Positions 1-64,000 of a DNA stretch of 64,000 nucleotides are shown here, piece by piece; positions within the stretch are counted from its first letter, which is position 1, and the number at the start of each line of letters is the position of its first letter. The position numbers were made by a program, and so were the translations under genes. The notes beneath the pieces were generated by a model, which saw nothing but the letters and a program-made list of their open reading frames with translations, was not told where the DNA came from and did no database searches. This DNA is from Opitutaceae bacterium (GTDB taxonomy: Bacteria; Verrucomicrobiota; Verrucomicrobiia; Opitutales; Opitutaceae). Location: assembly GCA_046346755.1 (NCBI GenBank), contig JAXMHM010000027.1:51297-115296 (forward strand). Reading direction: 5' to 3'.

Positions 1-935
1 CGCTGGTCGGCGGTATTCCGAGCTGGCTCCTCATTCTCGCCGAAGCCGTGCTGCTCAAGGGCGGACACGGCAAGGCACGGCCGACCTACCTCAAGGCAGT
101 CTGGCCCAACCTCGAGTGCGTGGTCCATGGCGGCGTCCCGCTTGGACCGTTCGCCGAGGAACTGCGCGCCATCGTCGGGCCTAAAGTCAATTTCCACGAA
201 GTCTATCCCGCCTCCGAGGGCTTCATTGCCACGCAGGACGCAGATTCGACATTCGGTCTTCGGCTCATGGCGGACACCGGTCTCTTCTTTGAATTCCTCC
301 CCATGAAGGAATTCGTAGAAGCAAAACTCGGCGCCCTCGGCCCGCGCGCGGTTCCGCTCGCGGACGTGAAGGAAGGGGTCGACTACGCCCTCGTGCTGAC
401 CACGCCGGCCGGACTCTGCCGCTATGTGATCGGCGATGTGGTGCGGTTCGTTTCCACCGACATTCCCCGACTGCTTTACGTGGGACGGACCCGGCTGCAA
501 TTGAGCGGGTTTGGCGAGCATGTGATCGAAAAGGAACTGACCGATGCACTCCTGACCGTCTGCCACCGTCACGGGTGGAGCATCGTCAACTTCCACGTCG
601 CCCCTCTCTTTGCCGACGGCACCTCGACCCCGCCTCGCGGGCGTCACGAGTGGTGGATCGAGCTCAAGACTCCGTCCGCCGTCACTCCGACCGGACCCAT
701 GATTGCGGCCGAGCTTGATGTTGAGCTGCAACAGCTTAACGACGACTACGACGCCAAGCGCAAAGGTCGGGGGCTCGAAGCCCCAGTCGTGCGTCTGGTC
801 ATGCCCGGACTATTCGAGCAGTGGATGCGGACGGCCGGAAAATGGGGCGGTCAGGGCAAGATGCCCCGCTGCCGCAGCGATCGCCATATCGCCGAGGAAC
901 TCGCAAAACTCGCGCGTTTCTCCCAGGACGCTTGA
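1..935 (+). CDS. GH3 (auxin-responsive promoter) family protein, C-terminal part; 5' end lies outside the window
   Basis: The ORF is open to the window edge in the frame of 48..935. The sequence style (FHEVYPASEGFIA, GLCRYVIGDVV, KMPRC near the C-terminus) matches bacterial GH3-family adenylating enzymes as I remember them. Confidence 0.75.
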   Translation, partial: LVGGIPSWLLILAEAVLLKGGHGKARPTYLKAVWPNLECVVHGGVPLGPFAEELRAIVGPKVNFHEVYPASEGFIATQDADSTFGLRLMADTGLFFEFLPMKEFVEAKLGALGPRAVPLADVKEGVDYALVLTTPAGLCRYVIGDVVRFVSTDIPRLLYVGRTRLQLSGFGEHVIEKELTDALLTVCHRHGWSIVNFHVAPLFADGTSTPPRGRHEWWIELKTPSAVTPTGPMIAAELDVELQQLNDDYDAKRKGRGLEAPVVRLVMPGLFEQWMRTAGKWGGQGKMPRCRSDRHIAEELAKLARFSQDA

Positions 936-1047
936 GACGCGATCGGTTGCGTCCCGCCCGAGCTGCGCCAGACGGTCGACGGATGGGGGGTCTGTCGAAA
1001 TGCTCATTTTTGAGCATCCAGCGAAGAACATCCCCCGGCCTAGAGCT

Positions 1048-1063
1048 TGGCATGAACCGTGCT
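1048..1063 (+). promoter_or_regulatory. candidate sigma-54 (-24/-12) promoter TGGCATGAACCGTGCT
   Basis: GG (1049-1050) and GC (1061-1062) are 12 nt apart. The site matches the consensus TGGCACG-N4-TTGCW at most positions. No protein gene follows on the + strand. Confidence 0.35.
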
Positions 1064-1073
1064 ATTTCACCTG

Positions 1074-1183
1074 CACACTGTCCTGCTTCGCGCAGGGCTT
1101 TGGGGTAAACATGGATAACCGACGCAAGTCGGTAAGAAAACTGAGGGCCCGGCGTAAGGGGTTTCGCCGGGCCCTTCCTTTTT
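1074..1183 (+). ncRNA. candidate small RNA of about 110 nt (promoter to terminator), three hairpins
   Basis: Hairpin 1 is 1080-1098 (CCTGC/GCAGG core). Hairpin 2 is 1118-1133 (ACCGAC-GCAA-GTCGGT, GNRA loop). Hairpin 3 is the terminator at 1145-1183. The only ORF here is a shadow frame that reads through the terminator. Confidence 0.3.
1145..1183. terminator. rho-independent terminator, probably bidirectional
   Basis: GGGCCCGGCG-taaggggttt-CGCCGGGCCC is followed by TTCCTTTTT on the + strand. The minus strand reads a TTTTCTT tract after the same stem, 39 nt downstream of the DMT gene stop at 1222. Confidence 0.75.
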
Positions 1184-1221
1184 CCCGCGGCTGCGGTGGA
1201 GGCGAGTCAGCGACGGCACTT

Positions 1222-2106
1222 CTAGCCAAAGACGACCAGACCGATGGCCGCGAGCATGAGCACCGCACCCCCGAGACGGTTGCGGAGCAGGTGGGACGGA
1301 AGCGATTGTTCCTCGTTTCCGAACCAATGGCCGATCAGCCAGACTGCGATCACACTCCAAAGTCCGCGCGACGCGTAAACGATGTTCACCGCCGTGGCGT
1401 CACCAAACACGCCCAAGGTGTAGGACATGCCCGCAGCCTGAATCGCCAGCAGCACCGCACCGGGCAGCAGCCAGGGCCAGGCGGCCCGGGGCACCGATCG
1501 GAGCGGTGCATGAAACCGGGGAATGAGCGCGAACGAGTACACCCCCATGGACCCAAACATCAGCGGCAGAAAGCGCCCCACTCCCCAGGTCGGCGCCCAC
1601 TTTTGCACCAGCACATCCGTCAACGCATAGGCACCGGCGGCCAGTGCCGCCCAGGTGATGGTGGCGCCGAGCCGGCGATGAACCATGCCCCTCCCTCCGG
1701 TGTTCAGCAGGACGATGGCCGTCGTGCTCAACAGCGCTGCCAACCACCACTTGAGCGGCACGGGATCGTGCAGCAGGAGGGCACTCAACAACGCCACCAT
1801 CAAAATCTTCAAACCCAGCACCGGGGTGGCCACGGAGACATCGCCCTCCAGCGCCAGAAATGTTGCCACCTGACCGCCAAAAAACAGCGCGCCGGCCAGC
1901 AAAGGCTGCCACAGGTCCTGCAGGGGCTGCGGGTGTCCCCCCAGCCACCACAGCGGGGAAAAACAAAGTCCCATCGCCACGTTCGCGACAAAGGTGGTCC
2001 GCCAGAGACCGACGCCATAGGCGGCGGAGCGTTTGACGAGCAGGACCGCCAGCACGTAGCCAAGGCTGCTGGCGAGCGGAAGGAGCAGGTGAGCCGGAAA
2101 ACTCAT
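1222..2106 (-). CDS. DMT superfamily (EamA-like) transporter
   Basis: About 10 hydrophobic helices in a two-fold EamA-like arrangement. Start moved to the ATG at 2106 (MSFPAHLLL...). The ORF-track N-terminal extension is Arg/Ser-rich and non-membrane. Confidence 0.8.
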   Translation of the reverse strand: MSFPAHLLLPLASSLGYVLAVLLVKRSAAYGVGLWRTTFVANVAMGLCFSPLWWLGGHPQPLQDLWQPLLAGALFFGGQVATFLALEGDVSVATPVLGLKILMVALLSALLLHDPVPLKWWLAALLSTTAIVLLNTGGRGMVHRRLGATITWAALAAGAYALTDVLVQKWAPTWGVGRFLPLMFGSMGVYSFALIPRFHAPLRSVPRAAWPWLLPGAVLLAIQAAGMSYTLGVFGDATAVNIVYASRGLWSVIAVWLIGHWFGNEEQSLPSHLLRNRLGGAVLMLAAIGLVVFG

Positions 2107-2131
2107 GCCGGCTCCCGTCCGAACGAGGGAC

Positions 2132-2662
2132 TCACAGGAGGGACTCGATCTGCGCCTCGTACGCGGCGACGTCCTGCAGCGACCCGACTTTCCGATGCCG
2201 GACGTGTCCCTCGCGATCGATGAGGAAGGTCGTCGGCATGGCTTCAACCTGGTAGGCCTCGGCGATGTCGGAGTCCCCCATCACGATCACATAGTTGACC
2301 CCCAGACTTTCGGTGAACGTCTTCACCACGCCCGGCCCCTGGGCATCCAGCGAGATTCCGACGATCACCAACCCGCGCTCGCCATACTTCTTCTGCAGGG
2401 CGATGTAGTCGGGCATTTCCCGGCGGCAGGGAGGGCACCAGGTGGCCCAGAAATCGAGCACGACCACCTTGCCGCGGAACTGGGAGAGCGTGACATCGCG
2501 TCCGGCGAGGTCCTTGAGCCGCCAGGGTGCCGCCGTGGTCGAGGCCGCGGTCGAGGCCGGTTTTTCCTTTTCGCGGGGAGCGCAGCCGACCAAACCGAGG
2601 AGCATCAGCGGGAGCAGGAGGCGGAAAACAAGCGGGCGTGGGTTCATGACAGTGGGAGGCAC
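2132..2662 (-). CDS. TlpA-family thiol:disulfide oxidoreductase (thioredoxin fold), lipoprotein
   Basis: Signal peptide with lipobox (LLGLVGC), a WCPPC active site, and AhpC/TSA-like flanks (VVVLDFWATWCPPCRREMP). Confidence 0.85.
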   Translation of the reverse strand: MPPTVMNPRPLVFRLLLPLMLLGLVGCAPREKEKPASTAASTTAAPWRLKDLAGRDVTLSQFRGKVVVLDFWATWCPPCRREMPDYIALQKKYGERGLVIVGISLDAQGPGVVKTFTESLGVNYVIVMGDSDIAEAYQVEAMPTTFLIDREGHVRHRKVGSLQDVAAYEAQIESLL

Positions 2663-2722
2663 AGCACATCCACTCTCTTCCCCACGTCAAACCGCCACCA
2701 GCGGCAACCGCCGGTTTCCGAC

Positions 2723-3625
2723 TCAGGCTTCCCGGGCTTCCGGCAGGTCCATACCGAGCGTCTCAATGAACTTCTTCATGGCGGGCGTGAGCACGCGACC
2801 CTTGCGGTAGAGAATGGCCAGGGGGCGGGTGAATTCACGTCCCTTAAACTTGAGCACCGACAAGGTCCCCTGCTTGGCCTCCTGCAGCACGGTGGCCTGG
2901 GGTACAATGGCGATCCCGTGATCGATCTCCACCGCCCGTTTCACCGTTTCAATGTTGTCGAATTCCATGACCGGCTCGATCTCGAGCCGATTGTCCCGGA
3001 AGATCTGATCCACCGCCTTGCGCGTCGGGATGTCGGGATCGAAGCCAATGAATTTCTGCGAAGCCAGGTCGCGCAAGTCGACCTCGCCGCCTCCTTTGGC
3101 CAGAGGGTGATTCGGATGCGTGATGAGGACCAGCTTGTCGTTGCGGAACGGCATGGCCTCGATCTGACGCTGTTTGACCGGAAAAGCGACCAGGCCGAAA
3201 TCGACCGAGTTGTGCAGAATGTCCTCGTACACGAGGTTCGAGCGCCGGTACTCCACCCGGACGTTGACCGAGGGGAAATCGTTGAGGAACCGCTTGATGT
3301 AGGGCGGAAGCTCATGCAGCCCGATCGAATAAATCGTGGAGATCCGGATCATGCCGCTGATGACCTTCTTCATCTCCTGCAACTCCGACGCGAGCTTGTC
3401 GTAGGTGTGCAGAATCTCCTTGGCCGATTCGTACACACGCTGACCTTCCCGCGTGAGCTGAAATTGCTTTTGACTCCGGTCGATGAGCAGCGTCTTAAAA
3501 TGCCGCTCCATCGCCCGCGCCTGCTGGCTCACCGCGGATTGGGTGATACCGTTGATTTTGGCCGATTTGGAAAAGCTCTTGGTTTCCACCAAATCCGCGA
3601 AGATCTTGAAATTATCAATCTGCAT
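2723..3625 (-). CDS. LysR-family transcriptional regulator
   Basis: N-terminal wHTH (FSKSAKINGITQSAVSQQARAMERHF) plus a LysR substrate-binding domain. Divergent from the yggS-like gene. Confidence 0.9.
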   Translation of the reverse strand: MQIDNFKIFADLVETKSFSKSAKINGITQSAVSQQARAMERHFKTLLIDRSQKQFQLTREGQRVYESAKEILHTYDKLASELQEMKKVISGMIRISTIYSIGLHELPPYIKRFLNDFPSVNVRVEYRRSNLVYEDILHNSVDFGLVAFPVKQRQIEAMPFRNDKLVLITHPNHPLAKGGGEVDLRDLASQKFIGFDPDIPTRKAVDQIFRDNRLEIEPVMEFDNIETVKRAVEIDHGIAIVPQATVLQEAKQGTLSVLKFKGREFTRPLAILYRKGRVLTPAMKKFIETLGMDLPEAREA

Positions 3626-3695
3626 AGGCTCTCCGAGTTAGAAGTGTGTATAACCTTTTCTAATTACAGAGCAACCTATTAAAAGCCCTATTTTA
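3626..3695. promoter_or_regulatory. AT-rich divergent promoter/operator region (LysR / YggS-like)
   Basis: Locally AT-rich 70 bp with TTA-N10-TAA and TAAT-N13-ATTA dyads, compatible with LysR-type T-N11-A boxes. No experimental support. Confidence 0.35.
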
Positions 3696-4406
3696 ATGTA
3701 CCTTTCCTACGAGCAGTTCTGCGCCAACACCCGTGCCGTTCTCGCCCGCATGGCTGACGCGTGTGCCCGCACGGGTCGCAACCCGGCTGAGGTGAAGCTC
3801 TTACCGGTGACCAAGACGCATCCGGCCGAAGCGGCGGCTTTTGTCCTGAGGTACGGCGGCCTGTCCGCGGTCGGCGAAAACCGGGTTCAGGAAGCAGCGG
3901 AAAAACGACCGGCGGTCGATGCCGCCCTGCAGTGGGAACTGATTGGCCACCTTCAATCCAACAAAGCCCGCCTCGCGGTGGAGGTATTCGACCGAATTCA
4001 GAGCGTGGACAGTGAAAAACTCGTCGGCGTCCTTGCCCGGGCAGCCGTGGCGAGGGGACGGCCCCTCCGGGTGTTGCTGCAGATCAACGCGGGCAACGAC
4101 CCGGCGAAATTTGGGGCCGATCCAGAAGAGGCCCCGCGCCTGCTGGAGCAGGCTCTCGGCAGTCCTGGGCTCCAGGTGGAAGGCCTGATGACGATCGCGC
4201 CACTCAGTGACGATCCTGACGTTGCCCGTCGAACCTTTGCCCATCTTCGGAAGATTCGGGACGCACTCGCCCTCCGTTTCGGCGTGCCCTTGCACGAACT
4301 CTCGATGGGGATGAGCGGTGACCTGGCCGAGGCAATTGCGGAAGGGAGCACCCAAGTGAGGGTGGGTACGGCGCTCTTCGGACATCGTCCCCCGCCGGCC
4401 ACCTGA
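3696..4406 (+). CDS. yggS: YggS-family pyridoxal-phosphate homeostasis protein
   Basis: LLPVTKTH (PLP Lys), GENRVQE and GHLQSNK motifs; about 235 aa, single alanine-racemase-N-like domain. Confidence 0.85.
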   Translation: MYLSYEQFCANTRAVLARMADACARTGRNPAEVKLLPVTKTHPAEAAAFVLRYGGLSAVGENRVQEAAEKRPAVDAALQWELIGHLQSNKARLAVEVFDRIQSVDSEKLVGVLARAAVARGRPLRVLLQINAGNDPAKFGADPEEAPRLLEQALGSPGLQVEGLMTIAPLSDDPDVARRTFAHLRKIRDALALRFGVPLHELSMGMSGDLAEAIAEGSTQVRVGTALFGHRPPPAT

Positions 4407-4480
4407 GCCGCATCGGTCAACCGCTGCGCCAAAGCTGCTTTCCTGTTTGCACGGCTCGCGAAAGCGCCTTCGCTGACACC

Positions 4481-5347
4481 GTGAAACCGACGTCCTCCGA
4501 AGCGAGCCTCCGCGAAGCGTTGCTGACGTTGCTCGACGATCCTGCACCCGCGGTGCGGCGCGCGTTGCTGGCCCATTTTGCCGCGGATCCGCTGGAGTCG
4601 GCGCGGCTGCTCAAGGACCTGGCGGGGGGATCGAACCGCCTGCTCGCCTGGCATGCGCGCAGCTACCTGGAGGAGTTGAAACTGGCGGATCCCGTCGGCG
4701 ATTTTCGCGATTTCATCCGTTCGCTGAAGTACGAATTGGAGACGGGCTCCATGCTGATGGCCCGCACGGTGTATCCAACCCTCGATGTCGCCGCGTGCAG
4801 TGACCAGCTTGACCGGCTGGCCGCCCGCTGCCGCGAGCTCATCGCCGAACCCTGCAGCGCACGGGAGAAGTGCCGCGTCATCAACCGGGTCCTCTATCAC
4901 GACCATGGATTTCACGGGAACATCGAGCACTACACGGACCCGGAGAACAGCTTCCTGCACCGGGTGCTGGAGCGGCACAAGGGCATCCCGATTTCACTCT
5001 GCCTCGTGTACCTGCTGGTCGCCCAACGCTTGGGTCTGACGCTGGAACCCGTCGCCCCTCCGGGGCATTTTGTGCTCGGCTGCTTCAGCGACGACGCTCC
5101 GTTCTACATCGATGCCTTCGACGGAGGCGTGTTGCGCAGCACCGACGAGCTTTGCGCCCGGCTCGCCCAGCAACAGATTCCGGTCAAGGCGGCGGACCTG
5201 GCCCCATCCTCCATTCGGGAAATGCTCTGTCGCTGCTGCCGAAATCTGGTCAATCACTACGCGCGAGCCGGCGATTTTGACCGGTCCCGTCTCTTCGCCG
5301 GCTTCGTGGAGGAGTTCGAGGCGACCTACGCGAGGAATTCGGGTTGA
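4481..5347 (+). CDS. SirB1/transglutaminase-like family protein
   Basis: Central region (DPENSFLHRVLERHKGIPISLCLVYLLVAQRLGL...PGHF) is typical of the SirB1 N-terminal transglutaminase-like family. Confidence 0.65.
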   Translation: MKPTSSEASLREALLTLLDDPAPAVRRALLAHFAADPLESARLLKDLAGGSNRLLAWHARSYLEELKLADPVGDFRDFIRSLKYELETGSMLMARTVYPTLDVAACSDQLDRLAARCRELIAEPCSAREKCRVINRVLYHDHGFHGNIEHYTDPENSFLHRVLERHKGIPISLCLVYLLVAQRLGLTLEPVAPPGHFVLGCFSDDAPFYIDAFDGGVLRSTDELCARLAQQQIPVKAADLAPSSIREMLCRCCRNLVNHYARAGDFDRSRLFAGFVEEFEATYARNSG

Positions 5348-5351
5348 GTGA

Positions 5352-6317
5352 GTGAACGGCACGGCCCTGGAAGGCCCGTCCGTCCTCTCTCCTGTTTCAC
5401 GACCGATGGATTCCGTTCCCACCCTCGCCGACCTCGGCGACCCACCCCGCACCGGCACCGCGCTCGCGGTGCTCGGCCACCCCATCCGCCACTCGATCAG
5501 CCCGGCGATGCACAACGCCGCCCTCGCGGCCATGGCCCGCAGCCGGCCGGAGTTCGCCTCGTGGTCGTATGGTCGCTTCGACGTGCCGCCGGCGGATCTT
5601 CCCACCGCGTTGTCTCGTCTGCACGCCCTCGGCTACCGTGGGCTGAACCTGACCGTGCCGCACAAGGTCCTCGCCTTCGGCAGCATGACCGAAATCGACC
5701 CCGCGGCCCGCCCGATTGGGGCGGTCAACACCCTGCGCTGGTCGCCGCAGGGCTGGCACGGCTTCAACACCGACGGCTACGGACTGGCGACCGCCATCGG
5801 TGAAACGCTGGGACTGACGCTGCAGGGCACGCACGTGGTGCTGCTGGGCGCCGGTGGCGCCGCCCGGGGCGCGGCGGTGGAGTGCCTGCAGCGGGGCTGT
5901 GCCTCACTCTGGATCGCCAATCGGACCCAGGAGAATCTGGATACACTGCTCTCGGTGTTGCGCCCGCTCGCCGGGGCGATTCCGCTGCACGGTTTCCCGC
6001 CAGACCGGCTGCCCGGCGGGCTGCCCACCGGCAGCCTGGTCGTGAACGCCACCAGCGCCGGGCTGAAGCCGCAGGATCCCCCGCCCATCGATCTGGCCAC
6101 GATACCCTCGCCCGCCGGGGTCTATGACATGATCTACAACCCTCCCGTCACCCCGCTGCTTGCGCAGGCAGCCCGACTCGGGCTCCCGCATGCCAATGGG
6201 CTGTCCATGCTGATCCACCAGGGGGCCCGCGCCCTGGAGATCTGGTCGGGTGCCTCTGTTCCGGTCGCAGCCATGCGACAGGCCGCCGAGCAGGCCTTGG
6301 GGCGGACGCATCCCTGA
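5352..6317 (+). CDS. aroE: shikimate dehydrogenase
   Basis: HSISPAMHN, NLTVPHK, GAVNT, NTDG and GAGGAARG motifs. The true start may be the ATG at 5406 (MDSVPT...). Confidence 0.9.
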   Translation: MNGTALEGPSVLSPVSRPMDSVPTLADLGDPPRTGTALAVLGHPIRHSISPAMHNAALAAMARSRPEFASWSYGRFDVPPADLPTALSRLHALGYRGLNLTVPHKVLAFGSMTEIDPAARPIGAVNTLRWSPQGWHGFNTDGYGLATAIGETLGLTLQGTHVVLLGAGGAARGAAVECLQRGCASLWIANRTQENLDTLLSVLRPLAGAIPLHGFPPDRLPGGLPTGSLVVNATSAGLKPQDPPPIDLATIPSPAGVYDMIYNPPVTPLLAQAARLGLPHANGLSMLIHQGARALEIWSGASVPVAAMRQAAEQALGRTHP

Positions 6318-6420
6318 CCGACCGGCCGCAGGTCGCCTGTCCGCCAACCCGGCGTGCAGGATCGACTTATCGGCGGGCTCCGCTTGACTGCGGCCGAGCC
6401 GTCACCGGCCCTCCCTCTCC

Positions 6421-7332
6421 ATGGCCACCGCCTACACCGCCTTTTTCGCCGCCTATCCCTGGTTCCTGCCCACGGTGGCCGCCGTGCTCGGGGCGATCGT
6501 CGGCAGCTTCCTCAACGTGGTCATCTACCGGGTGCCCGCCGGCAAATCCATCGTCTCGCCGGGATCCCACTGCGCCTGCGGTCAAGCCATCGCGTGGTAC
6601 GACAACATTCCGATCCTGAGCTGGTTCATCCTGCGAGGGCGGGCCCGGTGCTGCGGGCGTCCGTACTCCATCCGTTATGCCCTGATCGAAATGCTCGTGG
6701 CCGGGCTCTTTCTGGTCAGCTGGCTCAGTTTCTCGCCGGCCAAGGCGGTGGTGGGCTGGGTGCTGCTCAGCGGCCTGGTGTGCGCCACCTTCATCGATCT
6801 CGACCACATGATCATCCCCGACGTCTTCACCATCGGCGGCGGGTTGGTCGGGGTGGCGCTCTCCCTCCTTGTCCCCGCGCTGCACGGGTTCGGGGGCGAC
6901 CTGTGGGTGGCGGACGTCGTCCGGTCGGGCGTGGCGTCCCTCAAGGGTCTGCTCATCGGTTCCGGACTGGTGCTGTGGATTGCCCTGGTCGCCGAGGCCG
7001 TGCTCAAGAAGGAGGCAATGGGGTTTGGCGACGTCAAATTCGTCGGGGCCATCGGCGCCTTCTGTGGCTGGCAGGGTGCGGTCTGCAGTATTTTTGGCGG
7101 TGCGGTCGTCGGCACGCTCTGGGTCGCAATCGCCGTGCTGTGGAAACGCATCGGCGGCGCCAACGCACAGTCCCTCGCCCCGGCCGAAACCCCCGACGGC
7201 AAACCGGCTGATCTCGGTTTCGGGGTGCACGTGCCCTTCGGACCGATGCTCGCGGTCGCGGCCCTGCTCTATTTTCTCGTGGCCCACCGGTGGGTCGACC
7301 CCTACTTCGCGCAATTCGCCAGTCTCTTCTAA
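6421..7332 (+). CDS. prepilin peptidase (A24 family, type IV leader peptidase/N-methyltransferase)
   Basis: Cys-rich N-terminal segment (CxxC...CC), GFGDVKF catalytic-Asp motif, polytopic membrane protein. Confidence 0.9.
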   Translation: MATAYTAFFAAYPWFLPTVAAVLGAIVGSFLNVVIYRVPAGKSIVSPGSHCACGQAIAWYDNIPILSWFILRGRARCCGRPYSIRYALIEMLVAGLFLVSWLSFSPAKAVVGWVLLSGLVCATFIDLDHMIIPDVFTIGGGLVGVALSLLVPALHGFGGDLWVADVVRSGVASLKGLLIGSGLVLWIALVAEAVLKKEAMGFGDVKFVGAIGAFCGWQGAVCSIFGGAVVGTLWVAIAVLWKRIGGANAQSLAPAETPDGKPADLGFGVHVPFGPMLAVAALLYFLVAHRWVDPYFAQFASLF

Positions 7333-7335
7333 ACC

Positions 7336-7372
7336 GGCCGGCAGGCGCCCTTCCACAGGGCGCGCGCCGGCC
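7336..7372. terminator. strong GC hairpin between convergent genes
   Basis: GGCCGGC-ag-GCGCCC-ttccaca-GGGCGC-gc-GCCGGCC gives 13 bp with a 2x2 internal loop. U-tracts are weak on both strands. Confidence 0.5.
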
Positions 7373-7387
7373 CGCGTCACTCCGAAC

Positions 7388-10300
7388 TCACCACTCGTAG
7401 ACTTCGATCAGGGCCACCCCGGTGGTTTCACCCACCCCGGATACCTTGGCCGAATAGGCGCCGGGCTGCAGGGTGCGCACAATCACGGCATCCTTGCTGC
7501 CTGCGGCCAGCGGAAACGCTCCGGCGCCCCGTCCGTCGTCGGTGTCCCAATTGTCATTGGTCGCCACCTTTTCGTCCCCTCGGTACAGCTCCAACGTGGG
7601 ATCAGCCAGCACGCCCGCGACTCCAAAGGTGCCAAGGGTGGGTCCCACCGCACGGACAAGGATGCGCCGCGGTCCATCGCCAACAATGACAAACCCGGCG
7701 ATCAGGACTTCACCGCCGGTACCCACCTGGCTGCGGGCCGACACATTCACCAGCCGCGGCCCGCCGTCGCTCGTGGGCGGATCGAGGTCATAGAGTTCCA
7801 CCAAGGCCACGCCGGGTTCGGCCGTGTCCAGCTTGGCTGAATACGCACCGGGAAACACCGGGGTGACCAGCGCCGCGTCCTTGGATCCCGGCGGGAGCGC
7901 GAAAGCTCCCACCGACAGGAAGCGCGCCGCGTCGGCCACAAGCCAGTTGTCATTGCGATCAAGCACCTGCGACGAGGAACCAATCACCTCCAACCGGGGA
8001 TTCGGAACCGTGCCAGGCACCCCAAACGCTGCCAGCGCCGGCCCGATCCCGCGGATGAGCAAACTCTTGGGGCCCTGCTGCACGGAAAAACCCACGATCA
8101 GGGTCCGATCACCCTGTCCCGCCGAGGACCGCACCGAGAGGTTTGCGAGGCGACTCGCATTCCCCGCCGGCAAGGGCGCTCCGTCGACGATCACGGTGGC
8201 ACCTTCGCTCGAAAGCGATCCCGTGGAGTCGGTCACCACCACCGTGTAGACACCGCTCTGGCTGCTCTGGAGATTGTTCAGGACCAAGGTGGAACTTGTG
8301 GCGCCCGGGATGGGTACACCGTTGTTTCTCCATTGGTAGCGCAGGGTGTCCGCGCCGGCCGCGGCCGTCGCCAGAGTCACGCTGCCACCAGCCGAAACCC
8401 GGGCCGGCCGCGGCTGCAGCGAGAAACGCAGCGGTCGGTCCACCGGCGAACCGGTGCGACGGCTGTTGTGACGGAACATGGGCCAGGCGCTGCTGGCCTC
8501 GTCGAGATCCAGCCGGATCGCATAGAGGCGGAAGTCGCCTCCACCGAAGTACAACATGCCACCATGAATCAGAGGGGACGACCTCACCTGTTGCGCGGTG
8601 TAGTAGGTGCGCCGCAGGGTGCCATCGCTGTTCAGCGCCACCAGGGTGCCGTCGAGCGTGCCAATGTAGATCGAACCGTCTGAGGCCACCGCGGGGGACG
8701 AGGTGCGAATTTCCGCCGCCACCTTGGTCGCCCAGCGCAGGGTGCCATCCGGATTGAGGGCCACGACTTTGCCGTCATAGGTGCCGAAATACACGGTGCC
8801 GTTCTCACCCAAGGCAGGGGACGAGGACGTGCCGGCTTCGAGGGCATACTGCCACTTGAGCGTGCCGTCCGGATTGACCGCAACAAACCGGCCCGTGAGG
8901 GTGCCGAGATAAAGGACTCCCGAGTTATCAATGGCGGGTGAAGTGTAAACCTCGCCACCAACATCGAGCGTCCACTTGACCACCCCGGCGGGGGTGTAAG
9001 CCCGGAGGATGCGGTCGGTCGAGGCAATGTAGACGGTGCCGTCGCGAGCCACGGTGGGCGAGGTGTAGGACTCGCCAAACAAGCCCACCAGCCACTTCCG
9101 GGTCCCGTCCGGGTTGATGGCATGCAAGGGTCCGTTTGTGCCCCGGGCATAGATTGTACCATCGGGACCGATGGCCGGCGACCCCTCGACCGCGCCGGTC
9201 ACCGTGTAACTCCACTTCACCGCTCCGTCCGCGGTGATGGACTCAACCCGGCCCGCGGAGTCGACCACAATCAGGGTCCCATCCGGCGCTGCGGCCGCCG
9301 ACGCATAGGTACCGTATCCAAACAATATATCCGACCAGAGCATTTCGCCAAGTGCGTTGACCGCGGCAACGCCCCCGAAATAGTCCACAAAGAGCGCCCC
9401 GCCCCCCGGGTGCGCCACCGGCGAGGAATAAACCGGGCCGTAGACGACCGACTGCCACTCGCTGTCGATCAGAGAAAAGATGAAGTTCCCACCCGGGCCC
9501 ACCGAATCCACCAGAAAATAATAGGTCCGACCTTCAATCGCGTCGAACGTCACCATCGGGTCGTAGATCACGCCCTGCGCGTCGTCGTCGCTGTCGAGCT
9601 CCACCAGCGTTTTCAGGCTCGTTCCCGAGTAGACTCCGAGAACACTGTCCATATCGTCACTGTAGATCGAGGCCTGGAAGCGCCGCGACTTCGGGGCCAC
9701 CCACTTGTACCAGACGGAGCGCCCGGAGGCCGTTTCAACCACCACGGGTTCGCCGCTCTCCGGGGAGGCTCCGCGTGAGTTTCCCGCCACCCGGAAACTC
9801 AGGCCGCTGACCACGGCAGCGGAGGAGAAGCTGTCATTGGTCAGAGGAATGGTGAGGTTGAGGATCACCAGCCCACCCGGAGCCGTGCGGGACTCGACCG
9901 CAATGGCGTAGGTGGTGCCTTTGATCGCGTTGATCGTCACCTGGCTGGTGACCAGGTCGCCATCATTGTCATTCGCAGCCACCTGGGTGAGCGCCGCGAT
10001 ATTGTTACCCGTGTAGACGGCCAGGCGCGTATCCACGGCGCTGCCCAGGGTGTCGATCCGGTAGGTTGCGGTGTCCGGGGCGTTCCACACCCACCAGACC
10101 GAACCGCCCCCCTCGGACGGTGCGGCGTGCTGCGGTTCATTCGACTGCCGGAGCGCGCCGAACGTGGAGCCGCGGGCGGAGACATAGCTGCCCCAGAGGA
10201 TGCCGGCCTCGCTGGTGCCGTCGTTGAAGGGGCGGGTCGTGGCGTCGAGTGCCCGGGAGACATTGAGACGGCCGCCGGTGTGGACCAGGGTTTGCAGCGC

Positions 10301-11623
10301 GGCCTTGACCTCCGCTCCGCGCAGGAGTCGGTTGACGGTGTGGGAAGGCAGATCGCTGGGAAACTGGGCGCACAGGAGGGCGACCGCCCCGCTGACGTGG
10401 GCGGCGGCAAAGGAGCTGCCCGAAACCGTGGCCAGGGGCGTCTCCGCACTCATGCCCAGGGTTCGGATGGCGACACCCGGGGCCGCCAGGTCGACATTGC
10501 CGCTTCCGTAGTTACTATTCAAAGACAATTGGTCATTGCGAGTTGACGCGGCCACGGCCACCACGTTTTCAATCAGGTGGCTCGCCGGATAGACCGGGAA
10601 AAGCGCGTTGTCGAACCCACCATTGCCGGCCGAGGCCACCACCAGGACACCGGCGTCGCGCAGCCGCTGGATCACCTCGAATTCAGCCTGCGAGTATTCG
10701 CTGAAGCCATAACTGGCGTTGATGACCTTCGCCCCCTTGGAGAGCGCATAGTGCATGCACTCGATGGCATCGGACACCGTGCCGGTGGTCGCCGAAGCCC
10801 GGAATTTCAGGGGCATAAGGCTCGCTTTCCAGGAGACCCCGGCCACTCCCAGGTTGTTGTTGCCCACGGCCCCGATGATGCCTGCCACCGCCGTGCCATG
10901 TCCCTCTCCTTGCGTCTCATTCGGATCGCCACTGCCGGGCTGGCCTTGCGGCACGAGGGCATTGATCCCGTGCACGTCGTCGATGTAGCCATTGCCATCA
11001 TCGTCCACCCCGTTGGTCTCCTTGCCGTTGCCGGATTCGCCTGGATTCGTCCACAGGTTCGCGGCGAGGTCGGGGTGGGCAAGATAAGCGCCTGAGTCAA
11101 TGATCGCCACAACCACCGACGACGAATCCGTTCGAACATCCCACGTCTCGGGGCCATCGATGTCGGCATCAAATCCTCCCTGATTCTGGCCGAGGTTGCT
11201 CAGCGCCCATTGCGCGCCCGAGCTGAACTCGGGGTCGTTCGGCACCCGGTGCGCGACGGTGAGTTGGTCCTTTTCGACGTAGGCGTAGCGTCCCGACGCA
11301 CGCAGGCGCTGGACAAAGGCCTCTGGAGACTCCCCTTCCGGCACCCGGATCACCTGCAACCCGCCGAATTGTTCATACTGACGCACCACGGCAAGGGCGC
11401 CCAGCCCGTCAACCCGCATGGCCCGGGACGGGGGGACTTCGCCACTCCGCGGCCGCGCCAGGACGACGGACGGTTGGTAATCCATGGTGCGACGAACCGG
11501 CTTTGCCGCGTGGTCGGGCGGGCGGCTCCATTCCCGCAGATCGCCCTCGCCCTGAGCGAGGACGGCGCACGCACCGAGGCTAAAGCAAAGAAAGCCAACA
11601 AATCGCATAAGCAAAAGCTTCAA
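7388..11623 (-). CDS. secreted multidomain S8 (subtilisin-family) serine protease, 1411 aa
   Basis: Signal peptide, propeptide-like region and an S8 domain with triad contexts AIIDSG (D176), HGTAVAG (H242) and SGSSFAAAH (S404). These are followed by two NDxF...GEP...SVWYxW-type beta-sandwich domains and PQQ/BamB-like propeller repeats (DGT.Y.. x about 8). Next come an Ig-like domain (LRYQWRNNG...GVYTVVV) and two C-terminal repeats. Confidence 0.9.
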   Translation of the reverse strand: MKLLLMRFVGFLCFSLGACAVLAQGEGDLREWSRPPDHAAKPVRRTMDYQPSVVLARPRSGEVPPSRAMRVDGLGALAVVRQYEQFGGLQVIRVPEGESPEAFVQRLRASGRYAYVEKDQLTVAHRVPNDPEFSSGAQWALSNLGQNQGGFDADIDGPETWDVRTDSSSVVVAIIDSGAYLAHPDLAANLWTNPGESGNGKETNGVDDDGNGYIDDVHGINALVPQGQPGSGDPNETQGEGHGTAVAGIIGAVGNNNLGVAGVSWKASLMPLKFRASATTGTVSDAIECMHYALSKGAKVINASYGFSEYSQAEFEVIQRLRDAGVLVVASAGNGGFDNALFPVYPASHLIENVVAVAASTRNDQLSLNSNYGSGNVDLAAPGVAIRTLGMSAETPLATVSGSSFAAAHVSGAVALLCAQFPSDLPSHTVNRLLRGAEVKAALQTLVHTGGRLNVSRALDATTRPFNDGTSEAGILWGSYVSARGSTFGALRQSNEPQHAAPSEGGGSVWWVWNAPDTATYRIDTLGSAVDTRLAVYTGNNIAALTQVAANDNDGDLVTSQVTINAIKGTTYAIAVESRTAPGGLVILNLTIPLTNDSFSSAAVVSGLSFRVAGNSRGASPESGEPVVVETASGRSVWYKWVAPKSRRFQASIYSDDMDSVLGVYSGTSLKTLVELDSDDDAQGVIYDPMVTFDAIEGRTYYFLVDSVGPGGNFIFSLIDSEWQSVVYGPVYSSPVAHPGGGALFVDYFGGVAAVNALGEMLWSDILFGYGTYASAAAAPDGTLIVVDSAGRVESITADGAVKWSYTVTGAVEGSPAIGPDGTIYARGTNGPLHAINPDGTRKWLVGLFGESYTSPTVARDGTVYIASTDRILRAYTPAGVVKWTLDVGGEVYTSPAIDNSGVLYLGTLTGRFVAVNPDGTLKWQYALEAGTSSSPALGENGTVYFGTYDGKVVALNPDGTLRWATKVAAEIRTSSPAVASDGSIYIGTLDGTLVALNSDGTLRRTYYTAQQVRSSPLIHGGMLYFGGGDFRLYAIRLDLDEASSAWPMFRHNSRRTGSPVDRPLRFSLQPRPARVSAGGSVTLATAAAGADTLRYQWRNNGVPIPGATSSTLVLNNLQSSQSGVYTVVVTDSTGSLSSEGATVIVDGAPLPAGNASRLANLSVRSSAGQGDRTLIVGFSVQQGPKSLLIRGIGPALAAFGVPGTVPNPRLEVIGSSSQVLDRNDNWLVADAARFLSVGAFALPPGSKDAALVTPVFPGAYSAKLDTAEPGVALVELYDLDPPTSDGGPRLVNVSARSQVGTGGEVLIAGFVIVGDGPRRILVRAVGPTLGTFGVAGVLADPTLELYRGDEKVATNDNWDTDDGRGAGAFPLAAGSKDAVIVRTLQPGAYSAKVSGVGETTGVALIEVYEW
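7391..8152 (-). repeat. tandem duplication of a 122-132 aa C-terminal domain inside the S8 protease gene
   Basis: Residues 1158-1289 and 1290-1411 align: RLxNxSxRSxxGxG...LIxGFxx...LxRxxGPxLxxFGVxG...P.LE...NDNW...GSKDA...PGAYSAK...GVALxExY. Confidence 0.7.
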
Positions 11624-11714
11624 TCGTGCAGGAAAGCCCGCGCAAGCTCGTAAACGACTGCAACTCAGCGTTCATCAACGCCGTCCACGGGGTGACCTCT
11701 CCTGCCTCGCGAGG

Positions 11715-12620
11715 TCAGGTCTGCGCTCGCACTCGATGGCGGGTTCGAAACACGCACCGGGAGCGCAAGGACTCCAGTCCAGGATGCTCGACTCCGCGGC
11801 CGGTGAAACGCACCAATCCAAACCGAACCGCCACCCCCACCAGCTGACCTCGATGCTGAAGTCCCAGCTTGAGGTGCAGCCGCTTTCGGTAGGCGTGCAC
11901 CGCCTGCGCGCTCAAGCCGATCCGATCAGCGGCCGCCTCGTCGTCGCAGCCTTCTCCGAGGATGGCCATGACGTACAGTTCAACCGGGCTGAGCAGTTTG
12001 GGCACGTGGGAGAGCGGCCCCTGGCCGTGGAGCACGTCGAGGCAGGAACCACTCCAATATGCACCCCCGCATCCAACCTGCCGGATGGCCTCCACCAGCC
12101 GGGCCACCCCATCGACCTGGGTATCGATTGCGCCGTGCGCCCCGAGCGTGCGCAGCGTGTGGATAACCATGGGAGCCGCCTGTTCGACCACCACGAGGAG
12201 GCGTTTACAGCGACCGAGCCGCCGGGACTGAGCCAGCAGATCAAGGACGTCGCCGTCCGCCAGGCTCGGCGAGGCCACCACCAAGTCCACTTCGGAGGTG
12301 GACAAACGCCGGCGCAGGCCCGCCACCTCGGTTTCCCGCCAAGACACCGCATGCGAGACACAGCTCAGCAGCGCCCGTTGCACCGCATCCGCCGCCAGGT
12401 GGTCGCTCACCGCAACCCCGACCGTGTGCACATGACTCAAGGTGGCCGGATCGCAGCACTCCGACTCCGATGGCAAGGGCGCCAGCAAGACTTCAGAGTT
12501 GGCATCCCGCTCGGACTCCAATCGAGGCCCAATTCCCCGCACTCCCGTTTCACGCGCGGCTTCAAAGGCGCGGTTTCCGTCTCTTTCACGCTCGGTTGAT
12601 CGCGGGAATGTGAGTGGCAT
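11715..12620 (-). CDS. LuxR/FixJ-type transcriptional regulator with a degenerate (pseudo-)receiver domain
   Basis: C-terminal LuxR HTH (LSPVELYVMAILGEGCDDEAAADRIGLSAQAVHAYRKRLHLKLG). The receiver-like region lacks the phospho-acceptor Asp (DLVVASPSL). The start is uncertain: the N-terminal ~60 aa is low complexity with no internal Met. Confidence 0.75.
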   Translation of the reverse strand: MPLTFPRSTERERDGNRAFEAARETGVRGIGPRLESERDANSEVLLAPLPSESECCDPATLSHVHTVGVAVSDHLAADAVQRALLSCVSHAVSWRETEVAGLRRRLSTSEVDLVVASPSLADGDVLDLLAQSRRLGRCKRLLVVVEQAAPMVIHTLRTLGAHGAIDTQVDGVARLVEAIRQVGCGGAYWSGSCLDVLHGQGPLSHVPKLLSPVELYVMAILGEGCDDEAAADRIGLSAQAVHAYRKRLHLKLGLQHRGQLVGVAVRFGLVRFTGRGVEHPGLESLRSRCVFRTRHRVRAQT

Positions 12621-12648
12621 GCGTTATTTGCCATATCATTGCGTTATT
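12621..12648. promoter_or_regulatory. direct repeat GCGTTATT-N12-GCGTTATT abutting the annotated LuxR start codon
   Basis: Exact 8-bp direct repeat at 12621-12628 and 12641-12648 (20-bp period) in a locally AT-rich patch. Confidence 0.3.
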
Positions 12649-12788
12649 CAAGCAAGGTCATTTCGCGTGGTTTTCCCTTTTTCCCGACCCTACGGGATCC
12701 CGGGAAATTGAGTCAGGGTTGGTCTCGTGGCCGTTCCCGCCCACCGGAGGAGTCCGGAACGAGTCTTTGCCGGCCTTTCGAACCCAGT

Positions 12789-12932
12789 CTAGAAGAGACG
12801 GGAGATCGATTCCTTGATCGCCGGCCAGTGGGTGAAAACGAGGTGGGTCGCATACCAGCCTGCCAAACCCGCGACAAGCCAGACCCAGGGGATCGCGCGC
12901 ATCAGGGAACGCAACGAGGAGAGGAAGTTCAT
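12789..12932 (-). CDS. 47-aa single-pass membrane peptide (candidate immunity/accessory protein)
   Basis: Hand translation: MNFLSSLRSLMRAIPWVWLVAGLAGWYATHLVFTHWPAIKESISRLF. It has one clear TM helix and lies directly downstream of the peptide pair. No SD sequence, and it follows a strong hairpin, so coding status is uncertain. Confidence 0.3.
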   Translation of the reverse strand: MNFLSSLRSLMRAIPWVWLVAGLAGWYATHLVFTHWPAIKESISRLF

Positions 12933-12943
12933 CGGCACGGGGT

Positions 12944-12972
12944 GCGCGGACGGCCGAGATCGCCGTCCGCGC
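12944..12972 (-). terminator. perfect 11-bp GC stem-loop between peptide B and the small membrane ORF (attenuator/stabiliser-type; no U-tract)
   Basis: GCGCGGACGGC-N7-GCCGTCCGCGC, starting 9 nt after the peptide B stop codon. Confidence 0.45.
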
Positions 12973-12980
12973 GACGAGGG

Positions 12981-13160
12981 TTAGTCCTTGAGTGCATAGG
13001 CCGCCGCCTCGAAGAGCGCCACCGTCCCGGCCAGGGGACCGAAGGCGACGTTCTCCAAGACGGACTTGCAGTAGGCCCCGATGAATTGTCCGAGATCGAC
13101 CACGGCGGATTCTCCTCCGGCCTGGACGAGTGCAAGGTCTGCAGCGGCGAGGTGTTTCAT
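12981..13160 (-). CDS. double-glycine-leader peptide B, 59 aa (bacteriocin/pheromone-like precursor)
   Basis: Not in the ORF track (<60 aa); hand translated as MKHLAAADLALVQAGG/ESAVVDLGQFIGAYCKSVLENVAFGPLAGTVALFEAAAYALKD. GAGGAA lies 7 nt upstream of the ATG. Two GxxxG motifs are present. Confidence 0.6.
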   Translation of the reverse strand: MKHLAAADLALVQAGGESAVVDLGQFIGAYCKSVLENVAFGPLAGTVALFEAAAYALKD

Positions 13161-13175
13161 GGGTGATTCCTCGCG

Positions 13176-13352
13176 TCAGACATTATTCCAGCCGTCCGCC
13201 ACCGCGTCTTTGAACTGACCCCAGTTGTCGTAGACGTTTTTGGCCACGTAGCCAAACGAGGCGATCGCCACCGAGATGAGGATCGCGGTGCCGCTGATCG
13301 GTTCAACGCCGCCCTGAATCGAGGCGGCTTCCTGCTGTGTCATGGTTTTCAT
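13176..13352 (-). CDS. double-glycine-leader peptide A, 58 aa (bacteriocin/pheromone-like precursor)
   Basis: Internal ATG of ORF 13176..13436: MKTMTQQEAASIQGG/VEPISGTAILISVAIASFGYVAKNVYDNWGQFKDAVADGWNNV. E at -8, I at -4, GG at -2/-1. The longer ORF-track N-terminus is Arg-rich and implausible. Confidence 0.65.
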   Translation of the reverse strand: MKTMTQQEAASIQGGVEPISGTAILISVAIASFGYVAKNVYDNWGQFKDAVADGWNNV

Positions 13353-13666
13353 ACTGTGTTCTGCTGTTGGGATGGCCCGCAGTCGCCGGTCGACCACTGC
13401 GGTCGTCCGATTGCGGGAAGGGGGGAACGGCGCCACCCAAGCGGCGCACCTCGGTGTACTTCGAAGGGAAACGCATTCGGCGTCGGCTGCGGTGACCCGA
13501 GGGTTGGTTCATGGGTTCAGGCATGAGGGGGGAGACAGGAGGCCGAAAGGCGGGGATTGTCCCAATTTATGGCCCCTTCTGCCCTTTTTAGGGCCAGGCC
13601 TTCACGGCCCGACACGTCCGATTGTCGCTTGGCCTTTTTACGGACGTCACCCAGGTTGGAGGATCT

Positions 13667-14323
13667 ATGCCCAGCGAGTCCTTTCAGATTCCCATCGCCT
13701 TCGATCTCGGCGCCACGGTCACCTTTGCGGTGACCGGTGCGATGGCCGCCCGGCGACGCGGTTACGACATCGTGGGCCTCTTCTTCCTCGCGCTCGCTTC
13801 CGGGCTCGGAGGGGGTCTGATCCGAGATGGTCTGTTTATCCAACAGGGTCCTCCGGCCTTGATGACGGATGGACGATACCTATGGGCCGTGCTGGTCGGC
13901 GGCGCCGCCGGGGTCCTCCTCGGTGAGCGACTCACCCGTCTGGCCCGCGCCATCGCCCTCATCGACGCGGTGGGCCTGGGAGCCTACGCCGTCGTGGGTG
14001 TGCAGAAATCCCTCGCCGCCGGACTCGCCGTTCCCGCCGCCATCCTGGTGGGCGTGATCAATGCCGCGGGGGGTGGAGTGCTGCGCGATGTGCTCACACG
14101 CGAGGAGCCCCTGGTGTTCAAACCGGGTCAGTTCTACGTGCTCATCGCCCTGGCCGGAGCGATCGTCTTTGTGGTGCTCTGTCAGCAAACCTACCTGACG
14201 ACCACCGCCGCCGCGCTCATCGCGATTGCCCTGACGTTTCTCCTGCGCACCCTGACCATTGTCTTCAACTGGAAGACGAACGCCCTCGACGCCCCACCTC
14301 CCTCCCCTCGTCCCCCGACCTGA
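13667..14323 (+). CDS. trimeric intracellular cation channel (TRIC/UPF0126, YadS-like) family membrane protein
   Basis: Two UPF0126 repeats with glycine-rich motifs (ASGLGGGLIRD and NAAGGGVLRD). Start set at the ATG at 13667. Confidence 0.85.
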   Translation: MPSESFQIPIAFDLGATVTFAVTGAMAARRRGYDIVGLFFLALASGLGGGLIRDGLFIQQGPPALMTDGRYLWAVLVGGAAGVLLGERLTRLARAIALIDAVGLGAYAVVGVQKSLAAGLAVPAAILVGVINAAGGGVLRDVLTREEPLVFKPGQFYVLIALAGAIVFVVLCQQTYLTTTAAALIAIALTFLLRTLTIVFNWKTNALDAPPPSPRPPT

Positions 14324-14341
14324 GTGGATGCGCCGCCCAGG

Positions 14342-15406
14342 TCAGGCGGCGGGCCGAGAGAGGGTTGCGCCGTCCAAGGCCAGCCCCCTCCTCAACGCCG
14401 CGGAAAACGTATCAGCATCGACGTTACCGCCACCCACCAGGACCACCGTGCGCCGGCCGGCAAGCAGGTCACAGCGGCCGGAAAGCACCGCGGCCAGGCC
14501 GGCCGCTCCGGCCCCTTCCACCACGGCGCGTTGGCCTTCAAACAGGCGCAGCATGGCTCGGGCGATTTCGTCCTCGGTGACCGTCACCACGGCGTCCACC
14601 TTGCCCTGCAGGACGCGAAATGAATGCTCCCCCACCCGCGCCACCGCCAGACCATCGGCGAGGGTGGGTGTCACGGTGACCGACTCGGGCGTTCCCGCCT
14701 GCCAGGCCCGCGTCAGCGAGGGCGCGCGCTCAGGCTCCACACCGATCACCCGCACCTGGGGAGCAAGCGCGCGCATGACCGTCGCCACCCCGGCCAGCAG
14801 GCCTCCACCCCCCACCGGGACCACGATGGCTTCCAGATCCGGCACCTGCTCCAGCACCTCCAACGCGACGGTCCCCTGACCCGCCATCACCTCCACATCG
14901 TCAAACGGATGCACCCACCGAGCCCCGCTTCCGCGCGCAAGAGCGAGGGCCGCCCCCGTCGCCTCGGCAAACGTCTCCCCCGCCAGCACCACGTCCGCAC
15001 CCAGCGCGCGGCAGCGTTGCACCTTCACCCGGGCCGCCGTCGTCGCCATGACCAGGGTCACCGGCACGCCCAGCGCCTTGCCATGATACGCCAGCCCAAG
15101 CGCGTGATTGCCCGCCGACGCCGCCACCACCCCCCGGGCCCGATCGGCGAGTGAGAGGCGCTCCAAGGCATGCCGCGCACCTCGCTCCTTGAAGCTCCCC
15201 GTGATCTGCAGGTCGTCGCGCTTGAGCCAGAGCGCACCGTCCGTGGGCGGGATCAGCCCCGAAGCAGCCTGACAAGGGGTGACGCGCAGGGCGCCGGCGA
15301 TCCGATGTCGCGCCGCCCGCACGTCCTCCACGCAAAGACAGGCCGGGCCAGTCGGAGGAGTCGCCGCGGGGGCGGCGGGGGATTCGGGAACAGAGGTCTG
15401 GTTCAT
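14342..15406 (-). CDS. ilvA: threonine ammonia-lyase (threonine dehydratase), short form without obvious ACT-like regulatory domain
   Basis: PLP-dependent beta-family motifs (SFKERGA, AASAGNHA, GGGGL). Start moved to the ATG at 15406, because the ORF-track start (15457) lies inside the terminator hairpin. Confidence 0.85.
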   Translation of the reverse strand: MNQTSVPESPAAPAATPPTGPACLCVEDVRAARHRIAGALRVTPCQAASGLIPPTDGALWLKRDDLQITGSFKERGARHALERLSLADRARGVVAASAGNHALGLAYHGKALGVPVTLVMATTAARVKVQRCRALGADVVLAGETFAEATGAALALARGSGARWVHPFDDVEVMAGQGTVALEVLEQVPDLEAIVVPVGGGGLLAGVATVMRALAPQVRVIGVEPERAPSLTRAWQAGTPESVTVTPTLADGLAVARVGEHSFRVLQGKVDAVVTVTEDEIARAMLRLFEGQRAVVEGAGAAGLAAVLSGRCDLLAGRRTVVLVGGGNVDADTFSAALRRGLALDGATLSRPAA

Positions 15407-15436
15407 GGGAGGAGCGAACCCGACCGGAGACGGCAC

Positions 15437-15467
15437 AAAAAAACCCACGGCCGTCACCGGCCGTGGG
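15437..15467 (-). terminator. intrinsic terminator of a leader-peptide attenuator
   Basis: Minus strand: CCCACGGCCG-GTGA-CGGCCGTGGG followed by TTTTTTT. It lies 30 nt upstream of the ilvA ATG and 32 nt downstream of the leader ORF stop. Confidence 0.8.
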
Positions 15468-15499
15468 TTGTGAGTGGAAAGTCGTTTGAAGAACGCCTC

Positions 15500-15553
15500 T
15501 CAACACGCCCGCACGCCGGCGCGAGGAATGATAATAATCATCATCATGCCCAT
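15500..15553 (-). CDS. 17-codon Ile-rich leader peptide MGMMMIIIIPRAGVRAC
   Basis: Hand translation: ATG GGC ATG ATG ATG ATT ATT ATC ATT CCT CGC GCC GGC GTG CGG GCG TGT TGA. Four consecutive Ile codons sit immediately upstream of the terminator and the Ile-pathway enzyme. Confidence 0.6.
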   Translation of the reverse strand: MGMMMIIIIPRAGVRAC

Positions 15554-15749
15554 GGCGGCGGGAATTCGGGTGGAGACGGACAACATCGACCCGTACAAGG
15601 TCGAAAACACCGCCCCCCGTCAAGTCCGGAGACGGGCCCGACCCGATCGGACCCCTGACCTTGAACAGGTTGCCACTGTGCACAAGCGGACGGGTCCACG
15701 GTTTTGAGCGTTGCCCACCGGGGTGGCTGGCTCAGGCTCGGCACCCATT

Positions 15750-17264
15750 ATGAGTCTTTCCAACCCGGCGTCGTCGGACGCCGTTGCCGCCACTCCACCC
15801 AACACGGGGGGCATGTTTGGTCACCCGACAGGCCTGGGCACCCTGTTCGTCACCGAAATGTGGGAGCGCTTCAGCTACTATGGTATGCGGGCGCTGCTCA
15901 TGTTGTTCATGGTCGCCGCCGCGGCCGATGGCGGTCTGGGCTACGATACGAAAACGGCAGCCGCCGTCTATGGCACCTACACCATGAGCGTGTACCTGCT
16001 GTCGATCCTCGGTGGATTCATCGCTGACAATTTCATCGGCGCCCGCCGCGCGGTTCTGGTCGGAGGCATCATCATTGCCGCCGGCCACTACTCGATGGCG
16101 CTCAATTCCCTGACGTCCTTTTACGCCGGCCTTGTGCTCATCGCGATGGGCACGGGACTGCTCAAACCCAACATCTCGACGATGGTGGGCAGCCTCTACT
16201 CGAGCAGCGACGAGCGTCGCGACGCCGGTTTCTCCATCTTCTACATGGGCATCAACCTGGGCGCGTTCGCCTCGCCCTTGGTCACCGGGTTTCTGGCCCA
16301 GAGCGAGTTCTGGAGAGGGTGTCTGGAGTCCTGGGGGATGGCGCGCACCAGCAGCTGGCACTGGGGATTCGCCGCGGCGGGAGTGGGCATGACCTTCGGG
16401 CTGATCGTCTACGTGCTGCAGCGCGGCCGGCTGGCCCACGTCGGCAATCCTCCCCCGAACATCCCCGGCGTCGCCCGTCCCTGGGGCAGGCTCGGTTTGG
16501 TGGCACTCGGATCGCTGGCGCTGATCGCCGCCATGCGCGCCAGTGACGAGTATCCAAAGCTCGTTTACGTTCTCTTTGCCGTTCAGGTCGCCGCCGTCCT
16601 CTACTTCGCGTTCAAGCCCGATCAGGACAGCAAGCGGCTCGCCGCCATCCTGGTGTTCTTCATTGCCGCGGAGATCTTCTGGGCTCTCTTCGAGCAGACG
16701 GGCTCCACCATCGCCCTGTTTGCGGACAAAATGACGCGGAACGAAGTTTTCGGCCACTCGTTTCCGTCGGCGTGGTGGCAGTCGGTCAACTCGGTCTGGG
16801 TCATCGCGCTCGCCCCGGTATTCGCCTTCCTTTGGATCCGGCTCGGTCACCGCCAGCCCTCCAGTCCGCTTAAGTTCGTCCTCGGGCTGCTCTTCGTCGG
16901 ACTCTCCTTTGTTTGGATGGTACCGGCGGCAAAACTCACCGTGGACGGCAAGGTCGGTCCCCAGTGGCTGATCGGTCTCTTCTTCCTGCAGACGGTCGGG
17001 GAAATGCTGCTCAGCCCGGTGGGGCTCTCGACCATGACCAAACTGGCGCCGCAGAAGCTGGTCGGGCTGGTCATGGGCATCTGGTTCCTTGCCGCCGCCC
17101 TCGGCAACAAGCTGGCCGGGGTGCTCGCCAGCGGCTACTCGCCGGCCAACGCGGACGAACTTGCCAGCTTCTTCCTGCGCCAGGCCCTCTGGGTCGGCGT
17201 CGCCACCGCGGTGCTGCTGGCGCTGGTGCCCTGGGTCAAGCGCCTCATGGGCGGCGTGCGCTGA
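15750..17264 (+). CDS. POT/PTR2-family proton-dependent di-/tripeptide transporter
   Basis: GHPxGLxxLFxTEMWERFSYYGMRALL signature and FYxxINxGA motif; about 14 TM helices. Start set at the ATG at 15750. Confidence 0.9.
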   Translation: MSLSNPASSDAVAATPPNTGGMFGHPTGLGTLFVTEMWERFSYYGMRALLMLFMVAAAADGGLGYDTKTAAAVYGTYTMSVYLLSILGGFIADNFIGARRAVLVGGIIIAAGHYSMALNSLTSFYAGLVLIAMGTGLLKPNISTMVGSLYSSSDERRDAGFSIFYMGINLGAFASPLVTGFLAQSEFWRGCLESWGMARTSSWHWGFAAAGVGMTFGLIVYVLQRGRLAHVGNPPPNIPGVARPWGRLGLVALGSLALIAAMRASDEYPKLVYVLFAVQVAAVLYFAFKPDQDSKRLAAILVFFIAAEIFWALFEQTGSTIALFADKMTRNEVFGHSFPSAWWQSVNSVWVIALAPVFAFLWIRLGHRQPSSPLKFVLGLLFVGLSFVWMVPAAKLTVDGKVGPQWLIGLFFLQTVGEMLLSPVGLSTMTKLAPQKLVGLVMGIWFLAAALGNKLAGVLASGYSPANADELASFFLRQALWVGVATAVLLALVPWVKRLMGGVR

Positions 17265-17293
17265 ACCGGCCCGTCGACCCTCCCTTCACTCCC

Positions 17294-17911
17294 ATGCCGA
17301 CGCGCGCCTGGTTTTCGACCTACCTCTACTGCGAGCCGCTTCAGGCGCGCGGACTCGACCGGCTCAACCTCGAGCTGGCCGATGAGTGCGCCCGGCTGCG
17401 CGACTTCGACGACGCCGGCCGCCGGTGGTCCGCCAAGAACTACCCGGGTGGATACACGAGCTACGCCTCGATGAACGCGCTGCACGGCTTCTCCAGCACG
17501 TTCGCGACGCTGGAACGCAAGCTGACGCGGCACGTCAAGACCTTCGCGCGGTCGCTCGACATGGACCTTCGCGGCCGCACAGTCACCATGACCGACTGCT
17601 GGGTGAACATCATGCCCCCGACGGCGGCGCACTCGATGCACCTGCACCCGCTCTCGTTCATCAGCGGCACCTACTATGTGGTCACACCACCCGGATGCCC
17701 GGGCCTCAAGTTCGAAGACCCGCGGCTCTCCAGCCTGATGGCCGCGCCTCCGAAACGGGCCGACGCCCGCGACGCCAACCGCACGCACGTCACCTACCCC
17801 GCCGTGGCCGGCAACGTGATCCTGTTTGAAAGCTGGCTGCGCCACGAGGTCGCTCAGAACCGGGTCGAAGGCGAGCGCATCAGCATCAGTTTCAACTACG
17901 CCTGGTCCTGA
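17294..17911 (+). CDS. 2OG-Fe(II) oxygenase-like protein (TIGR02466-type)
   Basis: The C-terminal half of ORF 16913..17911 starts at the ATG at 17294. It has a HxH...H-type jelly-roll pattern (AHSMHLHP ... ESWLRHEV ... ISISFNY). Confidence 0.7.
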   Translation: MPTRAWFSTYLYCEPLQARGLDRLNLELADECARLRDFDDAGRRWSAKNYPGGYTSYASMNALHGFSSTFATLERKLTRHVKTFARSLDMDLRGRTVTMTDCWVNIMPPTAAHSMHLHPLSFISGTYYVVTPPGCPGLKFEDPRLSSLMAAPPKRADARDANRTHVTYPAVAGNVILFESWLRHEVAQNRVEGERISISFNYAWS

Positions 17912-17926
17912 GCCGCCCCGCCGACG

Positions 17927-18838
17927 TCAGCTGACCATCAGGATCACCGGCAACGCCACCGCCGACAGCAAGGTGCTGGCCACGATCGCACTCGCCGCCA
18001 CCGATTCGTCCCCCCCGAGCTGTCGGACCATGGTGTACGACACCGCCGCCGTGGGGCACGCCATGAGGAGAAGCACCACGCGCGTTTCCCCTGCATCGAG
18101 CTGCAGCAGACGCGCCACGCCGAATCCCACCAGGGGGGAAACCAGGGTCTTGAAAAGCGCCGCCAGGAACACCGCCCGCCGGTTGCCCCGGATCGGAGTG
18201 GACACCAGCGCCGAGCCAATGCAGAGCAGCGCGAGGGGAACGGCCATGCGGGACAGCAACGACAGGGTGAGATCAAGCGGTTCCCACACCGGCCAATTGC
18301 AGTAGTAGAAAATGCCCCCGCCAATGCTGGCCAGGATGATGGGATTGCGAAGCAACTCCCGCGCAATGAGCACGCCCATGCGATGAGCCTCGGTTTTCCG
18401 GCTGGCGAGGAGCATCGCCACAGCCGCTCCGTTGTAGAGCAGGAGCATCGGGGCCATGGCCAGCACGGCCGCGGTTCGGGGAATGCCGGGCAGCGTCAGC
18501 ACAATCGGAAGTCCGACAAACGTCAGGTTGCCGCGGAAAGCCGCCTGCACCCAGGTGCCCACGCCCTCGTTCTTGACTCCAATCAGTCGCGCGGCGAGCC
18601 AGGCCAGAGCCAGACTGATCAGCGTCGCCACCACCAAACCTCCCAGCAAACGCCCCGTTTCCGCTTCTCCGTGTTCGGCATGGGTGAGACTGACCCAGAC
18701 CAGGATCGGCAGGCCCACCCAGTAGGTCAGCTTGTTCACACCGGCCATGAAACCGGGGGCAAAAAAGCCGCCGCGCTCCAGCGCCACGCCCAGGGCGAGG
18801 ATGAGAAAGAAGGGGGCAAGGAGCGTGAAGAGCTGCAC
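17927..18838 (-). CDS. AEC (auxin efflux carrier) family transporter
   Basis: Polytopic membrane protein with an AEC-like two-half architecture. Start inferred at the GTG at 18838 (..QLFTLLAPFFLILALG..) to avoid overlap with the upstream GT2 gene; the ORF-track start is 18952. Confidence 0.75.
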   Translation of the reverse strand: MQLFTLLAPFFLILALGVALERGGFFAPGFMAGVNKLTYWVGLPILVWVSLTHAEHGEAETGRLLGGLVVATLISLALAWLAARLIGVKNEGVGTWVQAAFRGNLTFVGLPIVLTLPGIPRTAAVLAMAPMLLLYNGAAVAMLLASRKTEAHRMGVLIARELLRNPIILASIGGGIFYYCNWPVWEPLDLTLSLLSRMAVPLALLCIGSALVSTPIRGNRRAVFLAALFKTLVSPLVGFGVARLLQLDAGETRVVLLLMACPTAAVSYTMVRQLGGDESVAASAIVASTLLSAVALPVILMVS

Positions 18839-18879
18839 GAAGGTGGGTCGGGATGGGCTCGGACGAAATCTGTGTCGGG

Positions 18880-19740
18880 TCAGGCGCGCCAGTCTCCGGG
18901 ACGATAAAACAGGGGGCCGCCCCACTTTCTCCGCCAGAGGAGATAAGGCCACCAGGCGAGCCGGTACATCCGCTGGTCGCGGCGGCCGGGCAGGAGCGCG
19001 CCGAGCGGGTGTCCCGACTCATCGCGCCAATAACGGAGCGTCTGCTCCCACCAATTTCTCCCGCAATAGCCCAGGTGCCTCAACTGCATCCGGCGAATCT
19101 CGGCGAAGATGTCGCGCCGCAGGCGCGAGGACTTGGTGGCGGGATGTTCCCGCGATTCCGCCAGGAACACCGGCAGGTGCCGGAAACGCGCGCCCCGGCT
19201 CGCGAGGCGGAGCCAGAATTCGTAGTCGAAGGTGGCGTCAAAGGAAGGATCGAACCAGCCGTGACGCTCGTGCATGCGCCGCCGCCAGAACGTCGCCGGC
19301 TGGCAGAGAAAGCAGTGCTGCACGAGGTGGCGAAACTCGTACGGGAGCGTCGGATACTCCCGGGTCCGCTGTCCGGCGGAATCGACAAACCAGGCCCGTC
19401 CATAGAGCACGTCGAGTTCGGGATCCGCCTCGAACTCCCGCGCCACCGCCTCGAGGGCGCCGGGCAGCAGCACGTCGTCGCTGTTCAGGTAGCCGCAGAT
19501 CTCGCCCTTCAGGGATTGCAGTCCGGAATTGATGGCTGCGACCTGGCCGCCGTCGGGCCCGCTCCGCCATCGCAGCGGCCGTGGCCAGGTTCTCAGCACC
19601 TCGACCGATCCGTCGCGCGAACCGCCGTCCCAGACCCCATGGTTCACCTCCACGCCGGACTGGCTCTGCACGCTTTCCAGACAGGCGGGAAGGTAAGGAG
19701 CCTGGTTGAACGAGGGAGTGACGAGGGCGAAGCCGGTCAT
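18880..19740 (-). CDS. family 2 glycosyltransferase
   Basis: N-terminus VTPSFNQAPYLPACLESVQSQ ... DGGSRDGS ... DD motif typical of GT2. Start at the ATG at 19740. Confidence 0.85.
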   Translation of the reverse strand: MTGFALVTPSFNQAPYLPACLESVQSQSGVEVNHGVWDGGSRDGSVEVLRTWPRPLRWRSGPDGGQVAAINSGLQSLKGEICGYLNSDDVLLPGALEAVAREFEADPELDVLYGRAWFVDSAGQRTREYPTLPYEFRHLVQHCFLCQPATFWRRRMHERHGWFDPSFDATFDYEFWLRLASRGARFRHLPVFLAESREHPATKSSRLRRDIFAEIRRMQLRHLGYCGRNWWEQTLRYWRDESGHPLGALLPGRRDQRMYRLAWWPYLLWRRKWGGPLFYRPGDWRA

Positions 19741-19792
19741 GCGTCGAGGAGATCCAGCATGGCGGTGAAAGGCAGGGCGGCGAGATCCGGCC

Positions 19793-19823
19793 AAAAAAAA
19801 CTCCGCCCCGGCGAGGGGCGGAG
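19793..19823 (-). terminator. rho-independent terminator downstream of the methyltransferase gene
   Basis: Minus strand: CTCCGCCCC-tcgcc-GGGGCGGAG followed by T8. Confidence 0.85.
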
Positions 19824-19862
19824 TTGAAAGGACCGGATGCCACCGGCACCCGGAACACCGCC

Positions 19863-21449
19863 TTAGGCGGGCTGCAGGAAGGACAGACGGATGAGTTGCT
19901 CCACCACGCCACCGATGCGGGGGGCGAGAACTGCCTTCAGGCGGTTGTCGTCGGCAATCGGCTGACCGTTTTCCTGGACGCTGAAGAGACCGGCGCGGAC
20001 CTTTTCGGCCATGGCTTCGATGATCTTGGCCGGATCGCGCGTGCCATCGAGCAGAGACAGCACATGCCGCGAGAACGAGTCGACCTTGACCGAGACATGG
20101 CGCAGGTTCGTGACGTGGCGGCCGTCGTTCAGCGCTTGGTAGCGCATGTAAGCCGGAGCCTTGAGCAGGGGTTCATTTCCCACCGCCAGAGTCGGATGCG
20201 GGACCGCCAGCACATCGATCAGGCCCTTGCTGTAAAGGAGGAGCAGCTGTTGGGAGACAATCGCCTCTTCACGCTGGTCGATGATCGCCTCACGGATGGC
20301 CGAAGCGCCGCCAGAAAGCTTCGCGCGGACTTCCGACATCAGCTTACCAAACGAGATGTGGTTCGGCATCGACTTCTGGAGCGACACCAGCATGACCTTC
20401 ACCAGAGCGCTGTCGGAGGAGAACGTGACGCCATTGGCCATGCGGAACTCTTCCTTTTCGCCAGGGGCGAGGCTCGGCTCGGGTTTGACCGCGCTGGCAA
20501 CCGCGCCGAAGTAGAAGTCGCGCATCAGGGCGGCATCGATGTTCCGCTTGATCTTGGCGTCCTTCTTCACAAGCAGCGTCATGCGGAACATGCGATTCCG
20601 GAGGAAATCCATGTACTGCTCCATCTGCACGATGTTGTTGCCGACCTTGGCCAGGGTTTCCTGGACCTGCGGAGGGAAATTGCCGGCGAGCATGGCGCTC
20701 AGTTCCGGTTCACCGAGGTACTGGAGGTTGTGACGGGCCGCGGCGGTGGCGAATTCGTAGAAATAGAACGCCTTGTTCTCCTCTTCGAGGAAGTCGTGAC
20801 GGAGGTATCCGTCCTGCCAGCCCTGCATCGCCGTCAGTTCGTTCTTCAGGAACTGGCCGTAGGGATTGTTCTCGGTCGGCACGGAATCGACGAGGAACTT
20901 GACCAACGCACGGGACTGCCCGATCCGCTGCTGGATGTCGGGGAACTGCGCCGTGTGGAAGAGCATCATGTCGCGGATCATGCCGCGCATGTGCCAGCCC
21001 GGAAGGGCGTTGTAGCTGATGTAGGCGACGCCGTTGTCCGTGAGGAGGGTGTCGCAGATATTGAGGATCCGCTCGCGGACATCCTCCGGAACCCAGCTGA
21101 AAATGCCGTGAACGATGATGTAGTCGAACTTCTGGCCCTGGGAATCGAAATTGCGGATGTCCTGGTGGGTCAGCGTGACGTTGGTCAGCCCTGCGCCCGC
21201 AATGGCCTTCTGGCCGCGTTCGACCTGCTTGGCCGACAGATCAATGCCGACGAACGTGCTGCCCGGGTAGTTCTGGGCAAAGGGGATCAAATTCGCGCCG
21301 TCCGCACAGCCGAGTTCCAGGATCCGGCACTTCTCCGGCTCCGTTGGGGTGAGCCCGAAAAGCCTTCCCATCGTCGCCAGCTTTACCGGATGGGTTTGCG
21401 GGAAGGAAGAACTTGGGTACGGAACTTCGTCGTATGTGTTAATGGACAT
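19863..21449 (-). CDS. class I SAM-dependent methyltransferase with C-terminal methyltransferase-regulatory-type domain
   Basis: ILELGCADGANL (SAM motif I) near the N-terminus; the long C-terminal domain resembles the predicted methyltransferase regulatory domain family. Confidence 0.8.
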   Translation of the reverse strand: MSINTYDEVPYPSSSFPQTHPVKLATMGRLFGLTPTEPEKCRILELGCADGANLIPFAQNYPGSTFVGIDLSAKQVERGQKAIAGAGLTNVTLTHQDIRNFDSQGQKFDYIIVHGIFSWVPEDVRERILNICDTLLTDNGVAYISYNALPGWHMRGMIRDMMLFHTAQFPDIQQRIGQSRALVKFLVDSVPTENNPYGQFLKNELTAMQGWQDGYLRHDFLEEENKAFYFYEFATAAARHNLQYLGEPELSAMLAGNFPPQVQETLAKVGNNIVQMEQYMDFLRNRMFRMTLLVKKDAKIKRNIDAALMRDFYFGAVASAVKPEPSLAPGEKEEFRMANGVTFSSDSALVKVMLVSLQKSMPNHISFGKLMSEVRAKLSGGASAIREAIIDQREEAIVSQQLLLLYSKGLIDVLAVPHPTLAVGNEPLLKAPAYMRYQALNDGRHVTNLRHVSVKVDSFSRHVLSLLDGTRDPAKIIEAMAEKVRAGLFSVQENGQPIADDNRLKAVLAPRIGGVVEQLIRLSFLQPA

Positions 21450-21668
21450 TCCTAATGACCTACCCAGAAGCGCCGCCCAAATACCAGAAAAAACTCTCGC
21501 ACCCTACATTTTGGGGAAGCCGCCGGATCCCGCGCTGGTGCCGGTCTCGGGACACCGCAAGGGAATTATCGCCATTCCGCGAATTTATCGAAGGTGACGC
21601 GAGGGAACACCGAGGCACCCACCGGGGTCGTGTCGCACCGGGCGGCGGTGCCCGGCGGCAGTTCCCCG

Positions 21669-22172
21669 TCAGGGCAGCTCCGCCGCCAGAACCTTTTCGG
21701 TCTGTTGGGTGCGGAAACGGTGGAGTCGCTCCGCCACCGACGCATCCGTGCCGGCCAAAATCGCCGCGGCAAAAAGCGCCGCATTGATCGCACCCGGTTT
21801 GCCAATGGCGAAGGTGGCCACCGGAACGCCTCCCGGCATCTGGACAATGGAGTAGAGAGAGTCGACGCCTTTGAGGATGGCGCTTTCGACCGGCACACCC
21901 AGCACGGGCACCGGCGTCAAGGCTGCGGTCATTCCGGGAAGGTGAGCTGCCCCACCCGCCCCTGCAATGATCACCCGCAGGCCGCGGGACTCCGCCGTGC
22001 GAGCATACTCATACATCCGATCCGGCGTGCGATGGGCGCTGACCACCTTCTTTTCGTAGGCGATCCCCAGCTGGTCGAGCGTCGTGGCGGCATGCTCCAG
22101 GGTCGCCCAGTCCGACGTGCTGCCCATGATGATTCCAACGCTGGGATTTCCCGAGTCCATGTCGCGAACCAT
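21669..22172 (-). CDS. purE: 5-(carboxyamino)imidazole ribonucleotide mutase
   Basis: [20 protein letters not shown] and [10 protein letters not shown] motifs. Start ambiguous (22172 or 22160; ORF-track 22226). Confidence 0.9.
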
Positions 22173-22238
22173 GAGGCTCGGCGGGCGGTTGCCAACGCTG
22201 AAGTCAGCGCGGCCTCCGCCCGACACTCCGGCTTCCGC

Positions 22239-24041
22239 TCACACCAGCGGCGTGCCCTGCGGCAGTTGGACCACTGCGGTGCCGGCAATCTTGTCATGCC
22301 ACGACTGCCGCTCGCGATCGAACGCGATCCACAGGAACCCGAGTCCGGCCGCAAACAAGGAGAGGAAACTGGCCAGAGCCCGGACGATGGAGGTCGTCCA
22401 ATCCACGGGACGCTCGTCCAGCCGCACCACCTTGAGTCCACAGACAATTCCGCCAATGGTGGTTCCCCGCAGTTTCCACATGACCGCGCCGTAGGTCGCC
22501 AACAGCAGGAGAAACAGTGAACCGGCCGAAATGAGGCTCGCGGCGGCGCCGACCACCACGACATCGATCGCCAAGGCGCCCACCCGAATCCAGAAACCGG
22601 CCCGCGGAAGCACGGCCGCGGGCAGCGGCGCGTAGCCCGAATCCGCGAGCGGCGGGGACGTTGGCGCTTCCGGCGACACCGGGATCGAGGAGGAAGGCAC
22701 CGCATCGACCACGCTCGTTTCCGACGCCGCTCCGGCAGCTCCCGCCACCACACCGAAACCACTCGACGTCGAGGCCATCGGAGCACTGAAGGAAGACGCG
22801 GCGGGACGGGGAGCAGCGTAGGCGGCCGGACCGGGCCGGACCACAGGCCCCGGGGTCGCCGCCGGACGGGGACGCCGGGAACTGAGAATCAGTGTGTAGA
22901 CGGCGAGACCGAGCGAGAGCACGCCACCGATCTTCCACAGCACCAGTCCCACCACGGGAATCAGGTAAAGCGCAGTCAGCACCAGCCCGCCGATCGCCAC
23001 CGCAAGCACAACCTGGGCCCGGGATCCTTCCATCGCTCCAAAGAGCAGGCGTCGTCCCAGCCAGGCCAGCAACGCCGCCTTGCCAATGAACGTGGCGAAC
23101 GTGAGCGCAGCACCCGCCAGCAACGGACCCACCACGGTGACAGCCAGAAGCACCATGAAAATCGGCGTCAGCACCATGCAGATGATCGAGGCGAGGAGCG
23201 TGCGGCCGGGACGGGTCTCGAGGGTCTCGGCGCACTTTTCCACCGCGCGGGGAAACAGGGCGGCGAGCAGAAGGTAGAGTCCCAGGAACACCGCCGCCAC
23301 GCCCCAGGCCCAGCCCAGGTTGTCGGCGATGGCCAGCGGGCGGCCCCAGAACAGGGCGTTCCGAATCCAGGCCCGGAACCCGGTGAAATCCGGCAGGTGC
23401 GAAAGGAAACCAATTTCCTGCGACTCGCCCGTCACCTTTGCGCCCGGAGCGCGCTGGATCGGGCCGCCGACGGACACCACATCGTGGACCACCGCATTGG
23501 GTCCGAGCACGACGCCACCCAGCACCGCCACGACGGTGTCGGCCTGGCCATTGACGGTTGTATTTCCAAGGATGGATACCGCCGCATCACCCACCCGGCC
23601 CTCGACCCGCGTGTCGCCGAGGATCGAAACCACCGCGTCCGCCACATCGCCATAGGTGGTGCTGGAGCCGCCGATCGCCACCACCGCATCGCGGTGGCTG
23701 GTCGCCTCGAGAGTCGCATCACGATTGAACACGACCATGGCATCGCCGGACCGTTCAATCGGGGGCCGGCGGGGTTTCGAGGCCTTGGCCGGCGCCGCCG
23801 CCGGGGCGGTCGGGGACGTCGGTGCCGGTGTTGCCGCCTCGGGAGCCGCCTCCACCGCCGCCGCGGTCAGGTCGCGCAGCGGCGGTGGGTCACCGGGAGA
23901 CGCCTCCGGCGGAGGCGTGATCGGTTCCGCCGGCTGTGCCGGAGCGGGTTGGGACGGAGGGGCTTCCTGGGCCCAGAGTGCGAGGGTGAAGGTGAGCGCG
24001 AGTGCGATCACCAGAGAGGCAATAAGTCGACGGGTCGTCAT
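22239..24041 (-). CDS. membrane protein: signal peptide, Pro-rich linker, bactofilin-like beta-helix repeats, polytopic region, C-terminal RDD domain
   Basis: Repeats of the type DAVVAIGG..V.GDV.DAVVSILG. C-terminal RDD-family pattern (R...D...WHDKIAGT). Last gene of the ECF sigma operon. Confidence 0.7.
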   Translation of the reverse strand: MTTRRLIASLVIALALTFTLALWAQEAPPSQPAPAQPAEPITPPPEASPGDPPPLRDLTAAAVEAAPEAATPAPTSPTAPAAAPAKASKPRRPPIERSGDAMVVFNRDATLEATSHRDAVVAIGGSSTTYGDVADAVVSILGDTRVEGRVGDAAVSILGNTTVNGQADTVVAVLGGVVLGPNAVVHDVVSVGGPIQRAPGAKVTGESQEIGFLSHLPDFTGFRAWIRNALFWGRPLAIADNLGWAWGVAAVFLGLYLLLAALFPRAVEKCAETLETRPGRTLLASIICMVLTPIFMVLLAVTVVGPLLAGAALTFATFIGKAALLAWLGRRLLFGAMEGSRAQVVLAVAIGGLVLTALYLIPVVGLVLWKIGGVLSLGLAVYTLILSSRRPRPAATPGPVVRPGPAAYAAPRPAASSFSAPMASTSSGFGVVAGAAGAASETSVVDAVPSSSIPVSPEAPTSPPLADSGYAPLPAAVLPRAGFWIRVGALAIDVVVVGAAASLISAGSLFLLLLATYGAVMWKLRGTTIGGIVCGLKVVRLDERPVDWTTSIVRALASFLSLFAAGLGFLWIAFDRERQSWHDKIAGTAVVQLPQGTPLV

Positions 24042-24081
24042 GGCAGTTTAAAGGAGAAAGGGGGAACCGTTTCGGGTGAGC

Positions 24082-24546
24082 TCACGCGTTGGGACGCAGC
24101 ACGCGGTAAACCGCGGCTCCGGCGCCGATCAGCGTGAGGTAGGCCAGGCCCACTGCTCCCAAAGCGACATAGATCCAGGTCATGGCAGTGGGAGGAAGGG
24201 CTCGGATCACGAGGTCGGACAGGCTGCGACAGGTGGCGTTGAGGTTGTGCCACCACACCAGCGGTGCGGTGAAGAGTTCGCTGGCCGTGGTGACGGGCGT
24301 TGTGCTCAACCCGCGGATCAGGAGCCACACCGTTGCAGCCGCCATCGTGGCCGTCAGTCCGAGGAACAGCACCCGCACCCAGGCCGGCCAATGCGAGAAG
24401 GATTTGCGCCACCAGGGCAGCATCTCGCGTGCGGCGATGGCCGCGAGGACCCGCGCCTCAAGCGAGGACGGAGCGCGCCGCGCGGGAAGGTCATGCACCA
24501 GCCGGGAAATCCGCTGTTCGAGCTCGTTGTGATCAATCGGTTTCAT
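24082..24546 (-). CDS. putative anti-sigma factor (single/dual-pass membrane protein)
   Basis: Lies 5 nt downstream of the ECF sigma gene. It has a short cytoplasmic N-terminus and then TM helices; function is assigned by position. Confidence 0.55.
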   Translation of the reverse strand: MKPIDHNELEQRISRLVHDLPARRAPSSLEARVLAAIAAREMLPWWRKSFSHWPAWVRVLFLGLTATMAAATVWLLIRGLSTTPVTTASELFTAPLVWWHNLNATCRSLSDLVIRALPPTAMTWIYVALGAVGLAYLTLIGAGAAVYRVLRPNA

Positions 24547-24551
24547 GGGGC

Positions 24552-25151
24552 TTAGTCGTTGATGGCTTCGTGGGCAGTGCCGCTGTGCGCCAGGATCTGG
24601 GCAAGTGCGGCGCGTCCCCGCAGGATATCGGTCTTCACCTTGGCCAGCGACACCCGCAAGCGTCGGGCAATTTCGTCGTACGGAAGATCCTCAAAATGAT
24701 AGAGCACCAAAGGAACTCGTTGATGTTCGGGGAGTTTCTCCAAAGCGCGGTCGACCCACTCCCGCCGTTCACCTTGCGATATCCCGGCAATAAAGTCGGA
24801 GTCGGGCGCGGCAAACTCCACCGGCTCATCCGACTCGGAGCCGTCGTCGCTCGGGCGGACAAACTCCGAGAAAAACCGCCAGCGCTTGCGATAGCGCTGC
24901 AAGTGGTTGAGCGACATGTTGGTAGCCACCGTCTTGAGCCAACCGCCAGCGGTGGGACTCGAGTGGAGGTCATCAAATCGCTCGTAGGCCTTCATGAACA
25001 CTTCCTGCGAAATATCCTCCGCCTGCGCCTCGTTGCCGAGGAGTCGCACAGCCGTCGAATACACCATGTCCTGGTAAGCGCGCATGAAGGTGGTGAAGTC
25101 GGGCGGCTTCAGCTCCGCAGGGTGTGGTTGCACTGGAAGTTCATCGTTCAT
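24552..25151 (-). CDS. ECF-type RNA polymerase sigma-70 factor
   Basis: Region 2 (DISQEVFMKAYERF) and region 4 (YDEIARRLRVSLAKVKTDILRGR) patterns. Confidence 0.9.
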   Translation of the reverse strand: MNDELPVQPHPAELKPPDFTTFMRAYQDMVYSTAVRLLGNEAQAEDISQEVFMKAYERFDDLHSSPTAGGWLKTVATNMSLNHLQRYRKRWRFFSEFVRPSDDGSESDEPVEFAAPDSDFIAGISQGERREWVDRALEKLPEHQRVPLVLYHFEDLPYDEIARRLRVSLAKVKTDILRGRAALAQILAHSGTAHEAIND

Positions 25152-25541
25152 GCGCAGAACACACAGCTCAGTGCGATAGTTTCAAAAAAGGTGTGGCAGA
25201 GTGCATTTAGGCTGGCGAGCCCCACTTTTGCCGTTCTGACAAGCACTTCCGGGGACATGGTCCCGTTGGAGGTGGCCTCGTTGAGGCCGCGACGGGGCCG
25301 ACAGGTCCCGCCTGTCATGTCCCGCCTCGGTTCTCCGATTTCTTCGCGCAACGCCCATCTCCGCAGGGTCGGCGACCCCGCCTACAGCCGGATTCGCAAC
25401 GCCGGGCTGCGCAGGGGCACGGCCCCTTTATCGCAATCGCGACAGTTCCCATTGCCAAACCGGCCTTTGGACCTACGTTCACCGGTTGCGCCCTGGCGCC
25501 GACCTCACCTTCCCACCGTGTTCCAACCTGTGTCCCTGCCC

Positions 25542-25925
25542 ATGCATCGCCTCTGTCTCTTTGCCACCCTGCTGCTTTTTTCCGTGTCCGGTTGTCGTAC
25601 GGTGAACTTGGACGAACGGGGTGACCTTCAGGCCGTTTACCGCCTCGGGGAGTTTCAAATGCTGATCAACCACACTGCTCCGGCCGCCGCCAAGGTGACG
25701 CCAGCGGTGCTGCAGCAGTTTGACCTTTATCAGACCAAGGCCACCACCGGAACCTACGAGGCCTACTTCGAGGCTCGGGCCCGGAACGATCAGCGGGTGC
25801 GCGTTTGGATTGTGGAGCAGAATCGCAACCAGACCCTGGTTCGCATTCGTTGGGGTGAGGGCGGTGACCTCGGACAATCCCGCCGGCTGTTCGAGGCGAT
25901 TGATCGCGCGCTGCCTCCCCGCTAG
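25542..25925 (+). CDS. small lipoprotein (DUF3568-like)
   Basis: Start at the ATG at 25542 within shadow ORF 24300..25925. Lipobox LFSVSGC; 127 aa. Confidence 0.65.
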   Translation: MHRLCLFATLLLFSVSGCRTVNLDERGDLQAVYRLGEFQMLINHTAPAAAKVTPAVLQQFDLYQTKATTGTYEAYFEARARNDQRVRVWIVEQNRNQTLVRIRWGEGGDLGQSRRLFEAIDRALPPR

Positions 25926-26277
25926 TCCTTTTCCTGGGGCGGATGTGGCGATCCGGAGGCAGGCCTCACGCCACGCCGGCATCGGGCCGGAAGTAACAAA
26001 CGGATCTTGGTTTCATCTGTTCCGTTGTCGCGACGCGGAGCGCACGGTAGCTTGGGCACAATCTCAAATCACGCTGCCGAACCAAGGATGAACGCGATTC
26101 GCCCCTGAAGAAACGGATCAAAGGACACCGGGATCCTTCCGCCCGTCCGTCGCAGGCCAGCGGGTGATTCCCGAGCGTCGTTCCGTTTCGAAGGCTGGTG
26201 TTCGTGTTCGGTCCGGGTTCGGACTCCGGGCGTTCTCGCCCAGGACCCGCTCACCGCCTCCAACGTCGCCTCCCTCC

Positions 26278-29200
26278 ATGCTCTCCCCCCATCCCGTGCT
26301 CGAAGCACGGATCCAGGCCCTCGGCCAGCAGCTGTTCACGCTGATGGACGCCCATCCCGCGCCCGGCATCTTTTCCAAGAAGGGCGCCTACGCCCGCATC
26401 ATGGAATGGTCGATGCGCGACCCCGCGTTCAAGGCCCAGCTGTTCCGTTTCGTCGACGTCCTGCCTTCACTCGACTCCAGCGCCGAGATCGTGCGGCACC
26501 TGCAGGAGTACCTTGGGGACCAGGCCGTCGAACTGCATCCGGCGCTGAAAGCCGGTCTCGGCGCGGCCTCGTTTGCCCCGGGGCTCGTCGCCACACCGGT
26601 AAAGTCGCAGGTCACCGACATGGCGCGTCAGTTCGTCGCGGGCGAAAATGCCCGAGACCTCGTCCGTCGTCTCCAGGCCAATGCGCGTAATGGCGTGGCC
26701 ACCACAATCGATCTGCTCGGGGAGACCGTGGTGAGCGAGGCCGAGGCGGACGAGTTCCTCCAGCGCAACCTCGACATCATCGCCACGGTCAGCGAGGCCC
26801 TTCGCCGTCAGCCGGAACCGTGCGCGAGCGACATCGGCGCCGGCGGTACACCGCTTCCCCGCCTGAATCTCTCGGTCAAGATCTCCGCCCTCACCCCCGA
26901 GGTCCATCCCGCCGACCCGGAGAACTCGATCGAGGCCCTGAAACGGCGTCTGAGACCCATCCTCCGCCGCGCCGCCGAAGTGGGGGCCCTGATCAACTTC
27001 GACATGGAAAGCTACCGGACGAAGGACCTGACCTTCGCCCTCTTCCGCTCCATCCTCGAGGAACCTGAATTCTCCCAGGCCCCTGCGGTCGGCATCGCGG
27101 TCCAGGCCTACCTGCGCGATGCCGAGGCCGACTTGCGCAGTCTGATCGCCTGGGCGCGGAGCCGTTCGCGGCGGATCACCGTGCGCCTCGTCAAGGGAGC
27201 CTATTGGGACTACGAGACGATCCTCGCCCGGCAGCGCGACTGGCCCGTTCCAGTCTGGCAGCGCAAGCCGGAGAGCGATGCTGCTTACGAGGCCCTGTCG
27301 CTGCTCCTGCTGGAGAACGCGGACCTCATCTCTTCGGCCTTCGCCTCCCATAACGTCCGCTCCTGCGCCCACGCCATCGCCCAGGCGGAACGGCTCGACA
27401 TCGACCCGCGCGCCTACGAGTTCCAGGCGCTGTTCGGCATGGCCGACGAGCTCAAATCAGCCCTCGTTAAAACCGGTCACCGGGTGCGTGAGTACTGCCC
27501 GGTCGGCGAACTCCTGCCCGGCATGGCGTACCTCGTGCGGCGGCTCCTCGAAAACACCTCCAACGAGGGCTTCCTCCGCGCCAGCAACCTCGGCGAAGCC
27601 ACGCGCGAAGCGCTGCTGCGGAATCCGGTGGACGTGCTCGCGAGTCCCGCTCCGTCCAGCACCCTCCCGCGTCCAGCCACCGACACGAAGGCGTTCCGCA
27701 ACGCACCGAACACCGACTTCACGCGCGCGGACTCACGAAGCGCACTGCGCGCCGCGCTGCATCCGTCCGAGGGCAGCGTCGCCGCCGGCTATCTGGGAAA
27801 ACGCTGGCCTCTGATCATCGGCGGACAACGCCGCGAGCCCTCGGGCGGCGAGTACATCGCCACGCTCAACCCAGCCCGGCCCGCCCAGGTCCTCGGTCAC
27901 TGGGCGCGTGCCACGGTGGCCGACGCCGATGCGGCCGTGGCGGCCGCCACTGCTGCCTTTCCGGCCTGGCGGGCCACACCCGTGGCCCGGCGCGCCGCCA
28001 TCCTCGAACGCGCCGCCGACCTGATGGAGGCCCGGCGCTTCGCGCTCTGCGCGCTGGAAATTCGCGAGGCCGGTAAACCGTGGATGGAGGCCGACGCGGA
28101 CGTCAGCGAGGCGATCGACTTCTGTCGTTTCTACGCCGCCGACATGCGCCGACTGGGCGCGGGCTCCGTCACCCAGCCGACGCCAGGCGAGTCCAATGTC
28201 CTGGTGCACACGCCTCGCGGCGTCGGGGTCGCCATTGCGCCCTGGAACTTCCCGCTCGCCATCCTCTGCGGTCTGACGGTCGCACCGCTCGTCGCGGGTA
28301 ACACGGTAATCATGAAGCCCGCCGAACAGACCTCGATCATCGGGGCCGTGTTCATGGACCTGCTCACCGAAGCCGGCGTGCCGGCCGGCGTGGTCAACCT
28401 CGTCACGGGCCGCGGCGAGGACGTCGGTGCGCACCTCGTCGCCCACCCGCGGGTCGACTTCATTGCATTCACCGGCTCACGCGCGGTCGGACTGAAGATC
28501 TGGGAAACCGCCGGGCGCACACCGCCGGGACAGGCCAATCTGAAGAAGGTTGTGTGCGAGATGGGCGGAAAGAACGCGCTGATCATCGACTCCGACGCCG
28601 ATCTCGACGAAGCCATCCCGGCCGCGTTGTACTCAGCTTTTGGATTCAGCGGTCAGAAATGCTCCGCCCTTTCCCGGCTGATCGTGCTCGACGGCATCCA
28701 CGATGCGTTCCTCGCGCGTCTGACCGCCGCCGCGGCCAGCCTGCCCGTCGGGGATCCCGCCCTGCCCGGCACCGTCGTCGGACCTGTGATCGACGCCGAA
28801 TCCCGCGACCGGCTGCTCGCCCGGATTGCGGAGTCGGCACGGGAAAGCCGTCTCGTGCACCAGGGTCGCCTCTCCGATGCGGTCACCGCCAGCGGGGGCT
28901 ACTTTGTCCCTCCCACCCTCTTCGCCGACGTCGCTCCGGACCATCGCCTCGCCCGCGAGGAATTTTTCGGTCCCGTGCTCGGTGTCCTGCGCGCCCGCAA
29001 CCTCGACGAGGCCTTCGCGCTGGCCAACGGCACCGAGTATGCCCTGACCGGCGGACTCTTCTCACGCAGCCCGCGCGCCCTCGCACGGGCCCGCGAGGAG
29101 TTTCTCTGCGGCAACCTCTACCTCAACCGGACGATCACCGGCGCCCTGGTCGAACGCCACCCCTTCGGCGGATTCCGCATGAGCGGCGGCGGCACCAAGG

Positions 29201-29304
29201 CCGGCGGCCGTGGATACCTCGAGAACTTTCTCTTCCCCCGGGTCATCAGCGAAAACACCCTCCGCCGCGGCTTCACCCCGCCCGAGGAGAGCCAACAATC
29301 GTAG
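26278..29304 (+). CDS. putA: bifunctional proline dehydrogenase / L-glutamate-gamma-semialdehyde (P5C) dehydrogenase
   Basis: PRODH barrel region followed by an aldehyde dehydrogenase domain (EMGGKNA, FGFSGQKCSA). Start set at the ATG at 26278. No N-terminal RHH DNA-binding domain. Confidence 0.9.
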   Translation: MLSPHPVLEARIQALGQQLFTLMDAHPAPGIFSKKGAYARIMEWSMRDPAFKAQLFRFVDVLPSLDSSAEIVRHLQEYLGDQAVELHPALKAGLGAASFAPGLVATPVKSQVTDMARQFVAGENARDLVRRLQANARNGVATTIDLLGETVVSEAEADEFLQRNLDIIATVSEALRRQPEPCASDIGAGGTPLPRLNLSVKISALTPEVHPADPENSIEALKRRLRPILRRAAEVGALINFDMESYRTKDLTFALFRSILEEPEFSQAPAVGIAVQAYLRDAEADLRSLIAWARSRSRRITVRLVKGAYWDYETILARQRDWPVPVWQRKPESDAAYEALSLLLLENADLISSAFASHNVRSCAHAIAQAERLDIDPRAYEFQALFGMADELKSALVKTGHRVREYCPVGELLPGMAYLVRRLLENTSNEGFLRASNLGEATREALLRNPVDVLASPAPSSTLPRPATDTKAFRNAPNTDFTRADSRSALRAALHPSEGSVAAGYLGKRWPLIIGGQRREPSGGEYIATLNPARPAQVLGHWARATVADADAAVAAATAAFPAWRATPVARRAAILERAADLMEARRFALCALEIREAGKPWMEADADVSEAIDFCRFYAADMRRLGAGSVTQPTPGESNVLVHTPRGVGVAIAPWNFPLAILCGLTVAPLVAGNTVIMKPAEQTSIIGAVFMDLLTEAGVPAGVVNLVTGRGEDVGAHLVAHPRVDFIAFTGSRAVGLKIWETAGRTPPGQANLKKVVCEMGGKNALIIDSDADLDEAIPAALYSAFGFSGQKCSALSRLIVLDGIHDAFLARLTAAAASLPVGDPALPGTVVGPVIDAESRDRLLARIAESARESRLVHQGRLSDAVTASGGYFVPPTLFADVAPDHRLAREEFFGPVLGVLRARNLDEAFALANGTEYALTGGLFSRSPRALARAREEFLCGNLYLNRTITGALVERHPFGGFRMSGGGTKAGGRGYLENFLFPRVISENTLRRGFTPPEESQQS

Positions 29305-29310
29305 CCCTCC

Positions 29311-29349
29311 CCGGAGGGAGTGTCATCCGGCGGATGACACTCCCTCCGG
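29311..29349. terminator. 18-bp perfect inverted repeat between convergent putA and ATPase genes
   Basis: CCGGAGGGAGTGTCATCC-ggc-GGATGACACTCCCTCCGG. No U-tract, so it may act as a bidirectional terminator/insulator or be a palindromic element. Confidence 0.55.
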
Positions 29350-29352
29350 CCG

Positions 29353-31431
29353 TCAGGGGTCGAGACGCGCCAGGCGGAGGCTGTTGCCGACGACGAGGAT
29401 GGAGCTGAGCGACATGGCTACGCCGGCATAGACGGGATTGAGCAGCCAGCCGAAGGGGGGATAAAGAAGTCCGGCCGCCAGCGGGATGCCTGCAACATTG
29501 TAGGCAAAGGCCCAGAACAGGTTCTGTCGAATGACGCGCAGGGTGGCCCGGGAAATGCGAATGGCCTCGGCCACGCTGCGCGGGTCGTTCCGCATCAGGG
29601 TGACGTCCGCCGCCTCGATGGCCACATCGGTGCCGCTGCGGAGGGCGAAGCCCACATCTGCCCGGACCAGCGCCGGGGCGTCGTTGACCCCGTCTCCCAC
29701 CATGCCCACGACGCGTCCCTCCTGCTGCAGAGCGGCGACCACCTGCGCCTTTCGGCCCGGCAGGACTCCGGCGTGGACACGTGTGATCCCAAGCTGCCGG
29801 GCTACTGCCAAGGCGGTTCGCTCCTGGTCTCCCGTCAGCATGGCCACCTCCACCCCGAGGCTGCGCAGGGAGGCCACCGCCTCGACGGCGGTGGGGCGGA
29901 TCCGATCGGCGACGCCGAGCAATCCGGCCGGCGCGTGGTCGATGGCCACATAGACCGTGGTGTGCCCATCGTTCTCCATCCGCCCGGCCTCTTCCTTCAG
30001 CCCTTCGAACGCCACTCCACCCTGAGCCAGCCAGGCGAGACTGCCCACCCGCACCTCGCGGCCCTCGATGGTGGCGACAATTCCAAATCCCGGCGCCGAG
30101 GTGAATCCCGCGCCGGACGGAACCTCCATCCCTCGGTCGACCGCAGCGCGCACCACCGCCTGGGCCAATGGGTGCTCAGAGACGCGCTCCGCGCCGGCCG
30201 CCAGGCGCAGCACCTCGTCCTCCGTCCACGGAGCAAGCGCGTGCAGCCCGGCCACACCCGGCCGCCCCTCGGTCAGCGTGCCCGTCTTGTCCATCACCAC
30301 GGTATCCAATCCTTGGGCACGTTCCATCGCCGCCCCGCCCTTGACGAGAATTCCGCGCCGGGCCGCCAGCCCCGCACCCGCCATGATCGCCGTCGGCGTG
30401 GCCAGTCCGAGCGCGCAGGGGCAGGCAATGACCAACACGGAAACGGCGGCGATCAGCCCGAAGACGCCACTCCCTTCGCCCCCCAGAAGCCACCATGCCA
30501 AAAACGTCAGCGCGGCCACCCCGAGCACGGCGGGCACAAACCAGGCGCTCACCCGGTCCGCCAGGCGAGCGATCGGCGCGTCCTCCTCCTGCGCCTGCTC
30601 GACCAGGCGGATGATCTGGCGCAGGGTCGTGTCCTCGCCCACACGCTCCACCCGCACCTCCAGTGCGCCCTGCCGATTTAGGGTCGAACCGATGACCGAA
30701 TCGCCCGGCGCCTTTTCCACCGGTTGGGATTCGCCCGTGAGCAAGGCTTCGTCGACCGTCGATGCGCCGGACGTCACCACTCCATCCAGCGGAATCTTCT
30801 CCCCCGGTCGGACTTCCACCACGTCGCCCACGACCACCTCCGCCAGCGGCACCTCCTCGGTCCGCCCTCCCCGCCGGCGGCGTGCGCGCGGGGGCGTCAG
30901 ATCGAGCAGCGCACGCACGGCGGCTCCGGTTCGGTCGTAGGTGCGGCGCTCCAACACCTGTCCCGCCAGCACAATGGTGGTGATGACCGCCACCGCCTCA
31001 AAGTAGAGCGGCGGGTGGCCGCCCGCCCTCATCGCAGCCGGCAGATGCTCGGGAAAGAGCAGCACAAACCCACTCAACCCCAGCGCCGCGCTCGTGCCTG
31101 TCACCGTGAGGGTGAACATATTGGTGTCCCGATCCCGCAACGAAACATACCAGCGACGCAGAAACGGCGAACCGCACCCGAAGAACACCGGCAGCGCGAG
31201 CAGGGCCTGCAACCAGCCATTGAACTCATGAGCCACCCAGCGCTCGGGACGCAGCGGCTCCGGCAGCAACCCGCCCATCGCCAGGTAAACGACCGCGAGG
31301 GTGAACGGCAGCGCCAGCGCCAGACGCCGGGGCAGGTGATCGGAACGGCGCAGGCCCATGTAGGCCTCGTCGGGGTCCAGGGATGACGAGGGAGGGGGTG
31401 TTGCAGGCGTTGACGGGAGGTGTGACAGCAT
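29353..31431 (-). CDS. P1B-type heavy-metal (Cu+-like) translocating ATPase lacking an N-terminal HMA domain
   Basis: CPC motif ([11 protein letters not shown]), DKTGTLT, SEHPLA and GDGVNDAP. The N-terminus is Pro/Ser-rich without a CxxC motif. Start set at the ATG at 31431. Confidence 0.9.
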
Positions 31432-31848
31432 GGCGAACGACTGCGGGGACCGAGCAGCATGCCGGCTCAACCCGCCGGTGCGAGCCAGGTTCGTCGCGTT
31501 CCCAAGTCAGCCCTTCGGCGGGGAACCCACCCGAGGATCCCAATCGATCGGATTCCGCCCGAACAAGAATCATCCCATTGAACCACGCATTAACACGAAT
31601 AAACCCTTACTCCGGAGGTCAAGCGCATCGATCCATTCATAAACCACAGATGCACAAGGGTAAACGCAGATCCGAAGTCTGTGCAGCTCTTCGCTGCACC
31701 GGTTAAATACCCGCTTTGGCGTGGCTCGTTTGGATCCGGGTTCATCCGTGTCCATCCGGAGTTCAATTGAAGGCTCCTGCCGCAGGCTGGAGCGGCTGCC
31801 TTCCTCTCACGGCTGCAACTTTGACGCCCGCCGACGGGTGATGGAGGG

Positions 31849-32340
31849 GTGGACCTCCTCGTATACCTGCTCACCGGACTGCTCATCCTCGTCGGACTGA
31901 TTGGCATCATCGTTCCTTTGCTGCCCGGGACTACCCTCATCCTGGCCGGCATGATTCTCCATAAAGTTCTTTTGCCCAATAGCATCAGCACAACGGCACT
32001 CGCCGTCATCGCGCTTTTCTGGGGATTGTCTGTCCTGGCTGACTTTGCCGGTGTGCTGATTGGGACGCGCCTGGCTGGCGGAACCCGCTGGGGGATGGCC
32101 GGCGCGGGTCTGGGGGCGTTGGTGGGGGTTTGTTTTTCCGTGCCCGCCCTCATTCTTGGCACGTTGGCTGGGGCGGTGCTGGCCGAAAAGGCGATCTCAG
32201 GTGCCCCGGATCAGCAAGCGCTCCGCTCCGGGGTAGGGGCGGCCGCCGGATTCTTTGTTTCAACCCTGGCGCGTCTCGCCTGCGCCGCGGTGATGATCAT
32301 ACTTTTTCTGAGTCTCCTCAGTTGGGCTCCTGCCCGCTAA
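31849..32340 (+). CDS. DUF456-family membrane protein
   Basis: Four hydrophobic helices; N-terminal LVGLIGIIVPLLPG pattern typical of DUF456. Confidence 0.7.
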   Translation: MDLLVYLLTGLLILVGLIGIIVPLLPGTTLILAGMILHKVLLPNSISTTALAVIALFWGLSVLADFAGVLIGTRLAGGTRWGMAGAGLGALVGVCFSVPALILGTLAGAVLAEKAISGAPDQQALRSGVGAAAGFFVSTLARLACAAVMIILFLSLLSWAPAR

Positions 32341-32511
32341 TCACCATCAAGCCACTCGGCATGATAGGATTGGGGGATTTTTGTCCCAAAATTCACCTCA
32401 TCCCATCGTCGACGACTTCCAGCGAAGCGAGCCCGGCGGTCGCCGCGAGATTGAGACGATCGACAGACGTGTCGATGGAGCCATGGCGCACCGCGCCCCG
32501 CCACCTGAAGC

Positions 32512-34977
32512 ATGATTTCCCGACCGCATCGCCCACTTGCTGCCTGCGTAGCTTATACGCTGCTGCACATAGGGTTGCAGATTCTGGCTCAGAATTTCGA
32601 AGTCGCCCCGGGGATTTCGGTCTGGTACCCGCCCGCCGGCTTGGCTCTGGGACTGCTGATCCTTCTTGGGCCGCGATTTGCCCCGCTGATCTTCGTCGTC
32701 AACGCCGTGGTGGCCATCCCTACGACGAGGTCCGAGGCACTTTGGGCTCCGCTGCTCTTTCCTTTTCTCATCACCGCCTACTACACCGGTCTGGCATGGT
32801 GGATCCGGCGCGTTCATGGTCCCCGTCTGCTTCCCGGGTCCTTGCGCCAAACGCTGACGTTTACCGCTGCGGTCATCCTGGGTCCAGCAGGCATGGCTTT
32901 GGTGGGAAGTGGCGCGGCCGTTCTCACGGGACTCACCCCCGCTTCCGGGATGGGTTGGGCGACCGTCCTGTGGTGGGTGGGTGACTCCAGTGGTTTGCTC
33001 ACGGTCCTTCCTCCTATCCTCGTCTTTGCCGCCCCTTGGCTGCGCGTCGCCGGACCTTCGGAACGGAATCAGGTGCGCCGAGCAAATATCGCCTCGGCGG
33101 GATTTCTGTTCGCCTGCGTCGCGCTGATCCTCTCCCTCGCCCTGGTTTTCACCCTCGACTCCAGTTTTCATTTCCAGGCCCTTTCACTGTGCTTCCTGCC
33201 TCTCATCTGGATCTGCCTGCGCCATGGATTGCCGGGCGCAACCCTGGCCACGCTCCTCGTGACCATGGCGGGACTCGCTGGACTGCATTTCACTCCCGGT
33301 ACCCGCGAACAGATTGTGGGTTTCCTGTTTTTTGAACTCACCTTTACCGGGGTCGGCCTGGGACTCGGTTCGGCGGTCAGTCGTCGCAACGAAGCCGAGG
33401 CTGAGCTCGCCACCAACCAGGCCCGCCTCGATCGCGTCGTGTCCGGAGCACGACTGGGACTCTGGGACTGGGAGGTGGGCAGCGACCGCGTCGCCTACAA
33501 TCTTCGCTGCGCGGAACTGCTGGGTTCGCCCCACGCCCCGCTCGCACCCACGCGCGCAGCGTGGGAGGACGCGATTCATCCCGACGATCGCGACGAAGTG
33601 GCGTCCGCCCTGCGCGGTCACCTCAATGGACTCCGCTCAATCTTCGAGGCTGAATACCGTATCCGAACTTTGGATAAGCGTGTGCGTTGGATTCACACCC
33701 GGGGATCGGTGGTGGAGCGCGACGAACTCGGCCGGCCCCTGCTGGTGTCGGGCACGCACCTCGATGTCACCCACCAAAAGCAGATCGAAGCGGACAACCT
33801 GGCCAACGAGCGCCAGCTCATGGAGGTGCAGAAATCGGAGAGCCTTGGCATGCTCGCTGGCGGTGTGGCGCATGACTTCAACAACCTGCTCACCGCGATC
33901 CTCGGGAACGCCCAGCTGGCCAAACTCGACATTCCGCCGAACACGCCGCCCTTCGAGGCGCTTGGCCAGATTGAAACGGCCTCGAATCGCGCCGCGCGGC
34001 TCTGCCAGCAGATGATGGCGTACGCCGGTCGCAGCCCCCTCAATCCGGTCGATCTCAATCTCAATGACCTGATCTCCGATACCCTGCCCCTGATCCAGGC
34101 GACGGTGGGCAAGAAGGCGACGCCCGAACTCAAGCTGGGGCGCCCTCTCTCTCGATTCCGGGGTGAACCTTCACAAGTGCAGCACGTGCTGATGAACCTC
34201 GTCATCAACGCCTCCGAAGCCATCGGCAACCAAGCCGGACGCATCGAGCTGCGCACCGCCATGTTGAGCCTCGATGGGGAACGGCTGACGACACTGTTCC
34301 AGGCCCCGAGCCTGCCCACCGGCGACTATGTGCTGCTGGAGGTCAGTGACACCGGCGCGGGCATCGCCCCCGACCTGCTGACGCGTATTTTCGAGCCCTT
34401 TTTCACCACGAAACCGGCGGGCCCCGGACTGGGTCTCGCCGCCGTGCTGGGCATCGTGAGGTCCCACGGGGGAGCCCTGCGCGTCACCAGCGAACTCGGC
34501 CGCGGAAGCACTTTCCAACTCATCTTTCCCGCCCTGCGATCCAGCGCCCCGCCCGATCGCGCGCCTGCCCGCCCGATCGAGACCCACTGGACTGGCTCCG
34601 GGCTGGTGCTGGTGATCGACGACGAGGAGCCTGTGCGCAAGGTGATCGCCGGCATGGTCAAGAGCCTGGGGTTCACCCCCGTCCTGGCCACCGACGGAAT
34701 CGAGGGGGTGGACGCTTTTCGCCGTCACGCGGGACGCCTGCGCGCGGTGATGCTTGATCTGGCGATGCCCAGGATGGACGGCTCCGAAGCGCTGCGGGCC
34801 ATGCAAGGGATCGATGCCCGCGTTCCGGTCCTGCTCATGAGCGGATTTTCCAACAAACTCACCCTCGACCAGTTTGCCCAGGCGCGGCCGTCGGGACTCC
34901 TCGCCAAACCCTTCAGTCGAAGTTCGCTGCAGCAACAGCTCCAGGCCGCGATGGTCGCCTACCCCCTGCGGGCCTGA
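32512..34977 (+). CDS. hybrid sensor histidine kinase/response regulator with MASE1-like membrane sensor and PAS domain
   Basis: Polytopic N-terminus, PAS (EAEYRIRTLDKRVRWIHTRG), H-box (GGVAHDFNNLL), N/G boxes, and a C-terminal receiver (LVIDDEEP...DLAMPRMDG). Confidence 0.9.
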   Translation: MISRPHRPLAACVAYTLLHIGLQILAQNFEVAPGISVWYPPAGLALGLLILLGPRFAPLIFVVNAVVAIPTTRSEALWAPLLFPFLITAYYTGLAWWIRRVHGPRLLPGSLRQTLTFTAAVILGPAGMALVGSGAAVLTGLTPASGMGWATVLWWVGDSSGLLTVLPPILVFAAPWLRVAGPSERNQVRRANIASAGFLFACVALILSLALVFTLDSSFHFQALSLCFLPLIWICLRHGLPGATLATLLVTMAGLAGLHFTPGTREQIVGFLFFELTFTGVGLGLGSAVSRRNEAEAELATNQARLDRVVSGARLGLWDWEVGSDRVAYNLRCAELLGSPHAPLAPTRAAWEDAIHPDDRDEVASALRGHLNGLRSIFEAEYRIRTLDKRVRWIHTRGSVVERDELGRPLLVSGTHLDVTHQKQIEADNLANERQLMEVQKSESLGMLAGGVAHDFNNLLTAILGNAQLAKLDIPPNTPPFEALGQIETASNRAARLCQQMMAYAGRSPLNPVDLNLNDLISDTLPLIQATVGKKATPELKLGRPLSRFRGEPSQVQHVLMNLVINASEAIGNQAGRIELRTAMLSLDGERLTTLFQAPSLPTGDYVLLEVSDTGAGIAPDLLTRIFEPFFTTKPAGPGLGLAAVLGIVRSHGGALRVTSELGRGSTFQLIFPALRSSAPPDRAPARPIETHWTGSGLVLVIDDEEPVRKVIAGMVKSLGFTPVLATDGIEGVDAFRRHAGRLRAVMLDLAMPRMDGSEALRAMQGIDARVPVLLMSGFSNKLTLDQFAQARPSGLLAKPFSRSSLQQQLQAAMVAYPLRA

Positions 34978-35079
34978 CCGGCCGGTCCGGTGTCGTCCGC
35001 CTGTCACGCGCGACCCGACGCTTTTTGGTTCGCCCGTGGACGGGGAGGTACGATCTGATCCCGGCTTTCGCACCTCGCC

Positions 35080-35634
35080 ATGCCCGATATCGTTCTCGTT
35101 TCCGGTAGTCCCTCCGCCACCTCGCGCTCGGTCGCCGTCCTCAAAGACGTTCAAACCCAGCTCGAAACGCTCGGCCTGCGGACCACGTTCATCAGCGTAC
35201 GCGACTTTCCCGCCGAGGACCTGGTTCTTGCGCGATACGACAGCCCGGTCTTCAACGACGCCAAGGCCAGCATCGAACAGGCAGCCGGGATCATTATCAG
35301 CACGCCCATCTACAAGGCCTCCTACACGGGGACGTTGAAGACCTTCCTCGATATCCTGCCGCAGTACGCGCTTCGGGGAAAGACCGTGCTGCCCCTCGCC
35401 ACCGGCGGTACGCTCGCGCACCTGCTCGCAGTCGACTACTCGCTCAAACCGGTGCTCGCGGTGCTGGGAGCAACCGAAATTCTCCAAGGCGTCTATTCGA
35501 CGGATGCGCAAATCCGGGTTTCGCCGGGCCAGCCTCTGGACCTGGAGGACGAACTGCGCCAACGCCTCACGCAAGCGGTGGCGCAACTGGCCGCCAGCGT
35601 GCTCGCACGCCGTCGATCTTCGCCCCCCGCCTGA
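35080..35634 (+). CDS. ssuE: NADPH-dependent FMN reductase
   Basis: SGSPS..SRS N-terminus and IISTPIYKASYTGTLK motif typical of SsuE/FMN reductases. Confidence 0.75.
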   Translation: MPDIVLVSGSPSATSRSVAVLKDVQTQLETLGLRTTFISVRDFPAEDLVLARYDSPVFNDAKASIEQAAGIIISTPIYKASYTGTLKTFLDILPQYALRGKTVLPLATGGTLAHLLAVDYSLKPVLAVLGATEILQGVYSTDAQIRVSPGQPLDLEDELRQRLTQAVAQLAASVLARRRSSPPA

Positions 35635-35731
35635 ACGCCTCGAGAAGAACTGAACGGTCAGACGCCGCCCCTGCGGCATGAACCTTTTTCAGGCGCATTG
35701 AGTTGTCAGCGGGACGGGGCTGGGCACTGTT

Positions 35732-36676
35732 TTGGACCCACTTCACCCCATGAGCACCGTCCCCTCTCCCACTCCCGCTTCCCCCGTCCGGCGTCTGACC
35801 GCCCAGGATTTTGACCAGGAATTGCTCGATCTTTACGACTACTACGCGCATGGCCGCATTGATCGGCGCACCTTCATCGACCGCGCCGGAAAGTACGCCG
35901 TGGGCGGCCTGACCGCGGCGGCGCTCCTGGAAATGATGAGCCCGCAGTACGCGTTCGCTGCGCAAGTGCCCAAGGACGACGCCCGCGTCACCAGCGAAAC
36001 CGTCACCTACCGCTCGCCCGAGGGCCACGGTGAAATGCGAGGCCTCCTGGCGCGGCCGGCGGGTGTGACGGAAAAACGGGCCGGTGTGCTCGTGGTTCAT
36101 GAGAACCGCGGGCTCAATCCCTACATCGAGGACGTCACGCGCCGACTGGCGCTGGCGGGTTTTGTGGCCTTCGCCCCCGATGCCCTGACTCCGCTTGGCG
36201 GTTATCCCGGGACCGACGACGAGGGGCGCACCCTGCAGGCCAAACTCGATCGATTGAAAGTGATCGAAGACTTTGTCGCCGGCGCGCGTTTCCTTCAGTC
36301 GCACCGCGCCGTGAACGGTTCGCTCGGGGTCGTCGGCTTCTGTTTCGGCGGCGGCATGGCCAACACCCTGGCCTGGCGGCTTCCGGAGCTGGTGAAAGCC
36401 GCGGTCCCCTACTACGGAGGCCAACCCAAGGCGGAGGAGGCTGCTCTGATCAAAGGCGCCCTCCTGTTGCACTACGCGGAGCTCGACACGCGGGTCAACG
36501 CCGGCTGGCCGGCCTACGAGGCCGCGCTCAAGGCGGCGGGCGTGCGTTACGAGGCCCATGTTTATCCCAAAGTCAATCACGGCTTTCACAACGACACGAC
36601 CCCGCGTTACGACAAGGCCGCGGCGGAGCTGTCCTGGGAGCGGACCCTCGCCTTCTTCCATACCCACCTGGGTTGA
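35732..36676 (+). CDS. dienelactone hydrolase family protein
   Basis: N-terminal export-like segment, then a DLH pattern ([33 protein letters not shown]). Confidence 0.85.
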
Positions 36677-36950
36677 TTCAGCCGTCGCTCCGACCGCGGC
36701 CCTGCACGGCATCGGGAACCGGATCCGTCCGGTGCTCGGCCGCGGCGGTTGACCTGATCCCAAGTTCAGCCGATTAACCACTGAGAGCACGAAGCGCACC
36801 GAGTGACGTCCCGAAAAATCAGGACATCGATGTCTCGCCCGCAAAGTACGGCCGCTCGTCGGTCGATTGCATCGGTCAAGCGCCTTTGTCTCTGCTCCTT
36901 GAGTTCGCTGTGGCTCATTCAGCCGCGGTGGTTAGGTTGAATCGACTTTT

Positions 36951-38075
36951 GTGAAACGCTCCTTCGTCCTCCACACCCTTCTGATCTTCTTGTGCTGGTG
37001 GGCTCCCGCACCGGCGGCGGAACCGGTCCGGATCGGGTTTTTCATGTCGGTGACCGGTCGTGACGCCTCCTTTGGCGAAGCTTCGTTGAGGGGCGCGCGC
37101 CTCGCCATCGAGGACGTAAATCGCGCCGGAGGCATCCTCGGGCATCCGGTGGAACTCGTCGTCGAGGACAACCGCTCCGCCCCCGGCGAATCCGCCACGG
37201 CCGCGAAGCGATTGATTTCCCGCGACCGGGTCATTGCCCTGATCGGCGAATGTTCGTCGTCGCGCACCCTTGAGGCGGCTCCCGTGGCACAGGCCGCCGG
37301 CGTGCCGCTGATCACGCCGGCTTCGACCAGCCCGAAGGTCACGCAGGTGGGAGACTCCATCTTTCGCGTCTGCTTCATTGATCCGTTTCAAGGCGATGTC
37401 ATCGCCGCCTTCGCACGCCGGTCGCTGCAGAAAAAGCGGGCGGCCCTGCTGGTGGATTCGACCTCGCCCTACTCGGTCGGGCTCGCGGAGTACTTCGCCC
37501 GCACGTTCACCCAGCTGGGAGGCGAGGTTGTGGGCACGCAGACCTATGCAGGCGCGGAAACCGATTTTCGCGCGCAGCTGACCGCCCTTCGCGCCGCGCA
37601 ACCGGACGCGCTTTTCCTACCGGGCTACTACGTGGCCGCAGGGCTGGTCGCCCAGCAGGCCAGCCAACTCGGTCTTAAGGCCACCCTGCTCGGAGGCGAC
37701 GGATTCGAGGCGCCGCAGTTGCTGGAGATCGGTGGTGCCGCCCTGGAAGGCGCCTATTATTCCACTCACTTCGCCACCGAGAACACGGGCGAGGTGTCGC
37801 GCGCCTTTGTCCGCGCCTACGAGGGGCGCCACGGCTCAGCCCCCAACGGGCTTTCCGCACTCACCTACGATGCCATCACCCTCGTCGCCGATGCGGCCCG
37901 TCGCGCCGGTTCGGTGGAAAAATCCGCGTTGAAGGCGGCCCTGGCTGCGACCCGGAACTTCCCGGGCGTCACCGGACGCACCAGCATCAACGCCCAGCGG
38001 GACGCCGACAAGGATGCCGCCATCATCACCGTCCGCGGGGGCAAACTGGTGTTTGTCGAGACGATACGTCCGTGA
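36951..38075 (+). CDS. ABC transporter substrate-binding protein (branched-chain amino acid / LivJ-like), orphan
   Basis: GTG start, signal peptide, and a type I periplasmic binding fold pattern (IGFFMSVTG..., LIGECSSS). No permease or ATPase genes are adjacent. Confidence 0.85.
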   Translation: MKRSFVLHTLLIFLCWWAPAPAAEPVRIGFFMSVTGRDASFGEASLRGARLAIEDVNRAGGILGHPVELVVEDNRSAPGESATAAKRLISRDRVIALIGECSSSRTLEAAPVAQAAGVPLITPASTSPKVTQVGDSIFRVCFIDPFQGDVIAAFARRSLQKKRAALLVDSTSPYSVGLAEYFARTFTQLGGEVVGTQTYAGAETDFRAQLTALRAAQPDALFLPGYYVAAGLVAQQASQLGLKATLLGGDGFEAPQLLEIGGAALEGAYYSTHFATENTGEVSRAFVRAYEGRHGSAPNGLSALTYDAITLVADAARRAGSVEKSALKAALAATRNFPGVTGRTSINAQRDADKDAAIITVRGGKLVFVETIRP

Positions 38076-38090
38076 GTGGCGGCGTCAGGG

Positions 38091-38894
38091 TCAAGGCAGG
38101 AGCTCCGGCACCGTATCCCCGGGCTGCAGGGCGCGCACTCCGGTGGAGCGGTACACCCACGCGCTCCCGAGCAGAAAAGTCACTTTGCCATCGTGCAGGC
38201 GGGCGATCGCGGCGTTGCCAAGTCCAAAGACCGTCTCAGTGGGATTGAACTGCAGGTACACGCCTATCTTGGCGGCGCGGTACGCGTACTCTCCGGGGCT
38301 GGTCGGGTCGGGGTGATGCGGATTGATGACGGCCGGGAAAATCCCCAGGGCCTCGCGGGACGGAATGTCCGCCACCGGGAAATCGTTGGTGGTGCCAATG
38401 AGCAACCCCGCTACGTTGGCACCCGCACTCGTGCCTCCATACGGCACCCCGGCAAGGACCCGGCGGCGAATCACCTCCACCTGACCGGTGCGGTACAGTT
38501 CACCGAGCACCACAAACGTCTCACCGCCGCCGACAAAAATCCCGTCGGCCGTCTCCAGCAGAGCAATCGCACCCGCCGCATCTCGGCGGTGCAACGAAGT
38601 CACCACCTGTCCCCCAAGGTGAGTGAACGCCTCCTGCAGGCGGAGTTCCATGCGATCTCGCTCCGACGGATGGCTGGCATGCAGCACCAGGGCGATCGTC
38701 TTGCATCCCTGAAAGTGCGTTCGCATGGCCGGAAGTGTCGCGTCCGAAAAGTGATTTCCGGACATCATGCTTCCGCCGATGACCAGCACCGAGGCACGCG
38801 GCGAGGTGTGAAACACCGGCTCGGCGGCGGCCAGCGACGGCACGGCCAGTGCAAGGAGGAGGGCAAAGACTGGAAAGGCAGACGCAGGAGGCAT
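38091..38894 (-). CDS. peptidase S51 / class I glutamine-amidotransferase-like secreted protein
   Basis: Signal peptide; GIFVGGGETF and GGTSAGANV (nucleophile Ser context) resemble dipeptidase E/cyanophycinase-type S51. Start at the ATG at 38894. Confidence 0.65.
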   Translation of the reverse strand: MPPASAFPVFALLLALAVPSLAAAEPVFHTSPRASVLVIGGSMMSGNHFSDATLPAMRTHFQGCKTIALVLHASHPSERDRMELRLQEAFTHLGGQVVTSLHRRDAAGAIALLETADGIFVGGGETFVVLGELYRTGQVEVIRRRVLAGVPYGGTSAGANVAGLLIGTTNDFPVADIPSREALGIFPAVINPHHPDPTSPGEYAYRAAKIGVYLQFNPTETVFGLGNAAIARLHDGKVTFLLGSAWVYRSTGVRALQPGDTVPELLP

Positions 38895-38949
38895 GTCGTA
38901 CGACGTTGAAGAAAATTCGGAGTGAAGGCGACTCCACATCCACCCTCAC

Positions 38950-40365
38950 TCAGGGAAACGGCCAATAGCCGACGGCCTTCATCCGCTTTTCGAGGGCGAA
39001 CCGTGTGAACAGGGTCTCGGTTTCTCCGGCCGGTCGGCGCCAGGCTCCGAGCGAACGATCCTCAACCAGGGTCATCAGCAGGTCCGCGATGATGACCGTG
39101 GAGTCGACCACAATCTTCTCCGGGAGTTTGTCGATGGTATCAGCCAGATCATGATAGTAGCGCACGGACTCCCGTGGGATCGGTGCGTTGAAGGTGATGG
39201 CCCGGACGCCAGCGAGTTGATAGGGCGTATGGTCGCTCCCGTACCAGTTGATGTTCTGCACCCCCGTCGGCAGGCGTTCCTTCGGGAAACGCCGGTGCCA
39301 GGCCTTGAGAAACGGAAGCAGCGACTCATCGCCCAGTGCGTTAACGGCGATGGGCACGCCGACCATGTCGAGGTTGATCATCGCCACCACGGGAGCATTC
39401 CCCAGCTTGCCGGCCTGGTGGCGCGAGCCCCACAGCCCCTGTTCCTCGCCATTGAACCACACCAGTTCAACCGTCCGGGCCAGCTCCTTGCCGCGCAGGC
39501 TGTCCGCCAGCGCATAGAGCTGGGCGATCCCCAGTCCGTTGTCCAGGGCACCTTGTCCGAGATCCCAACTGTCCATGTGCGCCCCGACAATCACGCGATC
39601 CGGCGAACGGCCCGGAAACCGGAGGACCACGTTGGCGGTCGTCACCGGCTTATTGTGTGACCGGGTCTCGACGCGGAGGCGGACCGCCGTGCCCCGTTCC
39701 ATCAGCCGCCGCAGCCAGTTCCCTTCTTCCTGCGCGAGGGAGTAGATCGGAACCGGAAGCGGCTCTCCGACAAAACTCCCGGTGCGGGCCAGCAACTGAC
39801 CACCGGCCTCGCGATTCACAAACAGCAGGGCGAGAAGGTTGCGCTCCTTGGCGTTTCGCACCATCTCCGCGGCAGCCAGCGCCGTACCCGACTGGATCAA
39901 ACCAATCCGGCCCGCCACCGACTCCTTCGGATAATCGGTGGCCTTGCCATCCTTGACATCCACCAGGAGTCCCTCGACCGGGGCATGCGCCTCCGAGTAG
40001 GCGAGCGCCGCGACGCGCAGGCGTCGCGGAAAGGGCTCGATCAGGTCAACTCGATCCTCGCCCCGTTCCCACCCCGGCATCGTGAAGGCATCCAGTTCTG
40101 GCTCGAGTCCAAGCGCGCGCAGCTCGCGCACCAGTTGGTCCAGGGCGCGCTGGCCCGCCGGGGAGCCCGTCAGGCGGCCACCCACATCGTCACAGAGCCG
40201 CGTGAGCATGGCATGCGCCGCCGCGCCGGATCGAGCAACGGCTTCCGCGCGGGCCGCGGACGGCTTGGCCGCCGGCAACGTTGCCGCAGCCCCGGCGACC
40301 AGACACACCGTCAGGGGCAGCCAGCGCCGCAACACCTTGGTTACACCAGTATCCATGATTCTCAT
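38950..40365 (-). CDS. M28-family metallopeptidase with PA domain, secreted
   Basis: Signal peptide; GAHMDSWD, WFNGEEQG and GSDHTPY metal-ligand motifs. Confidence 0.85.
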   Translation of the reverse strand: MRIMDTGVTKVLRRWLPLTVCLVAGAAATLPAAKPSAARAEAVARSGAAAHAMLTRLCDDVGGRLTGSPAGQRALDQLVRELRALGLEPELDAFTMPGWERGEDRVDLIEPFPRRLRVAALAYSEAHAPVEGLLVDVKDGKATDYPKESVAGRIGLIQSGTALAAAEMVRNAKERNLLALLFVNREAGGQLLARTGSFVGEPLPVPIYSLAQEEGNWLRRLMERGTAVRLRVETRSHNKPVTTANVVLRFPGRSPDRVIVGAHMDSWDLGQGALDNGLGIAQLYALADSLRGKELARTVELVWFNGEEQGLWGSRHQAGKLGNAPVVAMINLDMVGVPIAVNALGDESLLPFLKAWHRRFPKERLPTGVQNINWYGSDHTPYQLAGVRAITFNAPIPRESVRYYHDLADTIDKLPEKIVVDSTVIIADLLMTLVEDRSLGAWRRPAGETETLFTRFALEKRMKAVGYWPFP

Positions 40366-40389
40366 TTCTTGGAAATTCGACCGCCGCGG

Positions 40390-42279
40390 CTACTCGGGCT
40401 TGACGCGATCAGCGATGGTCAGGGTGTTGAAATCGAGCACGCGCTCCAGCCGACCGTGCGTGAGCGTCAGCTTCTGGGAGCCCTTTTCGGCGTTCAGGTA
40501 GGGGCCTTCGAAGAGTTTCCACCGGCTGTAGTCGACCGTCTTGCCGTTCACCACCGGCGCCTTGCCATAGGTGGCCACCACGGTCTTGCCGCGCAGGGTC
40601 TTCCAGGTGACGGTCGGCACCGGCTCCAGCTTGTAGGACAACGGCAGCGCGCGAATCGCCGCCTGAAACGCCTCCATCGAAGAAAACTCCGACACACTCG
40701 CCGCCTGCACGATCGTGCCGTTCTTGAGGTGCGGGCTGTAGAGTCGGCGATCTCCCTTCTCCACGCGATCAGGCACCCAGGAACTCTTGTAGCCTTTGAC
40801 CGGCTGCCACTCGTAGGGAGCGAGGGGACGGTAGGCGAGATAGGCATCGCCTCCGCGCGCAAAGATCCAGCCCGAAGAATCCTCGGTCAGGTCTTTCAGA
40901 TCGGTGGAGAAGAACCCATTGATGTGCGGAAACCGGGTTCCGGGCGGTATGTCATAGAGCGCAATCACGCTGTCGAGGTCCTGGAACACCTGCTCGAAGC
41001 GGGAACTGCCGAGGAACTTGTCCGGCGAATCGTAGGAAACCTTGCCCTCCTTGGTCACCGAGTTGGTCATGCGATCCGGCAACTCCGCAAAATAGGTCAT
41101 CATGTCGTGGGAGGACGAGATCGGGTGGAGCGAGAACATCGTGTTGTGCGCCCCGCGCGGATCCGGGACCGCCCAGGTCACATCCCAGACGTGGGTCTGG
41201 ATGGGGTCGCTGAGGCCGCCCTGCGTCGATCCCACTGCGTACTCCTTGCGCGAGTAGTTGGTCTTGTAGATGGGCGCCATTTCAACATCGCTGTTGCGCC
41301 AGCGGCGGCGCGTGCGCTTGAGGTCCCGCTGCAAGAAATCGCCGCTGCGGTCCACCCCGATCCGGTAGATGACCTCGGGCAGGTCATAGTACCGTGCCGC
41401 AACCGCAAAGTAGATCCCCCAGCCGCCGTAACCCGAAGGGGTCGGGGTGTTACCGAGCATCTGCCAGCTGAAATACGAGGAAAGGGCGTTCCAGCGTTCC
41501 ACCACGGAGACGTCCTCGCTCCGGGCATTGGGGCCATGCAGCACCCCCTCAAGCGAGTTGGCAAACTGGTCGGCCAGGATCCAGTCAAGCATCATGCGGG
41601 CGCGCGTGCGCATCGCCGGGTCCTCCGCCCACGCGGTCAGGTAGACCAGGGGGATGGCGTACTCACCGATGTAGTGACTGCACGTATACTCGCCCTGGCC
41701 GATCGTGGTGGCGAGCTTCATCCAGTGGATCAGATAGTCCCGCGCCTCCTCCAGATTCTCGGACGAGCTCTTGCCTGTGTACCAGCTGGATCCGGGTTCA
41801 TTCGGATAGAGCTGAGCCATGAGGTAGAGCGACGAATAGTACATGCACCAGTGGTTTTCCGTGTCACCCCGCAGCTGCATGGTCGAACTCCATGCGCTCC
41901 GGAGCGCCGCCCGCGCCTCGGCGGACAGCTGGTCGCGGCCGAGGTAGGCCACGGCCACCGCGGGAAACATCCAGAACGGGCCGCTGCCCGGCTCCTTCGC
42001 ATGCTCAATCACCGTGCGGTTGCACCGCTCGATGTCCTGGCGCAGGGCCAGCTGGGTCGCCACCGCGGCCATGTCCCCCAGAAGGGGTGCATCGGCCTTG
42101 ATCAGTCCGGAGCGCCAGGCAAGGGCTTCGTGAATCCGATCCTCATAGGCCTGCCGTCGCACCGCGGCGGACGTCACCACGGTCCGGTCGGGCACCGGGC
42201 CGACAAACGAGGGCTGCGCCACCGCCGTGGCCGCCGCGAAAAAGGAAAGAAAGGGGAGGAAAATCGAGCGGGCGTTCAT
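40390..42279 (-). CDS. secreted protein of unknown family, 629 aa (paralog of 49525..51453)
   Basis: Signal peptide (start at the ATG at 42279). Blocks shared with the paralog: GDTENHW.MYY, GQGEY, IGEY..PL, SRMMLD, LKRTR.R.R, GS.QGGL..PIQ, YDSPDK, GTRFPHI, GWIF..GG..Y.AYRP. Confidence 0.85.
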   Translation of the reverse strand: MNARSIFLPFLSFFAAATAVAQPSFVGPVPDRTVVTSAAVRRQAYEDRIHEALAWRSGLIKADAPLLGDMAAVATQLALRQDIERCNRTVIEHAKEPGSGPFWMFPAVAVAYLGRDQLSAEARAALRSAWSSTMQLRGDTENHWCMYYSSLYLMAQLYPNEPGSSWYTGKSSSENLEEARDYLIHWMKLATTIGQGEYTCSHYIGEYAIPLVYLTAWAEDPAMRTRARMMLDWILADQFANSLEGVLHGPNARSEDVSVVERWNALSSYFSWQMLGNTPTPSGYGGWGIYFAVAARYYDLPEVIYRIGVDRSGDFLQRDLKRTRRRWRNSDVEMAPIYKTNYSRKEYAVGSTQGGLSDPIQTHVWDVTWAVPDPRGAHNTMFSLHPISSSHDMMTYFAELPDRMTNSVTKEGKVSYDSPDKFLGSSRFEQVFQDLDSVIALYDIPPGTRFPHINGFFSTDLKDLTEDSSGWIFARGGDAYLAYRPLAPYEWQPVKGYKSSWVPDRVEKGDRRLYSPHLKNGTIVQAASVSEFSSMEAFQAAIRALPLSYKLEPVPTVTWKTLRGKTVVATYGKAPVVNGKTVDYSRWKLFEGPYLNAEKGSQKLTLTHGRLERVLDFNTLTIADRVKPE

Positions 42280-42286
42280 GGTGGGC

Positions 42287-43312
42287 TCAGCGGGAGGCCG
42301 ACGGTTGAAAGACAAAACTGTGCACGGTTGAACCTTCCAGCCCGGCGGGTCTCCAGGTCCGCCCGAAGTCATCGGATTGGTAGAGGTCCATTTGATACAC
42401 GCTCAGGTAGAGCCGGCCCGTGCCCGGATCGATCCCGACGGAAATGCCGTGCGATTCAGGGGGCAATCCTTCAATCCGCTGTTGCCAGGTCTGACCGTCA
42501 TCCTCGCTCACCCAGACTCCGAAGGTCCAGCTGGAGATCGCCAGGCGACCGCGCCGGGAGCCGTCAAACGCCACGTTGTAGAGCGAGTGCTCCGGAGAGA
42601 GGCCGGGCAGTTGTTTCCAGGTGACTCCGCGGTCGCGGGACATCCAGGCTCCGTCTTCATGGGTGACCGCGATCCACTGGGTCGGATCATGGGGCGATTG
42701 CTGGACATCCCCCACCGTAGCCCGGGTCGGAAGCACGCGCCGCCAGCGCTTGCCGGCGTCCTCCGTCAGGTAGATGCCGGATTCGCATCCCGCGAGCACC
42801 CGGCCCGCCCGGGTCCGGTCGACCTCGATGGTCTGGGTGTACTTGCCCCGGTTCGGCAATCCGTTCTCGCAACGAGCCCAGGTGGCACCACCGTCGCGCG
42901 ACACCGCAATCCCATCCGGCAGGGCCAGGTAGAGATGATCGAGGGCGGACGGGTCGCGCGAGACGTCCTTTCCCTCCGTCATGTCCCAGCGGGTGGCGAT
43001 TCGGAGACTCTTGCCCCCATCCTGACTCGTGACGGCTCCGTTCAGGGTTGCCATGACCACCCGATTCCGATCTCGCGGATCGAACGAGGCCTGGAACAGG
43101 TGCGGAAAATTGAGTCCAAAGTGCTCAAACGCGCCCGTCTCGGTTCTGCGAAAGAGCCCGTTTTCAGTCACCAGCTTTGAACCAATCACGTAGTTGCGAT
43201 TGACCGCGGCGCACAGGACGAGGTCATAGGCCGAGGCGGCGAATGCCTTCGCCGACATCAGCAAACCGGCCGCAACCGCAAGTCCCAGGGTGAGCGTGTG
43301 TCGTGTCTTCAT
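42287..43312 (-). CDS. BNR/Asp-box repeat beta-propeller protein, secreted
   Basis: Signal peptide and six S-x-D-x-G-x-(T/R)-W boxes (SRDGGATW, TEDAGKRW, SRDRGVTW, SEDDGQTW, SDDFGRTW ...). Confidence 0.85.
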   Translation of the reverse strand: MKTRHTLTLGLAVAAGLLMSAKAFAASAYDLVLCAAVNRNYVIGSKLVTENGLFRRTETGAFEHFGLNFPHLFQASFDPRDRNRVVMATLNGAVTSQDGGKSLRIATRWDMTEGKDVSRDPSALDHLYLALPDGIAVSRDGGATWARCENGLPNRGKYTQTIEVDRTRAGRVLAGCESGIYLTEDAGKRWRRVLPTRATVGDVQQSPHDPTQWIAVTHEDGAWMSRDRGVTWKQLPGLSPEHSLYNVAFDGSRRGRLAISSWTFGVWVSEDDGQTWQQRIEGLPPESHGISVGIDPGTGRLYLSVYQMDLYQSDDFGRTWRPAGLEGSTVHSFVFQPSASR

Positions 43313-43371
43313 AAAGCGTGGCTTCTGTCATTGCGGTGGGGCGGGACGCCGGCCAAGTCTCGGGGAACACC

Positions 43372-43899
43372 ATGAAAACGCACGTTCTGGCGCTCGCCAC
43401 CCTCCTCGTCCTTGCCTGTCCCCGGCTGCTGGCGGCTCCCTCCGTGGAAGCCCGGCTGGCCGAACTGGGTCTCACCCTGCCCGCGCCCGCGACGGCCATC
43501 GCCAACTACGTTCCGGCCGTGCGGACGGGAAATCTGGTGTTTCTCGCCGGTCAGATCGCCCGCGGTCCCGACGGCAAATTCCTCGTCGGCAAAGTCGGTC
43601 GCGAGGTGAACGAGGCCGATGCCAATGCCGCGGCGCGCACCTGCGCCTTGCAGCTCCTCGCCGCCCTCAAGGCGGAGCTGGGCGACCTGTCCAAAGTGAA
43701 ACGCATCGTCCGGGTCGGAGGCTTCGTCAACTGCACCGATGACTTCACGGCGCAGCCCAAGGTGGTGAATGGCTGCTCGGATCTGCTCGTTGCCGTGTTC
43801 GGCGACAAGGGACGGCATGCCCGGGCCGCCGTTGGCGTCAATGCACTTCCCGCCGGCGCCCCGGTGGAAATCGACCTCGTGGCCGAAGTCGTCGACTGA
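43372..43899 (+). CDS. RidA/YjgF-family protein with N-terminal signal peptide
   Basis: Start at the ATG at 43372 (MKTHVLALATLLVLACP...). RidA-like core (GNLVFLAGQI ... ARAAVGVNALPAGAPVEI). Confidence 0.8.
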   Translation: MKTHVLALATLLVLACPRLLAAPSVEARLAELGLTLPAPATAIANYVPAVRTGNLVFLAGQIARGPDGKFLVGKVGREVNEADANAAARTCALQLLAALKAELGDLSKVKRIVRVGGFVNCTDDFTAQPKVVNGCSDLLVAVFGDKGRHARAAVGVNALPAGAPVEIDLVAEVVD

Positions 43900-43914
43900 A
43901 CAACACCGCATGAC

Positions 43915-45210
43915 CTAAAGCTCCCGGGTCGAGGCCTTGAGGCCCGCGATGACGCGCTCGCAATCGGACTGGGACGTGAAGAGGTGAGTGGACACCCGCA
44001 CCGCCTGCAGTCCCTGCTCGGTGACGGGCCGGCAGCGCAGGTGGTGTTTTTTGAGCAGGAAATCGAACAGGACCGAGGCCTTCGCCCGCGCGTGCTGCAC
44101 CGTCATCATGGAACCACGCAACGCGGGATCCCTGGGAGTGAGGATCGTCAGGCCTGCAACGGCCTTCAGTTCATCGATCAGGTGGCTCGCCAGGCCATGA
44201 CCGCGCGCGGCCACGCGGTCGCGTCCGATCTTCTGCTGAAAACGGACGGCTTCCGCCAGGGCCGCGACCGCGCCGGCATTGCGGGTGCCGTACTCGTGGC
44301 GCGTGGCTGACTCCGCGTACTTCAGTTCACCCGGAAGGTAGTCCAGTTCGCCCGAGTGGGCGCCGATTCCCGTCGGGGCGACGTCGGCCAGCCGGTCGCG
44401 TCGCAGAAAGAGCACACCGGTCTCATGCGGGGCGCCCAGCCACTTGTGTCCGCTAAAGGCGTAGGAGTCGCAGCCGATCGCGGCAAAGTCGACCGGCACC
44501 ATGCCGACCGACTGGGCGCCGTCGATGTGAAACCAGATCCCGCGGGAGCGGGCCAGCGCGGCGATTGCCGCCACCGGCAGGACGACGCCTGCGGTGCAGG
44601 TGATGTGACTCACCTGGATGACCCGGGTGCGGTCCGTCACGAGCGCTTTGATACGCTTGAGATTCTCCTCGTCGCTCGTCGCGGCCGGCTCGAACAGCCG
44701 GACTTTGATGCCTCGCTGACGGACCTGGTTGAACCAGGGAAACGAGCCGCCCGGATGCGCGTGCGTTTCAAAGATGACCTCGTCGCCTTCGCGCAGGGAC
44801 AATCCCGCCGCAATGATGGAATTGCCCTCGGTCGCGTTGCGCACGAAGCAGATTTCCTCGGGCTTCGCCCCGACAAAGGGAGCGACTGTTTCCCGCGCCA
44901 CTTCGAACCGGGCGTGACCCGTTTCGGAGTGCTCCTGCAGTTCCAGCATGGTCGAAAAAAAGGTGTCCAACACCGGCTGAGGGGTGGGACCGAGTCCCCC
45001 AGTGTTCAGGTAGACGGGATCCTCCAGCAGCGGGTACAGGGCCCGCACCGAACGCCAGTACTCGTCGGCTCGCGCCGGGTTGAAAACCGGCACGGACGCG
45101 GGGGTGGAGCGTGCGGTGGCCGCAGCCGCCGCGGCGGTGGTGCAGCCGGCCAGTGCACCGAGGGTTCCGAGACCGAAGCCCTGGACGAAAGTTCTGCGAT
45201 CGAGGTTCAT
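43915..45210 (-). CDS. class V aminotransferase-fold PLP enzyme with twin-arginine (TAT) signal
   Basis: DRRTFVQGFGLG TAT motif, NTGGLGP, HIDGAQS and SGHKW (PLP Lys). 4-nt ATGA overlap with the upstream gene. Confidence 0.85.
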   Translation of the reverse strand: MNLDRRTFVQGFGLGTLGALAGCTTAAAAAATARSTPASVPVFNPARADEYWRSVRALYPLLEDPVYLNTGGLGPTPQPVLDTFFSTMLELQEHSETGHARFEVARETVAPFVGAKPEEICFVRNATEGNSIIAAGLSLREGDEVIFETHAHPGGSFPWFNQVRQRGIKVRLFEPAATSDEENLKRIKALVTDRTRVIQVSHITCTAGVVLPVAAIAALARSRGIWFHIDGAQSVGMVPVDFAAIGCDSYAFSGHKWLGAPHETGVLFLRRDRLADVAPTGIGAHSGELDYLPGELKYAESATRHEYGTRNAGAVAALAEAVRFQQKIGRDRVAARGHGLASHLIDELKAVAGLTILTPRDPALRGSMMTVQHARAKASVLFDFLLKKHHLRCRPVTEQGLQAVRVSTHLFTSQSDCERVIAGLKASTREL

Positions 45211-46070
45211 GGCACGCAGGTGAAGGTGAGCACGTGGTCGACTTCGATCCGCTGACCCGGTGCAACCTCCCGGTTCTGATCGAATTCGGTCGGAAAGGCC
45301 GCCAGCGGATAGTTGCGCCGCACAAACCAGGGGAGCGGCCCCGGGCGATTCTCAAACCGGATTACCACGCGACGGAGCGACTCGTCGAGCTGCCCGTGCC
45401 ACTCCATCCATCGCGCCGGCACCCCATGGACCGCCTTGATTCCCTCCAGGCCGCCCTCGGCCGTGATCTTGATCGTGGCGTCGAGGTGATCGTCGAGCAG
45501 CTCCCGGACTCCTCGAAACTGCAGTCCGCTGTAGTGCGAGCCCGCCAGTCCGCCCTGCGAGTGGGGATTCCCGAGGGAGAGGGTCTCACCGGATACATTG
45601 TCCAGGTGACTCAGCCAGTGCAGCGACCAGGATCCGGCGACCTCATCGACTGCGACCGCCAGGGCACGGGTCTCGCGAAACAGCACGCGGTCGTCGCGTT
45701 TCCAGTCGAGGGTATGCGCCAGCGTGGCCCGCGGACCCGCCGCTGCCAGCGTGATCCATCCGGTGTGGCACTGCCGCCCGTGGTTTTCCTTCCATTGATA
45801 ACCCGCCTCCCGGGTGCAGGTGGGGCCGCCCCAGAAATTCGTTCCCGAGACCTGGTTGAGCGTCAGGCTCAAGGCATGATGCCACGGGTGATCATTGGGA
45901 CGAAACACCGTGAGGGTGTCGCCCTTCAGCGATTTGACCGGGTGCAGGAACGGACGGGGGGATTCCTTCAGCTCCGTGGCGGGAAGGTAGTGGTAGCGAA
46001 AGAGCAGGTGCTCCCCGGAAAAAACGGCCACGGAACGACCGATGTCATGCTGAAGGTGAAGGGCGCTCAT
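45207..46070 (-). CDS. DUF6807 (PmoA-like) family protein
   Basis: RPFLHPVKSL.G..LT.FRPNDHPWHH.LSLTL..VSG.NFWGG pattern. ATGA overlaps at both ends. Confidence 0.7.
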   Translation of the reverse strand: MSALHLQHDIGRSVAVFSGEHLLFRYHYLPATELKESPRPFLHPVKSLKGDTLTVFRPNDHPWHHALSLTLNQVSGTNFWGGPTCTREAGYQWKENHGRQCHTGWITLAAAGPRATLAHTLDWKRDDRVLFRETRALAVAVDEVAGSWSLHWLSHLDNVSGETLSLGNPHSQGGLAGSHYSGLQFRGVRELLDDHLDATIKITAEGGLEGIKAVHGVPARWMEWHGQLDESLRRVVIRFENRPGPLPWFVRRNYPLAAFPTEFDQNREVAPGQRIEVDHVLTFTCVP

Positions 46071-48508
46071 GGCAGGAGGAAGGTTTCTTGGAAGTGGGAA
46101 TCGATGACGTGACGGGTGGCTCCCCCTGGCAGACGGAGATCCGCGGGCACGCCCTCTGGCTTTTTCAATGAGAACTGTAGCCGGGAACCTTCGCGTCGCC
46201 AGGCGACCTCGATCATTCCCCGCGGCGTGCAGACACTGCCTGACGCGTGAGTGAGACCGCAGAGGCGGGGCTCGACCGCAATGCGGGCAAAACCCGGCTC
46301 GGTCGGGGTCACGCCGAGGATGCGCTGCTGGAATTCCAGCACAGGATGAGCCGACCAGGCATGGCAGAGCGAACGCCAGTAGCTGTTTTCCTCGACGAAG
46401 GTGGACAGCCCGTAGCCCACCGATTCATGCCAGGGACCGAGGTGACGGGTCATGTCGTCATAGTGTCCACAACGCAGGAGCGCCGTGAAGCCCGTGTGCC
46501 ACCAGAAGAAGGAGCCGGGCGCCAGCTTCTCGTCATGGGGAAAACGCCGCATGAGAATCGCGCGCTCCCGCTCGCCCGGCAGGCCGGCCACCACGGCCCA
46601 GGCATTGCCATACTGACTGACCTCGGGACCGCCGGGGCGGTCAAAGTACAGTCCTTCGGACTCGGACCAGAAGCGCGCATGGGCCTTGATCCGAAGCGCC
46701 GCCGCTTCCGCAACCAGCGCCGCCGCCTCGGCCTCGCGGCCGACAAACCGCAGCAGCCAGGCCGTTTCGTCCAGGGCGACGATGAACTGCGTGGTGAAAA
46801 TCGTGGTGGGCCCGTGGTCGGCGCCAGGCACCACCCCACGCGGCCACCACGGGCACCAGTCGGTCACATTCCAGAAAGGCAGGCGCGATGGCAGCCCGTC
46901 GGCGTCACTGTGACGCCGATACCAGTCCAGGACCGTCCGCACCCCCGGGAGCAGGTCCTTCACCGTGGCCAGGTCCGCGGTGCAGGCAAAGTAGTCCTTG
47001 ATCGTCGTGATCCAGTGGATGCTCCACGCCGGGATGATCTGGACGAGTCGCGAGGGATACCGGGACTGCGTCAAACCGTCGGAAAGCCGGGACCAATCGA
47101 AGTGGTAAAGCGCCTGCCGGCTCAGTCGTGCATCGCCGGTGGTGTACAACGCGAGCTTCGAGGTGATCATGGTGTCACCCGCGTACTGCATCTGCTCGTA
47201 GTGAGGACAGTCCTCAAACGTCTCGTGCGAACACATGCGCATGGTGTGCAGGCCGACCTTCCAGATCTGGTCCATCGCCGGATCCGAGCAGGTAAAAGTG
47301 GCGGTGACCTTGTAAGGATAGGCGGTGAAGCGCTGACGGATCGACCGAAGGGTCAGCGGCTGGCTGCCCACCGTGATTTGCAAACCTACATAGCGGAACG
47401 CCCGCCAGTGCAGGGGTTCGAACACGTCGTCGCGACCGGAGGGTTCCCAGTGATCGCTCCAGCCGGTCACTTCGCCGCGGCGGTCGAACGTCCAGCCCCG
47501 CGTCTCGTCGGCGAAGTGCGAGGCAAGGTTGGCCAGTGGCTGCTGGCGTCCCAGCAACTTCGCGCCCGGCGTATCCCACCGCAGCCGCAGGGCCTCGGCA
47601 TAGGTCAACCGTACGGAACTCCCCTGCCCGCCCGAGACGTCCAAGCGGGGAAATGCGGTCGTGAGGATGCCCATGTCCAGCACCACGTCGACGGTGGTGC
47701 CCGCCGGCAGCGTGAGCGACTCGCCCCGATCCAGCAGCGCCTTCCAATCAGCCGGCACCGGCGCGCCGCCGCGCAGGTAGGCGTCGGGGAAGGGCGCGGG
47801 CTCGCCCTCCTCCAACATGGGAATCATGCGCGGCATCAATCCGTAGGGACTGGTTGGGTCGCGGCGATTCTCCAGTAACTCCGCCTTGAACAACACATGG
47901 GCTGGGGACCAGGCGCCATCGTCAAACTCCGGCTCTCGCCAACCCACCTGTTCCTCGGCGGAAACCCGATGCTCGAAATAGCCATGGTAGCCCTCGAAGG
48001 TGGTGCCGTCGTTCTGAAACCGGTGCGCCCGGTCGACCGACACCTTCCAGGTGGCGTCCGTCGCCAGCTCGCTGAGGCGTTCTCCCTTCCCACCCACCAC
48101 GGCGCCTTCGAGCACAAATCCACCCGTGTAGGTCATGATCGAGCACGGCGCGCCGAGTAGCGCGGGGCGGTGCGCGACATGCGACATGTCCTGCACCAGG
48201 GCGGCCAGCACATTGCGCCCGCGGCGCAGGTGCGGCGTGAGATCAAACGTATCAAAAAAGTGGTGATTCACATCACCCTTGGCAGGCCCGCGGCCGACAA
48301 AGACCCCATTGCACCAGAACAGGTAGCGGCTGTCCGCGGAGAGCCGAACCTCGAGACGTGACCGCTCCGGGTCGTCCACCGCGAAGGTGCGCCGGAAGAG
48401 ACGCACCTGGTAGTGCGACGGCGTGGCGTTTTCAGGCGCGGGTGCGCCGTGGGAACCCTCGCTGGACCAGATCCAGGAGGCGGAGTTGACGAAGGGGACG
48501 GGAGACAC
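46067..48508 (-). CDS. GH78-family alpha-L-rhamnosidase-like glycoside hydrolase
   Basis: N-terminal pattern (ASWIW..., YQVRLFRRTF, LSADSRYLFWCNG..VGRGP) and a six-hairpin region typical of bacterial rhamnosidases. No signal peptide seen. Confidence 0.75.
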   Translation of the reverse strand: MSPVPFVNSASWIWSSEGSHGAPAPENATPSHYQVRLFRRTFAVDDPERSRLEVRLSADSRYLFWCNGVFVGRGPAKGDVNHHFFDTFDLTPHLRRGRNVLAALVQDMSHVAHRPALLGAPCSIMTYTGGFVLEGAVVGGKGERLSELATDATWKVSVDRAHRFQNDGTTFEGYHGYFEHRVSAEEQVGWREPEFDDGAWSPAHVLFKAELLENRRDPTSPYGLMPRMIPMLEEGEPAPFPDAYLRGGAPVPADWKALLDRGESLTLPAGTTVDVVLDMGILTTAFPRLDVSGGQGSSVRLTYAEALRLRWDTPGAKLLGRQQPLANLASHFADETRGWTFDRRGEVTGWSDHWEPSGRDDVFEPLHWRAFRYVGLQITVGSQPLTLRSIRQRFTAYPYKVTATFTCSDPAMDQIWKVGLHTMRMCSHETFEDCPHYEQMQYAGDTMITSKLALYTTGDARLSRQALYHFDWSRLSDGLTQSRYPSRLVQIIPAWSIHWITTIKDYFACTADLATVKDLLPGVRTVLDWYRRHSDADGLPSRLPFWNVTDWCPWWPRGVVPGADHGPTTIFTTQFIVALDETAWLLRFVGREAEAAALVAEAAALRIKAHARFWSESEGLYFDRPGGPEVSQYGNAWAVVAGLPGERERAILMRRFPHDEKLAPGSFFWWHTGFTALLRCGHYDDMTRHLGPWHESVGYGLSTFVEENSYWRSLCHAWSAHPVLEFQQRILGVTPTEPGFARIAVEPRLCGLTHASGSVCTPRGMIEVAWRREGSRLQFSLKKPEGVPADLRLPGGATRHVIDSHFQETFLLP

Positions 48509-48526
48509 GGGGAAAACAGCGGACGG

Positions 48527-49528
48527 TCAGCGGAGGGGAGCCGGCAGAAAGGAAAAATCAAATCCATGGGCGCCATAGAGGCCACCCGATTTCCACGTAC
48601 GGCCCAAATCGTCGGAAAAAAAGGTCCCTTCCTCGAACGTGGAAGCCCACAGTCGTCCGTCCGCGTCCGGATCAAACGCCAGAACGAGGACATTGCGAAC
48701 CGGCAGTCCCGCCGAGCGATCCTGCCAGGTTGCGCCGCCATCGCTGCTCACTCGCACACCCTGGGACCACCCGCCCACCGCCAGGACCGACGCATCCCGG
48801 CGGTGCAACGCCACCGCGTAGAGATTGGCCGTGGCCGACGCGGGGTCCGTCGCGACCCAGGTCTCCCCTGCGTCGCGCGAGATCCAGGCCCCGCGGTGCT
48901 GCGTGCCGGCAATCAGCAAGCGAGGATTCGCCTCGCTCTGCGCCAGCCGCAGGATGGTGGTGGAGGGAGAAGGCACGCGATTCCAGGTGACAGCGCCATC
49001 GGTCGACACGAAGACGCCGTCCGCCGTGCCGAGAATGACACGGTGGGTTCGCGCGCGGTCTGCCACCACGGTCTGGCAATAGAGCTCGGTGAGCCCCGCT
49101 TGAGCGAGCGACCAGGTGGCGCCGCCGTCCTCGGAACGGATCGGCCCCCACAGGGTGGCGGCGTAGACGCGGCTGGGTTGATTCCGATCAAAGGCGAGGC
49201 TGCGCACATCGGCCACCTGCCAGCCCGTGGTCTTGCGCCACGTACCACCACCATCGACGCTGCGAATAACCCCATCGGCGCTGCCAATCAACAGCACGCC
49301 CGGAGCGCCTGGCTGGCCTGCCACGGTGGCAATGCCAAGAATACGCGGTCCGAAGTGCCGCCATTCACCGCTGCCTTCGCGTCGGTAGAGTCCGGAGTCG
49401 GTCGGTATGGAGGAGTTCTTTTGCGCCTTGGTCATGCCCACGGCCGCGTAAAGCTGCGCCGTTTCGGCACCGACAACGGCCACGGGGACTCCCAGGAACA
49501 GGACCAATAAAGTGAAAACGGAGTTCAT
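48527..49528 (-). CDS. BNR/Asp-box repeat beta-propeller protein, secreted (paralog of 42287..43312)
   Basis: Signal peptide and six Asp-boxes (SVDGGGTW, SEDGGATW, STDGAVTW, SRDAGETW, SSDGGATW, SDDLGRTW). Confidence 0.85.
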   Translation of the reverse strand: MNSVFTLLVLFLGVPVAVVGAETAQLYAAVGMTKAQKNSSIPTDSGLYRREGSGEWRHFGPRILGIATVAGQPGAPGVLLIGSADGVIRSVDGGGTWRKTTGWQVADVRSLAFDRNQPSRVYAATLWGPIRSEDGGATWSLAQAGLTELYCQTVVADRARTHRVILGTADGVFVSTDGAVTWNRVPSPSTTILRLAQSEANPRLLIAGTQHRGAWISRDAGETWVATDPASATANLYAVALHRRDASVLAVGGWSQGVRVSSDGGATWQDRSAGLPVRNVLVLAFDPDADGRLWASTFEEGTFFSDDLGRTWKSGGLYGAHGFDFSFLPAPLR

Positions 49529-51453
49529 GGCCGGACAAACGAGTGCTCAGTCACCGCCCGCTGAAAATCGAGCACGTAGCGTTCGATGCCGTATCGGAGT
49601 TCGAGGCGCTGGCTTCCCCGGTCGGCCACGCCATACGGACTCTCGAACAGCGGCCAGTGCGCCGTATCCATGGCCGTGCCATTGACCGAGGGTGCCTGTC
49701 CGTAGCGGGCGTGGAGTCGACTCCCATCCAGACTGGCATAATTGACCTCCAGTCCCGGATCGGTGGTCGTGGTGAGAGGGAGGGATCGAACCGCCGTCTG
49801 AAACGCTTCGTAGGAGGCAAAGTCCCGCGCCGGGGCCACCTGCACGACGTAACCGTTGCGCGGAGCGGTGCTGACATAGCAGCGGTGTCCCGTTCCCCAT
49901 TCCTTGAAGCCAGAACTGATGAAGCCCCCCGCCCCACCGGCCAGGAGTCCAGTCCAGTCGTTGGGTCGCCACTCGCCCCGCACGAGCGGTCGGTACGCAA
50001 TATAGACCGGGCCGCCTTGGGAAAAAATCCAGCCCGACGGGTCTTCGACCGTGTTGCGCAGGTCGCGGGAAAACAGGGCGGTGATATGAGGAAAGCGGGT
50101 GCCCGACGGCAGATCGTAGAGCGCGATCAGCGCCGCCCCGTGCTGGAACACCTGCTCATAGGGCGAACCGCCGGCCAATTTGTCGGGCGAATCATAATCC
50201 ACCTTGGACCGTACAATCGTGTCCGTCGTCGTGTCCCAGGACATGGGAAAATACATCGTGCCCTCATGCGGTGACGAATACGGATGCAGGGCAAAGAAGG
50301 TGTTGGACGCATCCAAGGGCTGGTCCACGCGCCAGCGCAGGCTCCAGGTTTGTTGCTGGATGGGTTGGAGCAAGCCGCCTTGGGACGAGCCAAGGACAAA
50401 GTCCTTGTCGACATAACTGTACTTGTAGACGGGAGCCGTGCGCTTGTCGCCCACGACAAACGATTCCGGCCCAGCCTGACGCATTCTCCAACGGGTGCGT
50501 TTCAGCTCCCGTTCCACATAGGGACGGTCCGGCGTCCGGGCGATTCGCTCAAGGATGGGAGGCGGTGTGTAGCCACTCATCGCGAGGAGAAGGGCCTGCT
50601 GACTCATCTGCCGGTCACCCAGTCCAAAAAGCAGCCACCCCAGCGCCGCGGCGGTGGTGCGAGCCGGTTGCAGCAACTGGCGGGGGTAAACCCGGCTGTG
50701 GGCTCCCGCATACTGTCCGGACAGGTGTTCGATGACGTAGTCGTAGGCCAGGTAGTCGAGCATCATGCGCGATTTCTGCCGAAGCAGCGGATCGTCACAC
50801 CACCCCGCGAGCAGGGCCAGCGGCACCACGTACTCGCCGATGTAGCCTGGCGAATCGTACTCGCCCTGGCCAAACGACGTGGTGACTCGCATCCAGTGTT
50901 CGAGATAGGACCGGGCCTCCTCCCGGTTCTCCTCCGCCGACCGGCCGTTGAACCAACGCTCCGGCCCGGAATCTTTCCACGTCTGCGCAGCCAGGTACAG
51001 TCCCCCGTAGTACATCACCCAGTGGTTCTCGGTATCGCCACGACTTGGCCAGTAGGTTCGCCACAGCTCCGCAATCCGCTTCCACGATGTATCGTCCAGC
51101 GCCGGCCCTCCCGCCGCCATGACCGCAGCCATGGGGTACATCCAAAACATATTCTGCGTGGGCACCGCTTCATTCAATCGCGCCAGTCGCGCCAGCGCCG
51201 CCTTGCGGCTTTCACCCCGTTGCAAGGCCGCCGCCACGTCCAGAACACTCCCACGATTGGCATCGTTCTCGTCCAGATTTGACACCGCCGTCCGCAGGAT
51301 CCACTCGCGACGAAGCTGAAAGCGCCGGGCAATCTCCGCGTCTGAAGAGAAGTGAATGCCTGACTCCTGCGAAAACACCGGCAGCACACCCACCCAAATC
51401 ATGAAAAAAAACCATGTTGAGCGACCAAGGGGCAGTCCTGAAAACAACGACAT
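49525..51453 (-). CDS. secreted protein of unknown family, about 642 aa (paralog of 40390..42279)
   Basis: Same conserved blocks as the paralog. Start inferred at the ATG at 51453 (MSLFSGLPLG..., signal-like); the ORF-track start is 51510. ATGA overlap with the downstream BNR gene. Confidence 0.85.
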   Translation of the reverse strand: MSLFSGLPLGRSTWFFFMIWVGVLPVFSQESGIHFSSDAEIARRFQLRREWILRTAVSNLDENDANRGSVLDVAAALQRGESRKAALARLARLNEAVPTQNMFWMYPMAAVMAAGGPALDDTSWKRIAELWRTYWPSRGDTENHWVMYYGGLYLAAQTWKDSGPERWFNGRSAEENREEARSYLEHWMRVTTSFGQGEYDSPGYIGEYVVPLALLAGWCDDPLLRQKSRMMLDYLAYDYVIEHLSGQYAGAHSRVYPRQLLQPARTTAAALGWLLFGLGDRQMSQQALLLAMSGYTPPPILERIARTPDRPYVERELKRTRWRMRQAGPESFVVGDKRTAPVYKYSYVDKDFVLGSSQGGLLQPIQQQTWSLRWRVDQPLDASNTFFALHPYSSPHEGTMYFPMSWDTTTDTIVRSKVDYDSPDKLAGGSPYEQVFQHGAALIALYDLPSGTRFPHITALFSRDLRNTVEDPSGWIFSQGGPVYIAYRPLVRGEWRPNDWTGLLAGGAGGFISSGFKEWGTGHRCYVSTAPRNGYVVQVAPARDFASYEAFQTAVRSLPLTTTTDPGLEVNYASLDGSRLHARYGQAPSVNGTAMDTAHWPLFESPYGVADRGSQRLELRYGIERYVLDFQRAVTEHSFVRP

Positions 51454-51517
51454 TGGAATCAAAATAGCGGGGTAGTGTTCAGCATGAGCTGGCTTTTTTT
51501 CGCATTTCAATCAGCAT

Positions 51518-51533
51518 TTTCAGTGAAATTTCA
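51518..51533. promoter_or_regulatory. overlapping palindromes TTTCAgTGAAA / TGAAATTTCA in a divergent promoter region
   Basis: Lies in the AT-rich 86-bp gap between the minus-strand operon and the isomerase gene. The 13-nt core TTTCA-R-TGAAATT recurs at 52467. Confidence 0.4.
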
Positions 51534-51539
51534 TTCCCC

Positions 51540-52409
51540 ATGATCCACGCGCCCAAAACCTCCGTCCCCCGACTGATTCAATGTGCCACGCCCTGGTCGC
51601 TCGAAGGATATCCCAACTCCCGAAAGGAGTGGCCCTTGGAGCGAAAATTCCGAGCCATGAAAAAGGCTGGATTTGACGGAGTGGCGGCCTTCATGACACC
51701 CGAAAAAAAAGCCCTGGCCGACCAATTGGGACTGCGGGTGATGGGGGGATTCGACGGATCCGGCTACACGCAGGCGCGTCGCCAGATGCTCGCGCAGCGT
51801 GACTTGGGGGTACACTTCATGAACGTGCAGTTGCTCGACCATGATACGGCGCCCGAGCGGGCGGTGGCATTGGCGCTCCGCCTGCTCGCTCTCTCGCGCC
51901 GCCTCGGGCTGGGGGTGCATGTCGAAACCCACCGGGATACCTCGACGGAGACTCCGGAAAAGTACACCGAGATCGCCCGGCTCTATCAGAAGGCGACCGG
52001 CTCCCTGCTTCCCACCACCTGGGATCACTCGCACTTCGCCGTTTCCAAACACATCCTGCCCAAAGACTACTCACGCCGGTTGCTCGCCTGGCCAGAGCTG
52101 ATTCAGCACTCGCAGATCTTCCACCTCCGGCCCTTCAACAGTCAGCATTGCCAGGTTCCCGTCACCAATGGAAAGGGACGCCTTACCCCTGAATTCCGCG
52201 ACTACCTTGCCTTTGTCGAGGACCTGTTTGCACTCTGGCTGCAGGGGCCGCAGCCTGGCAAAGAACTTTGGGTCTGCCCGGAGCTTGGCACGAGCGTCGG
52301 CTACAATGTCAGCACCAACCCGCCCGTGTGGGCGGATGCAATCCGAGCAAGGCAGGAATACGCGAAGGCTTGGCGGCGCGCACTCCGCCGCGTAGGGTCG
52401 AAACCCTGA
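51540..52409 (+). CDS. sugar phosphate isomerase/epimerase (xylose isomerase-like TIM barrel) family protein
   Basis: About 290 aa; alternating beta/alpha pattern with conserved His/Glu/Asp positions (VHVETHRDT, WDHSHF). Sits in a carbohydrate locus. Confidence 0.65.
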   Translation: MIHAPKTSVPRLIQCATPWSLEGYPNSRKEWPLERKFRAMKKAGFDGVAAFMTPEKKALADQLGLRVMGGFDGSGYTQARRQMLAQRDLGVHFMNVQLLDHDTAPERAVALALRLLALSRRLGLGVHVETHRDTSTETPEKYTEIARLYQKATGSLLPTTWDHSHFAVSKHILPKDYSRRLLAWPELIQHSQIFHLRPFNSQHCQVPVTNGKGRLTPEFRDYLAFVEDLFALWLQGPQPGKELWVCPELGTSVGYNVSTNPPVWADAIRARQEYAKAWRRALRRVGSKP

Positions 52410-52466
52410 CTATTTCAGGACGTGTGCTGAAAATCACTTGACCGCACCCTGACATTTTTCATCTCC

Positions 52467-52477
52467 TTTCAATGAAA
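52467..52477. promoter_or_regulatory. palindrome TTTCAaTGAAA upstream of the LacI-family gene
   Basis: Second copy of the TTTCA-R-TGAAATT core, 27 nt upstream of the regulator ATG. Confidence 0.4.
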
Positions 52478-52503
52478 TTCTCAGAAGGCGCTACCCCAGC
52501 CCC

Positions 52504-53535
52504 ATGCTGATCACCGAGATCGCTACCAAAGCCCGCGTGTCCCCCGCCACGGTTTCCCGTGCCATCAACCAGCCCCAGCTGGTTGCGGCCGAGAGCTTGG
52601 CCCGTATCCGCGCTGTCATGCAGCAGCACAACTATGTGCCTGCACCCTTGAACCGCCGTCGGGGTCCCAAGGCCCGTCTGCCGGAGCAGCGGCGCATTGG
52701 AGTGTGGTTTGTCGGGGCCCGCGCAAACAATCCGAGCCTGAACTGGTTTCAGGATCAGCTGCTGCAGGTGCAGTCGACGGATCCGCGCTACCGGGTGGAT
52801 CTGCGGGTCCTCTTTTCCAACACGCCGGATGAGCTGCCGCGCAATCTGGCGGGCGAGCGTCTGGATGGCGTCATTGTGCAGGGCATGGAGCCTTCGGCTG
52901 ATTGTCTCGCCAAACTGCGCGAGCTGCCGCACGTCTGGTTCATGACTCGACGCTCGGTGTCTTATCCGGGTGACTACGTGGAACCCAACAATGAGGAAAA
53001 CGGCCGGATGGCGGCCGAGTACCTTCATGAGCGGGGACACAAGGCCGTGGCGGTCATCACCACCGACCCTGAGTACAGCGCCATCGTACGCCGCAACCGC
53101 GCCTTCGTGGAGCGGGCCGGAGAGCTGGGCATGGCCGTTCATTCCGTCCTCGGTGCCGCCAACCCCGGGGTGAGCTACTTGGAGATTTCTCCGCTCAACG
53201 GCGAAAGCGACGCCTTGGTTAAGCGGCTTCTGGACTGTACACCAAAGGCGACTGGCCTGTACATTCCGGTTGACCATTTTTGCGGAGCGTTCTTCCGCGC
53301 CCTGCGCGAAGCGGGACGCAAGCCGGGCCGCGACTTCGAAGCGATTCTCGGGAACTACAATCCCATCATTTACCACAACCTCGACCACTCGCCGGCGGCA
53401 ATTGACATCAATTTGCCCATGCTCGTCCGCAAGGTTGTCGATCACCTGCTCTGGCGGATCGAGAATCCGGCCGTGGGTGGGCGTATCGGTATCACCATTT
53501 CACCTAGGATGCTTACACGGGGCACGTCACCCTAG
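52504..53535 (+). CDS. LacI-family transcriptional regulator
   Basis: N-terminal HTH (ITEIATKARVSPATVSRAINQ) plus a periplasmic-binding-protein-like sugar-binding domain. Confidence 0.9.
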   Translation: MLITEIATKARVSPATVSRAINQPQLVAAESLARIRAVMQQHNYVPAPLNRRRGPKARLPEQRRIGVWFVGARANNPSLNWFQDQLLQVQSTDPRYRVDLRVLFSNTPDELPRNLAGERLDGVIVQGMEPSADCLAKLRELPHVWFMTRRSVSYPGDYVEPNNEENGRMAAEYLHERGHKAVAVITTDPEYSAIVRRNRAFVERAGELGMAVHSVLGAANPGVSYLEISPLNGESDALVKRLLDCTPKATGLYIPVDHFCGAFFRALREAGRKPGRDFEAILGNYNPIIYHNLDHSPAAIDINLPMLVRKVVDHLLWRIENPAVGGRIGITISPRMLTRGTSP

Positions 53536-53634
53536 GTTCCCACAATCCAGCCGCTTTCACCCCTTCCCCTGCCCTCCCTTTCCACTGAACCCGTTAACCG
53601 TGTTCATCTTCGGAAGCTACAAACCATCGAAAAC

Positions 53635-56600
53635 ATGAAACCAACCCCGCGTACCCCAATTGACCGGGTCAGGCACCACCTGGCCATCGGTCTTGCGGCA
53701 CTGCTCACAGCCACTGCTGCCCAAGGGCAGACGGCTGCCGCCGACTCAGTCCGTCGGCTTCAGGAAGAAAACGCTGCCCTGCGTAAGCGCTTGGCCGAAA
53801 TGGAAGGAAAAGCTGCACCCGCCGCTCCCGCTGCCACCGCAGCGAGGCCGGCCGCCGCCTCCCCCACCGGTCCGACCGTTTCAGGCGAGCGCCTCACCAA
53901 CGAAACTCCCGAATCCGGCGTCGTTGCCTTGTCCCCCTTCGAGGTGACCAGCGACAAGGATTACGGCTACCTCAAGACCAATGCCGCCACGGCCACCCGT
54001 ATCGGCATGGAGATCCAAAAGGTGCCGCTGAACATCTCCGTCATGTCGCGCGAGTTCCTCGACGACACGAACTCCCGTTCGCTGATGGATCTGTTCCGCT
54101 ATTCGGCTTCGACCTCGGGCGACACGCGCTTCGCGATGCGCCGTCCCGCCAACGAAGCCACGCCGCAGGGCACGTTCACGATGCGTGGTTTCTCGGTGAA
54201 TACCCTGATGCGCAACGGCGTGTTCCGGTATGTGGCTTACAATCTGGACAACGTCGAGCGCGTTGAAATCGTCAAGGGACCCGCGGCCGTGTTCTTCGGC
54301 CAGGGCTATCCCGGTGGCGTGATCAACTACGTCACGAAGCAACCGAGCTTCAGTGACATCGGCACCTCCTTCCGCATCCAGATCAACGACAACAGCGGCC
54401 AGAAGGTCACCTTCGATGACAATCACGTCCTCTCGAAGAAGGCCGCCTTCCGCATCGTCGGCGCCTGGGAAGACACGCAGGGCGAGCGCCGGTTCGAGTT
54501 CCGCAAGAACTTCAACATCACGCCTTCCATCAGCTTCATCCCGTTTGAGGATGGCAAGCTGCGCATGAACCTGGAGCTGGAGTACCTGAAGGAAAAGTTC
54601 AGCCAGAACGACTACGACTGGATCTACAGCGACTTCGCCGGTTGGAAGACCGCCGCGCTGGCCACCACGGCCTACGTTGCGAATTCGATCAAGACCCCCA
54701 GCCTGGCCTACGCCACCTACATCAACAACATTCGTACCGCCACCGGCAACTTCTCGCTGCCGGCCTACACGAAGGTTGAACGGGGTGCCTACTACACCAA
54801 CGCCGCCGGTCAGTTCGTCAAGGACGAGGCGTTCAACTACACCAGCCGCGGCGCCTACACCGACAACGAGGTGAAGGCCGTGACGGCTTCGATGGACTAT
54901 TCGCCCACCGACTGGTTGGACATCCGTTATGTCTTCGTGAAGGACTCGAGCCGCTACAATTCGGTCGAAGGTCTTACGACGCCTTGGGGTGATGGCATCC
55001 ACTGGAACGTCGCCGGAAGCAGCACCGCCGGATACTACCGCGAAACCAATACGAACTACGTCGACTTGGTCTTCAAGAAGGACCTCTTCGGCGTGAAGAA
55101 CAAGATCCTCACCGGATACAATCGCGCCAGCTGGGTTCAGCAGTACAATGCGAATGATCCGCTGTTGACGCCGTACTACGGCCATGTCCCCGGTGCGACC
55201 AATCCGATTGCCAATCCCGGCTACGTCGCCGGAACGTCGGGCGGCTCCCAGGTTCCCGCTCTGCTCGCCGGCTCCGGCGGTCAGATCCCGGTCAACCAAG
55301 TCATCCGCGACCGCAACGGCGTCATCAAGCTGGTGCGCGCCGTGTACACCGACTGGGATCCGGGCTTCGAGACGAATCCCGACATCAACGTGCTGTTCCC
55401 GATCGACCGCGTGTTGCTCGACGGTTACAAGCCCGAGCTTTCGGCGGCCTACCTGAATTACCAGGGTTCGCTGCTGAATGATCGCTTGAATGTCATCGGT
55501 GGTTACCGTCGTGAATGGCGCAAGGAGGAAGGTCAGTTCCTCATCGCCAACTTCCCCTGGTTCATTCCTCCGCCGAACGCGGGTGAAAACCAGACGGCCT
55601 ACCCGATGGACGTCTACTCGTACGACTACAACTACGCGAAGACGAACTTCCTCGATCAGAAGGGTGACTCCTGGATGGGCGGCGCTTCCTTTGCCGTCAC
55701 CAAGAACGTGAACGTGTACGCTTCGATCTCGAAGACGTTCAAGTTCAACACGGGTAACGCCGGCGGCTTTTTCCCCGGTGACGAACTCTCCGTTTACCAG
55801 AGCGCGCTCGACTACGCCAAGTCGCAGGGCAAGACGGGCTTCGACTACCTCGGCCAGACCATCACCTCGGTCGCGCAAGCGGTTCAGGTCATGACCGCCC
55901 GTGGCGCGTATGAGCAGGTGAAGAACGAAACCGGCATGAACTGGGAATTCGGCGCGAAGATCACGACCGACGACAACAAGGTTGTCGGCACGTTGTCCTT
56001 CTTCCGTGGCGAACGCACCAATCAGCGCCTCGACGATGGAGCCAGACAGTCCAACCTCGAAGAGCCCTTCAACAGCAGCACGACGCTCTTCGCGCCGGGC
56101 ACGAAGGGGTACAACACCCGCAACTTCCGCTGGCGCACGACGCAGCTGAAGAACCGCATCGAAGGCACGGAAGCCGAGGTCATCTGGACCCCGATCCGCA
56201 ACTTCCAGGCGGTCATCAACGGTTCCTGGCTGTGGACTGCGAAGACGGTGTACGACAAGACCCGCAATGCCCCCGGCAGCACGGCTTACAATGCCTCCAC
56301 GGCTGCGGCCAAAGTGGCGTCTGACATCTACTACAACGCCCGCATCGAGAACGTTCCGGAATACCGGTTCAACTTCTTCGGCAAGTACACCATCACCGAC
56401 GGCATGGCGCGCGGCGCCTCGATCGGTGGCGGTATGCGCTACTCGTCCGAGACGGTGGTCAGCCGTTCGGTTGACTGGAATCCCCTCGCAGGCGGCTATC
56501 AGGCCGGAGACTACACGGTCTTCGACTTGACGGTCGGCTATCCGTGGGAAGTGTTCGGCTACAAGATGCAGTCCTCGTTCGGCGTCTACAACGTGTTCGA

Positions 56601-56676
56601 CAAGGAATACTCGGAAGGCTCGTTCGCGATGTCTCCGGGTCGCAACTGGCTCTTCTCCAGTACGCTGAGATTCTAA
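53635..56676 (+). CDS. TonB-dependent outer-membrane receptor with N-terminal coiled-coil/Pro-Ala extension
   Basis: Signal peptide, VRRLQEENAALRKRLAEMEGK, plug domain (VERVEIVKGPAAVFFGQG), a long beta-barrel, and a C-terminal ...STLRF. Confidence 0.9.
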   Translation: MKPTPRTPIDRVRHHLAIGLAALLTATAAQGQTAAADSVRRLQEENAALRKRLAEMEGKAAPAAPAATAARPAAASPTGPTVSGERLTNETPESGVVALSPFEVTSDKDYGYLKTNAATATRIGMEIQKVPLNISVMSREFLDDTNSRSLMDLFRYSASTSGDTRFAMRRPANEATPQGTFTMRGFSVNTLMRNGVFRYVAYNLDNVERVEIVKGPAAVFFGQGYPGGVINYVTKQPSFSDIGTSFRIQINDNSGQKVTFDDNHVLSKKAAFRIVGAWEDTQGERRFEFRKNFNITPSISFIPFEDGKLRMNLELEYLKEKFSQNDYDWIYSDFAGWKTAALATTAYVANSIKTPSLAYATYINNIRTATGNFSLPAYTKVERGAYYTNAAGQFVKDEAFNYTSRGAYTDNEVKAVTASMDYSPTDWLDIRYVFVKDSSRYNSVEGLTTPWGDGIHWNVAGSSTAGYYRETNTNYVDLVFKKDLFGVKNKILTGYNRASWVQQYNANDPLLTPYYGHVPGATNPIANPGYVAGTSGGSQVPALLAGSGGQIPVNQVIRDRNGVIKLVRAVYTDWDPGFETNPDINVLFPIDRVLLDGYKPELSAAYLNYQGSLLNDRLNVIGGYRREWRKEEGQFLIANFPWFIPPPNAGENQTAYPMDVYSYDYNYAKTNFLDQKGDSWMGGASFAVTKNVNVYASISKTFKFNTGNAGGFFPGDELSVYQSALDYAKSQGKTGFDYLGQTITSVAQAVQVMTARGAYEQVKNETGMNWEFGAKITTDDNKVVGTLSFFRGERTNQRLDDGARQSNLEEPFNSSTTLFAPGTKGYNTRNFRWRTTQLKNRIEGTEAEVIWTPIRNFQAVINGSWLWTAKTVYDKTRNAPGSTAYNASTAAAKVASDIYYNARIENVPEYRFNFFGKYTITDGMARGASIGGGMRYSSETVVSRSVDWNPLAGGYQAGDYTVFDLTVGYPWEVFGYKMQSSFGVYNVFDKEYSEGSFAMSPGRNWLFSSTLRF

Positions 56677-56712
56677 TCCACGTCTCACTCACACGGGTGA
56701 GTGTCCCCTCCC

Positions 56713-56744
56713 GGGCGGGAGCCGAAAGGCTCCCGCCCTTTTTT
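56713..56744 (+). terminator. rho-independent terminator after the TonB-dependent receptor gene
   Basis: GGGCGGGAGCC-gaaa-GGCTCCCGCCC followed by TTTTTT. A second hairpin lies just upstream (CACTCAC-acgg-GTGAGTG). Confidence 0.9.
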
Positions 56745-56861
56745 GTGGTCAGCGCTCAGGTAACCGTCACTCCGTCAAAGGCCCACCCTCTCGCTTGATC
56801 AAGTTGGAACTCGCCTTGGAGGCAAACCCGCGCATTCTCCTCAGCACCCACCGGGTTCGTT

Positions 56862-57353
56862 ATGAATCTTACCCCCTTCTCGGTCGCGCTTGCCGCAATC
56901 GCGCTTGCCTTCAGTGCAGGCTGTCAGAATTCCCGTTCCGCGCGCATCGAGCGCCATGCGGAGCTGTTCGCAACGCTCGACGGCTTTAGCCAGAGCTTGA
57001 TTCGTCAGGGACTAATCAACTTCGGTTTCAACGACAAGATGGTGGAAATGGCCCTCGGCGAACCCAACCGCATCACCACCGCCACGACCGAAGAAGGCTC
57101 CGTCGTGTTTTGGACCTACCGCAACTTCGTCATACAGAATTCCGAAGCCGCGACCATCGGCACATCCCCCGCCAACCGACATGTCAGTCCGGTGATGGTG
57201 AGTTCTTCGGTGCCACGAGGCGGTCCCAGTCTTTTCAGCACCAAAGCCGGACCTTCACAAGCCACCGTGGCCCTCGACGAGGGAGGCCACGTCGGCACGC
57301 TTGAAGTCAAGTTTGTCGAAGGTCTTGTCGCTGCCGCCGTCATTACTCGCTGA
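56862..57353 (+). CDS. lipoprotein, BamE/SmpA-OmlA-like fold suspected (paralog of 59662..60168)
   Basis: Lipobox AFSAGC. N-terminal 70 aa align with the other lipoprotein (RI..(H/K)..(L/V)FATL ... M..MALG.P). Confidence 0.7.
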   Translation: MNLTPFSVALAAIALAFSAGCQNSRSARIERHAELFATLDGFSQSLIRQGLINFGFNDKMVEMALGEPNRITTATTEEGSVVFWTYRNFVIQNSEAATIGTSPANRHVSPVMVSSSVPRGGPSLFSTKAGPSQATVALDEGGHVGTLEVKFVEGLVAAAVITR

Positions 57354-57365
57354 ACGCGCGACGCG

Positions 57366-59636
57366 TCACGGAGCCGGTTCACGATCGAGTCGGGCCGTGG
57401 CCCGGAGGCGGGCCTGAGTGATGTCGTCCACACGCATGCGGGCCTGAATGACCTCGACCAGCCTGGGCTGCTGGTCCCGGATGAACTTGGACTGAGGCGA
57501 CTCATCCTGCGCACGCGCCAACGCTTCGATCAGCAGGGCCAGGCCCTCGACATCGTCGCGAGGCAGAAGCCGGTCCTTCACATGCAGGGCCGCAAGATTG
57601 AAGAGCGAGAGGACATTGCCGCGGTTCGCCGCACGCCGGTAAAGCTCAGCAGCCTTCGCAAAGTCCACCGGCACCCCCACGCCGTACTCGTGACACACCC
57701 CGAGGTTGTGCTCAGCTCCAGTCGCGCCCTTGGCCACGAGATCGGTGAACAGCGCAAACACGCGCGCCGGGTCCGGTTTGACTCCGAGGCCTCGCGTATA
57801 GAGATCCGCCAACCGGTAGCCTGCCTCGAGATTTCCCAGCTGGTATTGCTGTGAAAAGTACGCAAAGGCCGCCGCCGCATCACCCTTCTGCAGCGCCGCG
57901 TCCCCGGGGGCGACGCTGAAGGTCAGGATCTCTCCCCCCTCGCCCACATACAGCCCCGGTAGGTAGTCACCCAGCGCTTCCTTCCGCCAGTAGTGACCGG
58001 TCGACTGCTGGGTCGCCCGGTCCGTGAAGGCCATGCGCGAACTTTTCATGCGGATCACCGTGGGCGGGCGGTCTGGAAACGGGTTACGCGGGAACAGTCC
58101 CACCACCAGACGATTGTCGGCAAGGAGGTGCGAGGCCACGACGGGAAACACCCGCGCCTTGCGTTCGCCCCATGCCGCGATCTGGAGGCTGGCCTCAAAG
58201 CGGGGAAACCAGGGTGCAATGAAGGGGCAGATACGATCCAGCCGCTGCGGAAGGTAGCGGTAGTCGTAGGTTCTCCAGGTGCGGCCATTGTCGTTGGAGC
58301 CCTCGAAATCCACCTGGTACCGCGCCTTATCGAATTTGGCATAGAGCGAATATTCATTCGCACTGCTCAACCCCTTGGCCCAGGTCACGGGCCACGAGAG
58401 CCAGGCCGGTGCGCTATAAATCGGAACCCCCGCCGCCTTGGCGAGGTAGAATCCAGCGACATAGAAGTGCGTCCACAGGGCAAGACTCAGGGCGCGAGAC
58501 TTCCAAGGAGAAACCACGCGGTAGGCGGCGGGTCGGACCACCGCCGCAAACACACCCTGCACACGAACAAGGCGAAGTCGCCCGGCCAGCGCAGCCAGCA
58601 TCTGGTCATCCAGCCACAGAAGCCCGAGCGCCAGCGCCGATACATTTAGCCAGCCAAAGTTGCTGGTCAGCTGAATGCCCAGCTGCAGGAGACTCCAGGT
58701 CACGAACGCAAACCAGCGTCCCCGCCGGCCGGCCAGCAGCGCGAGCACGGGAGCGAGCAACTCCGCGGCAAACGTCAGCCCAATCTCAAAGACGTGGTAG
58801 GCTTTCGGGAGATGAAAATCGAGGTAGCCAAAAATCGTTGGGAAGGGACTGGTCTCATACATCACCTCCATCGCCGTCAGGTTCCGCCAGTGGGGATCGC
58901 CCGCCACCAACTTCACGAGCCCCGCCTCGATCATGACGCGGAAGAGCAGCCACCGGACCATGAACATCACGAGGGGCCGGGGTGACGAATGCGCGCCGAG
59001 CCCAGGGCGCAAACCCGAAGGTGCGAACGGGATGCAGAGCAGGGCCACCTCCAGCATGAGGTCGTCGAGTTGCGCCGGAGAAAAAACACTCAAGGCCGAA
59101 ACAAAGGAGAGAAAAATCAGCCAGCAGCTGAACAGCGCCAGGCGTGGCCACAGGTTCAGAACCACCGCCGCAGCCGAAGCCAACCCGAGCCAGGTGAGCA
59201 AGCGGATCATGCCCTCACCCGAGTTCAGCCAAAAAAGACTGGGCGCACCGACAAAGGCTGAGAAGGCCGACTCGGAAGATCGGAGGTGAGCAAAGAACTC
59301 ACCGATCGGAACCACCCCGCGTGGTCCAATCAGGGCGTTCCCTTCATCGAGCAAGCCTGCAAAAATAATGACGTACACCAACCCCACCGCCCGAAGCACC
59401 AGCCATCGCGGCCACAAGTAGGTGGCGGAACCATCCGATCCCACCAGGTCCTGAACGCTCTCCTTGATCACCCGCCCCACTCCAGCCAGCGCACCGCGCG
59501 GTGCAGGCGTTGAAATTTCAGTCACTGCGGAGGCGGGGTTGGAATTAGGTTGGGCCACAAGGCTCTCTTGTCGGGAGCTACGACGGTGGTCCGACGCGAG
59601 CTGGCCGCACCACCGAGCGTGCGGCCAGCCAGTCAA
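57366..59636 (-). CDS. lipase-maturation-factor (LMF)-family polytopic membrane protein fused to C-terminal Sel1/TPR repeats
   Basis: LMF-like features (WPRWLVLR..., MEVMYETSPFPT). The C-terminal ~150 aa carry Sel1 repeats (G.LEAGYRLADLYTRGLGV, AEHNLGVCHEYGVGV, AAELYRRAA..G). The exact start is uncertain. Confidence 0.7.
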   Translation of the reverse strand: MTGWPHARWCGQLASDHRRSSRQESLVAQPNSNPASAVTEISTPAPRGALAGVGRVIKESVQDLVGSDGSATYLWPRWLVLRAVGLVYVIIFAGLLDEGNALIGPRGVVPIGEFFAHLRSSESAFSAFVGAPSLFWLNSGEGMIRLLTWLGLASAAAVVLNLWPRLALFSCWLIFLSFVSALSVFSPAQLDDLMLEVALLCIPFAPSGLRPGLGAHSSPRPLVMFMVRWLLFRVMIEAGLVKLVAGDPHWRNLTAMEVMYETSPFPTIFGYLDFHLPKAYHVFEIGLTFAAELLAPVLALLAGRRGRWFAFVTWSLLQLGIQLTSNFGWLNVSALALGLLWLDDQMLAALAGRLRLVRVQGVFAAVVRPAAYRVVSPWKSRALSLALWTHFYVAGFYLAKAAGVPIYSAPAWLSWPVTWAKGLSSANEYSLYAKFDKARYQVDFEGSNDNGRTWRTYDYRYLPQRLDRICPFIAPWFPRFEASLQIAAWGERKARVFPVVASHLLADNRLVVGLFPRNPFPDRPPTVIRMKSSRMAFTDRATQQSTGHYWRKEALGDYLPGLYVGEGGEILTFSVAPGDAALQKGDAAAAFAYFSQQYQLGNLEAGYRLADLYTRGLGVKPDPARVFALFTDLVAKGATGAEHNLGVCHEYGVGVPVDFAKAAELYRRAANRGNVLSLFNLAALHVKDRLLPRDDVEGLALLIEALARAQDESPQSKFIRDQQPRLVEVIQARMRVDDITQARLRATARLDREPAP

Positions 59637-59661
59637 CCTGCGTCACCGAATCAAAGTTCGA

Positions 59662-60168
59662 TTACCGGTCCGCCTTGATCTCGGCGCTGAACACCTTCCC
59701 GTTCAAAAGGTAAACATAAAGAATACTGGAAACCATGTCCGGCACATCGAGACTCGTCTTCGGTCCGCTCTTCGTGTCGCCCAAACCGGGTGCTTCGCTG
59801 CCCTTCCCGTGGGAAGGAGCATTGGGACCCGTCACGTTGCCCTGATACCGCTGGGTCGGACCATTCAGCATCGGCGTCATTTCGCCGCGAGTACCGTAAT
59901 ACTTCTTGTAAATCCATGTCTCCATCTTGCCCTGCGACGTCTCCTTGGTTTCCACCACCGTCGGTTTGCCGAGTGCCATGTAGGCCATGTCTGCCGTGTA
60001 GCCGACATCGATCGCTCCTTCCTTGATGGCCGCCTGCTCCGCAGGAGTCAGCGTGGCGAAGACAGCGGACTTTTCCTGAATGCGGCTGGAAACGCCCGTT
60101 GATTCGCATCCAGTAAAGCCGGCGATCGCTACGCCGGCCAAAAGGCTGATGAGGGATGTTTTTTTCAT
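59662..60168 (-). CDS. lipoprotein (paralog of 56862..57353)
   Basis: Lipobox GFTGC; aligns with the other lipoprotein over the N-terminal domain. Confidence 0.75.
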   Translation of the reverse strand: MKKTSLISLLAGVAIAGFTGCESTGVSSRIQEKSAVFATLTPAEQAAIKEGAIDVGYTADMAYMALGKPTVVETKETSQGKMETWIYKKYYGTRGEMTPMLNGPTQRYQGNVTGPNAPSHGKGSEAPGLGDTKSGPKTSLDVPDMVSSILYVYLLNGKVFSAEIKADR

Positions 60169-60366
60169 GTCGTGGTTGGGAAGAAAGCAAGCGGTGCAGA
60201 CCGATGTCGGCGTCCAGATTCAGCCTGGAAATCGCCATCACCGAGGCGGTGAAATCGGCAGGCACGCTGCTCCCGCGAGCAGACTGCGTTCCCGGGAAAA
60301 GCGCAAACTCTGAAAATGGAATTTCAGCGGCAATAATGCTTCCCACCCGAGTGTGGCCCCGGTTTC

Positions 60367-62307
60367 TTGGAAGGAGTGGCTCCTCCTCCTTCAAACGACG
60401 ATTCCACCCTGGCGCGAACCACGAAACCAACCTGGAGCCGCCGACTGGCCTGGATCGGGCTCGCCTGGGCTGCGGCCATGGTCGTGCTCCTGGTCCTGAA
60501 CCAGCCGGGTGAAACCCCGGTTCCGGGCAACCGGCCGATCGAGGCGCTCGCCGCCGACTACGTCTCCTCCGACACCTGCCGCTCGTGTCACCCCGGCAAC
60601 TACGCCAGCTGGCATGCCTCGTTCCATCGCACCATGACGCAGCCCGCGACGCCGCAGACCGTCGCCGTGGAACTGGACGGCGTTTCGCTCTCCTACGACG
60701 GACTCGACTACCGGATCGACCGGCGCGACGACGCTTACTTTGTTCGCTCCAAACCCGCGGGCGCCGCCGACTCCGCCTTCGGAAAACCGCTGCAGATTGT
60801 GCAGCTGACCGGTTCGCACAACCTCCAGATTTTCTGGCTCGAGACCGGGGACCGGCGCGAGGGGCGCACGCTCGGGCAGTTTCCCTTCGGCTACATCCTG
60901 GCCGAAAAGAAGTGGGCTCCGATGGTCCATACGTTCCTGGTGCCCCCCGGCCCCAAGGCGGTTTATTCCAAGGGCGACTGGAACAACGGCTGCATCAACT
61001 GCCACGTCACCCACGGTCGTTCCACATTCGTAGAAGGCAGCACGTTCGACTCCAAGGCCAGCGAGTTCGGCATCTCCTGCGAGGCCTGCCACAGCGGCGG
61101 TCGCGAGCACATTGAACGCAACCGCAATCCAATCCGTCGATACGCCCTGCACCTCTTCGGGGGCAAGGATCCGACCATCGCCAACCCGGAGCGGATGGAC
61201 GGCCCGGCGGCTTCGCTCGCCTGCGGCCAGTGCCACAGTATCTGGGCCTTCAACAACGCCGCAGCCAGCGTCACCTGGAACAAGGAAAACGGGACCTACC
61301 GCCCCGGCCAGAAGGAGCTCGACCTGCGCTGGGTGGTGCAACCCCAGGGGACCGACCACCCGGAGGCACGGGCCGAATTGAAGGAGACGGATCCGCACTT
61401 CTTCGGCGATCGTTTCTGGGGCGACGGCATGGTGCGGGTGACCGGGCGCGAGCTCAACGGCGTGCTCGCCTCACCCTGCTACAAAGGAGGCCATTTTTCG
61501 TGCCTCAACTGCCATGAAATGCATCCGGACAAAACGGATCCGGTCACCCTGGATACCTGGCGTCGGAACGATCAGATGAAGCCGAAGATGGAGTCTGATC
61601 AGGCGTGCCTCCAGTGCCACCAGGACATGAAGGCCCGGCTGACCCAGCACACCCATCATGCCAGCTCCTCCGAGGGCAGCCGCTGCTACAACTGCCACAT
61701 GCCGCACACGACCTACGGTCTGCTCCGCTCGATTCGCAGCCACCAGATTTCATCGCCCACCGTCAAGGAAACCACCGAGCACGGCCGGCCCAACGCCTGC
61801 AATCTCTGTCACCTTGATCAGACCCTCGCCTGGACCGCGGAGAAGCTGGAGTCCTGGTACGGGCAGAAGAGCCCGGCCCTTTCCAAGGAAGATCAGGCGC
61901 TGTCACTTGCGGCTCAGATCATTCTGAAGGGCGATGCTGGGCAACGCATGCTGATCGCCTGGAGCATGGGCTGGGCGCCGGCGCAAAAGGCCTCAGGCTA
62001 CGAATGGCTTTACCCCTTCCTGATCTTCGAACTCAACGACCCCTATGCCGCCGTCCGCTTTGGAGCCTGGAAGGCACTGCAAACGCTCCCGGGCTTTTCG
62101 GGTTACGAGTACGACTATACGCAGGAGGACGCGCAGCAAAAGGAAGCGGTCGCGCGCGCCTACCAGAAGTGGTGGACCGAGGTGCGCAAACCCAGCCCGA
62201 CGTTCCGCACCCAGACCCTGCTCGAGTCGACCGGCATGTTCCGACAGGACCTGCTCGACCGGTTCCTCGACCAACGCAACGACCGCAAGATTTACCTCGC
62301 CGAGTAG
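60367..62307 (+). CDS. membrane-anchored octaheme c-type cytochrome with HEAT-like C-terminal region
   Basis: Eight CxxCH motifs: CRSCH, CINCH, CEACH, CGQCH, CLNCH, CLQCH, CYNCH, CNLCH. An N-terminal TM/signal anchor is present. The start codon is uncertain (TTG at 60367 or GTG at 60376). Confidence 0.85.
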   Translation: MEGVAPPPSNDDSTLARTTKPTWSRRLAWIGLAWAAAMVVLLVLNQPGETPVPGNRPIEALAADYVSSDTCRSCHPGNYASWHASFHRTMTQPATPQTVAVELDGVSLSYDGLDYRIDRRDDAYFVRSKPAGAADSAFGKPLQIVQLTGSHNLQIFWLETGDRREGRTLGQFPFGYILAEKKWAPMVHTFLVPPGPKAVYSKGDWNNGCINCHVTHGRSTFVEGSTFDSKASEFGISCEACHSGGREHIERNRNPIRRYALHLFGGKDPTIANPERMDGPAASLACGQCHSIWAFNNAAASVTWNKENGTYRPGQKELDLRWVVQPQGTDHPEARAELKETDPHFFGDRFWGDGMVRVTGRELNGVLASPCYKGGHFSCLNCHEMHPDKTDPVTLDTWRRNDQMKPKMESDQACLQCHQDMKARLTQHTHHASSSEGSRCYNCHMPHTTYGLLRSIRSHQISSPTVKETTEHGRPNACNLCHLDQTLAWTAEKLESWYGQKSPALSKEDQALSLAAQIILKGDAGQRMLIAWSMGWAPAQKASGYEWLYPFLIFELNDPYAAVRFGAWKALQTLPGFSGYEYDYTQEDAQQKEAVARAYQKWWTEVRKPSPTFRTQTLLESTGMFRQDLLDRFLDQRNDRKIYLAE

Positions 62308-62346
62308 TCGCCCCCCCTTCGCCCGGGGATCTCCTCCTTTCCTCTC

Positions 62347-62748
62347 ATGAACGTATCCGATCGTCACCTCCGCTTTGGCTGGTGGTCCCTGTTCACTTTC
62401 CTTGCCCTTGGCCTCGTGCTGGAGTCACTGCACGGTCTCAAGTTCGGCTGGTACCTCGACGTCGGTTACGAGATGCGGCGGCTCATGCTCACGCTCTCGC
62501 ACGCCCATGGCGCGCTCTTCGCCCTGGTCAACATCGCGGCGGGACTCACCCTGCGCACCGTGAAGGAGTTCACGCTCGGGAAGTCCGCCTCGCTCAGTCT
62601 GATCTGGGGCTCGGTGCTCACCCCGGCCGGTTTTTTGCTGGGCGGGCTGTTCATTCACGGCGGCGACCCCGGGATCGGCATTGTGCTGGTGCCGATCGGC
62701 GCCGTCTTGCTCCTGCTGGCCGTCTTCAGCGCCGCTCGCTCCCTGTGA
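62347..62748 (+). CDS. small 4-TM membrane protein, unknown function
   Basis: Four hydrophobic segments with conserved-looking His residues (SLHG, LSHAHGALF). Lies 40 nt downstream of the cytochrome gene. Confidence 0.65.
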   Translation: MNVSDRHLRFGWWSLFTFLALGLVLESLHGLKFGWYLDVGYEMRRLMLTLSHAHGALFALVNIAAGLTLRTVKEFTLGKSASLSLIWGSVLTPAGFLLGGLFIHGGDPGIGIVLVPIGAVLLLLAVFSAARSL

Positions 62749-62771
62749 CGGGGCGTTAACTGCCATTCCCC

Positions 62772-63329
62772 ATGCGCCTTTCCCTCGTGTTCGCGGCCAT
62801 CGCCGTGTTCGTCGCCAGTGTCGCCCGGAGCGCCCCACCCGCCAGCGCAGCACCTCCCGAGGCCGGTCTGCTCGCCGGCACCTGGACGTTGGATCCCGCG
62901 CGCAGCACCGAGCTGAGTCCGTGGAAAACGCTCGAACTCACCCTTCAGGTCAATGGAAACCAGGTCAGGCTCCAACGCCGATTCGGCTGGGGGCGGCGGG
63001 CCTACAGCGAGGAGATGACCTTGGTCGTGGGGCCCCAGGATACGGTGGTTCCCCTCCCGTATTGGCCCGACAACCGCCACCTGGGCGCCTACGCCGGCGG
63101 CGACCAGACGAAGCGAGTCAAAGCGACGTGGCTGGACGACGGTCGTTTGCTTCGGCTCTCGACGGATCTGGTGCTGGACACCCAGCAGGGCCCCCGCGAG
63201 GTGAATTGCCTGAGCGACTACCGGATCTCGGCCAGTGGCTCCCTCCTCACCGTGATCGAACTGCGCAGCACGCGCAATCGTCCCGTTGTCTACGTCTTCA
63301 CCCGCACGCCCGCCCCGCCGAAATCGTAG
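62772..63329 (+). CDS. secreted hypothetical protein
   Basis: Signal peptide (AAIAVFVASVARSA), beta-rich composition, follows the membrane protein by 23 nt. Confidence 0.65.
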   Translation: MRLSLVFAAIAVFVASVARSAPPASAAPPEAGLLAGTWTLDPARSTELSPWKTLELTLQVNGNQVRLQRRFGWGRRAYSEEMTLVVGPQDTVVPLPYWPDNRHLGAYAGGDQTKRVKATWLDDGRLLRLSTDLVLDTQQGPREVNCLSDYRISASGSLLTVIELRSTRNRPVVYVFTRTPAPPKS

Positions 63330-63453
63330 TTCCATCGACGCTCGGCCCCTCCCGATGGGTGGCCACTCGCCCTCCCCAGGAGTCCTCCTCCTTTTCGACT
63401 CGATCGTTGCAGTGGCATCTCCGCCTTCCCTCCCGCCGCGTCACACTCCCGTT

Positions 63454-64000
63454 ATGATCCTTCGCCGTGTGCGATTCTGTTTCTTGCTCCTTCCGCTCTG
63501 CGGCGCGGCCTTGTTCGCCGGCATCGAGCCCAAGAAGGTCGACCGTGCGCCCGCGCAAGCCACGCTGATCCCATTGTCGGAAAACTGGCGCATGGACGGT
63601 GATGTTCCGATCCACGCGCTACTGCTGTCCCTCCAGGGACTCGCCAACCGCGGCCAGCCGAGGATCTACCTGGAGTACCCGAAAACGTGGCAGTGGGAAA
63701 TCGTTCATCCCTTGATCGGCTTCCTCGAGCGCCGGCACGGCCTGCGATTTGATCGCCTTGCCCTGAACGATGCCGACCAGGCGCTGGCGCGCTTCGCTAC
63801 CCACGCCAAGGGATACGTGGTCTGGGATCGTGAGGTTCGTACCTCGCTCATTGTCGCCTTCACCGCAGCGGGTGTCCGCGACGCCGTGGTGGTGAGTGAG
63901 GACCTGATACCGCTCGTGGAGAGACATGGACTCAAGCCTTTGGAGGACCTGCGTGGACGCTTTCGGGGCAAGCCCGACCACGAAATCTATCGCTGGGCCG
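63454..64000 (+). CDS. secreted protein, 3' end outside the window; possibly GxGYxYP-family putative glycoside hydrolase N-terminal domain
   Basis: Not in the ORF track (no stop codon in the window). Hand translation from the ATG at 63454 gives 182 codons without a stop: MILRRVRFCFLLLPLCGAALFAG...LLLSLQGLANRGQPRIYLEY... The family call is from memory and tentative. Confidence 0.6.
   Translation, partial: MILRRVRFCFLLLPLCGAALFAGIEPKKVDRAPAQATLIPLSENWRMDGDVPIHALLLSLQGLANRGQPRIYLEYPKTWQWEIVHPLIGFLERRHGLRFDRLALNDADQALARFATHAKGYVVWDREVRTSLIVAFTAAGVRDAVVVSEDLIPLVERHGLKPLEDLRGRFRGKPDHEIYRWA

Follow-up and report, generated by a model that had tools for sequence, protein, structure and literature searches.

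A putative exporter-less, two-peptide cassette of class II microcin-like kind with a pseudo-receiver regulator in Opitutaceae

Two tandem genes for small double-glycine-leader peptides, a gene for a small membrane protein and a LuxR-type regulator gene make up, as comparison of related loci shows, a four-gene unit that is conserved in Opitutaceae. In the window, i.e., the whole 64,000-nucleotide stretch of DNA analyzed here, these genes lie head-to-tail on the minus strand in the order pepA, pepB, small membrane ORF and LuxR-type regulator, and are followed by a gene for an S8 protease (positions 7388-13352 for all five). Judged from its sequence, the window locus is best read as derived from a two-peptide, class II microcin-like cassette and as lacking the exporter, since a canonical version with an MFP and a C39-ABC transporter is found in Didemnitutus-like Opitutaceae. 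The explanation that we favor, with moderate confidence, is that the cassette encodes a two-peptide bacteriocin, either of class II microcin or of class IIb type, with a probable immunity ORF, a phosphorylation-independent regulator and export in trans.

Organization and conservation of the locus

The sequence-only reading had placed five co-directional elements between the genes of a TRIC-type channel and a prepilin peptidase, and all coordinates and the minus-strand orientation were reproduced. The divergent boundary is a TRIC/Gly_transporter gene (13622..14323, plus strand; Pfam PF03458), and the convergent boundary is an A24 prepilin peptidase gene (6421..7332, plus strand; Pfam PF06750 and PF01478). 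The five elements, however, are not the single block that was proposed, but split into a conserved four-gene core and a facultative S8 neighbor. The core, with a hairpin between pepB and the membrane ORF of about 48 aa, is found together in about 16 exporter-less Opitutaceae lineages, around which TRIC, ilvA and S8 come and go. Many relatives carry no TRIC gene at the locus, and PTR2 then abuts pepA; where S8 is absent, the A24 gene is directly convergent with the regulator gene.

Loci for bacteriocins tend to be patchily distributed and to change fast. The fixed chromosomal site of the core, its family-wide occurrence and its good conservation thus count against a bacteriocin. One could imagine a former bacteriocin cassette that was domesticated into a family-wide chromosomal circuit, in which the peptides or the small membrane protein, sensed directly, would control the pseudo-receiver in place of phosphorylation and the peptides would have a signaling or envelope role. 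We regard such domestication as unlikely.

Two peptides with double-glycine leaders

The precursor encoded by pepA (13176..13352, minus strand) has 58 aa and consists of MKTMTQQEAASIQGG and a 43-aa core. TIGR03949 is the curated HMM of the lactobin A/cerein 7B family with a cutoff of 21.5 bits; pepA scores 23.2 bits against it, and five of six pepA orthologues match (E <= 1). The core has one hydrophobic helix and the invariant C-terminus FK(D/E/A)AVADGWN. Double-glycine leaders, which are about 15-25 aa long and end in GG, GA or GS, are hydrophobic at positions -4, -7 and -12 and acidic at -8. The corresponding positions in pepA are G-1, G-2, I-4, A-7, E-8 and M-12, among which G-2/G-1 and E-8 are invariant in six aligned Opitutaceae orthologues.

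pepB (12981..13160, minus strand) encodes a 59-aa precursor composed of MKHLAAADLALVQAGG and a 43-aa core with a conserved TGTVAFFEA segment and a GxxxG motif (GQFIG), the latter present in pepB only and not in pepA. The GG of its leader is invariant across lineages, except for GS in L039. The leader is one residue off the -4/-7/-12 register, with Ala at the position of the -2 Gly in the PCAT-linked P0138, a distant pepB homologue encoded immediately 5' of a C39-ABC exporter gene. pepB matched none of the curated families, TIGR03949 included, and its profile search among 1.84 billion cluster representatives returned only seven matches, four of which are small peptides. Both peptides are under purifying selection in the exporter-less lineages (dN/dS 0.07-0.44 for pepA and 0.07-0.27 for pepB), and all eight mature cores examined are anionic, with net charges of -1 to -4.

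The score of pepA above the curated cutoff and the GG ending of both leaders agree with the earlier designation as GG-peptides, and pepA and pepB are, on the evidence of their sequences, true double-glycine-leader peptides of bacteriocin type. A lanthipeptide reading was rejected, with pepA free of Cys, the single Cys of pepB unconserved and a modification enzyme absent nearby. Because the A24 gene invariably faces the cassette in convergent orientation, the peptides were also considered as prepilin-peptidase substrates. This was rejected as well, since the Glu past the GG is located at +1/+2 rather than +5 and is absent in L010, L022 and L023, and, for pepB, there is also no hydrophobic stretch past the GG.

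Error-free contigs from four metatranscriptome runs span the peptide genes. S8 fragments are found in the same metatranscriptomes, where coverage is thin and fragmentary and does not join the genes.

Hairpin and small membrane ORF downstream of the peptides

Directly 3' of the pepB stop codon is a GC-rich hairpin (12944..12972, minus strand) with no U-tract, supported by folding of relatives. All 11 of the lineages that were folded have a stem of 9-14 bp at the identical position, and its sequence differs from one lineage to the next. The hairpin was not called as a terminator by a simple scan.

The single-pass membrane ORF that follows (12789..12938, minus strand) occupies the position of an immunity gene. 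An ORF of this kind, 37-49 aa long with a single helix and the motif GW...W..(I/L/M)K......F, lies directly downstream of the peptides in all lineages, including the PCAT-linked L033, in which it is unannotated. pepA and the small ORF have in common a membrane helix and a W-x-x-(F/I)-K-(D/E) layout (hhalign probability 34%). The placement of a small membrane ORF right behind the peptide genes agrees with criteria in the literature for microcin immunity genes (PMC12219008), and by this analogy the small membrane protein is likely an immunity factor.

Exporter absence and the exporter-linked version

The lack of a dedicated exporter, pointed out in the sequence-only reading, was borne out across the 64-kb window. 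No C39/ABC domain was detected in the 10 largest other ORFs of the window, no ORF of the window carries both Walker A and LSGGQ, and tblastn of related PCAT and MFP proteins against the window gave no match. Likewise, no exporter was found within 8-10 kb of the core in about 16 exporter-less lineages.

An exporter-linked version is present in L033-L035, whose source names are Opitutae or Candidatus Didemnitutus. The order there is REC+GerE regulator, MFP, pepA-like, pepB-like, hairpin, membrane ORF and C39-ABC. In L033, the MFP is of HlyD type, the LuxR response regulator retains the phospho-acceptor Asp, and pepA retains ...KDIYDNWGAFKKAVADGWNAV. The L033 locus suggests that the canonical processing and export partner of the peptide family is a C39-ABC transporter with an MFP.

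If the cassette had truly lost export, the three small proteins might act inside the producer as membrane-resident proteins, with the GG leader as a relic. The missing exporter, both within 8-10 kb in the relatives and across the window, is consistent with such a loss, and so are the Ala that replaces the canonical -2 Gly in pepB, the similar membrane-helix layout of pepA and the small ORF, and the stable, housekeeping-like position of the cassette. However, invariance of the GG and of the acidic and hydrophobic leader positions under purifying selection is unexpected for a relic. PCATs, moreover, often serve unlinked substrates, and such a PCAT could handle the peptides. A purely intracellular role is, in our assessment, doubtful.

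A regulator with a pseudo-receiver domain

The NarL/LuxR-family regulator gene (11715..12620, minus strand) encodes a GerE HTH (PF00196) at residues 209-263. Conservation among relatives does not extend to the initial ~44 codons of the ORF as annotated, so translation probably starts near 12488 (TTG, 'MLAPLPSE...'). The AF2 model (pLDDT 87.8) consists of a receiver (beta-alpha)5 fold and a C-terminal LuxR/GerE HTH; its best folds are EvgA, RcsB, VraR and VpsT, and Foldseek matches EvgA, RcsB, VraR and NarL at E down to 2e-10. A conserved extra segment of ~30 aa extends past the HTH at the C-terminus. In the alignment with DevR (3c3w), Ser takes the place of the phospho-acceptor Asp, in agreement with the sequence-only reading. 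All 12 aligned relatives have Ser or Ala at this position and Thr or Ser at the conserved Lys, and the regulator is therefore a true pseudo-receiver.

The tie between peptides and regulator that the sequence-only reading suspected is found throughout. Wherever the contig of an exporter-less lineage extends far enough, the regulator lies 3' of the peptides. Of 5.8 billion protein clusters, 8 belong to the regulator family, all eight in such GG-peptide loci.

Upstream of the regulator gene is a promoter-like region (12621..12706, minus strand) with the inverted repeat TTCCCG-N14-CGGGAA, which occurs once in the window, an A-rich tract and CTTG..N17..-10-like elements. Most lineages keep this layout, their spacer being 7 or 14 nt long; it is not apparent in L024 and L025, which diverge the most. 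An 8-bp direct repeat at 12621-12648 is not kept in relatives. A different palindrome, GCCCT-N4-AGGGC (13581..13594, no strand assigned), is located 5' of pepA; it also occurs once in the window, and 10 of 15 loci have it 113-242 nt ahead of pepA. No common operator emerged from the sequences preceding pepA and the LuxR gene, each region having its own conserved palindrome, and a simple promoter and terminator scan gave no hits.

With the phospho-acceptor lost in every member, some other input must control the regulator. The peptides could be signals, with the pseudo-receiver binding a peptide or fragment directly as a form of phosphorylation-independent sensing. The strict co-occurrence of peptides and regulator, the fixed site and the purifying selection are consistent with this idea, as are the conserved segment beyond the HTH and the presence of VpsT among the fold matches. 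Pseudo-receivers under the control of ligands or partner proteins are known (PMC12632262, PMC4395418). However, the co-occurrence cannot be separated from the vertical inheritance of one locus, the conserved immunity-like ORF argues for toxicity, and in L033 these peptides stand beside an exporter and a regulator of the ordinary, phosphorylatable type, which is a bacteriocin-type layout. To our knowledge, there is also no precedent for a receiver domain binding a GG-leader peptide, and we consider direct peptide sensing improbable.

The S8 protease as a facultative neighbor

The S8 gene (7388..11623, minus strand), characterized by Pfam domains, catalytic motifs and segment comparisons, encodes a subtilase of 1411 aa, and every part of the earlier description (secreted subtilisin with propeller, Ig-like and repeat domains) was found. 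The hydrophobic N-terminus ends in LGAC/AVLA, a secretion signal, and is followed by Peptidase_S8 (168-435) with the catalytic motifs DSG176, HGT242 and GSSFA402, a PQQ/BamB-type beta-propeller (~780-1040) and an Ig domain (1066-1146). Two internal duplications, aa 1150-1280 vs. 1281-1411 (45% identity, E 1e-29) and aa 480-600 vs. 601-725 (33% identity, E 1e-16), were detected by explicit comparison of segments, whereas a whole-protein self blastp showed none.

When the synteny of peptides, LuxR and S8 was compared across relatives, the peptides and the regulator stayed together, but S8 adjoins the core in only 5 of 15 informative lineages and is absent in the other 10. In one of the five S8-bearing lineages (L039/L041), two independent assemblies agree on a frameshift in the gene, located right past the motif of the catalytic Ser. 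In L004, 58 bp take the place of the 4374-bp S8 segment between flanks that are 99.2-99.5% identical. The proposal that S8 is the processing or turnover partner of the peptides is thus not supported, as 10 lineages and a near-identical strain have the peptides and LuxR without an adjacent S8. It fares no better in the reverse direction, given that S8-family proteins also occur in unrelated contexts. The family and architecture have more than 2110 matches, with several paralogues on one genome-sized 8-Mb contig, and the closest off-locus relatives (46-52% identity) have unrelated gene neighborhoods. The 52% homologue, which comes from the sister clade in the S8 tree, is unlinked in a MAG carrying L024, whose peptide module has no adjacent S8.

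A role of the extracellular S8 in maturing or turning over the peptides, e.g., by second-step trimming after GG cleavage in the manner of CylA and LicP, does find some points in its favor. Two deep clades, that of the window and another with L026 and L039, have S8 directly 3' of the regulator gene, and their S8 proteins form one orthogroup in the S8 tree, so the adjacency may be ancestral. S8 fragments and peptides occur in the same metatranscriptomes, and at every S8-bearing locus an acidic residue and Pro come just past the GG of pepA (EP, or DP in L039). CylA and LicP cleave after Glu, trimming a short N-terminal extension that ends in this residue, following PCAT cleavage (PMC10885120). 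They also resemble the window locus in that a secreted subtilase gene lies near two GG-leader peptide genes. The window peptides, in contrast, have no conserved Cys and no LanM, hence they are not lanthipeptides; the post-GG Glu is found in S8-less lineages too; and S8, with its 1411 aa, propeller, Ig domain and repeats, is unlike the shorter LanP-type enzymes and not conserved in its linkage to the peptides. An extracellular protease would, furthermore, not solve the export problem. Together with the patchiness, the clean deletion within a 99% identical population, the frameshift and the off-locus relatives, these differences make a role of S8 in peptide maturation very unlikely. Comparison of the loci suggests instead that S8 is an independently evolving secreted protease in the LuxR-A24 gap of some lineages, which the cassette does not appear to need.

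Discussion

Among known systems, the cassette is close to class II microcins of the MccV type, which comprise a pre-microcin, an immunity protein, a CvaB-like PCAT and a CvaA-like MFP. It is similar in the short GG leader, the unmodified hydrophobic core and the adjacent small membrane ORF, but differs in having two tandem peptides rather than one and, in the window lineage, a dedicated LuxR-type pseudo-receiver regulator and no PCAT/MFP at the locus. Several class II microcins are anionic, and typical class IIb bacteriocins are cationic. Resemblance to the class IIb two-peptide bacteriocins of TIGR03949 consists of the HMM score of pepA, two adjacent peptide genes of similar size, the GxxxG of pepB and an ORF in the immunity position; pepB, however, has no family match, the host is of Gram-negative type, there is no HPK10/LytTR three-component regulation, and the cores are anionic rather than cationic, which counts against this likeness. 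As for the regulator, VpsT and the Streptomyces proteins JadR1 and RedZ are atypical NarL-family regulators without the Asp. The window regulator has in common with them the REC fold, the LuxR HTH and the replacement of Asp and Lys, whereas its family is tiny, lineage-restricted, extended by ~30 conserved aa at the C-terminus and always downstream of GG-peptide genes. In the sister lineage L033, a full PCAT and MFP pair flanks the peptides by the criteria for class II microcins (PMC12219008).

In the bacteriocin explanation that we favor, pepA and pepB would be double-glycine-leader precursors of a two-peptide bacteriocin with presumed antibacterial activity, and the hairpin past pepB would keep the peptide transcripts more abundant than those of the genes that follow. 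Expressed from a promoter of its own, the NarL/LuxR-family regulator would act on the cassette independently of phosphorylation. In its ancestral or canonical form, the cassette would have carried its own type I secretion genes (C39-ABC and MFP) and a phosphorylatable regulator, and in the window lineage the leader would be cleaved and the peptides exported by a PCAT/MFP encoded elsewhere in the genome. If the genome had no exporter anywhere, the peptides would not be secretable by a known route. The TIGR03949 match, the GG leaders, the canonical version in L033, the integrity of the cassette, selection, the position-conserved hairpin, the small ORF, the dispensability of S8 and the metatranscriptome contigs all argue for a bacteriocin cassette. 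The anionic charge of the cores, the shifted leader register of pepB, its lack of a curated-family match and the lack of a shared operator argue against it.

Literature searches for class II microcin-like or double-glycine peptide systems from Verrucomicrobiota found no description, and the peptides represent a small, previously undescribed double-glycine peptide family in this phylum. The tempting link between the peptides and the giant protease is removed as unsupported. What Opitutaceae offers is a natural comparison, inside a single bacterial family, of the same peptides with a full exporter and a phosphorylatable regulator and with a pseudo-receiver and no exporter, which makes it testable how exporter-less GG peptides are handled and what switches a pseudo-receiver on.

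Conservation of the peptide cassette

ORF listing together with Pfam and NCBIfam scans of the window recovers all five co-directional minus-strand genes named in the sequence-only reading. Two double-glycine-leader peptide genes, pepA (13352-13176, 58 aa) and pepB (13160-12981, 59 aa), are followed by a small membrane ORF in the putative immunity position (12938-12789, 49 aa), a GerE/LuxR-family regulator (12620-11715, 301 aa as annotated) and an S8 subtilase (11623-7388, 1411 aa). A divergent Gly_transporter/TRIC gene (13622-14323) marks one edge of the block, and a convergent A24 prepilin peptidase gene (6421-7332) the other.

Synteny was surveyed in the contexts of pepA and regulator homologs, with the pepA profile run on species-representative genomes and metagenomes. 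The organism of the window, placed in the Opitutaceae (Verrucomicrobiota), comes from wastewater and activated-sludge samples. The order pepA, pepB, small ORF, regulator was found in every exporter-less locus with a long enough contig. It spans some 16 distinct lineages of Opitutaceae, among which the regulators can be as little as about 40% identical, and the peptides are tied to the LuxR gene throughout. The site of the cassette is positionally fixed across the whole family. TRIC and ilvA vary among lineages, and where they are absent PTR2 abuts pepA.

In the NCBIfam scan, pepA reaches 23.2 bits against TIGR03949 (curated cutoff 21.5), the family that includes the class IIb bacteriocins lactobin A and cerein 7B. 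The pepB profile matched seven proteins among 1.84 billion cluster representatives, four of them small peptides. The pepB leader (window 13113-13160) shows a one-residue register shift from the canonical -4/-7/-12 pattern, with Ala where the exporter-linked homolog P0138 has the canonical -2 Gly; the metagenome locus L039 reads 'AGS'. In both the small membrane ORF (12789-12938) and the C-terminal half of pepA (13176-13352), a helix leads into the motif W-x-x-(F/I)-K-(D/E)-x-(V/I). This similarity is weak and is not relied on (hhalign probability 34%, pairwise E 4e-4, 24 columns); the two may be distant paralogs or only convergently similar.

An exporter-linked version, apparently in the same family

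P0138, one of the four small peptides, sits in three loci of Ca. Didemnitutus-like Opitutaceae (L033:7401-12322, also L034 and L035) where the canonical cluster is complete. The cluster consists of a REC+GerE response regulator whose acceptor is intact ('VVLDVVLPDGDG'), an HlyD/AprE-type membrane fusion protein (MFP), a 61-aa pepA homolog ('...KDIYDNWGAFKKAVADGWNAV'), P0138 as the pepB homolog, a hairpin, an unannotated small ORF of ~42 aa (about 10010-10138 in L033) that matches the window membrane ORF ('...GWGLAHIVMSNWAQLKAIIQGWFS'), and a C39-ABC exporter (PCAT) of 712 aa. The proteins bear the source names of Opitutae and Candidatus Didemnitutus MAGs, and their hosts apparently belong to the same bacterial family as the window. 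This gene order indicates that the peptide family is canonically partnered by a PCAT and an MFP, like the class II microcins (PMC12219008). One Opitutae MAG gives consecutive accession numbers to the regulator and the PFK downstream, which suggests that the MFP-peptides-PCAT segment is itself a variable cassette, by insertion or deletion.

The L033 PCAT and MFP were compared by tblastn with every module locus and with the 64-kb window, and neither had a match. Scanning the window for Walker A and LSGGQ motifs showed no exporter, and Pfam found no exporter domain in its largest ORFs. Within the 64-kb window, the earlier observation of no dedicated exporter therefore holds, and the window cassette is a derivative without PCAT and MFP at the locus.

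The regulator as a pseudo-receiver

The receiver had been described as lacking the phospho-acceptor Asp. Consistently, Ser faces this Asp in the phmmer alignment to DevR (3c3w), and among 12 orthologs the position is always Ser or Ala, with Thr or Ser at the conserved Lys position. A confident AlphaFold model built from the 12-ortholog alignment (pLDDT 87.8, pTM 0.83) combines a (beta-alpha)5 receiver and an HTH with a short additional beta-hairpin and helix, and its Foldseek matches are EvgA, RcsB, VraR, FixJ, NarL and VpsT. The regulator thus has the NarL-family fold but not the phospho-acceptor, which groups it with aspartate-less or pseudo-receivers (PMC4395418, PMC12632262); it is a genuine pseudo-receiver. 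Its family is tiny, with 8 clusters in a set of 5.8 billion. Conservation is absent from the initial ~44 codons of the ORF as annotated and starts at 'LAPLP'. Past the HTH, a conserved C-terminal extension of ~30 aa (window 11715-11830; 'RFT..GVE(H/R)PGLE.LR.R.VFR.RR') is modeled as the beta-hairpin and short helix, which is unusual for NarL-family proteins.

The S8 protease is not a conserved partner

The domain stack ascribed to the S8 protein was recovered in full: a catalytic domain at aa 168-435 (motifs DSG176, HGT242 and GSSFA402), a PQQ/BamB-like propeller, an Ig domain and repeats, the protein having two internal duplications. Its N-terminus (window 11560-11623), MKLLLMRFVGFLCFSLGAC, includes a lipobox-like LGAC, which may mean a lipid-anchored protease in place of one that is secreted freely.

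The proposal that this protease processes the peptides is not supported by the survey. Only 5 of the 15 informative lineages carry S8 between the regulator and A24 (window/L018, L001, L015, L026 and L039), and the cassette stands without an adjacent S8 in the other 10. Conversely, three of the closest full-length S8 relatives (46-52% identity) lie in unrelated neighborhoods lacking the peptides and the LuxR gene: one adjoins carbamoyl-phosphate synthase and thioredoxin, another DUF6157 and a PAS kinase, and the third context differs from both. The cassette and S8 were thus each found without the other, the outcome set in advance as refuting the link. One of these three S8 relatives (L029) shares a MAG with a peptide module that no S8 adjoins (L024). 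The S8 + propeller + Ig architecture forms a very large family (>2110 matches at E <= 1e-20), with three S8-family paralogs on one genome-sized (8-Mb) contig. The real precedent for S8 processing comes from two-peptide lantibiotics, in which CylA and LicP do their trimming once the PCAT has cut (PMC10885120), but the window S8 differs from these enzymes in architecture and has no conserved linkage to the peptides.

Loci L004 and L001 have flanks 99.2-99.5% identical, yet 58 bp stands in L004 in place of a 4374-bp S8 segment, a presence/absence difference inside one species. In the catalytic-domain tree, the window clade is sister to a clade mixing module-adjacent (L026) and non-adjacent members; in flanking-gene trees, S8 adjacency falls in two deep clades. 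Most simply, this is read as an ancient adjacency with repeated losses, or as a mobile gene; in both cases the cassette endures without S8.

In two independent metagenome assemblies (L039:9623-13122 and L041:7832-10659), S8 is frameshifted right past the catalytic Ser motif GTSFAAP and is missing the Ig domain together with one C-terminal repeat; the gene is probably decaying there. Between the window (7388-11623) and L018 (2331-6566), S8 is 86% identical and the flanking proteins 96-99%. Identity is 66-81% in several mid-protein blocks (alignment positions ~300-800) and 97-100% at the C-terminus, which suggests recombination or diversifying change.

Functional constraint and regulatory elements

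The exporter-less cassette is functional, on several lines of evidence. Between exporter-less lineages, pepA shows a dN/dS of 0.07-0.44 and pepB one of 0.07-0.27, and the leader GG and E-8 are unchanged in six aligned Opitutaceae orthologs. In each of the 11 lineages folded, a strong GC hairpin lies just past the stop codon of pepB, its sequence differing every time, and the regulator gene is preceded by a conserved promoter-like region of its own. Metatranscriptomes gave error-free contigs over the peptide genes in four runs and over parts of S8 in three, at a depth too low for operon structure. In bacteriocin and RiPP operons, a stem can set the ratio of precursor to accessory transcripts, and by analogy the hairpin would fit such a role.

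Upstream of the promoter-like region, an inverted repeat TTCCCG-N14-CGGGAA precedes an A-rich tract (window 12681-12706). The repeat is kept in most lineages with a spacer of 7 or 14 nt and is not evident in the most divergent, L024 and L025. A palindrome GCCCT-N4-AGGGC (13581-13594) is unique in the window; 10 of 15 loci carry it upstream of pepA, where it may serve as an operator or may terminate the preceding gene.

Nature of the system

In layout, the system comes closest to class II microcin clusters and to the two-peptide bacteriocins of class IIb. The leaders are those of the double-glycine class, whereas the exporter of that class is missing from the window locus. The system also departs from a textbook bacteriocin in its anionic peptide cores (net charge -1 to -4), in a position fixed across a whole family and in the shifted pepB leader. 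These departures, with no exporter at the locus, keep two further readings alive: that the pseudo-receiver regulator belongs to a putative peptide-sensing circuit, which we consider unlikely, and that the peptides and small ORF are small membrane proteins staying in the producer, which seems just as doubtful. The part of the original interpretation that ties bacteriocin-type peptides to a pseudo-receiver regulator is supported, and the protease partnership is not. Literature searches found no account of a comparable system from Verrucomicrobiota. What makes this one interesting is that the exporter-linked and exporter-less versions form a natural pair, and that the regulator has concurrently lost phosphorylation.

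What the first reader, a model, noticed from the sequence alone, without database searches (positions are those of the whole stretch)
12981..13352. Tandem double-glycine-leader peptide pair (class IIb bacteriocin / peptide-pheromone-like), one below the ORF-track cutoff
Both peptides are on the minus strand.

- Peptide A (13352->13176) reads MKTMTQQEAASIQGG | VEPISGTAILISVAIASFGYVAKNVYDNWGQFKDAVADGWNNV.
- Peptide B (13160->12981) begins 15 nt later, after a spacer carrying GAGGAA 7 nt before its ATG. It is 59 aa, so it is absent from the track, and I translated it by hand: MKHLAAADLALVQAGG | ESAVVDLGQFIGAYCKSVLENVAFGPLAGTVALFEAAAYALKD.

Both have a 15-16 aa leader ending in GG, with an acidic residue at -8/-9 and a hydrophobic residue at -4/-5. 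Both would release a 43-aa amphipathic or hydrophobic core. B carries two GxxxG motifs (GQFIG, GPLAG) and A has an AxxxSxxxA small-residue face.

Two adjacent GG-leader genes with GxxxG-type cores are the defining layout of two-peptide class IIb bacteriocins and of GG-leader pheromones, which are known mainly from Firmicutes. I am not aware of a characterised example in this kind of high-GC Gram-negative (PVC-like) background.

The cleavage site in B is ambiguous by one residue (QAG|G versus QAGG|).
Basis: partly seen in the sequence, partly recalled or inferred. Interest (0 to 1): 0.8.

Follow-up and report, generated by a model that had tools for sequence, protein, structure and literature searches.

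The report
Exporter-less two-peptide bacteriocin-like cassette in Opitutaceae
Two real, conserved small genes in a soil/water Verrucomicrobium (family Opitutaceae) encode secretion-leader peptides of the bacteriocin type, followed by a small membrane-protein gene and a regulator gene; this is a new but fairly ordinary member of a known kind of bacterial peptide-weapon or peptide-signal locus, and here its export pump is not nearby.

Summary
Peptide A (13352→13176, 58 aa) and peptide B (13160→12981, 59 aa) are genes under purifying selection (dN/dS about 0.07-0.3) in about ten distinct Opitutaceae or Verrucomicrobiota loci.

- A and B.
- A GC-rich hairpin.
- C, a 47-aa cationic membrane protein.
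- R, a NarL/GerE regulator with Ser in place of the phospho-acceptor Asp.

A passes NCBIfam TIGR03949 (class IIb bacteriocin, lactobin A/cerein 7B family; 23.2 bits against a cutoff of 21.5). B and C match no curated model.

Homologous A-B-C triads elsewhere, including a Lacunisphaera (Opitutaceae) MAG, lie between an HlyD/AprE-type membrane-fusion protein and a C39-peptidase ABC exporter. That ties the family to double-glycine processing and export.

The window has no ABC ATPase anywhere in its 64 kb, so export must be in trans or has been lost.

The most likely reading is an orphan two-peptide class II bacteriocin (microcin-like) operon with an immunity gene. Unusual features are anionic mature peptides, a fixed chromosomal position and an atypical regulator, which leave room for a signalling role.

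It is a new member of a known kind, of moderate interest.

The parts
13176..13352 (-). pepA: a 58-aa prepeptide. It has a 15-aa GG leader (MKTMTQQEAASIQGG) and a 43-aa core. The core is one hydrophobic helix followed by the conserved C-terminal motif WGxFK[DE]AVADGWNNV.
   Evidence: - The sequence is shown.
- TIGR03949 scores 23.2 bits against a cutoff of 21.5.
- The gene is conserved with dN/dS of 0.07-0.44.
- An exhaustive profile search found 13 representative relatives.
- AF2 predicts helices at residues 6-12, 21-42 and 44-56, with low confidence at the GG pair.
12981..13160 (-). pepB: a 59-aa prepeptide. It has a 15- or 16-aa leader (MKHLAAADLALVQAG|G or ...QAGG|) and a core carrying the family-wide D-x-G-Q-F-I-G motif. 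The core ends in an acidic amphipathic helix.
   Evidence: - The sequence is shown.
- The gene is conserved with dN/dS of 0.07-0.27.
- A profile of the orphan-type B sequences finds the B-like ORFs next to PCATs in L029, L033, L034 and L027.
- NCBI annotates it as hypothetical protein U1F61_19700.
- AF2 predicts helices at residues 2-15, 17-40 and 42-58.
12944..12972 (-). A perfect 11-bp GC-rich hairpin with a 7-nt loop, lying between the stop codon of pepB and the start of pepC. It is probably an intra-operon attenuator or an RNA-stabilising 3' structure.
   Evidence: RNA folding gives -28.6 kcal/mol for the 61-nt intergenic segment folded. An equivalent perfect 11-14-bp stem occurs at the same place in all 7 loci tested (window, L001, L007, L009, L017, L029, L034), with different sequences and z-scores of -2.1 to -6.3. 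There is no T-run after the stem in the window, so the terminator scan does not call it.
12789..12932 (-). pepC: a 47-aa cationic single-pass membrane protein (MNFLSS...GWYATHLVFTHWPAIKESISRLF). It is the candidate immunity or accessory protein. An alternative GTG start lies at 12938.
   Evidence: - The ORF is listed.
- It is conserved in relatives, with W18, W28, L33, W38, I41 and K42 invariant.
- Its pI is 8.8-12.
- A profile of the orphan-type C sequences finds the ORF just upstream of the PCAT in L034, L029, L033 and L028 at E of 7e-11 to 5e-8.
11715..12620 (-). R: a 301-aa NarL/FixJ-type regulator with a receiver-like domain and a GerE/LuxR helix-turn-helix. Ser replaces the phospho-acceptor Asp, so it is an atypical orphan response regulator. 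It is found with A-B-C wherever the contig reaches far enough, in this clade.
   Evidence: - Pfam GerE scores 27.1 bits against a cutoff of 23.5, and NCBIfam gives only sub-threshold response-regulator hits.
- An alignment to DevR (PDB 3c3w) puts Ser of the query motif 'VVASPSL' opposite Asp of 'AVLDVRL' in DevR; that this Asp is DevR's phospho-acceptor (D54) is from my own knowledge.
- R is present downstream of the A-B cassette in L001-L005, L007-L009, L011, L015-L017, L019, L023, L024 and L039.
13554..13565 (-). A conserved 12-mer, TTGGGACAATCC, in the divergent promoter region about 200 nt upstream of pepA. Its role is unknown. It is listed as a possible regulatory site only.
   Evidence: It is an exact match in 9 loci of the close clade. 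It is not over-represented elsewhere in the window. The sigma-70 consensus scan finds no promoter in 11500-13800.

Best explanation
The window carries an operon-like cassette, pepA-pepB-hairpin-pepC, followed by the regulator gene R. It belongs to an uncharacterised family of double-glycine-leader two-peptide systems of Gram-negative bacteria.

Proposed mechanism. The steps are inferred unless marked as shown.
1. A and B are translated as prepeptides. An amphipathic leader helix ends in GG (shown: sequence, conservation and AF2 helices).
2. A C39-peptidase ABC transporter, with an HlyD/AprE-type membrane-fusion protein and an outer-membrane channel, recognises the leaders. It cuts after the GG and exports two helical peptides of about 43 aa. 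In this genome that exporter must be encoded elsewhere and act in trans, as with orphan bacteriocin operons served by a shared transporter. It is shown that homologous A-B-C triads in L027, L029 and a Lacunisphaera MAG (L034) lie directly between such an MFP and PCAT.
3. Outside the cell, the hydrophobic A and the GxxxG-bearing B act together on the membrane of related bacteria.
4. The small cationic membrane protein C protects the producer.
5. The conserved hairpin after pepB keeps A and B transcripts abundant relative to C.
6. R is a phosphorylation-independent NarL-type regulator and controls the cassette.

In short, this is an orphan two-peptide class II bacteriocin, or a two-peptide 'microcin', with an immunity gene.
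For: - Both genes are real and under purifying selection.
- A exceeds the TIGR03949 cutoff, and 12 of 19 family members hit that model.
- An exhaustive profile search finds 13 representatives sharing the GG leader and the YVAKDIYDNWGxFK core.
- Three independent locus types have the order (R)-MFP-A-B-C-PCAT: L027, L029-L032 and L034/L035 from Lacunisphaera sp. GCA_035549095.1.
- Homology of A, B and C across these locus types is supported by profiles built only from orphan-type sequences. A scores 38-58 bits, B 20-43 bits and C 29-38 bits among 1193 ORFs.
- Relatives of these PCATs are numerous (877 hits at E below 1e-60), and the only organism named by a source among them is Lacunisphaera sp., an Opitutaceae genus.
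- A second Lacunisphaera locus has other GG peptides.
- The hairpin between B and C is conserved in structure but not in sequence in 7 of 7 loci.
- C is a conserved cationic transmembrane peptide.
- AF2 gives a leader helix, a flexible GG and a two-helix core for both peptides.
- There is Gram-negative precedent. McbABCI of Moraxella comprises an MFP, a PCAT, a GG bacteriocin and an immunity gene (PMC2761928). Class II microcins are widespread (PMC12219008). About 28% of predicted class II precursors come from Gram-negative genomes (PMC12648112).
Against: - No ABC ATPase, C39 domain or MFP occurs in the 64-kb window or in the flanks, up to 10 kb each side, of the other orphan-type loci. An exporter in this genome is therefore assumed, not shown.
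- Mature A and B are anionic (pI 4.1-5.7) in every orphan-type member. The characterised class IIb peptides I compared, recalled from memory, are cationic.
- B's C-terminus has changed from the Gly-rich hydrophobic tail of exporter-linked homologues to an acidic amphipathic helix.
- The cassette sits at one fixed chromosomal site across relatives whose synonymous sites are saturated. That is less typical of strain-variable bacteriocins.
- The -7 leader position of A is A, T or S rather than a large hydrophobic residue.
- PF10439 and TIGR01847 are not reached.
- No activity data of any kind exist.
Confidence: 0.55

Rival explanations
1. The cassette is a domesticated signalling system. A and/or B are still processed and exported by an unlinked PCAT, but they act as GG-leader peptide pheromones (autoinducers). 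R, an atypical phosphorylation-independent NarL-type regulator, mediates their effect directly or indirectly. C would then be an accessory or receptor-associated membrane protein rather than an immunity protein.
For: - R accompanies A-B-C in the orphan-type loci whose contigs reach that far, and has lost the phospho-Asp.
- The cassette is vertically inherited at a fixed site under strong purifying selection.
- The mature peptides are anionic, and B has lost the Gly-rich membrane-type tail.
- The dedicated exporter has been uncoupled from the cassette.
- From my own knowledge, GG-leader pheromones such as ComC, BlpC and PlnA are a known sister use of the same export route, and some atypical response regulators bind small ligands.
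Against: - No histidine kinase is adjacent.
- Two co-conserved peptides plus a small transmembrane protein is the bacteriocin-plus-immunity layout.
- A still has a full hydrophobic helix that looks membrane-spanning.
- Exporter-linked homologues also have a NarL-type regulator nearby, so R is not specific to the orphan state.
- No regulatory repeat shared across all clades was found.
Confidence: 0.2
2. The exporter has been lost from these genomes. A, B and C are now retained as non-secreted small membrane or cytoplasmic proteins, and the GG 'leader' is an uncleaved relic. For example, they could form a small membrane-protein complex or a stress or toxin-like module controlled by R.
For: - No exporter is found in 64 kb or in any orphan-type flank.
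- The leader position -7 of A is degenerate, and B has A at -2 in one register.
- A and C each have one hydrophobic helix.
Against: - The GG pair and the leader pattern (M-12, E-8, I/V-4) remain invariant or conserved, with low pN, over saturated dS. That is hard to explain without continued recognition by a C39 domain.
- Opitutaceae MAGs (Lacunisphaera) do carry PCATs of the matching type.
Confidence: 0.15
3. A and B are substrates of the neighbouring A24 prepilin peptidase, that is, Flp- or pilin-like class III signal peptides cut after Gly.
For: - An A24_N_bact plus Peptidase_A24 gene lies a few kb downstream, on the other strand, in the loci that reach that far.
- A has a short polar N-terminus ending in G, followed by a hydrophobic helix.
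Against: - From my own knowledge, prepilins carry G|F/M-xxx-E and Flp pilins G|xxxxEY. A has GG|VEPIS, and B has no hydrophobic segment after the Gly.
- The peptidase is convergent and is separated from the cassette by a variable 4.2-kb S8 gene in some strains.
- Homologous triads are flanked by a PCAT and MFP, not by A24.
Confidence: 0.02

Closest known systems
Class IIb (two-peptide, unmodified) bacteriocins of Firmicutes. Examples are lactococcin G, plantaricin EF/JK and the lactobin A/cerein 7B family (NCBIfam TIGR03949).
   Same: - Two adjacent genes encode GG-leader prepeptides with helical cores of about 40-45 aa.
- B has a conserved GxxxG (GQFIG).
- A small membrane-protein gene lies directly downstream.
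- A passes the TIGR03949 cutoff.
- Some B-type relatives give sub-threshold hits to the lactococcin G-alpha model NF038035.
   Different: - The host is a diderm Verrucomicrobium.
- The mature peptides are anionic rather than cationic.
- B and C match no curated family.
- In relatives, export also needs a membrane-fusion protein.
- In the window the exporter is not linked.
- There are no activity data.
Class II microcins and Gram-negative GG-leader bacteriocins. Examples are colicin V/MccV with cvaABC-cvi (from my own knowledge) and Moraxella catarrhalis mcbABCI (PMC2761928). See also PMC12219008.
   Same: - In relatives L027, L029 and L034, a GG-leader peptide lies next to a PCAT and an HlyD-type MFP.
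- A tiny immunity-type ORF lies next to the structural gene.
- The host is Gram-negative.
   Different: - The examples named here have one structural peptide; this cassette has two co-conserved peptides.
- The window copy lacks the PCAT and MFP.
- The window copy is linked to an atypical NarL-type regulator.
- It is chromosomal and syntenic, not plasmid- or island-borne.
Orphan bacteriocin/immunity operons served in trans by one transporter, as in the blp and pln loci of streptococci and Lactiplantibacillus (from my own knowledge).
   Same: The structural and immunity genes have no transporter of their own, and a response-regulator gene lies close by.
   Different: Those loci are clustered within one regulon, with a histidine kinase, a response regulator and an inducing peptide. 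Here no kinase is adjacent, and the regulator lacks the phospho-acceptor.
GG-leader peptide pheromones: ComC/CSP, BlpC and PlnA (from my own knowledge).
   Same: They use the same leader type and the same export route, and they are linked to a transcription regulator.
   Different: They use a membrane histidine kinase and a LytTR-type response regulator, with a single peptide and no immunity-like gene. None of these features is seen here.

Membership tests
Double-glycine-leader (PCAT-substrate) prepeptides | An N-terminal leader of about 15-30 aa that ends in GG, GA or GS immediately before the core. | tested here: met
   A has ...SIQGG|VEPIS and B has ...VQAGG|ES. GG is invariant in the 19 A-type sequences, and all 12 B-type sequences keep a GG pair (one G invariant).
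Double-glycine-leader (PCAT-substrate) prepeptides | Leader helix with hydrophobic residues at -4, -7 and -12 and an acidic residue at -8 (from my own knowledge of the consensus). | tested here: inconclusive
   A has I-4, E-8 and M-12 but A, T or S at -7. B fits perfectly only if it is cut QAG|G, which puts Ala at -2. If it is cut QAGG|, the register shifts by one. Exporter-linked relatives fit the canonical pattern.
Double-glycine-leader (PCAT-substrate) prepeptides | A match to the leader model TIGR01847 (cutoff 15.7 bits). | tested here: not met
   Window A and B give no hit at E of 10 or below. Among relatives, 3 of 19 A-type sequences hit only weakly (best E 0.0033; bits not listed) and 2 of 12 B-type sequences score below the cutoff (13.4-13.9 bits).
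Double-glycine-leader (PCAT-substrate) prepeptides | A C39-peptidase ABC transporter, with an MFP in diderms, encoded with the peptides or elsewhere in the genome. | tested here: inconclusive
   No Walker A plus LSGGQ ORF and no C39 hit occur in the 64-kb window. A PCAT and MFP lie directly adjacent to homologous triads in L027, L029 and L034. The rest of this genome could not be searched.
Double-glycine-leader (PCAT-substrate) prepeptides | Leader removal and export of the core peptide. | not testable with these tools
   This needs LC-MS of supernatant or an in vitro C39 cleavage assay.
Class IIb bacteriocin, lactobin A/cerein 7B family (TIGR03949) | HMM score at or above the curated cutoff (21.5 bits). 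| tested here: met
   A scores 23.2 bits (E of 4.2e-5) over residues 2-34. B does not hit. The margin is small, and the match is mostly the leader plus the start of the core.
Pfam PF10439 Bacteriocin_IIc | Score at or above the gathering threshold (27.1 bits). | tested here: not met
   A scores 14.4 bits and B gives no hit.
Class IIb two-peptide bacteriocins (functional class) | Two adjacent prepeptide genes in one operon, followed by an immunity gene. | tested here: inconclusive
   The A-B-C gene order is conserved in every locus type examined, apart from L016, where no C-like ORF was found, and contigs too short to reach it. The immunity function of C is only inferred from its position, size and transmembrane character.
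Class IIb two-peptide bacteriocins (functional class) | GxxxG or small-xxx-small helix-helix motifs in both peptides. | tested here: inconclusive
   B's GQFIG is conserved family-wide. A in the window has only AxxxS/SxxxA in a variable segment, although several relatives have GxxxG there.
Class IIb two-peptide bacteriocins (functional class) | Cationic mature peptides. | tested here: not met
   Net charge is -1 to -5 and pI is 4.1-5.7 for all orphan-type A and B sequences.
Class IIb two-peptide bacteriocins (functional class) | Antimicrobial activity that requires both peptides. | not testable with these tools
   This needs a peptide assay.
Lactococcin G-alpha/enterocin 1071A family (NF038035) | HMM score at or above 37 bits. 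| tested here: not met
   Window B gives no hit. Two exporter-linked B relatives score 16.7 and 23.6 bits.
GG-leader pheromone three-component systems (ComCDE, BlpCHR, PlnABCD) | An adjacent histidine kinase plus a phosphorylatable response regulator. | tested here: not met
   No kinase lies next to the cassette in the window or in relatives. R has Ser at the phospho-Asp position.
Type IV prepilin/Flp substrates of A24 peptidases | G|[FM]xxxE or G|xxxxEY, followed by a hydrophobic helix. | tested here: not met
   A has GG|VEPIS. B has no hydrophobic segment after the Gly.

The most novel reading that the evidence does not exclude
In this Opitutaceae clade, an ancestral PCAT-linked two-peptide bacteriocin cassette has been uncoupled from its exporter. 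It has become fixed at one chromosomal site and paired with a phosphorylation-independent NarL-type regulator. Its peptides have been reshaped into acidic, more soluble forms. On this reading it has been re-used as a peptide-based cell-cell signalling (quorum-sensing) system in a Gram-negative PVC bacterium.
Probability: 0.15. Interest if true: 0.75.

Novelty: new member of a known kind. Interest (0 to 1): 0.4.

Why it matters
If correct, this extends two-peptide GG-leader bacteriocins, which are characterised almost only in Firmicutes, to Verrucomicrobiota. It also defines a conserved A-B-C gene triad (two prepeptides and a tiny membrane protein) found with PCAT/MFP exporters in diderm bacteria.

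That gives an entry point for studying competition or communication in Opitutaceae, which are abundant in soil, freshwater and wastewater. It also gives a natural comparison between exporter-linked and exporter-less copies of the same cassette.

The conceptual advance is modest. GG-leader peptides and PCATs are already known to be widespread in Gram-negative bacteria.

Tried and rejected
- **Exporter in the window.** Pfam scans of ten large ORFs and a six-frame motif scan for Walker A and LSGGQ found no ABC ATPase.
- **Exporter in this MAG.** I searched the protein database with two cassette-linked PCATs. There were 877 relatives, some named Lacunisphaera sp.. None carried this MAG's locus-tag prefix, and the cluster look-up returned no names.
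- **Further scans.** The three genomes that carry the cassette could therefore not be re-scanned for PCATs.
- **S8 subtilase (7388..11623) as the leader protease.** Rejected. It is absent from L004, which has the identical pepA, and from L007, L009 and L017.
- **A24 prepilin peptidase as the processing enzyme.** Rejected on motif grounds and because of the PCAT linkage.
- **Promoter and terminator consensus scans.** Nothing was found in 11500-13800.
- **Conserved upstream 12-mer.** It is confined to the close clade.
- **Paralogues in the window.** Profile searches for further A, B or C copies found none.
- **Literature.** Searches for double-glycine peptides or bacteriocins in Verrucomicrobia or Opitutaceae found nothing specific.
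- **AF2 models.** They show only helices at a mean pLDDT of 71. I did not use them for fold searches, because such small helical models give meaningless matches.

Full report
**Observation**

The mechanical ORF list also offers an 86-aa GTG-start version of A. Relatives share sequence only from MKTMT onward, so the 58-aa form is the gene.

**Are they genes?**

The protein database holds A at 100, 78, 59, 55 and 55% identity and B at 100 and 78% identity. NCBI names the 100% B entry 'hypothetical protein U1F61_19700 [Opitutaceae bacterium]'.

Fetching the contigs, plus one scan each of the genome and metagenome collections, gave about ten distinct loci. All come from Opitutaceae or Verrucomicrobiota MAGs or metagenomes. 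Only 3 of 185,579 species-representative genomes carry the cassette.

Both frames are intact everywhere. Nei-Gojobori estimates give pN of 0.02-0.30 against pS of 0.13-0.79, with dN/dS mostly 0.07-0.2.

Directly after B there is a perfect 11-bp GC hairpin (12944..12972). It is followed by a third conserved small gene, C (12932..12789). C is a 47-aa cationic single-pass membrane protein with invariant Trp, Ile and Lys positions.

Next comes R (12620..11715), a NarL/GerE-type regulator. Aligned to DevR, its receiver-like domain has Ser where the phospho-acceptor Asp should be.

A-B-C-R is kept as a unit in every orphan-type locus long enough to show it, except L016, where no C-like ORF was found. 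It always lies between the same housekeeping neighbours:
- On one side, a PTR2-type MFS transporter and, in most loci, PALP-enzyme and PF03458 membrane-protein genes.
- On the other side, the A24 prepilin peptidase and shikimate dehydrogenase.

The 1411-aa S8 subtilase next to R in the window is present in only some strains. It is therefore not part of the unit.

**Family assignment**

A reaches the curated cutoff of NCBIfam TIGR03949, 'class IIb bacteriocin, lactobin A/cerein 7B family', with 23.2 bits against 21.5. It falls short of Pfam PF10439, with 14.4 bits against 27.1. B and C hit nothing.

An exhaustive HMMER search of 1.84 billion representative proteins with a five-sequence A profile found only 13 proteins at E of 1e-3 or below. 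All are 51-98 aa. All have a GG leader, a hydrophobic helix and the core YVAKDIYDNWGxFK. Twelve of the 19 A-type sequences hit TIGR03949. Two B-type relatives give sub-threshold hits to the lactococcin G-alpha model.

**The decisive context**

The distant A-type genes sit in complete export loci.
- L027 has, in order: a NarL-type regulator, an HlyD-like protein, an extra GG peptide, A, B, C, and a 714-aa Peptidase_C39/ABC_membrane/ABC_tran protein.
- L029-L032 have: a canonical response regulator, an AprE-type MFP, A, B, C and a PCAT.
- L034/L035, from Lacunisphaera sp. GCA_035549095.1 (an Opitutaceae genus), have: an MFP, A, B, C and a PCAT.

Profiles built only from the exporter-less Opitutaceae sequences retrieve precisely these neighbouring ORFs among 1193 candidates. 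A scores 38-58 bits, B 20-43 bits and C 29-38 bits. The triad is therefore one homologous unit.

The hairpin between B and C recurs in all seven loci folded, with unrelated stem sequences. This points to selection on the RNA structure. From my own knowledge, it also fits the classical arrangement in which bacteriocin structural genes are followed by a leaky terminator or stabiliser ahead of the immunity gene.

AF2 models have a mean pLDDT of 71. They show a leader helix, a low-confidence GG hinge and two core helices in both peptides.

**What is missing here**

The window has no ABC ATPase at all, and none of its large ORFs carries a C39 domain. The flanks of up to 10 kb on each side of the other orphan-type loci have none either.

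PCATs of the matching type are common. There were 877 hits, and the hits that carry an organism name are labelled Lacunisphaera sp. A second Lacunisphaera locus has other GG peptides. Export in trans is therefore plausible, but I could not show a PCAT in this particular genome.

**Unusual features of the orphan-type cassette**
- Both mature peptides are anionic in all members (pI 4.1-5.7), whereas the class IIb peptides I recalled for comparison are cationic.
- B's tail is an acidic amphipathic helix rather than the Gly-rich hydrophobic tail of exporter-linked homologues.
- R has lost the phospho-acceptor. L029's regulator keeps Asp and L027's has Gly.
- The cassette appears vertically inherited at one site, although synonymous sites are saturated.

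B's cleavage site stays ambiguous. Homology and the -4/-7/-12 register favour QAG|G, while the rule that -2 is Gly favours QAGG|.

**Interpretation**

The best-supported reading (about 0.55) is an orphan two-peptide class II bacteriocin operon, microcin-like in its export. It would have an immunity gene and an adjacent atypical regulator, and it would be processed and exported by an unlinked PCAT-MFP system.

The rivals are:
- Re-use as a GG-leader signalling pair acting through R (about 0.2).
- Retention as non-secreted small proteins after loss of the exporter (about 0.15).
- Prepilin-peptidase substrates (about 0.02).

**Comparison with what is known**

GG-leader bacteriocins with a PCAT, an MFP and an immunity gene are established in Gram-negative bacteria. 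Examples are McbABCI (PMC2761928) and the class II microcins, which are now reported as widespread (PMC12219008). Large-scale mining attributes about 28% of predicted class II precursors to Gram-negative genomes (PMC12648112).

I found no paper on such peptides in Verrucomicrobia or Opitutaceae.

I therefore rate this as a new member of a known kind. The exporter-less, regulator-linked, acidic variant is the part worth an experiment.

Noticed in passing
window 7388..11623 (-): This 1411-aa S8 subtilase carries beta-propeller (PQQ-like) and Ig-like regions. It lies between R and the A24 peptidase gene only in some loci (L001-L003, L005, and apparently the window). It is absent from L004, which has the identical pepA, and from L007, L009 and L017. 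This is a presence/absence polymorphism of about 4.2 kb.
   Followed up: partly
window 13554..13565 (-): The 12-mer TTGGGACAATCC lies about 200 nt upstream of pepA, in the divergent promoter region shared with the PF03458 membrane-protein gene (13622..14323 +). It is exactly conserved in 9 close loci but not in more distant ones. Its role is unknown.
   Followed up: partly
L027 9734..9922 (+): A third GG-leader ORF (62 aa, ...ELASIGGG...) lies upstream of the A-type gene in the exporter-linked locus. Such loci can therefore carry extra GG peptides.
   Followed up: no
L036 3346..11493 (Lacunisphaera sp. GCA_029945855.1): This is a second kind of MFP-to-PCAT locus in Opitutaceae. It has two unrelated GG-leader ORFs (4685..4864 and 6755..6964), a 578-aa protein with no Pfam hit on record, a TPR protein and an adjacent Response_reg-HATPase_c gene. 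GG-leader/PCAT systems appear to be diverse in this family.
   Followed up: partly
window 32512..34977 (+): A hybrid sensor kinase (MASE1-PAS-HisKA-HATPase_c-REC) lies 20 kb from the cassette. No link to the cassette has been shown.
   Followed up: no
window 6367..7380 (-): An ORF lies here at the position where related loci have a type IV prepilin peptidase gene (A24_N_bact + Peptidase_A24), convergent with the cassette and conserved next to shikimate dehydrogenase. The window ORF itself was not scanned. I considered it as a processing enzyme and rejected it.
   Followed up: yes

Follow-up and report, generated by a model that had tools for sequence, protein, structure and literature searches.

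A likely isoleucine-responsive leader-peptide attenuator of an ACT-less threonine ammonia-lyase gene in Opitutaceae

The window, by which we mean the whole 64-kb stretch of DNA analyzed, comes from a member of the Opitutaceae (Verrucomicrobiota) and carries a monocistronic gene for an IlvA-like threonine ammonia-lyase, which catalyzes the committing step from threonine to isoleucine. Upstream of this gene lies a leader region, beyond which a POT peptide transporter gene is transcribed divergently. The features discussed below are as follows:

15618–15623, minus strand: TTGACG, a conserved box and putative -35 element of the leader promoter
15500–15586, minus strand: leader ORF, long version of 28 codons plus stop, MLSVSTRIPAAMGMMMIIIIPRAGVRAC, from the upstream in-frame ATG (15586–15584)
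15553–15500, minus strand: leader ORF, 17-codon version, from an internal ATG (15553–15551) to TGA (15502–15500)
15554–15562, minus strand: region 1 (CCCGCCGCC), anti-antiterminator strand, paired with region 2 in the RNAfold minimum free energy (MFE) structure
15527–15538, minus strand: regulatory codons ATT ATT ATC ATT, four consecutive Ile codons, identified by rarity and conservation
15509–15521, minus strand: region 2 (CGCCGGCGUGCGG), antiterminator strand in the 3′ part of the leader ORF (RNAfold)
15470–15506, minus strand: nested hairpin inside the antiterminator helix, spanning the leader stop codon (RNAfold)
15437–15469, minus strand: intrinsic terminator (regions 3 and 4) with a 12-bp stem, loop GUGA and U7 (terminator scan and fold)
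14342–15406, minus strand: threonine ammonia-lyase gene (354 aa), the regulated gene

The 354-aa enzyme has PALP, its catalytic PLP part, as the sole Pfam domain and lacks a C-terminal ACT-like domain, as a sequence-only reading of this DNA had suspected. Its best NCBIfam matches are threonine ammonia-lyase models, matched below cut-off and in the catalytic part only: NF005600 over model positions 9–329 of 408, and TIGR01127 (ilvA_1Cterm) over positions 7–303 of 380 (E = 4.6e-100). As judged by TIGR01127, the protein possesses the catalytic PLP domain and lacks both the ACT-like domain and the whole-protein score of a member, with 335.3 bits against a curated cut-off of 378.75 and positions 304–380 unmatched. 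The nearest PDB chains are threonine dehydratases, and the PLP motifs SFK, SAGNH and GGGGL were all found. The gene start had earlier been moved to the ATG at 15406, and this correction holds: the ATG is kept in relatives, while the six-frame GTG start at 15457 falls within a hairpin loop. Annotation should set the ilvA start at 15406 and flag spurious ORFs called across the leader, such as a 73-aa minus-strand call in the related locus L161. Among the ten neighboring ORFs scanned (7388–21455), there were no other branched-chain amino acid genes.

The arrangement first described for the leader, namely a 17-codon ORF with an Ile run, a 32-nt spacer, a hairpin followed by U7, and 30 nt to the ilvA ATG, was confirmed in all its coordinates on the minus strand. 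The Ile-codon mini-ORF itself therefore stands, but its start is probably the in-frame ATG at 15586, giving 28 codons, rather than the one at 15553. The upstream ATG is kept in three close relatives (L001, L081 and L161) and lies 31 nt after the -35 box, a spacing found in other leader types as well; neither ATG is preceded by a Shine-Dalgarno sequence. Either version is a short 5′ ORF (17 or 28 codons) with a cluster of four codons for the pathway's amino acid. A run of four or more Ile occurs once in the six-frame translation of the window, where 0.04 would be expected, and codon choice is unusual too, with ATT 4 : ATC 1 for Ile in the leader versus ATC 136 : ATT 25 : ATA 1 in the window's genes. 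Met codons stand alongside the Ile run.

Downstream of the leader stop codon, the terminator stem is made of a 5′ arm CCCACGGCCG (15467–15458), the loop GTGA (15457–15454) and a 3′ arm CGGCCGTGGG (15453–15444), its 10 G/C-rich pairs being lengthened to 12 bp by AA/TT (15469–15442) and followed by T7 at 15443–15437. The terminator scan recovers this hairpin, which folds in isolation at -25.3 kcal/mol and is one of three strong terminators (stem of at least 11 bp) in the window. Two other genes of the window carry the same kind of terminator at their 3′ ends. Because the opposite strand has no T-run, the hairpin would act on the minus strand only, and since the upstream transporter gene is divergent, it does not end another gene; a role as terminator of that neighbor was ruled out accordingly. 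A rho-independent terminator thus follows the leader ORF and precedes the first structural gene; its sequence is identical in the three close relatives.

Folding of the 201-nt leader region gave z = -3.6 relative to dinucleotide shuffles. Its MFE structure places region 1 within a long imperfect hairpin (15590–15483, -39.8 kcal/mol) that carries the Ile codons at its tip, and in both the MFE and the centroid structures region 1 pairs with GGCG.UGCGGG. In the consensus that RNAalifold gives for the Opitutaceae-type leaders, this helix has a counterpart, CGCCGC:GCGGCG, with one-sided changes only. In silico, then, a 1:2 anti-antiterminator forms without leader translation.

Region 2 has two alternative partners, region 1 and the terminator 5′ arm. 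Constrained folding with a ribosome footprint was discarded as physically unrealistic, the predicted pairs spanning the ribosome, and gave way to folds restricted to RNA downstream of the ribosome. With the ribosome stalled on Ile codons 1–3, the MFE structure of this RNA contains 12 pairs between 15521–15509 and 15467–15455 (-30.8 kcal/mol), which reproduces the antiterminator that had previously been folded by hand. For the window leader, 8 of 500 shuffles reached the energy of this fold and 2 of 500 reached both its energy and its pairing. The significance is confined to the full fold including the nested hairpin: for the window type, RNAduplex of region 2 against the terminator 5′ arm was not significant (106 and 336 out of 1000 shuffles), since shuffles of GC-rich sequence pair readily. 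The duplex test was superseded by complete folds of the RNA downstream of the stalled ribosome. Pairing of region 2 with the terminator 5′ arm around the nested hairpin was the MFE topology in 11 of 11 representatives covering all leader types, with the observed energy reached by 0–37 of 500 dinucleotide shuffles per representative. By computation, a 2:3 antiterminator is thus available upon stalling at the regulatory codons.

Between types, region 2 differs jointly with the terminator arm (UCAGGGC/GCCCUGA and GCCGGCGUGCGG/CCCACGGCCGG). Since regions 2, 3 and 4 are nearly invariant within each type, antiterminator covariation rests on this between-type comparison, for which the alignment is uncertain. 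The nested hairpin, present at the same position in all other leader types, covaries within the Opitutaceae type (A-U replaced by G-C in 8 sequences, U-A by C-G in 2). In the window type, most of region 2 would lie beneath a ribosome that has reached the stop codon. In the Opitutaceae type, the UCAGGGC core is 18–24 nt upstream of the stop and outside such cover; the Ile-replete state there would depend on ribosome release and 1:2 pairing, and is less clear-cut.

A TTGACA/TCGACA/TGGACA box is found in all leader types, 30–41 nt (mode 34–35) upstream of the first in-frame ATG, and the window's box is conserved in the three close relatives, although no -10 element was recognizable downstream of it. 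If this box is part of a promoter, the transcript's 5′ end apparently lies only a few nucleotides from the start of the leader ORF, which lacks a Shine-Dalgarno sequence. For transcription starting near 15590, the terminated leader RNA would be about 150 nt long, instead of the 100–130 nt proposed before.

An Ile-rich mini-ORF followed by a terminator occurs upstream of ilvA orthologs at more than 40 Verrucomicrobiota loci, from Opitutaceae, Pedosphaera parvula and metagenomes. The sequence-only reading had suggested looking for it upstream of orthologs, and it was present at 33 of 33 loci with sufficient upstream DNA whose ACT-less enzyme is at least 55% identical; Pedosphaera parvula Ellin514, Verrucomicrobiota sgz303538 and two further contigs have the same arrangement. 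Including intermediate types, the arrangement is therefore conserved upstream of orthologous genes. The 36 distinct leader ORFs fall into several sequence types and mostly have 23–28 codons (three are longer, from an upstream ATG), with 3–9 Ile codons each; two further members, L010 and L020, have only 2. The distance from stop codon to terminator is 28–36 nt in all leaders but one, and at some loci the terminator is only 5–30 nt from the ilvA start. Across the 36 leaders, Ile is encoded by ATT 120, ATC 42 and ATA 3 times, so that the amino acid is retained with a variable third position and the rare ATT codon is favored. Unlike the Ile codons, the TCAGGGCGGCGGCG segment does not vary at any of the three codon positions, a sign of constraint at the RNA level. 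Outside the Ile run and the parts encoding RNA helices, the peptides, which are hydrophobic with a basic tail, diverge widely among types.

A covariance model of the Opitutaceae type matches the Pedosphaera type at E = 6e-11 to 4e-4 and locus L168 at 1.6e-4; on the window type it gives E of about 0.1, aligned over its full length exactly at the leader. Identity between the window and its relatives is 88.6% in the leader, compared with 70–72% in the coding sequence and 64–66% in the upstream spacer. From these comparisons, we conclude that ilvA is preceded by this conserved leader family in two or more Verrucomicrobiota classes. ACT-bearing orthologs of about 50% identity (Planctomycetota, other Verrucomicrobiota and some Opitutaceae) yielded no covariance-model match and no Ile ORF on inspection. 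The Pedosphaera-type orthologs behind the same leader family, by comparison, pass the TIGR01127 cut-off (425 and 416 bits) and keep the ACT domain. Because the same leader family precedes ACT-bearing IlvA too, sequence comparison dates the attenuator before the loss of the domain, and the leader did not arise to replace allostery. The earlier suggestion that attenuation substitutes for allosteric feedback thus holds only in part.

Taken together, the leader is probably an Ile-responsive, ribosome-mediated transcription attenuator of this single ACT-less threonine ammonia-lyase gene, and the proposal of a classical attenuator is supported by both conservation and the alternative RNAfold structures. 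From these elements we infer ribosome stalling, coupling of transcription and translation, and a response to isoleucine, which would work in the following way. Transcription would begin shortly upstream of the 28-codon (or 17-codon) leader ORF. When charged tRNA-Ile is scarce, the ribosome would stall at the four Ile codons (15538–15527) and keep region 1 off region 2 (15521–15509), leaving the latter free to pair with the terminator 5′ arm (15467–15455) once this is transcribed; with the antiterminator formed around the nested hairpin, RNA polymerase would read through into ilvA. When Ile is plentiful, the ribosome would proceed to the UGA (15502–15500) and cover region 2, and if the leader is not translated at all, region 1 (15562–15554) would sequester region 2. 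In either of these states the 12-bp hairpin with U7 would form and transcription would end.

A more specific version of this attenuator places the sensing ribosome on a leaderless or nearly leaderless ORF, with the AUG about 0–6 nt from the 5′ end and no Shine-Dalgarno sequence, and makes the attenuator the sole Ile-specific feedback on pathway entry in ACT-less Opitutaceae. We hold this only tentatively and consider it rather doubtful. If true, attenuation and tight transcription-translation coupling would be ancestral in Verrucomicrobiota and able to replace allosteric control.

Other explanations of the same elements have to be weighed against Ile-responsive attenuation. A chance AT-rich stretch next to a stray hairpin, or a non-functional remnant in a divergent intergenic region, would draw on the frequency of spurious ORFs in high-GC genomes, and the plus strand of the tract also reads MIIIIIM. 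Nevertheless, the expected 0.04 Ile4 runs per window, the mere three strong terminators per 64 kb, a leader conserved beyond its coding sequence, and more than 40 loci in two classes all argue otherwise, and the conservation data effectively refute coincidence. A conditional terminator might also answer to a different sensor, such as a protein, a small RNA or a metabolite-binding RNA, the Ile codons being incidental or the by-product of an AU-rich structural element. The missing Shine-Dalgarno sequences would suit such a sensor, as would the self-complementary AUGAUGAU...AUUAUCAU tract that forms the hairpin tip and the nucleotide-level conservation of regions 1 and 2. What it leaves unexplained is the retention of frame, ATG, stop codon and Ile run in 36 distinct leaders whose Ile codons differ at the third position (ATT or ATC), the constant distance from stop to terminator, and the match between the encoded amino acid and the end product of the pathway under control; searches up to E = 10 also found no Rfam riboswitch or T-box. 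We judge such a sensor highly improbable.

The mini-ORF and hairpin could instead act mainly on ilvA translation or mRNA stability, or the leader could be an independent small gene for a hydrophobic peptide or a trans-acting small RNA. In favor of these readings are the peptides' hydrophobic character and basic tail and the closeness of the terminator to the ilvA start at some loci; trans functions of attenuator-derived RNAs and leader peptides have also been documented for Sinorhizobium trpL (PMC6614838, PMC7298713). A trans role, however, would supplement attenuation and not substitute for it, and a strong hairpin with U7 and a mutually exclusive fold is what termination control requires. 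The wide variation of the peptides between types, and the lack of any Pfam or NCBIfam match for the three leader peptides searched, likewise weigh against these alternatives, which seem very unlikely to us.

If the leader is indeed an attenuator, classical leader-peptide attenuation would extend to the PVC group, and transcription and translation in these bacteria would have to be coupled tightly enough for a ribosome to steer RNA folding. Its several sequence types would offer a natural experiment, in which terminator and antiterminator change together under the same switch logic, and the window would pair an ACT-less threonine deaminase with a purely RNA-based Ile feedback. The lineage had been called unexpected, and our literature search found no published leader from Verrucomicrobia or specific to ilvA, although a prior prediction may exist in the survey of Lopatovskaya et al. 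2010 (PMID 20198868). Against Rfam 15, the window leader matched only PrrF at E up to 10, with 20.5 bits versus a gathering score of 90; this sub-threshold match reflects the terminator hairpin, recurs in none of the relatives searched, and was rejected as an identity. The leaders of L034, L165 and L161 had no Rfam match. On sequence grounds, the window leader would be a further case of a known kind of attenuator, outside the curated families searched.

In E. coli and Salmonella, ilvA is one of the genes under the classical attenuator of the ilvGMEDA leader (ilvL). The window leader resembles it in having Pro right after an Ile run (E. coli ...VVVIIIPPCGA; window ...MMMIIIIPRAGV), in alternative 1:2, 2:3 and 3:4 helices, in a rho-independent terminator just before the structural genes and, as proposed here for the window, in placing threonine deaminase expression under tRNA charging control. 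It differs in having no detectable sequence homology to ilvL and no Rfam or NCBIfam match, in regulatory codons that are essentially Ile only, where ilvL combines Ile, Val and Leu, and in controlling a single gene in place of a five-gene operon. Its antiterminator encloses a nested hairpin, its ORF apparently lies near the transcript's 5′ end with no Shine-Dalgarno sequence, and its host belongs to Verrucomicrobiota and not Proteobacteria. Leader-peptide attenuation has also been described in Bacteroidetes. Otherwise most known cases come from Proteobacteria and some from Actinobacteria and Firmicutes (PMC2965389, PMC1262725), and the authors of PMC2965389 stated that, to their knowledge, such systems had previously been shown only in Proteobacteria and Actinobacteria. 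In Corynebacterium and other Actinobacteria, the ilvBNC leader or ilvB-II uORF has mixed Ile, Val and Leu codons before ilvB (PMC1262725, PMC11857589, PMC10272879), and codon substitution in an ilvB-type leader of Streptomyces was without effect (PMC1262725). Like the window leader, these have a short branched-chain-codon ORF overlapping or preceding a terminator hairpin in a high-GC, non-proteobacterial host and were first predicted by comparative genomics; the window leader differs in its target, ilvA, and its Ile codons, and shows no sequence relationship to them. The Firmicutes examples, namely the Leu-rich peptide of Staphylococcus aureus ilv-leu (PMC5794164), the Listeria ilv leader (PMC5864092) and the Bacillus his leaders (PMC2965389), come from another phylum, involve a different regulatory amino acid or operon, and differ in sequence from the window leader. 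What they have in common with it is classical leader-peptide attenuation in a non-proteobacterial host, and each was found as an isolated family specific to its lineage.

On the minus strand, the interval separating the threonine ammonia-lyase gene from a divergent POT-family peptide transporter gene holds the elements listed here together with its flanking genes.

ATG near 15750, plus strand: POT-family peptide transporter gene (TIGR00924), divergent from the threonine ammonia-lyase gene
15623-15618, minus strand: TTGACG box
15586, minus strand: first in-frame ATG of the leader ORF
15553, minus strand: second in-frame ATG of the leader ORF
15538-15527, minus strand: Ile codons ATT ATT ATC ATT
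15502-15500, minus strand: leader stop TGA, then a 32-nt spacer before the terminator stem
15467-15444, minus strand: terminator stem CCCACGGCCG, loop GTGA, stem CGGCCGTGGG; AA/TT extends the stem to 12 bp
15443-15437, minus strand: T7 tract, then a 30-nt spacer
15406, minus strand: ATG of threonine ammonia-lyase

All coordinates of the sequence-only reading, which had proposed an Ile-codon attenuator here, proved correct, and the six-frame GTG start at 15457 does lie inside the hairpin loop. The terminator hairpin (-25.3 kcal/mol folded alone) was also picked up by a terminator scan of the window, where it is one of three hairpin-plus-T-run terminators with stems of at least 11 bp; the other two are at 3′ ends of genes, indicating that this organism uses canonical intrinsic terminators. 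Across all six frames of the 64-kb window, no run of at least four Ile residues exists other than that in the leader, with approximately 0.04 expected from trinucleotide frequencies. Ile is encoded by 136 ATC, 25 ATT and 1 ATA codons in five large window genes, and by four ATT and one ATC in the leader. The 201-nt leader region folds with a z-score of -3.6 versus dinucleotide shuffles.

The regulated gene encodes a 354-aa enzyme with PLP-binding motifs and PALP as the sole domain found. Its best NCBIfam matches are the threonine ammonia-lyase models NF005600 and TIGR01127, with scores below the cut-offs because only the catalytic part aligned, and the solved structures closest to it are threonine dehydratases of both the biosynthetic and the catabolic kind. 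An identical protein is already recorded as "threonine/serine dehydratase [Opitutaceae bacterium]"; among genomes, its best relative (94%) comes from a MAG of Opitutaceae, and the host belongs to Verrucomicrobiota, class Opitutia. The gene is monocistronic with a convergent downstream neighbor (PF03458, Gly_transporter), and the three-gene order of transporter, threonine ammonia-lyase and PF03458 gene also occurs in a 72%-identical relative. No further branched-chain amino acid genes were found among ten neighboring ORFs scanned. Elsewhere in the window, an unrelated 1411-aa protein (7388-11623, minus strand) combines a subtilase S8 domain with PQQ-like beta-propeller repeats and Ig domains.

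For comparison we assembled 160 genomic and metagenomic loci (L-numbered below) that encode relatives of the enzyme, plus nine obtained by exact-protein look-up. Conservation upstream of orthologs, on which the sequence-only reading had staked its proposal, was borne out: a mini-ORF rich in Ile codons and then a strong terminator lie directly upstream of the gene in all 33 loci that have sufficient upstream DNA and encode an enzyme of at least 55% identity lacking the ACT domain, the C-terminal Ile-binding-type regulatory domain of IlvA. The leaders fall into three types and two intermediates.

Leader types
Type W (window, L001, L081, L161): peptide MLSVSTRIPAAMGMMMIIIIPRAGVRAC; terminator CCCACGGCCG / CGGCCGTGGG; enzyme ACT-less
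Type O (approximately 30 Opitutaceae loci, including the isolate Horticoccus sp.): peptide MSLRAIIIAAIIMIRLESGRRRVTA; terminator GAAGCCCTGAGC / GCTCAGGGCTTT; enzyme ACT-less
Type P (Pedosphaera parvula Ellin514 of class Pedosphaerae, Verrucomicrobiota sgz303538, nine metagenome contigs): peptide MRNITVQPIMIMAIIIGSFSGQG; terminator GCCCTGAG / CTCAGGGC; enzyme ACT-bearing
Intermediate L169: peptide MFHFYAAIPAMMIAIIAPSGQGIAACRC; terminator as type O; enzyme ACT-bearing
Intermediate L168: peptide MLCTRIGMMIIMIHRAGRGA; terminator W-like; enzyme ACT-less

Most of the 36 distinct leader ORFs span 23-28 codons; three, when read from an upstream ATG, reach 39-48. Each has 3-9 Ile codons (120 ATT, 42 ATC and 3 ATA in total), and the stop-to-terminator distance is 28-36 nt, except 21 nt in L110; two additional type O members, L010 and L020, carry just two Ile codons. 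Trained on 19 type O sequences, a covariance model matched type P and L169 with E-values from 6e-11 to 4e-4, L168 at E = 1.6e-4, and type W at E ~0.1, full length and exactly at the leader position. Compared with its 72-75% relatives, the window has a DNA identity of 88.6% in the leader, 70-72% in the coding sequence and 64-66% in the upstream spacer. The model found no match upstream of ACT-bearing orthologs at approximately 50% identity, which come from Planctomycetota, other Verrucomicrobiota and some Opitutaceae, and inspection showed no Ile ORF there. Three ACT-bearing ilvA paralogs or orthologs from Opitutaceae/Opitutia that lack the leader (L023 ~2955-2975, L031 ~2035-2055, L036 ~2955-2975) share a motif, CATCTTTGTTGC(A/G)CG, which precedes the start by approximately 45 nt. 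In public annotation, a 73-aa hypothetical ORF, probably spurious, spans the leader region on the other strand (L161 1155-1376 and L163 1090-1311, minus strand).

Folding the window RNA reproduced the antiterminator that had been folded by hand, with region 2 (15521-15509) as its upstream strand. In the MFE and centroid structures of the untranslated leader, CCCGCCGCC (region 1, 15562-15554) pairs with GGCG.UGCGGG, giving a long imperfect predicted hairpin with the Ile codons at its tip and the terminator formed. For a stalled ribosome with its A site on Ile codons 1-3, we folded only the RNA 3′ of the ribosome, ended before the terminator 3′ arm; a 12-pair helix of 15521-15509 with 15467-15455 encloses a nested hairpin (15506-15470) at -30.8 kcal/mol, an energy reached in 8 of 500 shuffles, and together with the pairing in 2 of 500. 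With the ribosome at UGA, region 2 is covered and the terminator is the sole structure predicted. Among ten other representatives of the remaining leader types, the antiterminator topology was the MFE fold in every case, its energy reached by 0-37 of 500 shuffles. Under the proposed mechanism, Ile shortage would stall the ribosome on the Ile codons and let region 2 pair with the terminator 5′ arm; a ribosome reaching UGA would mask region 2, and in an untranslated leader region 1 would pair with region 2, the terminator forming in both cases.

The segment pairing with the terminator 5′ arm changes together with that arm between types: types O and P combine UCAGGGC with GCCCUGA, some P members CUCGGGGC with (A/G)CCCUGAG, and type W GCCGGCGUGCGG with CCCACGGCCGG. 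This joint change is co-variation at the level of a predicted helix. For type O, the RNAalifold prediction contains the 1:2 helix CGCCGC:GCGGCG along with the nested hairpin and the terminator; compensatory changes occur in the nested hairpin, where 8 sequences replace A-U by G-C and 2 replace U-A by C-G. The TCAGGGCGGCGGCG stretch does not vary at any codon position while the peptide N-terminus varies freely, which argues for constraint on the RNA there and on codon identity at the Ile positions. In type O, where the stop codon lies 18-24 nt past the UCAGGGC core, a terminating ribosome would mask that core less directly than happens in the window type.

A -35-like TTGACA/TCGACA/TGGACA box precedes the first in-frame ATG by 30-41 nt (mode 34-35) in every leader type, and by 31 nt in the window. 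The previously chosen ATG at 15553 is internal, and the box spacing favors 15586 as the more likely start; the two share one frame, and translation from either would pass through the Ile codons. Standard sigma-70 spacing would put the transcript start 0-6 nt before the leader ATG, which would make the ORF leaderless or nearly so; no Shine-Dalgarno sequence was found for it. Instead of TATAAT, the expected -10 position has T-rich motifs (TTCTCTT, TTTTGG, CCTTGT) in window 15591-15623 and its equivalents across 39 leader loci, a hint of an atypical promoter, or of leaderless translation, in these Verrucomicrobiota. A block at 15640-15720 (GGCAACGCTCAAAACC ... TTGTGCAC ... GGCAACCTGTTC..GGTCAGGGG), situated between the transporter gene and the leader promoter, is kept in L001, L081 and L161 far better than the surrounding spacer; it had no match in an Rfam search and may represent the transporter gene's promoter or 5′ region.

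Nearly all leaders carry internal Met codons (0-4) within or beside the Ile run, L099 and L105 alone lacking them, and the Opitutaceae type always has ATTATGAT or ATTATTATG. Met codons are one base away from Ile codons and add to a small AU hairpin; no regulatory logic for them was apparent across the window and L001-L169 leaders. Because ATG, ATT and ATC are nearly palindromic, the tract RNA forms this hairpin and its reverse complement reads M-I-I-I-I-I-M (15531-15551, plus strand, inside plus-strand ORF 15474-15707), a reading that is probably meaningless.

Attenuation had also been suggested to replace allosteric feedback. It may indeed be the sole Ile-specific control in Opitutaceae today, but an origin as replacement is contradicted by the enzymes behind the type P and L169 leaders, which have 404-430 aa and an ACT domain (the two tested directly pass the cut-off of TIGR01127, a one-C-terminal-domain model); since the leader also precedes these enzymes, the attenuator is older than the domain loss.

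The Verrucomicrobiota ilvA leader is a sequence member of no curated family searched (Rfam, Pfam, NCBIfam): the leader peptides matched no Pfam or NCBIfam family, and Rfam gave only a sub-threshold PrrF match caused by the terminator hairpin. The literature searched contains no Ile-only leader dedicated to ilvA and no Verrucomicrobia leader-peptide attenuator; an earlier in silico mention, for instance in the broad survey of Lopatovskaya et al. (2010), is possible. Naville and Gautheret stated that, to their knowledge, leader-peptide systems had been shown before their Firmicutes cases only in Proteobacteria and Actinobacteria (PMC2965389). Overall, the entirely computational evidence supports the attenuator interpretation, with the corrections described, as a new, well-conserved family of a switch whose kind is well known, but of which the literature searched describes no case in this phylum. 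Classical attenuators control trp, his, thr, leu and ilv genes; the window leader follows the same logic, with E. coli ilvL, upstream of ilvGMEDA, as its closest functional analog.
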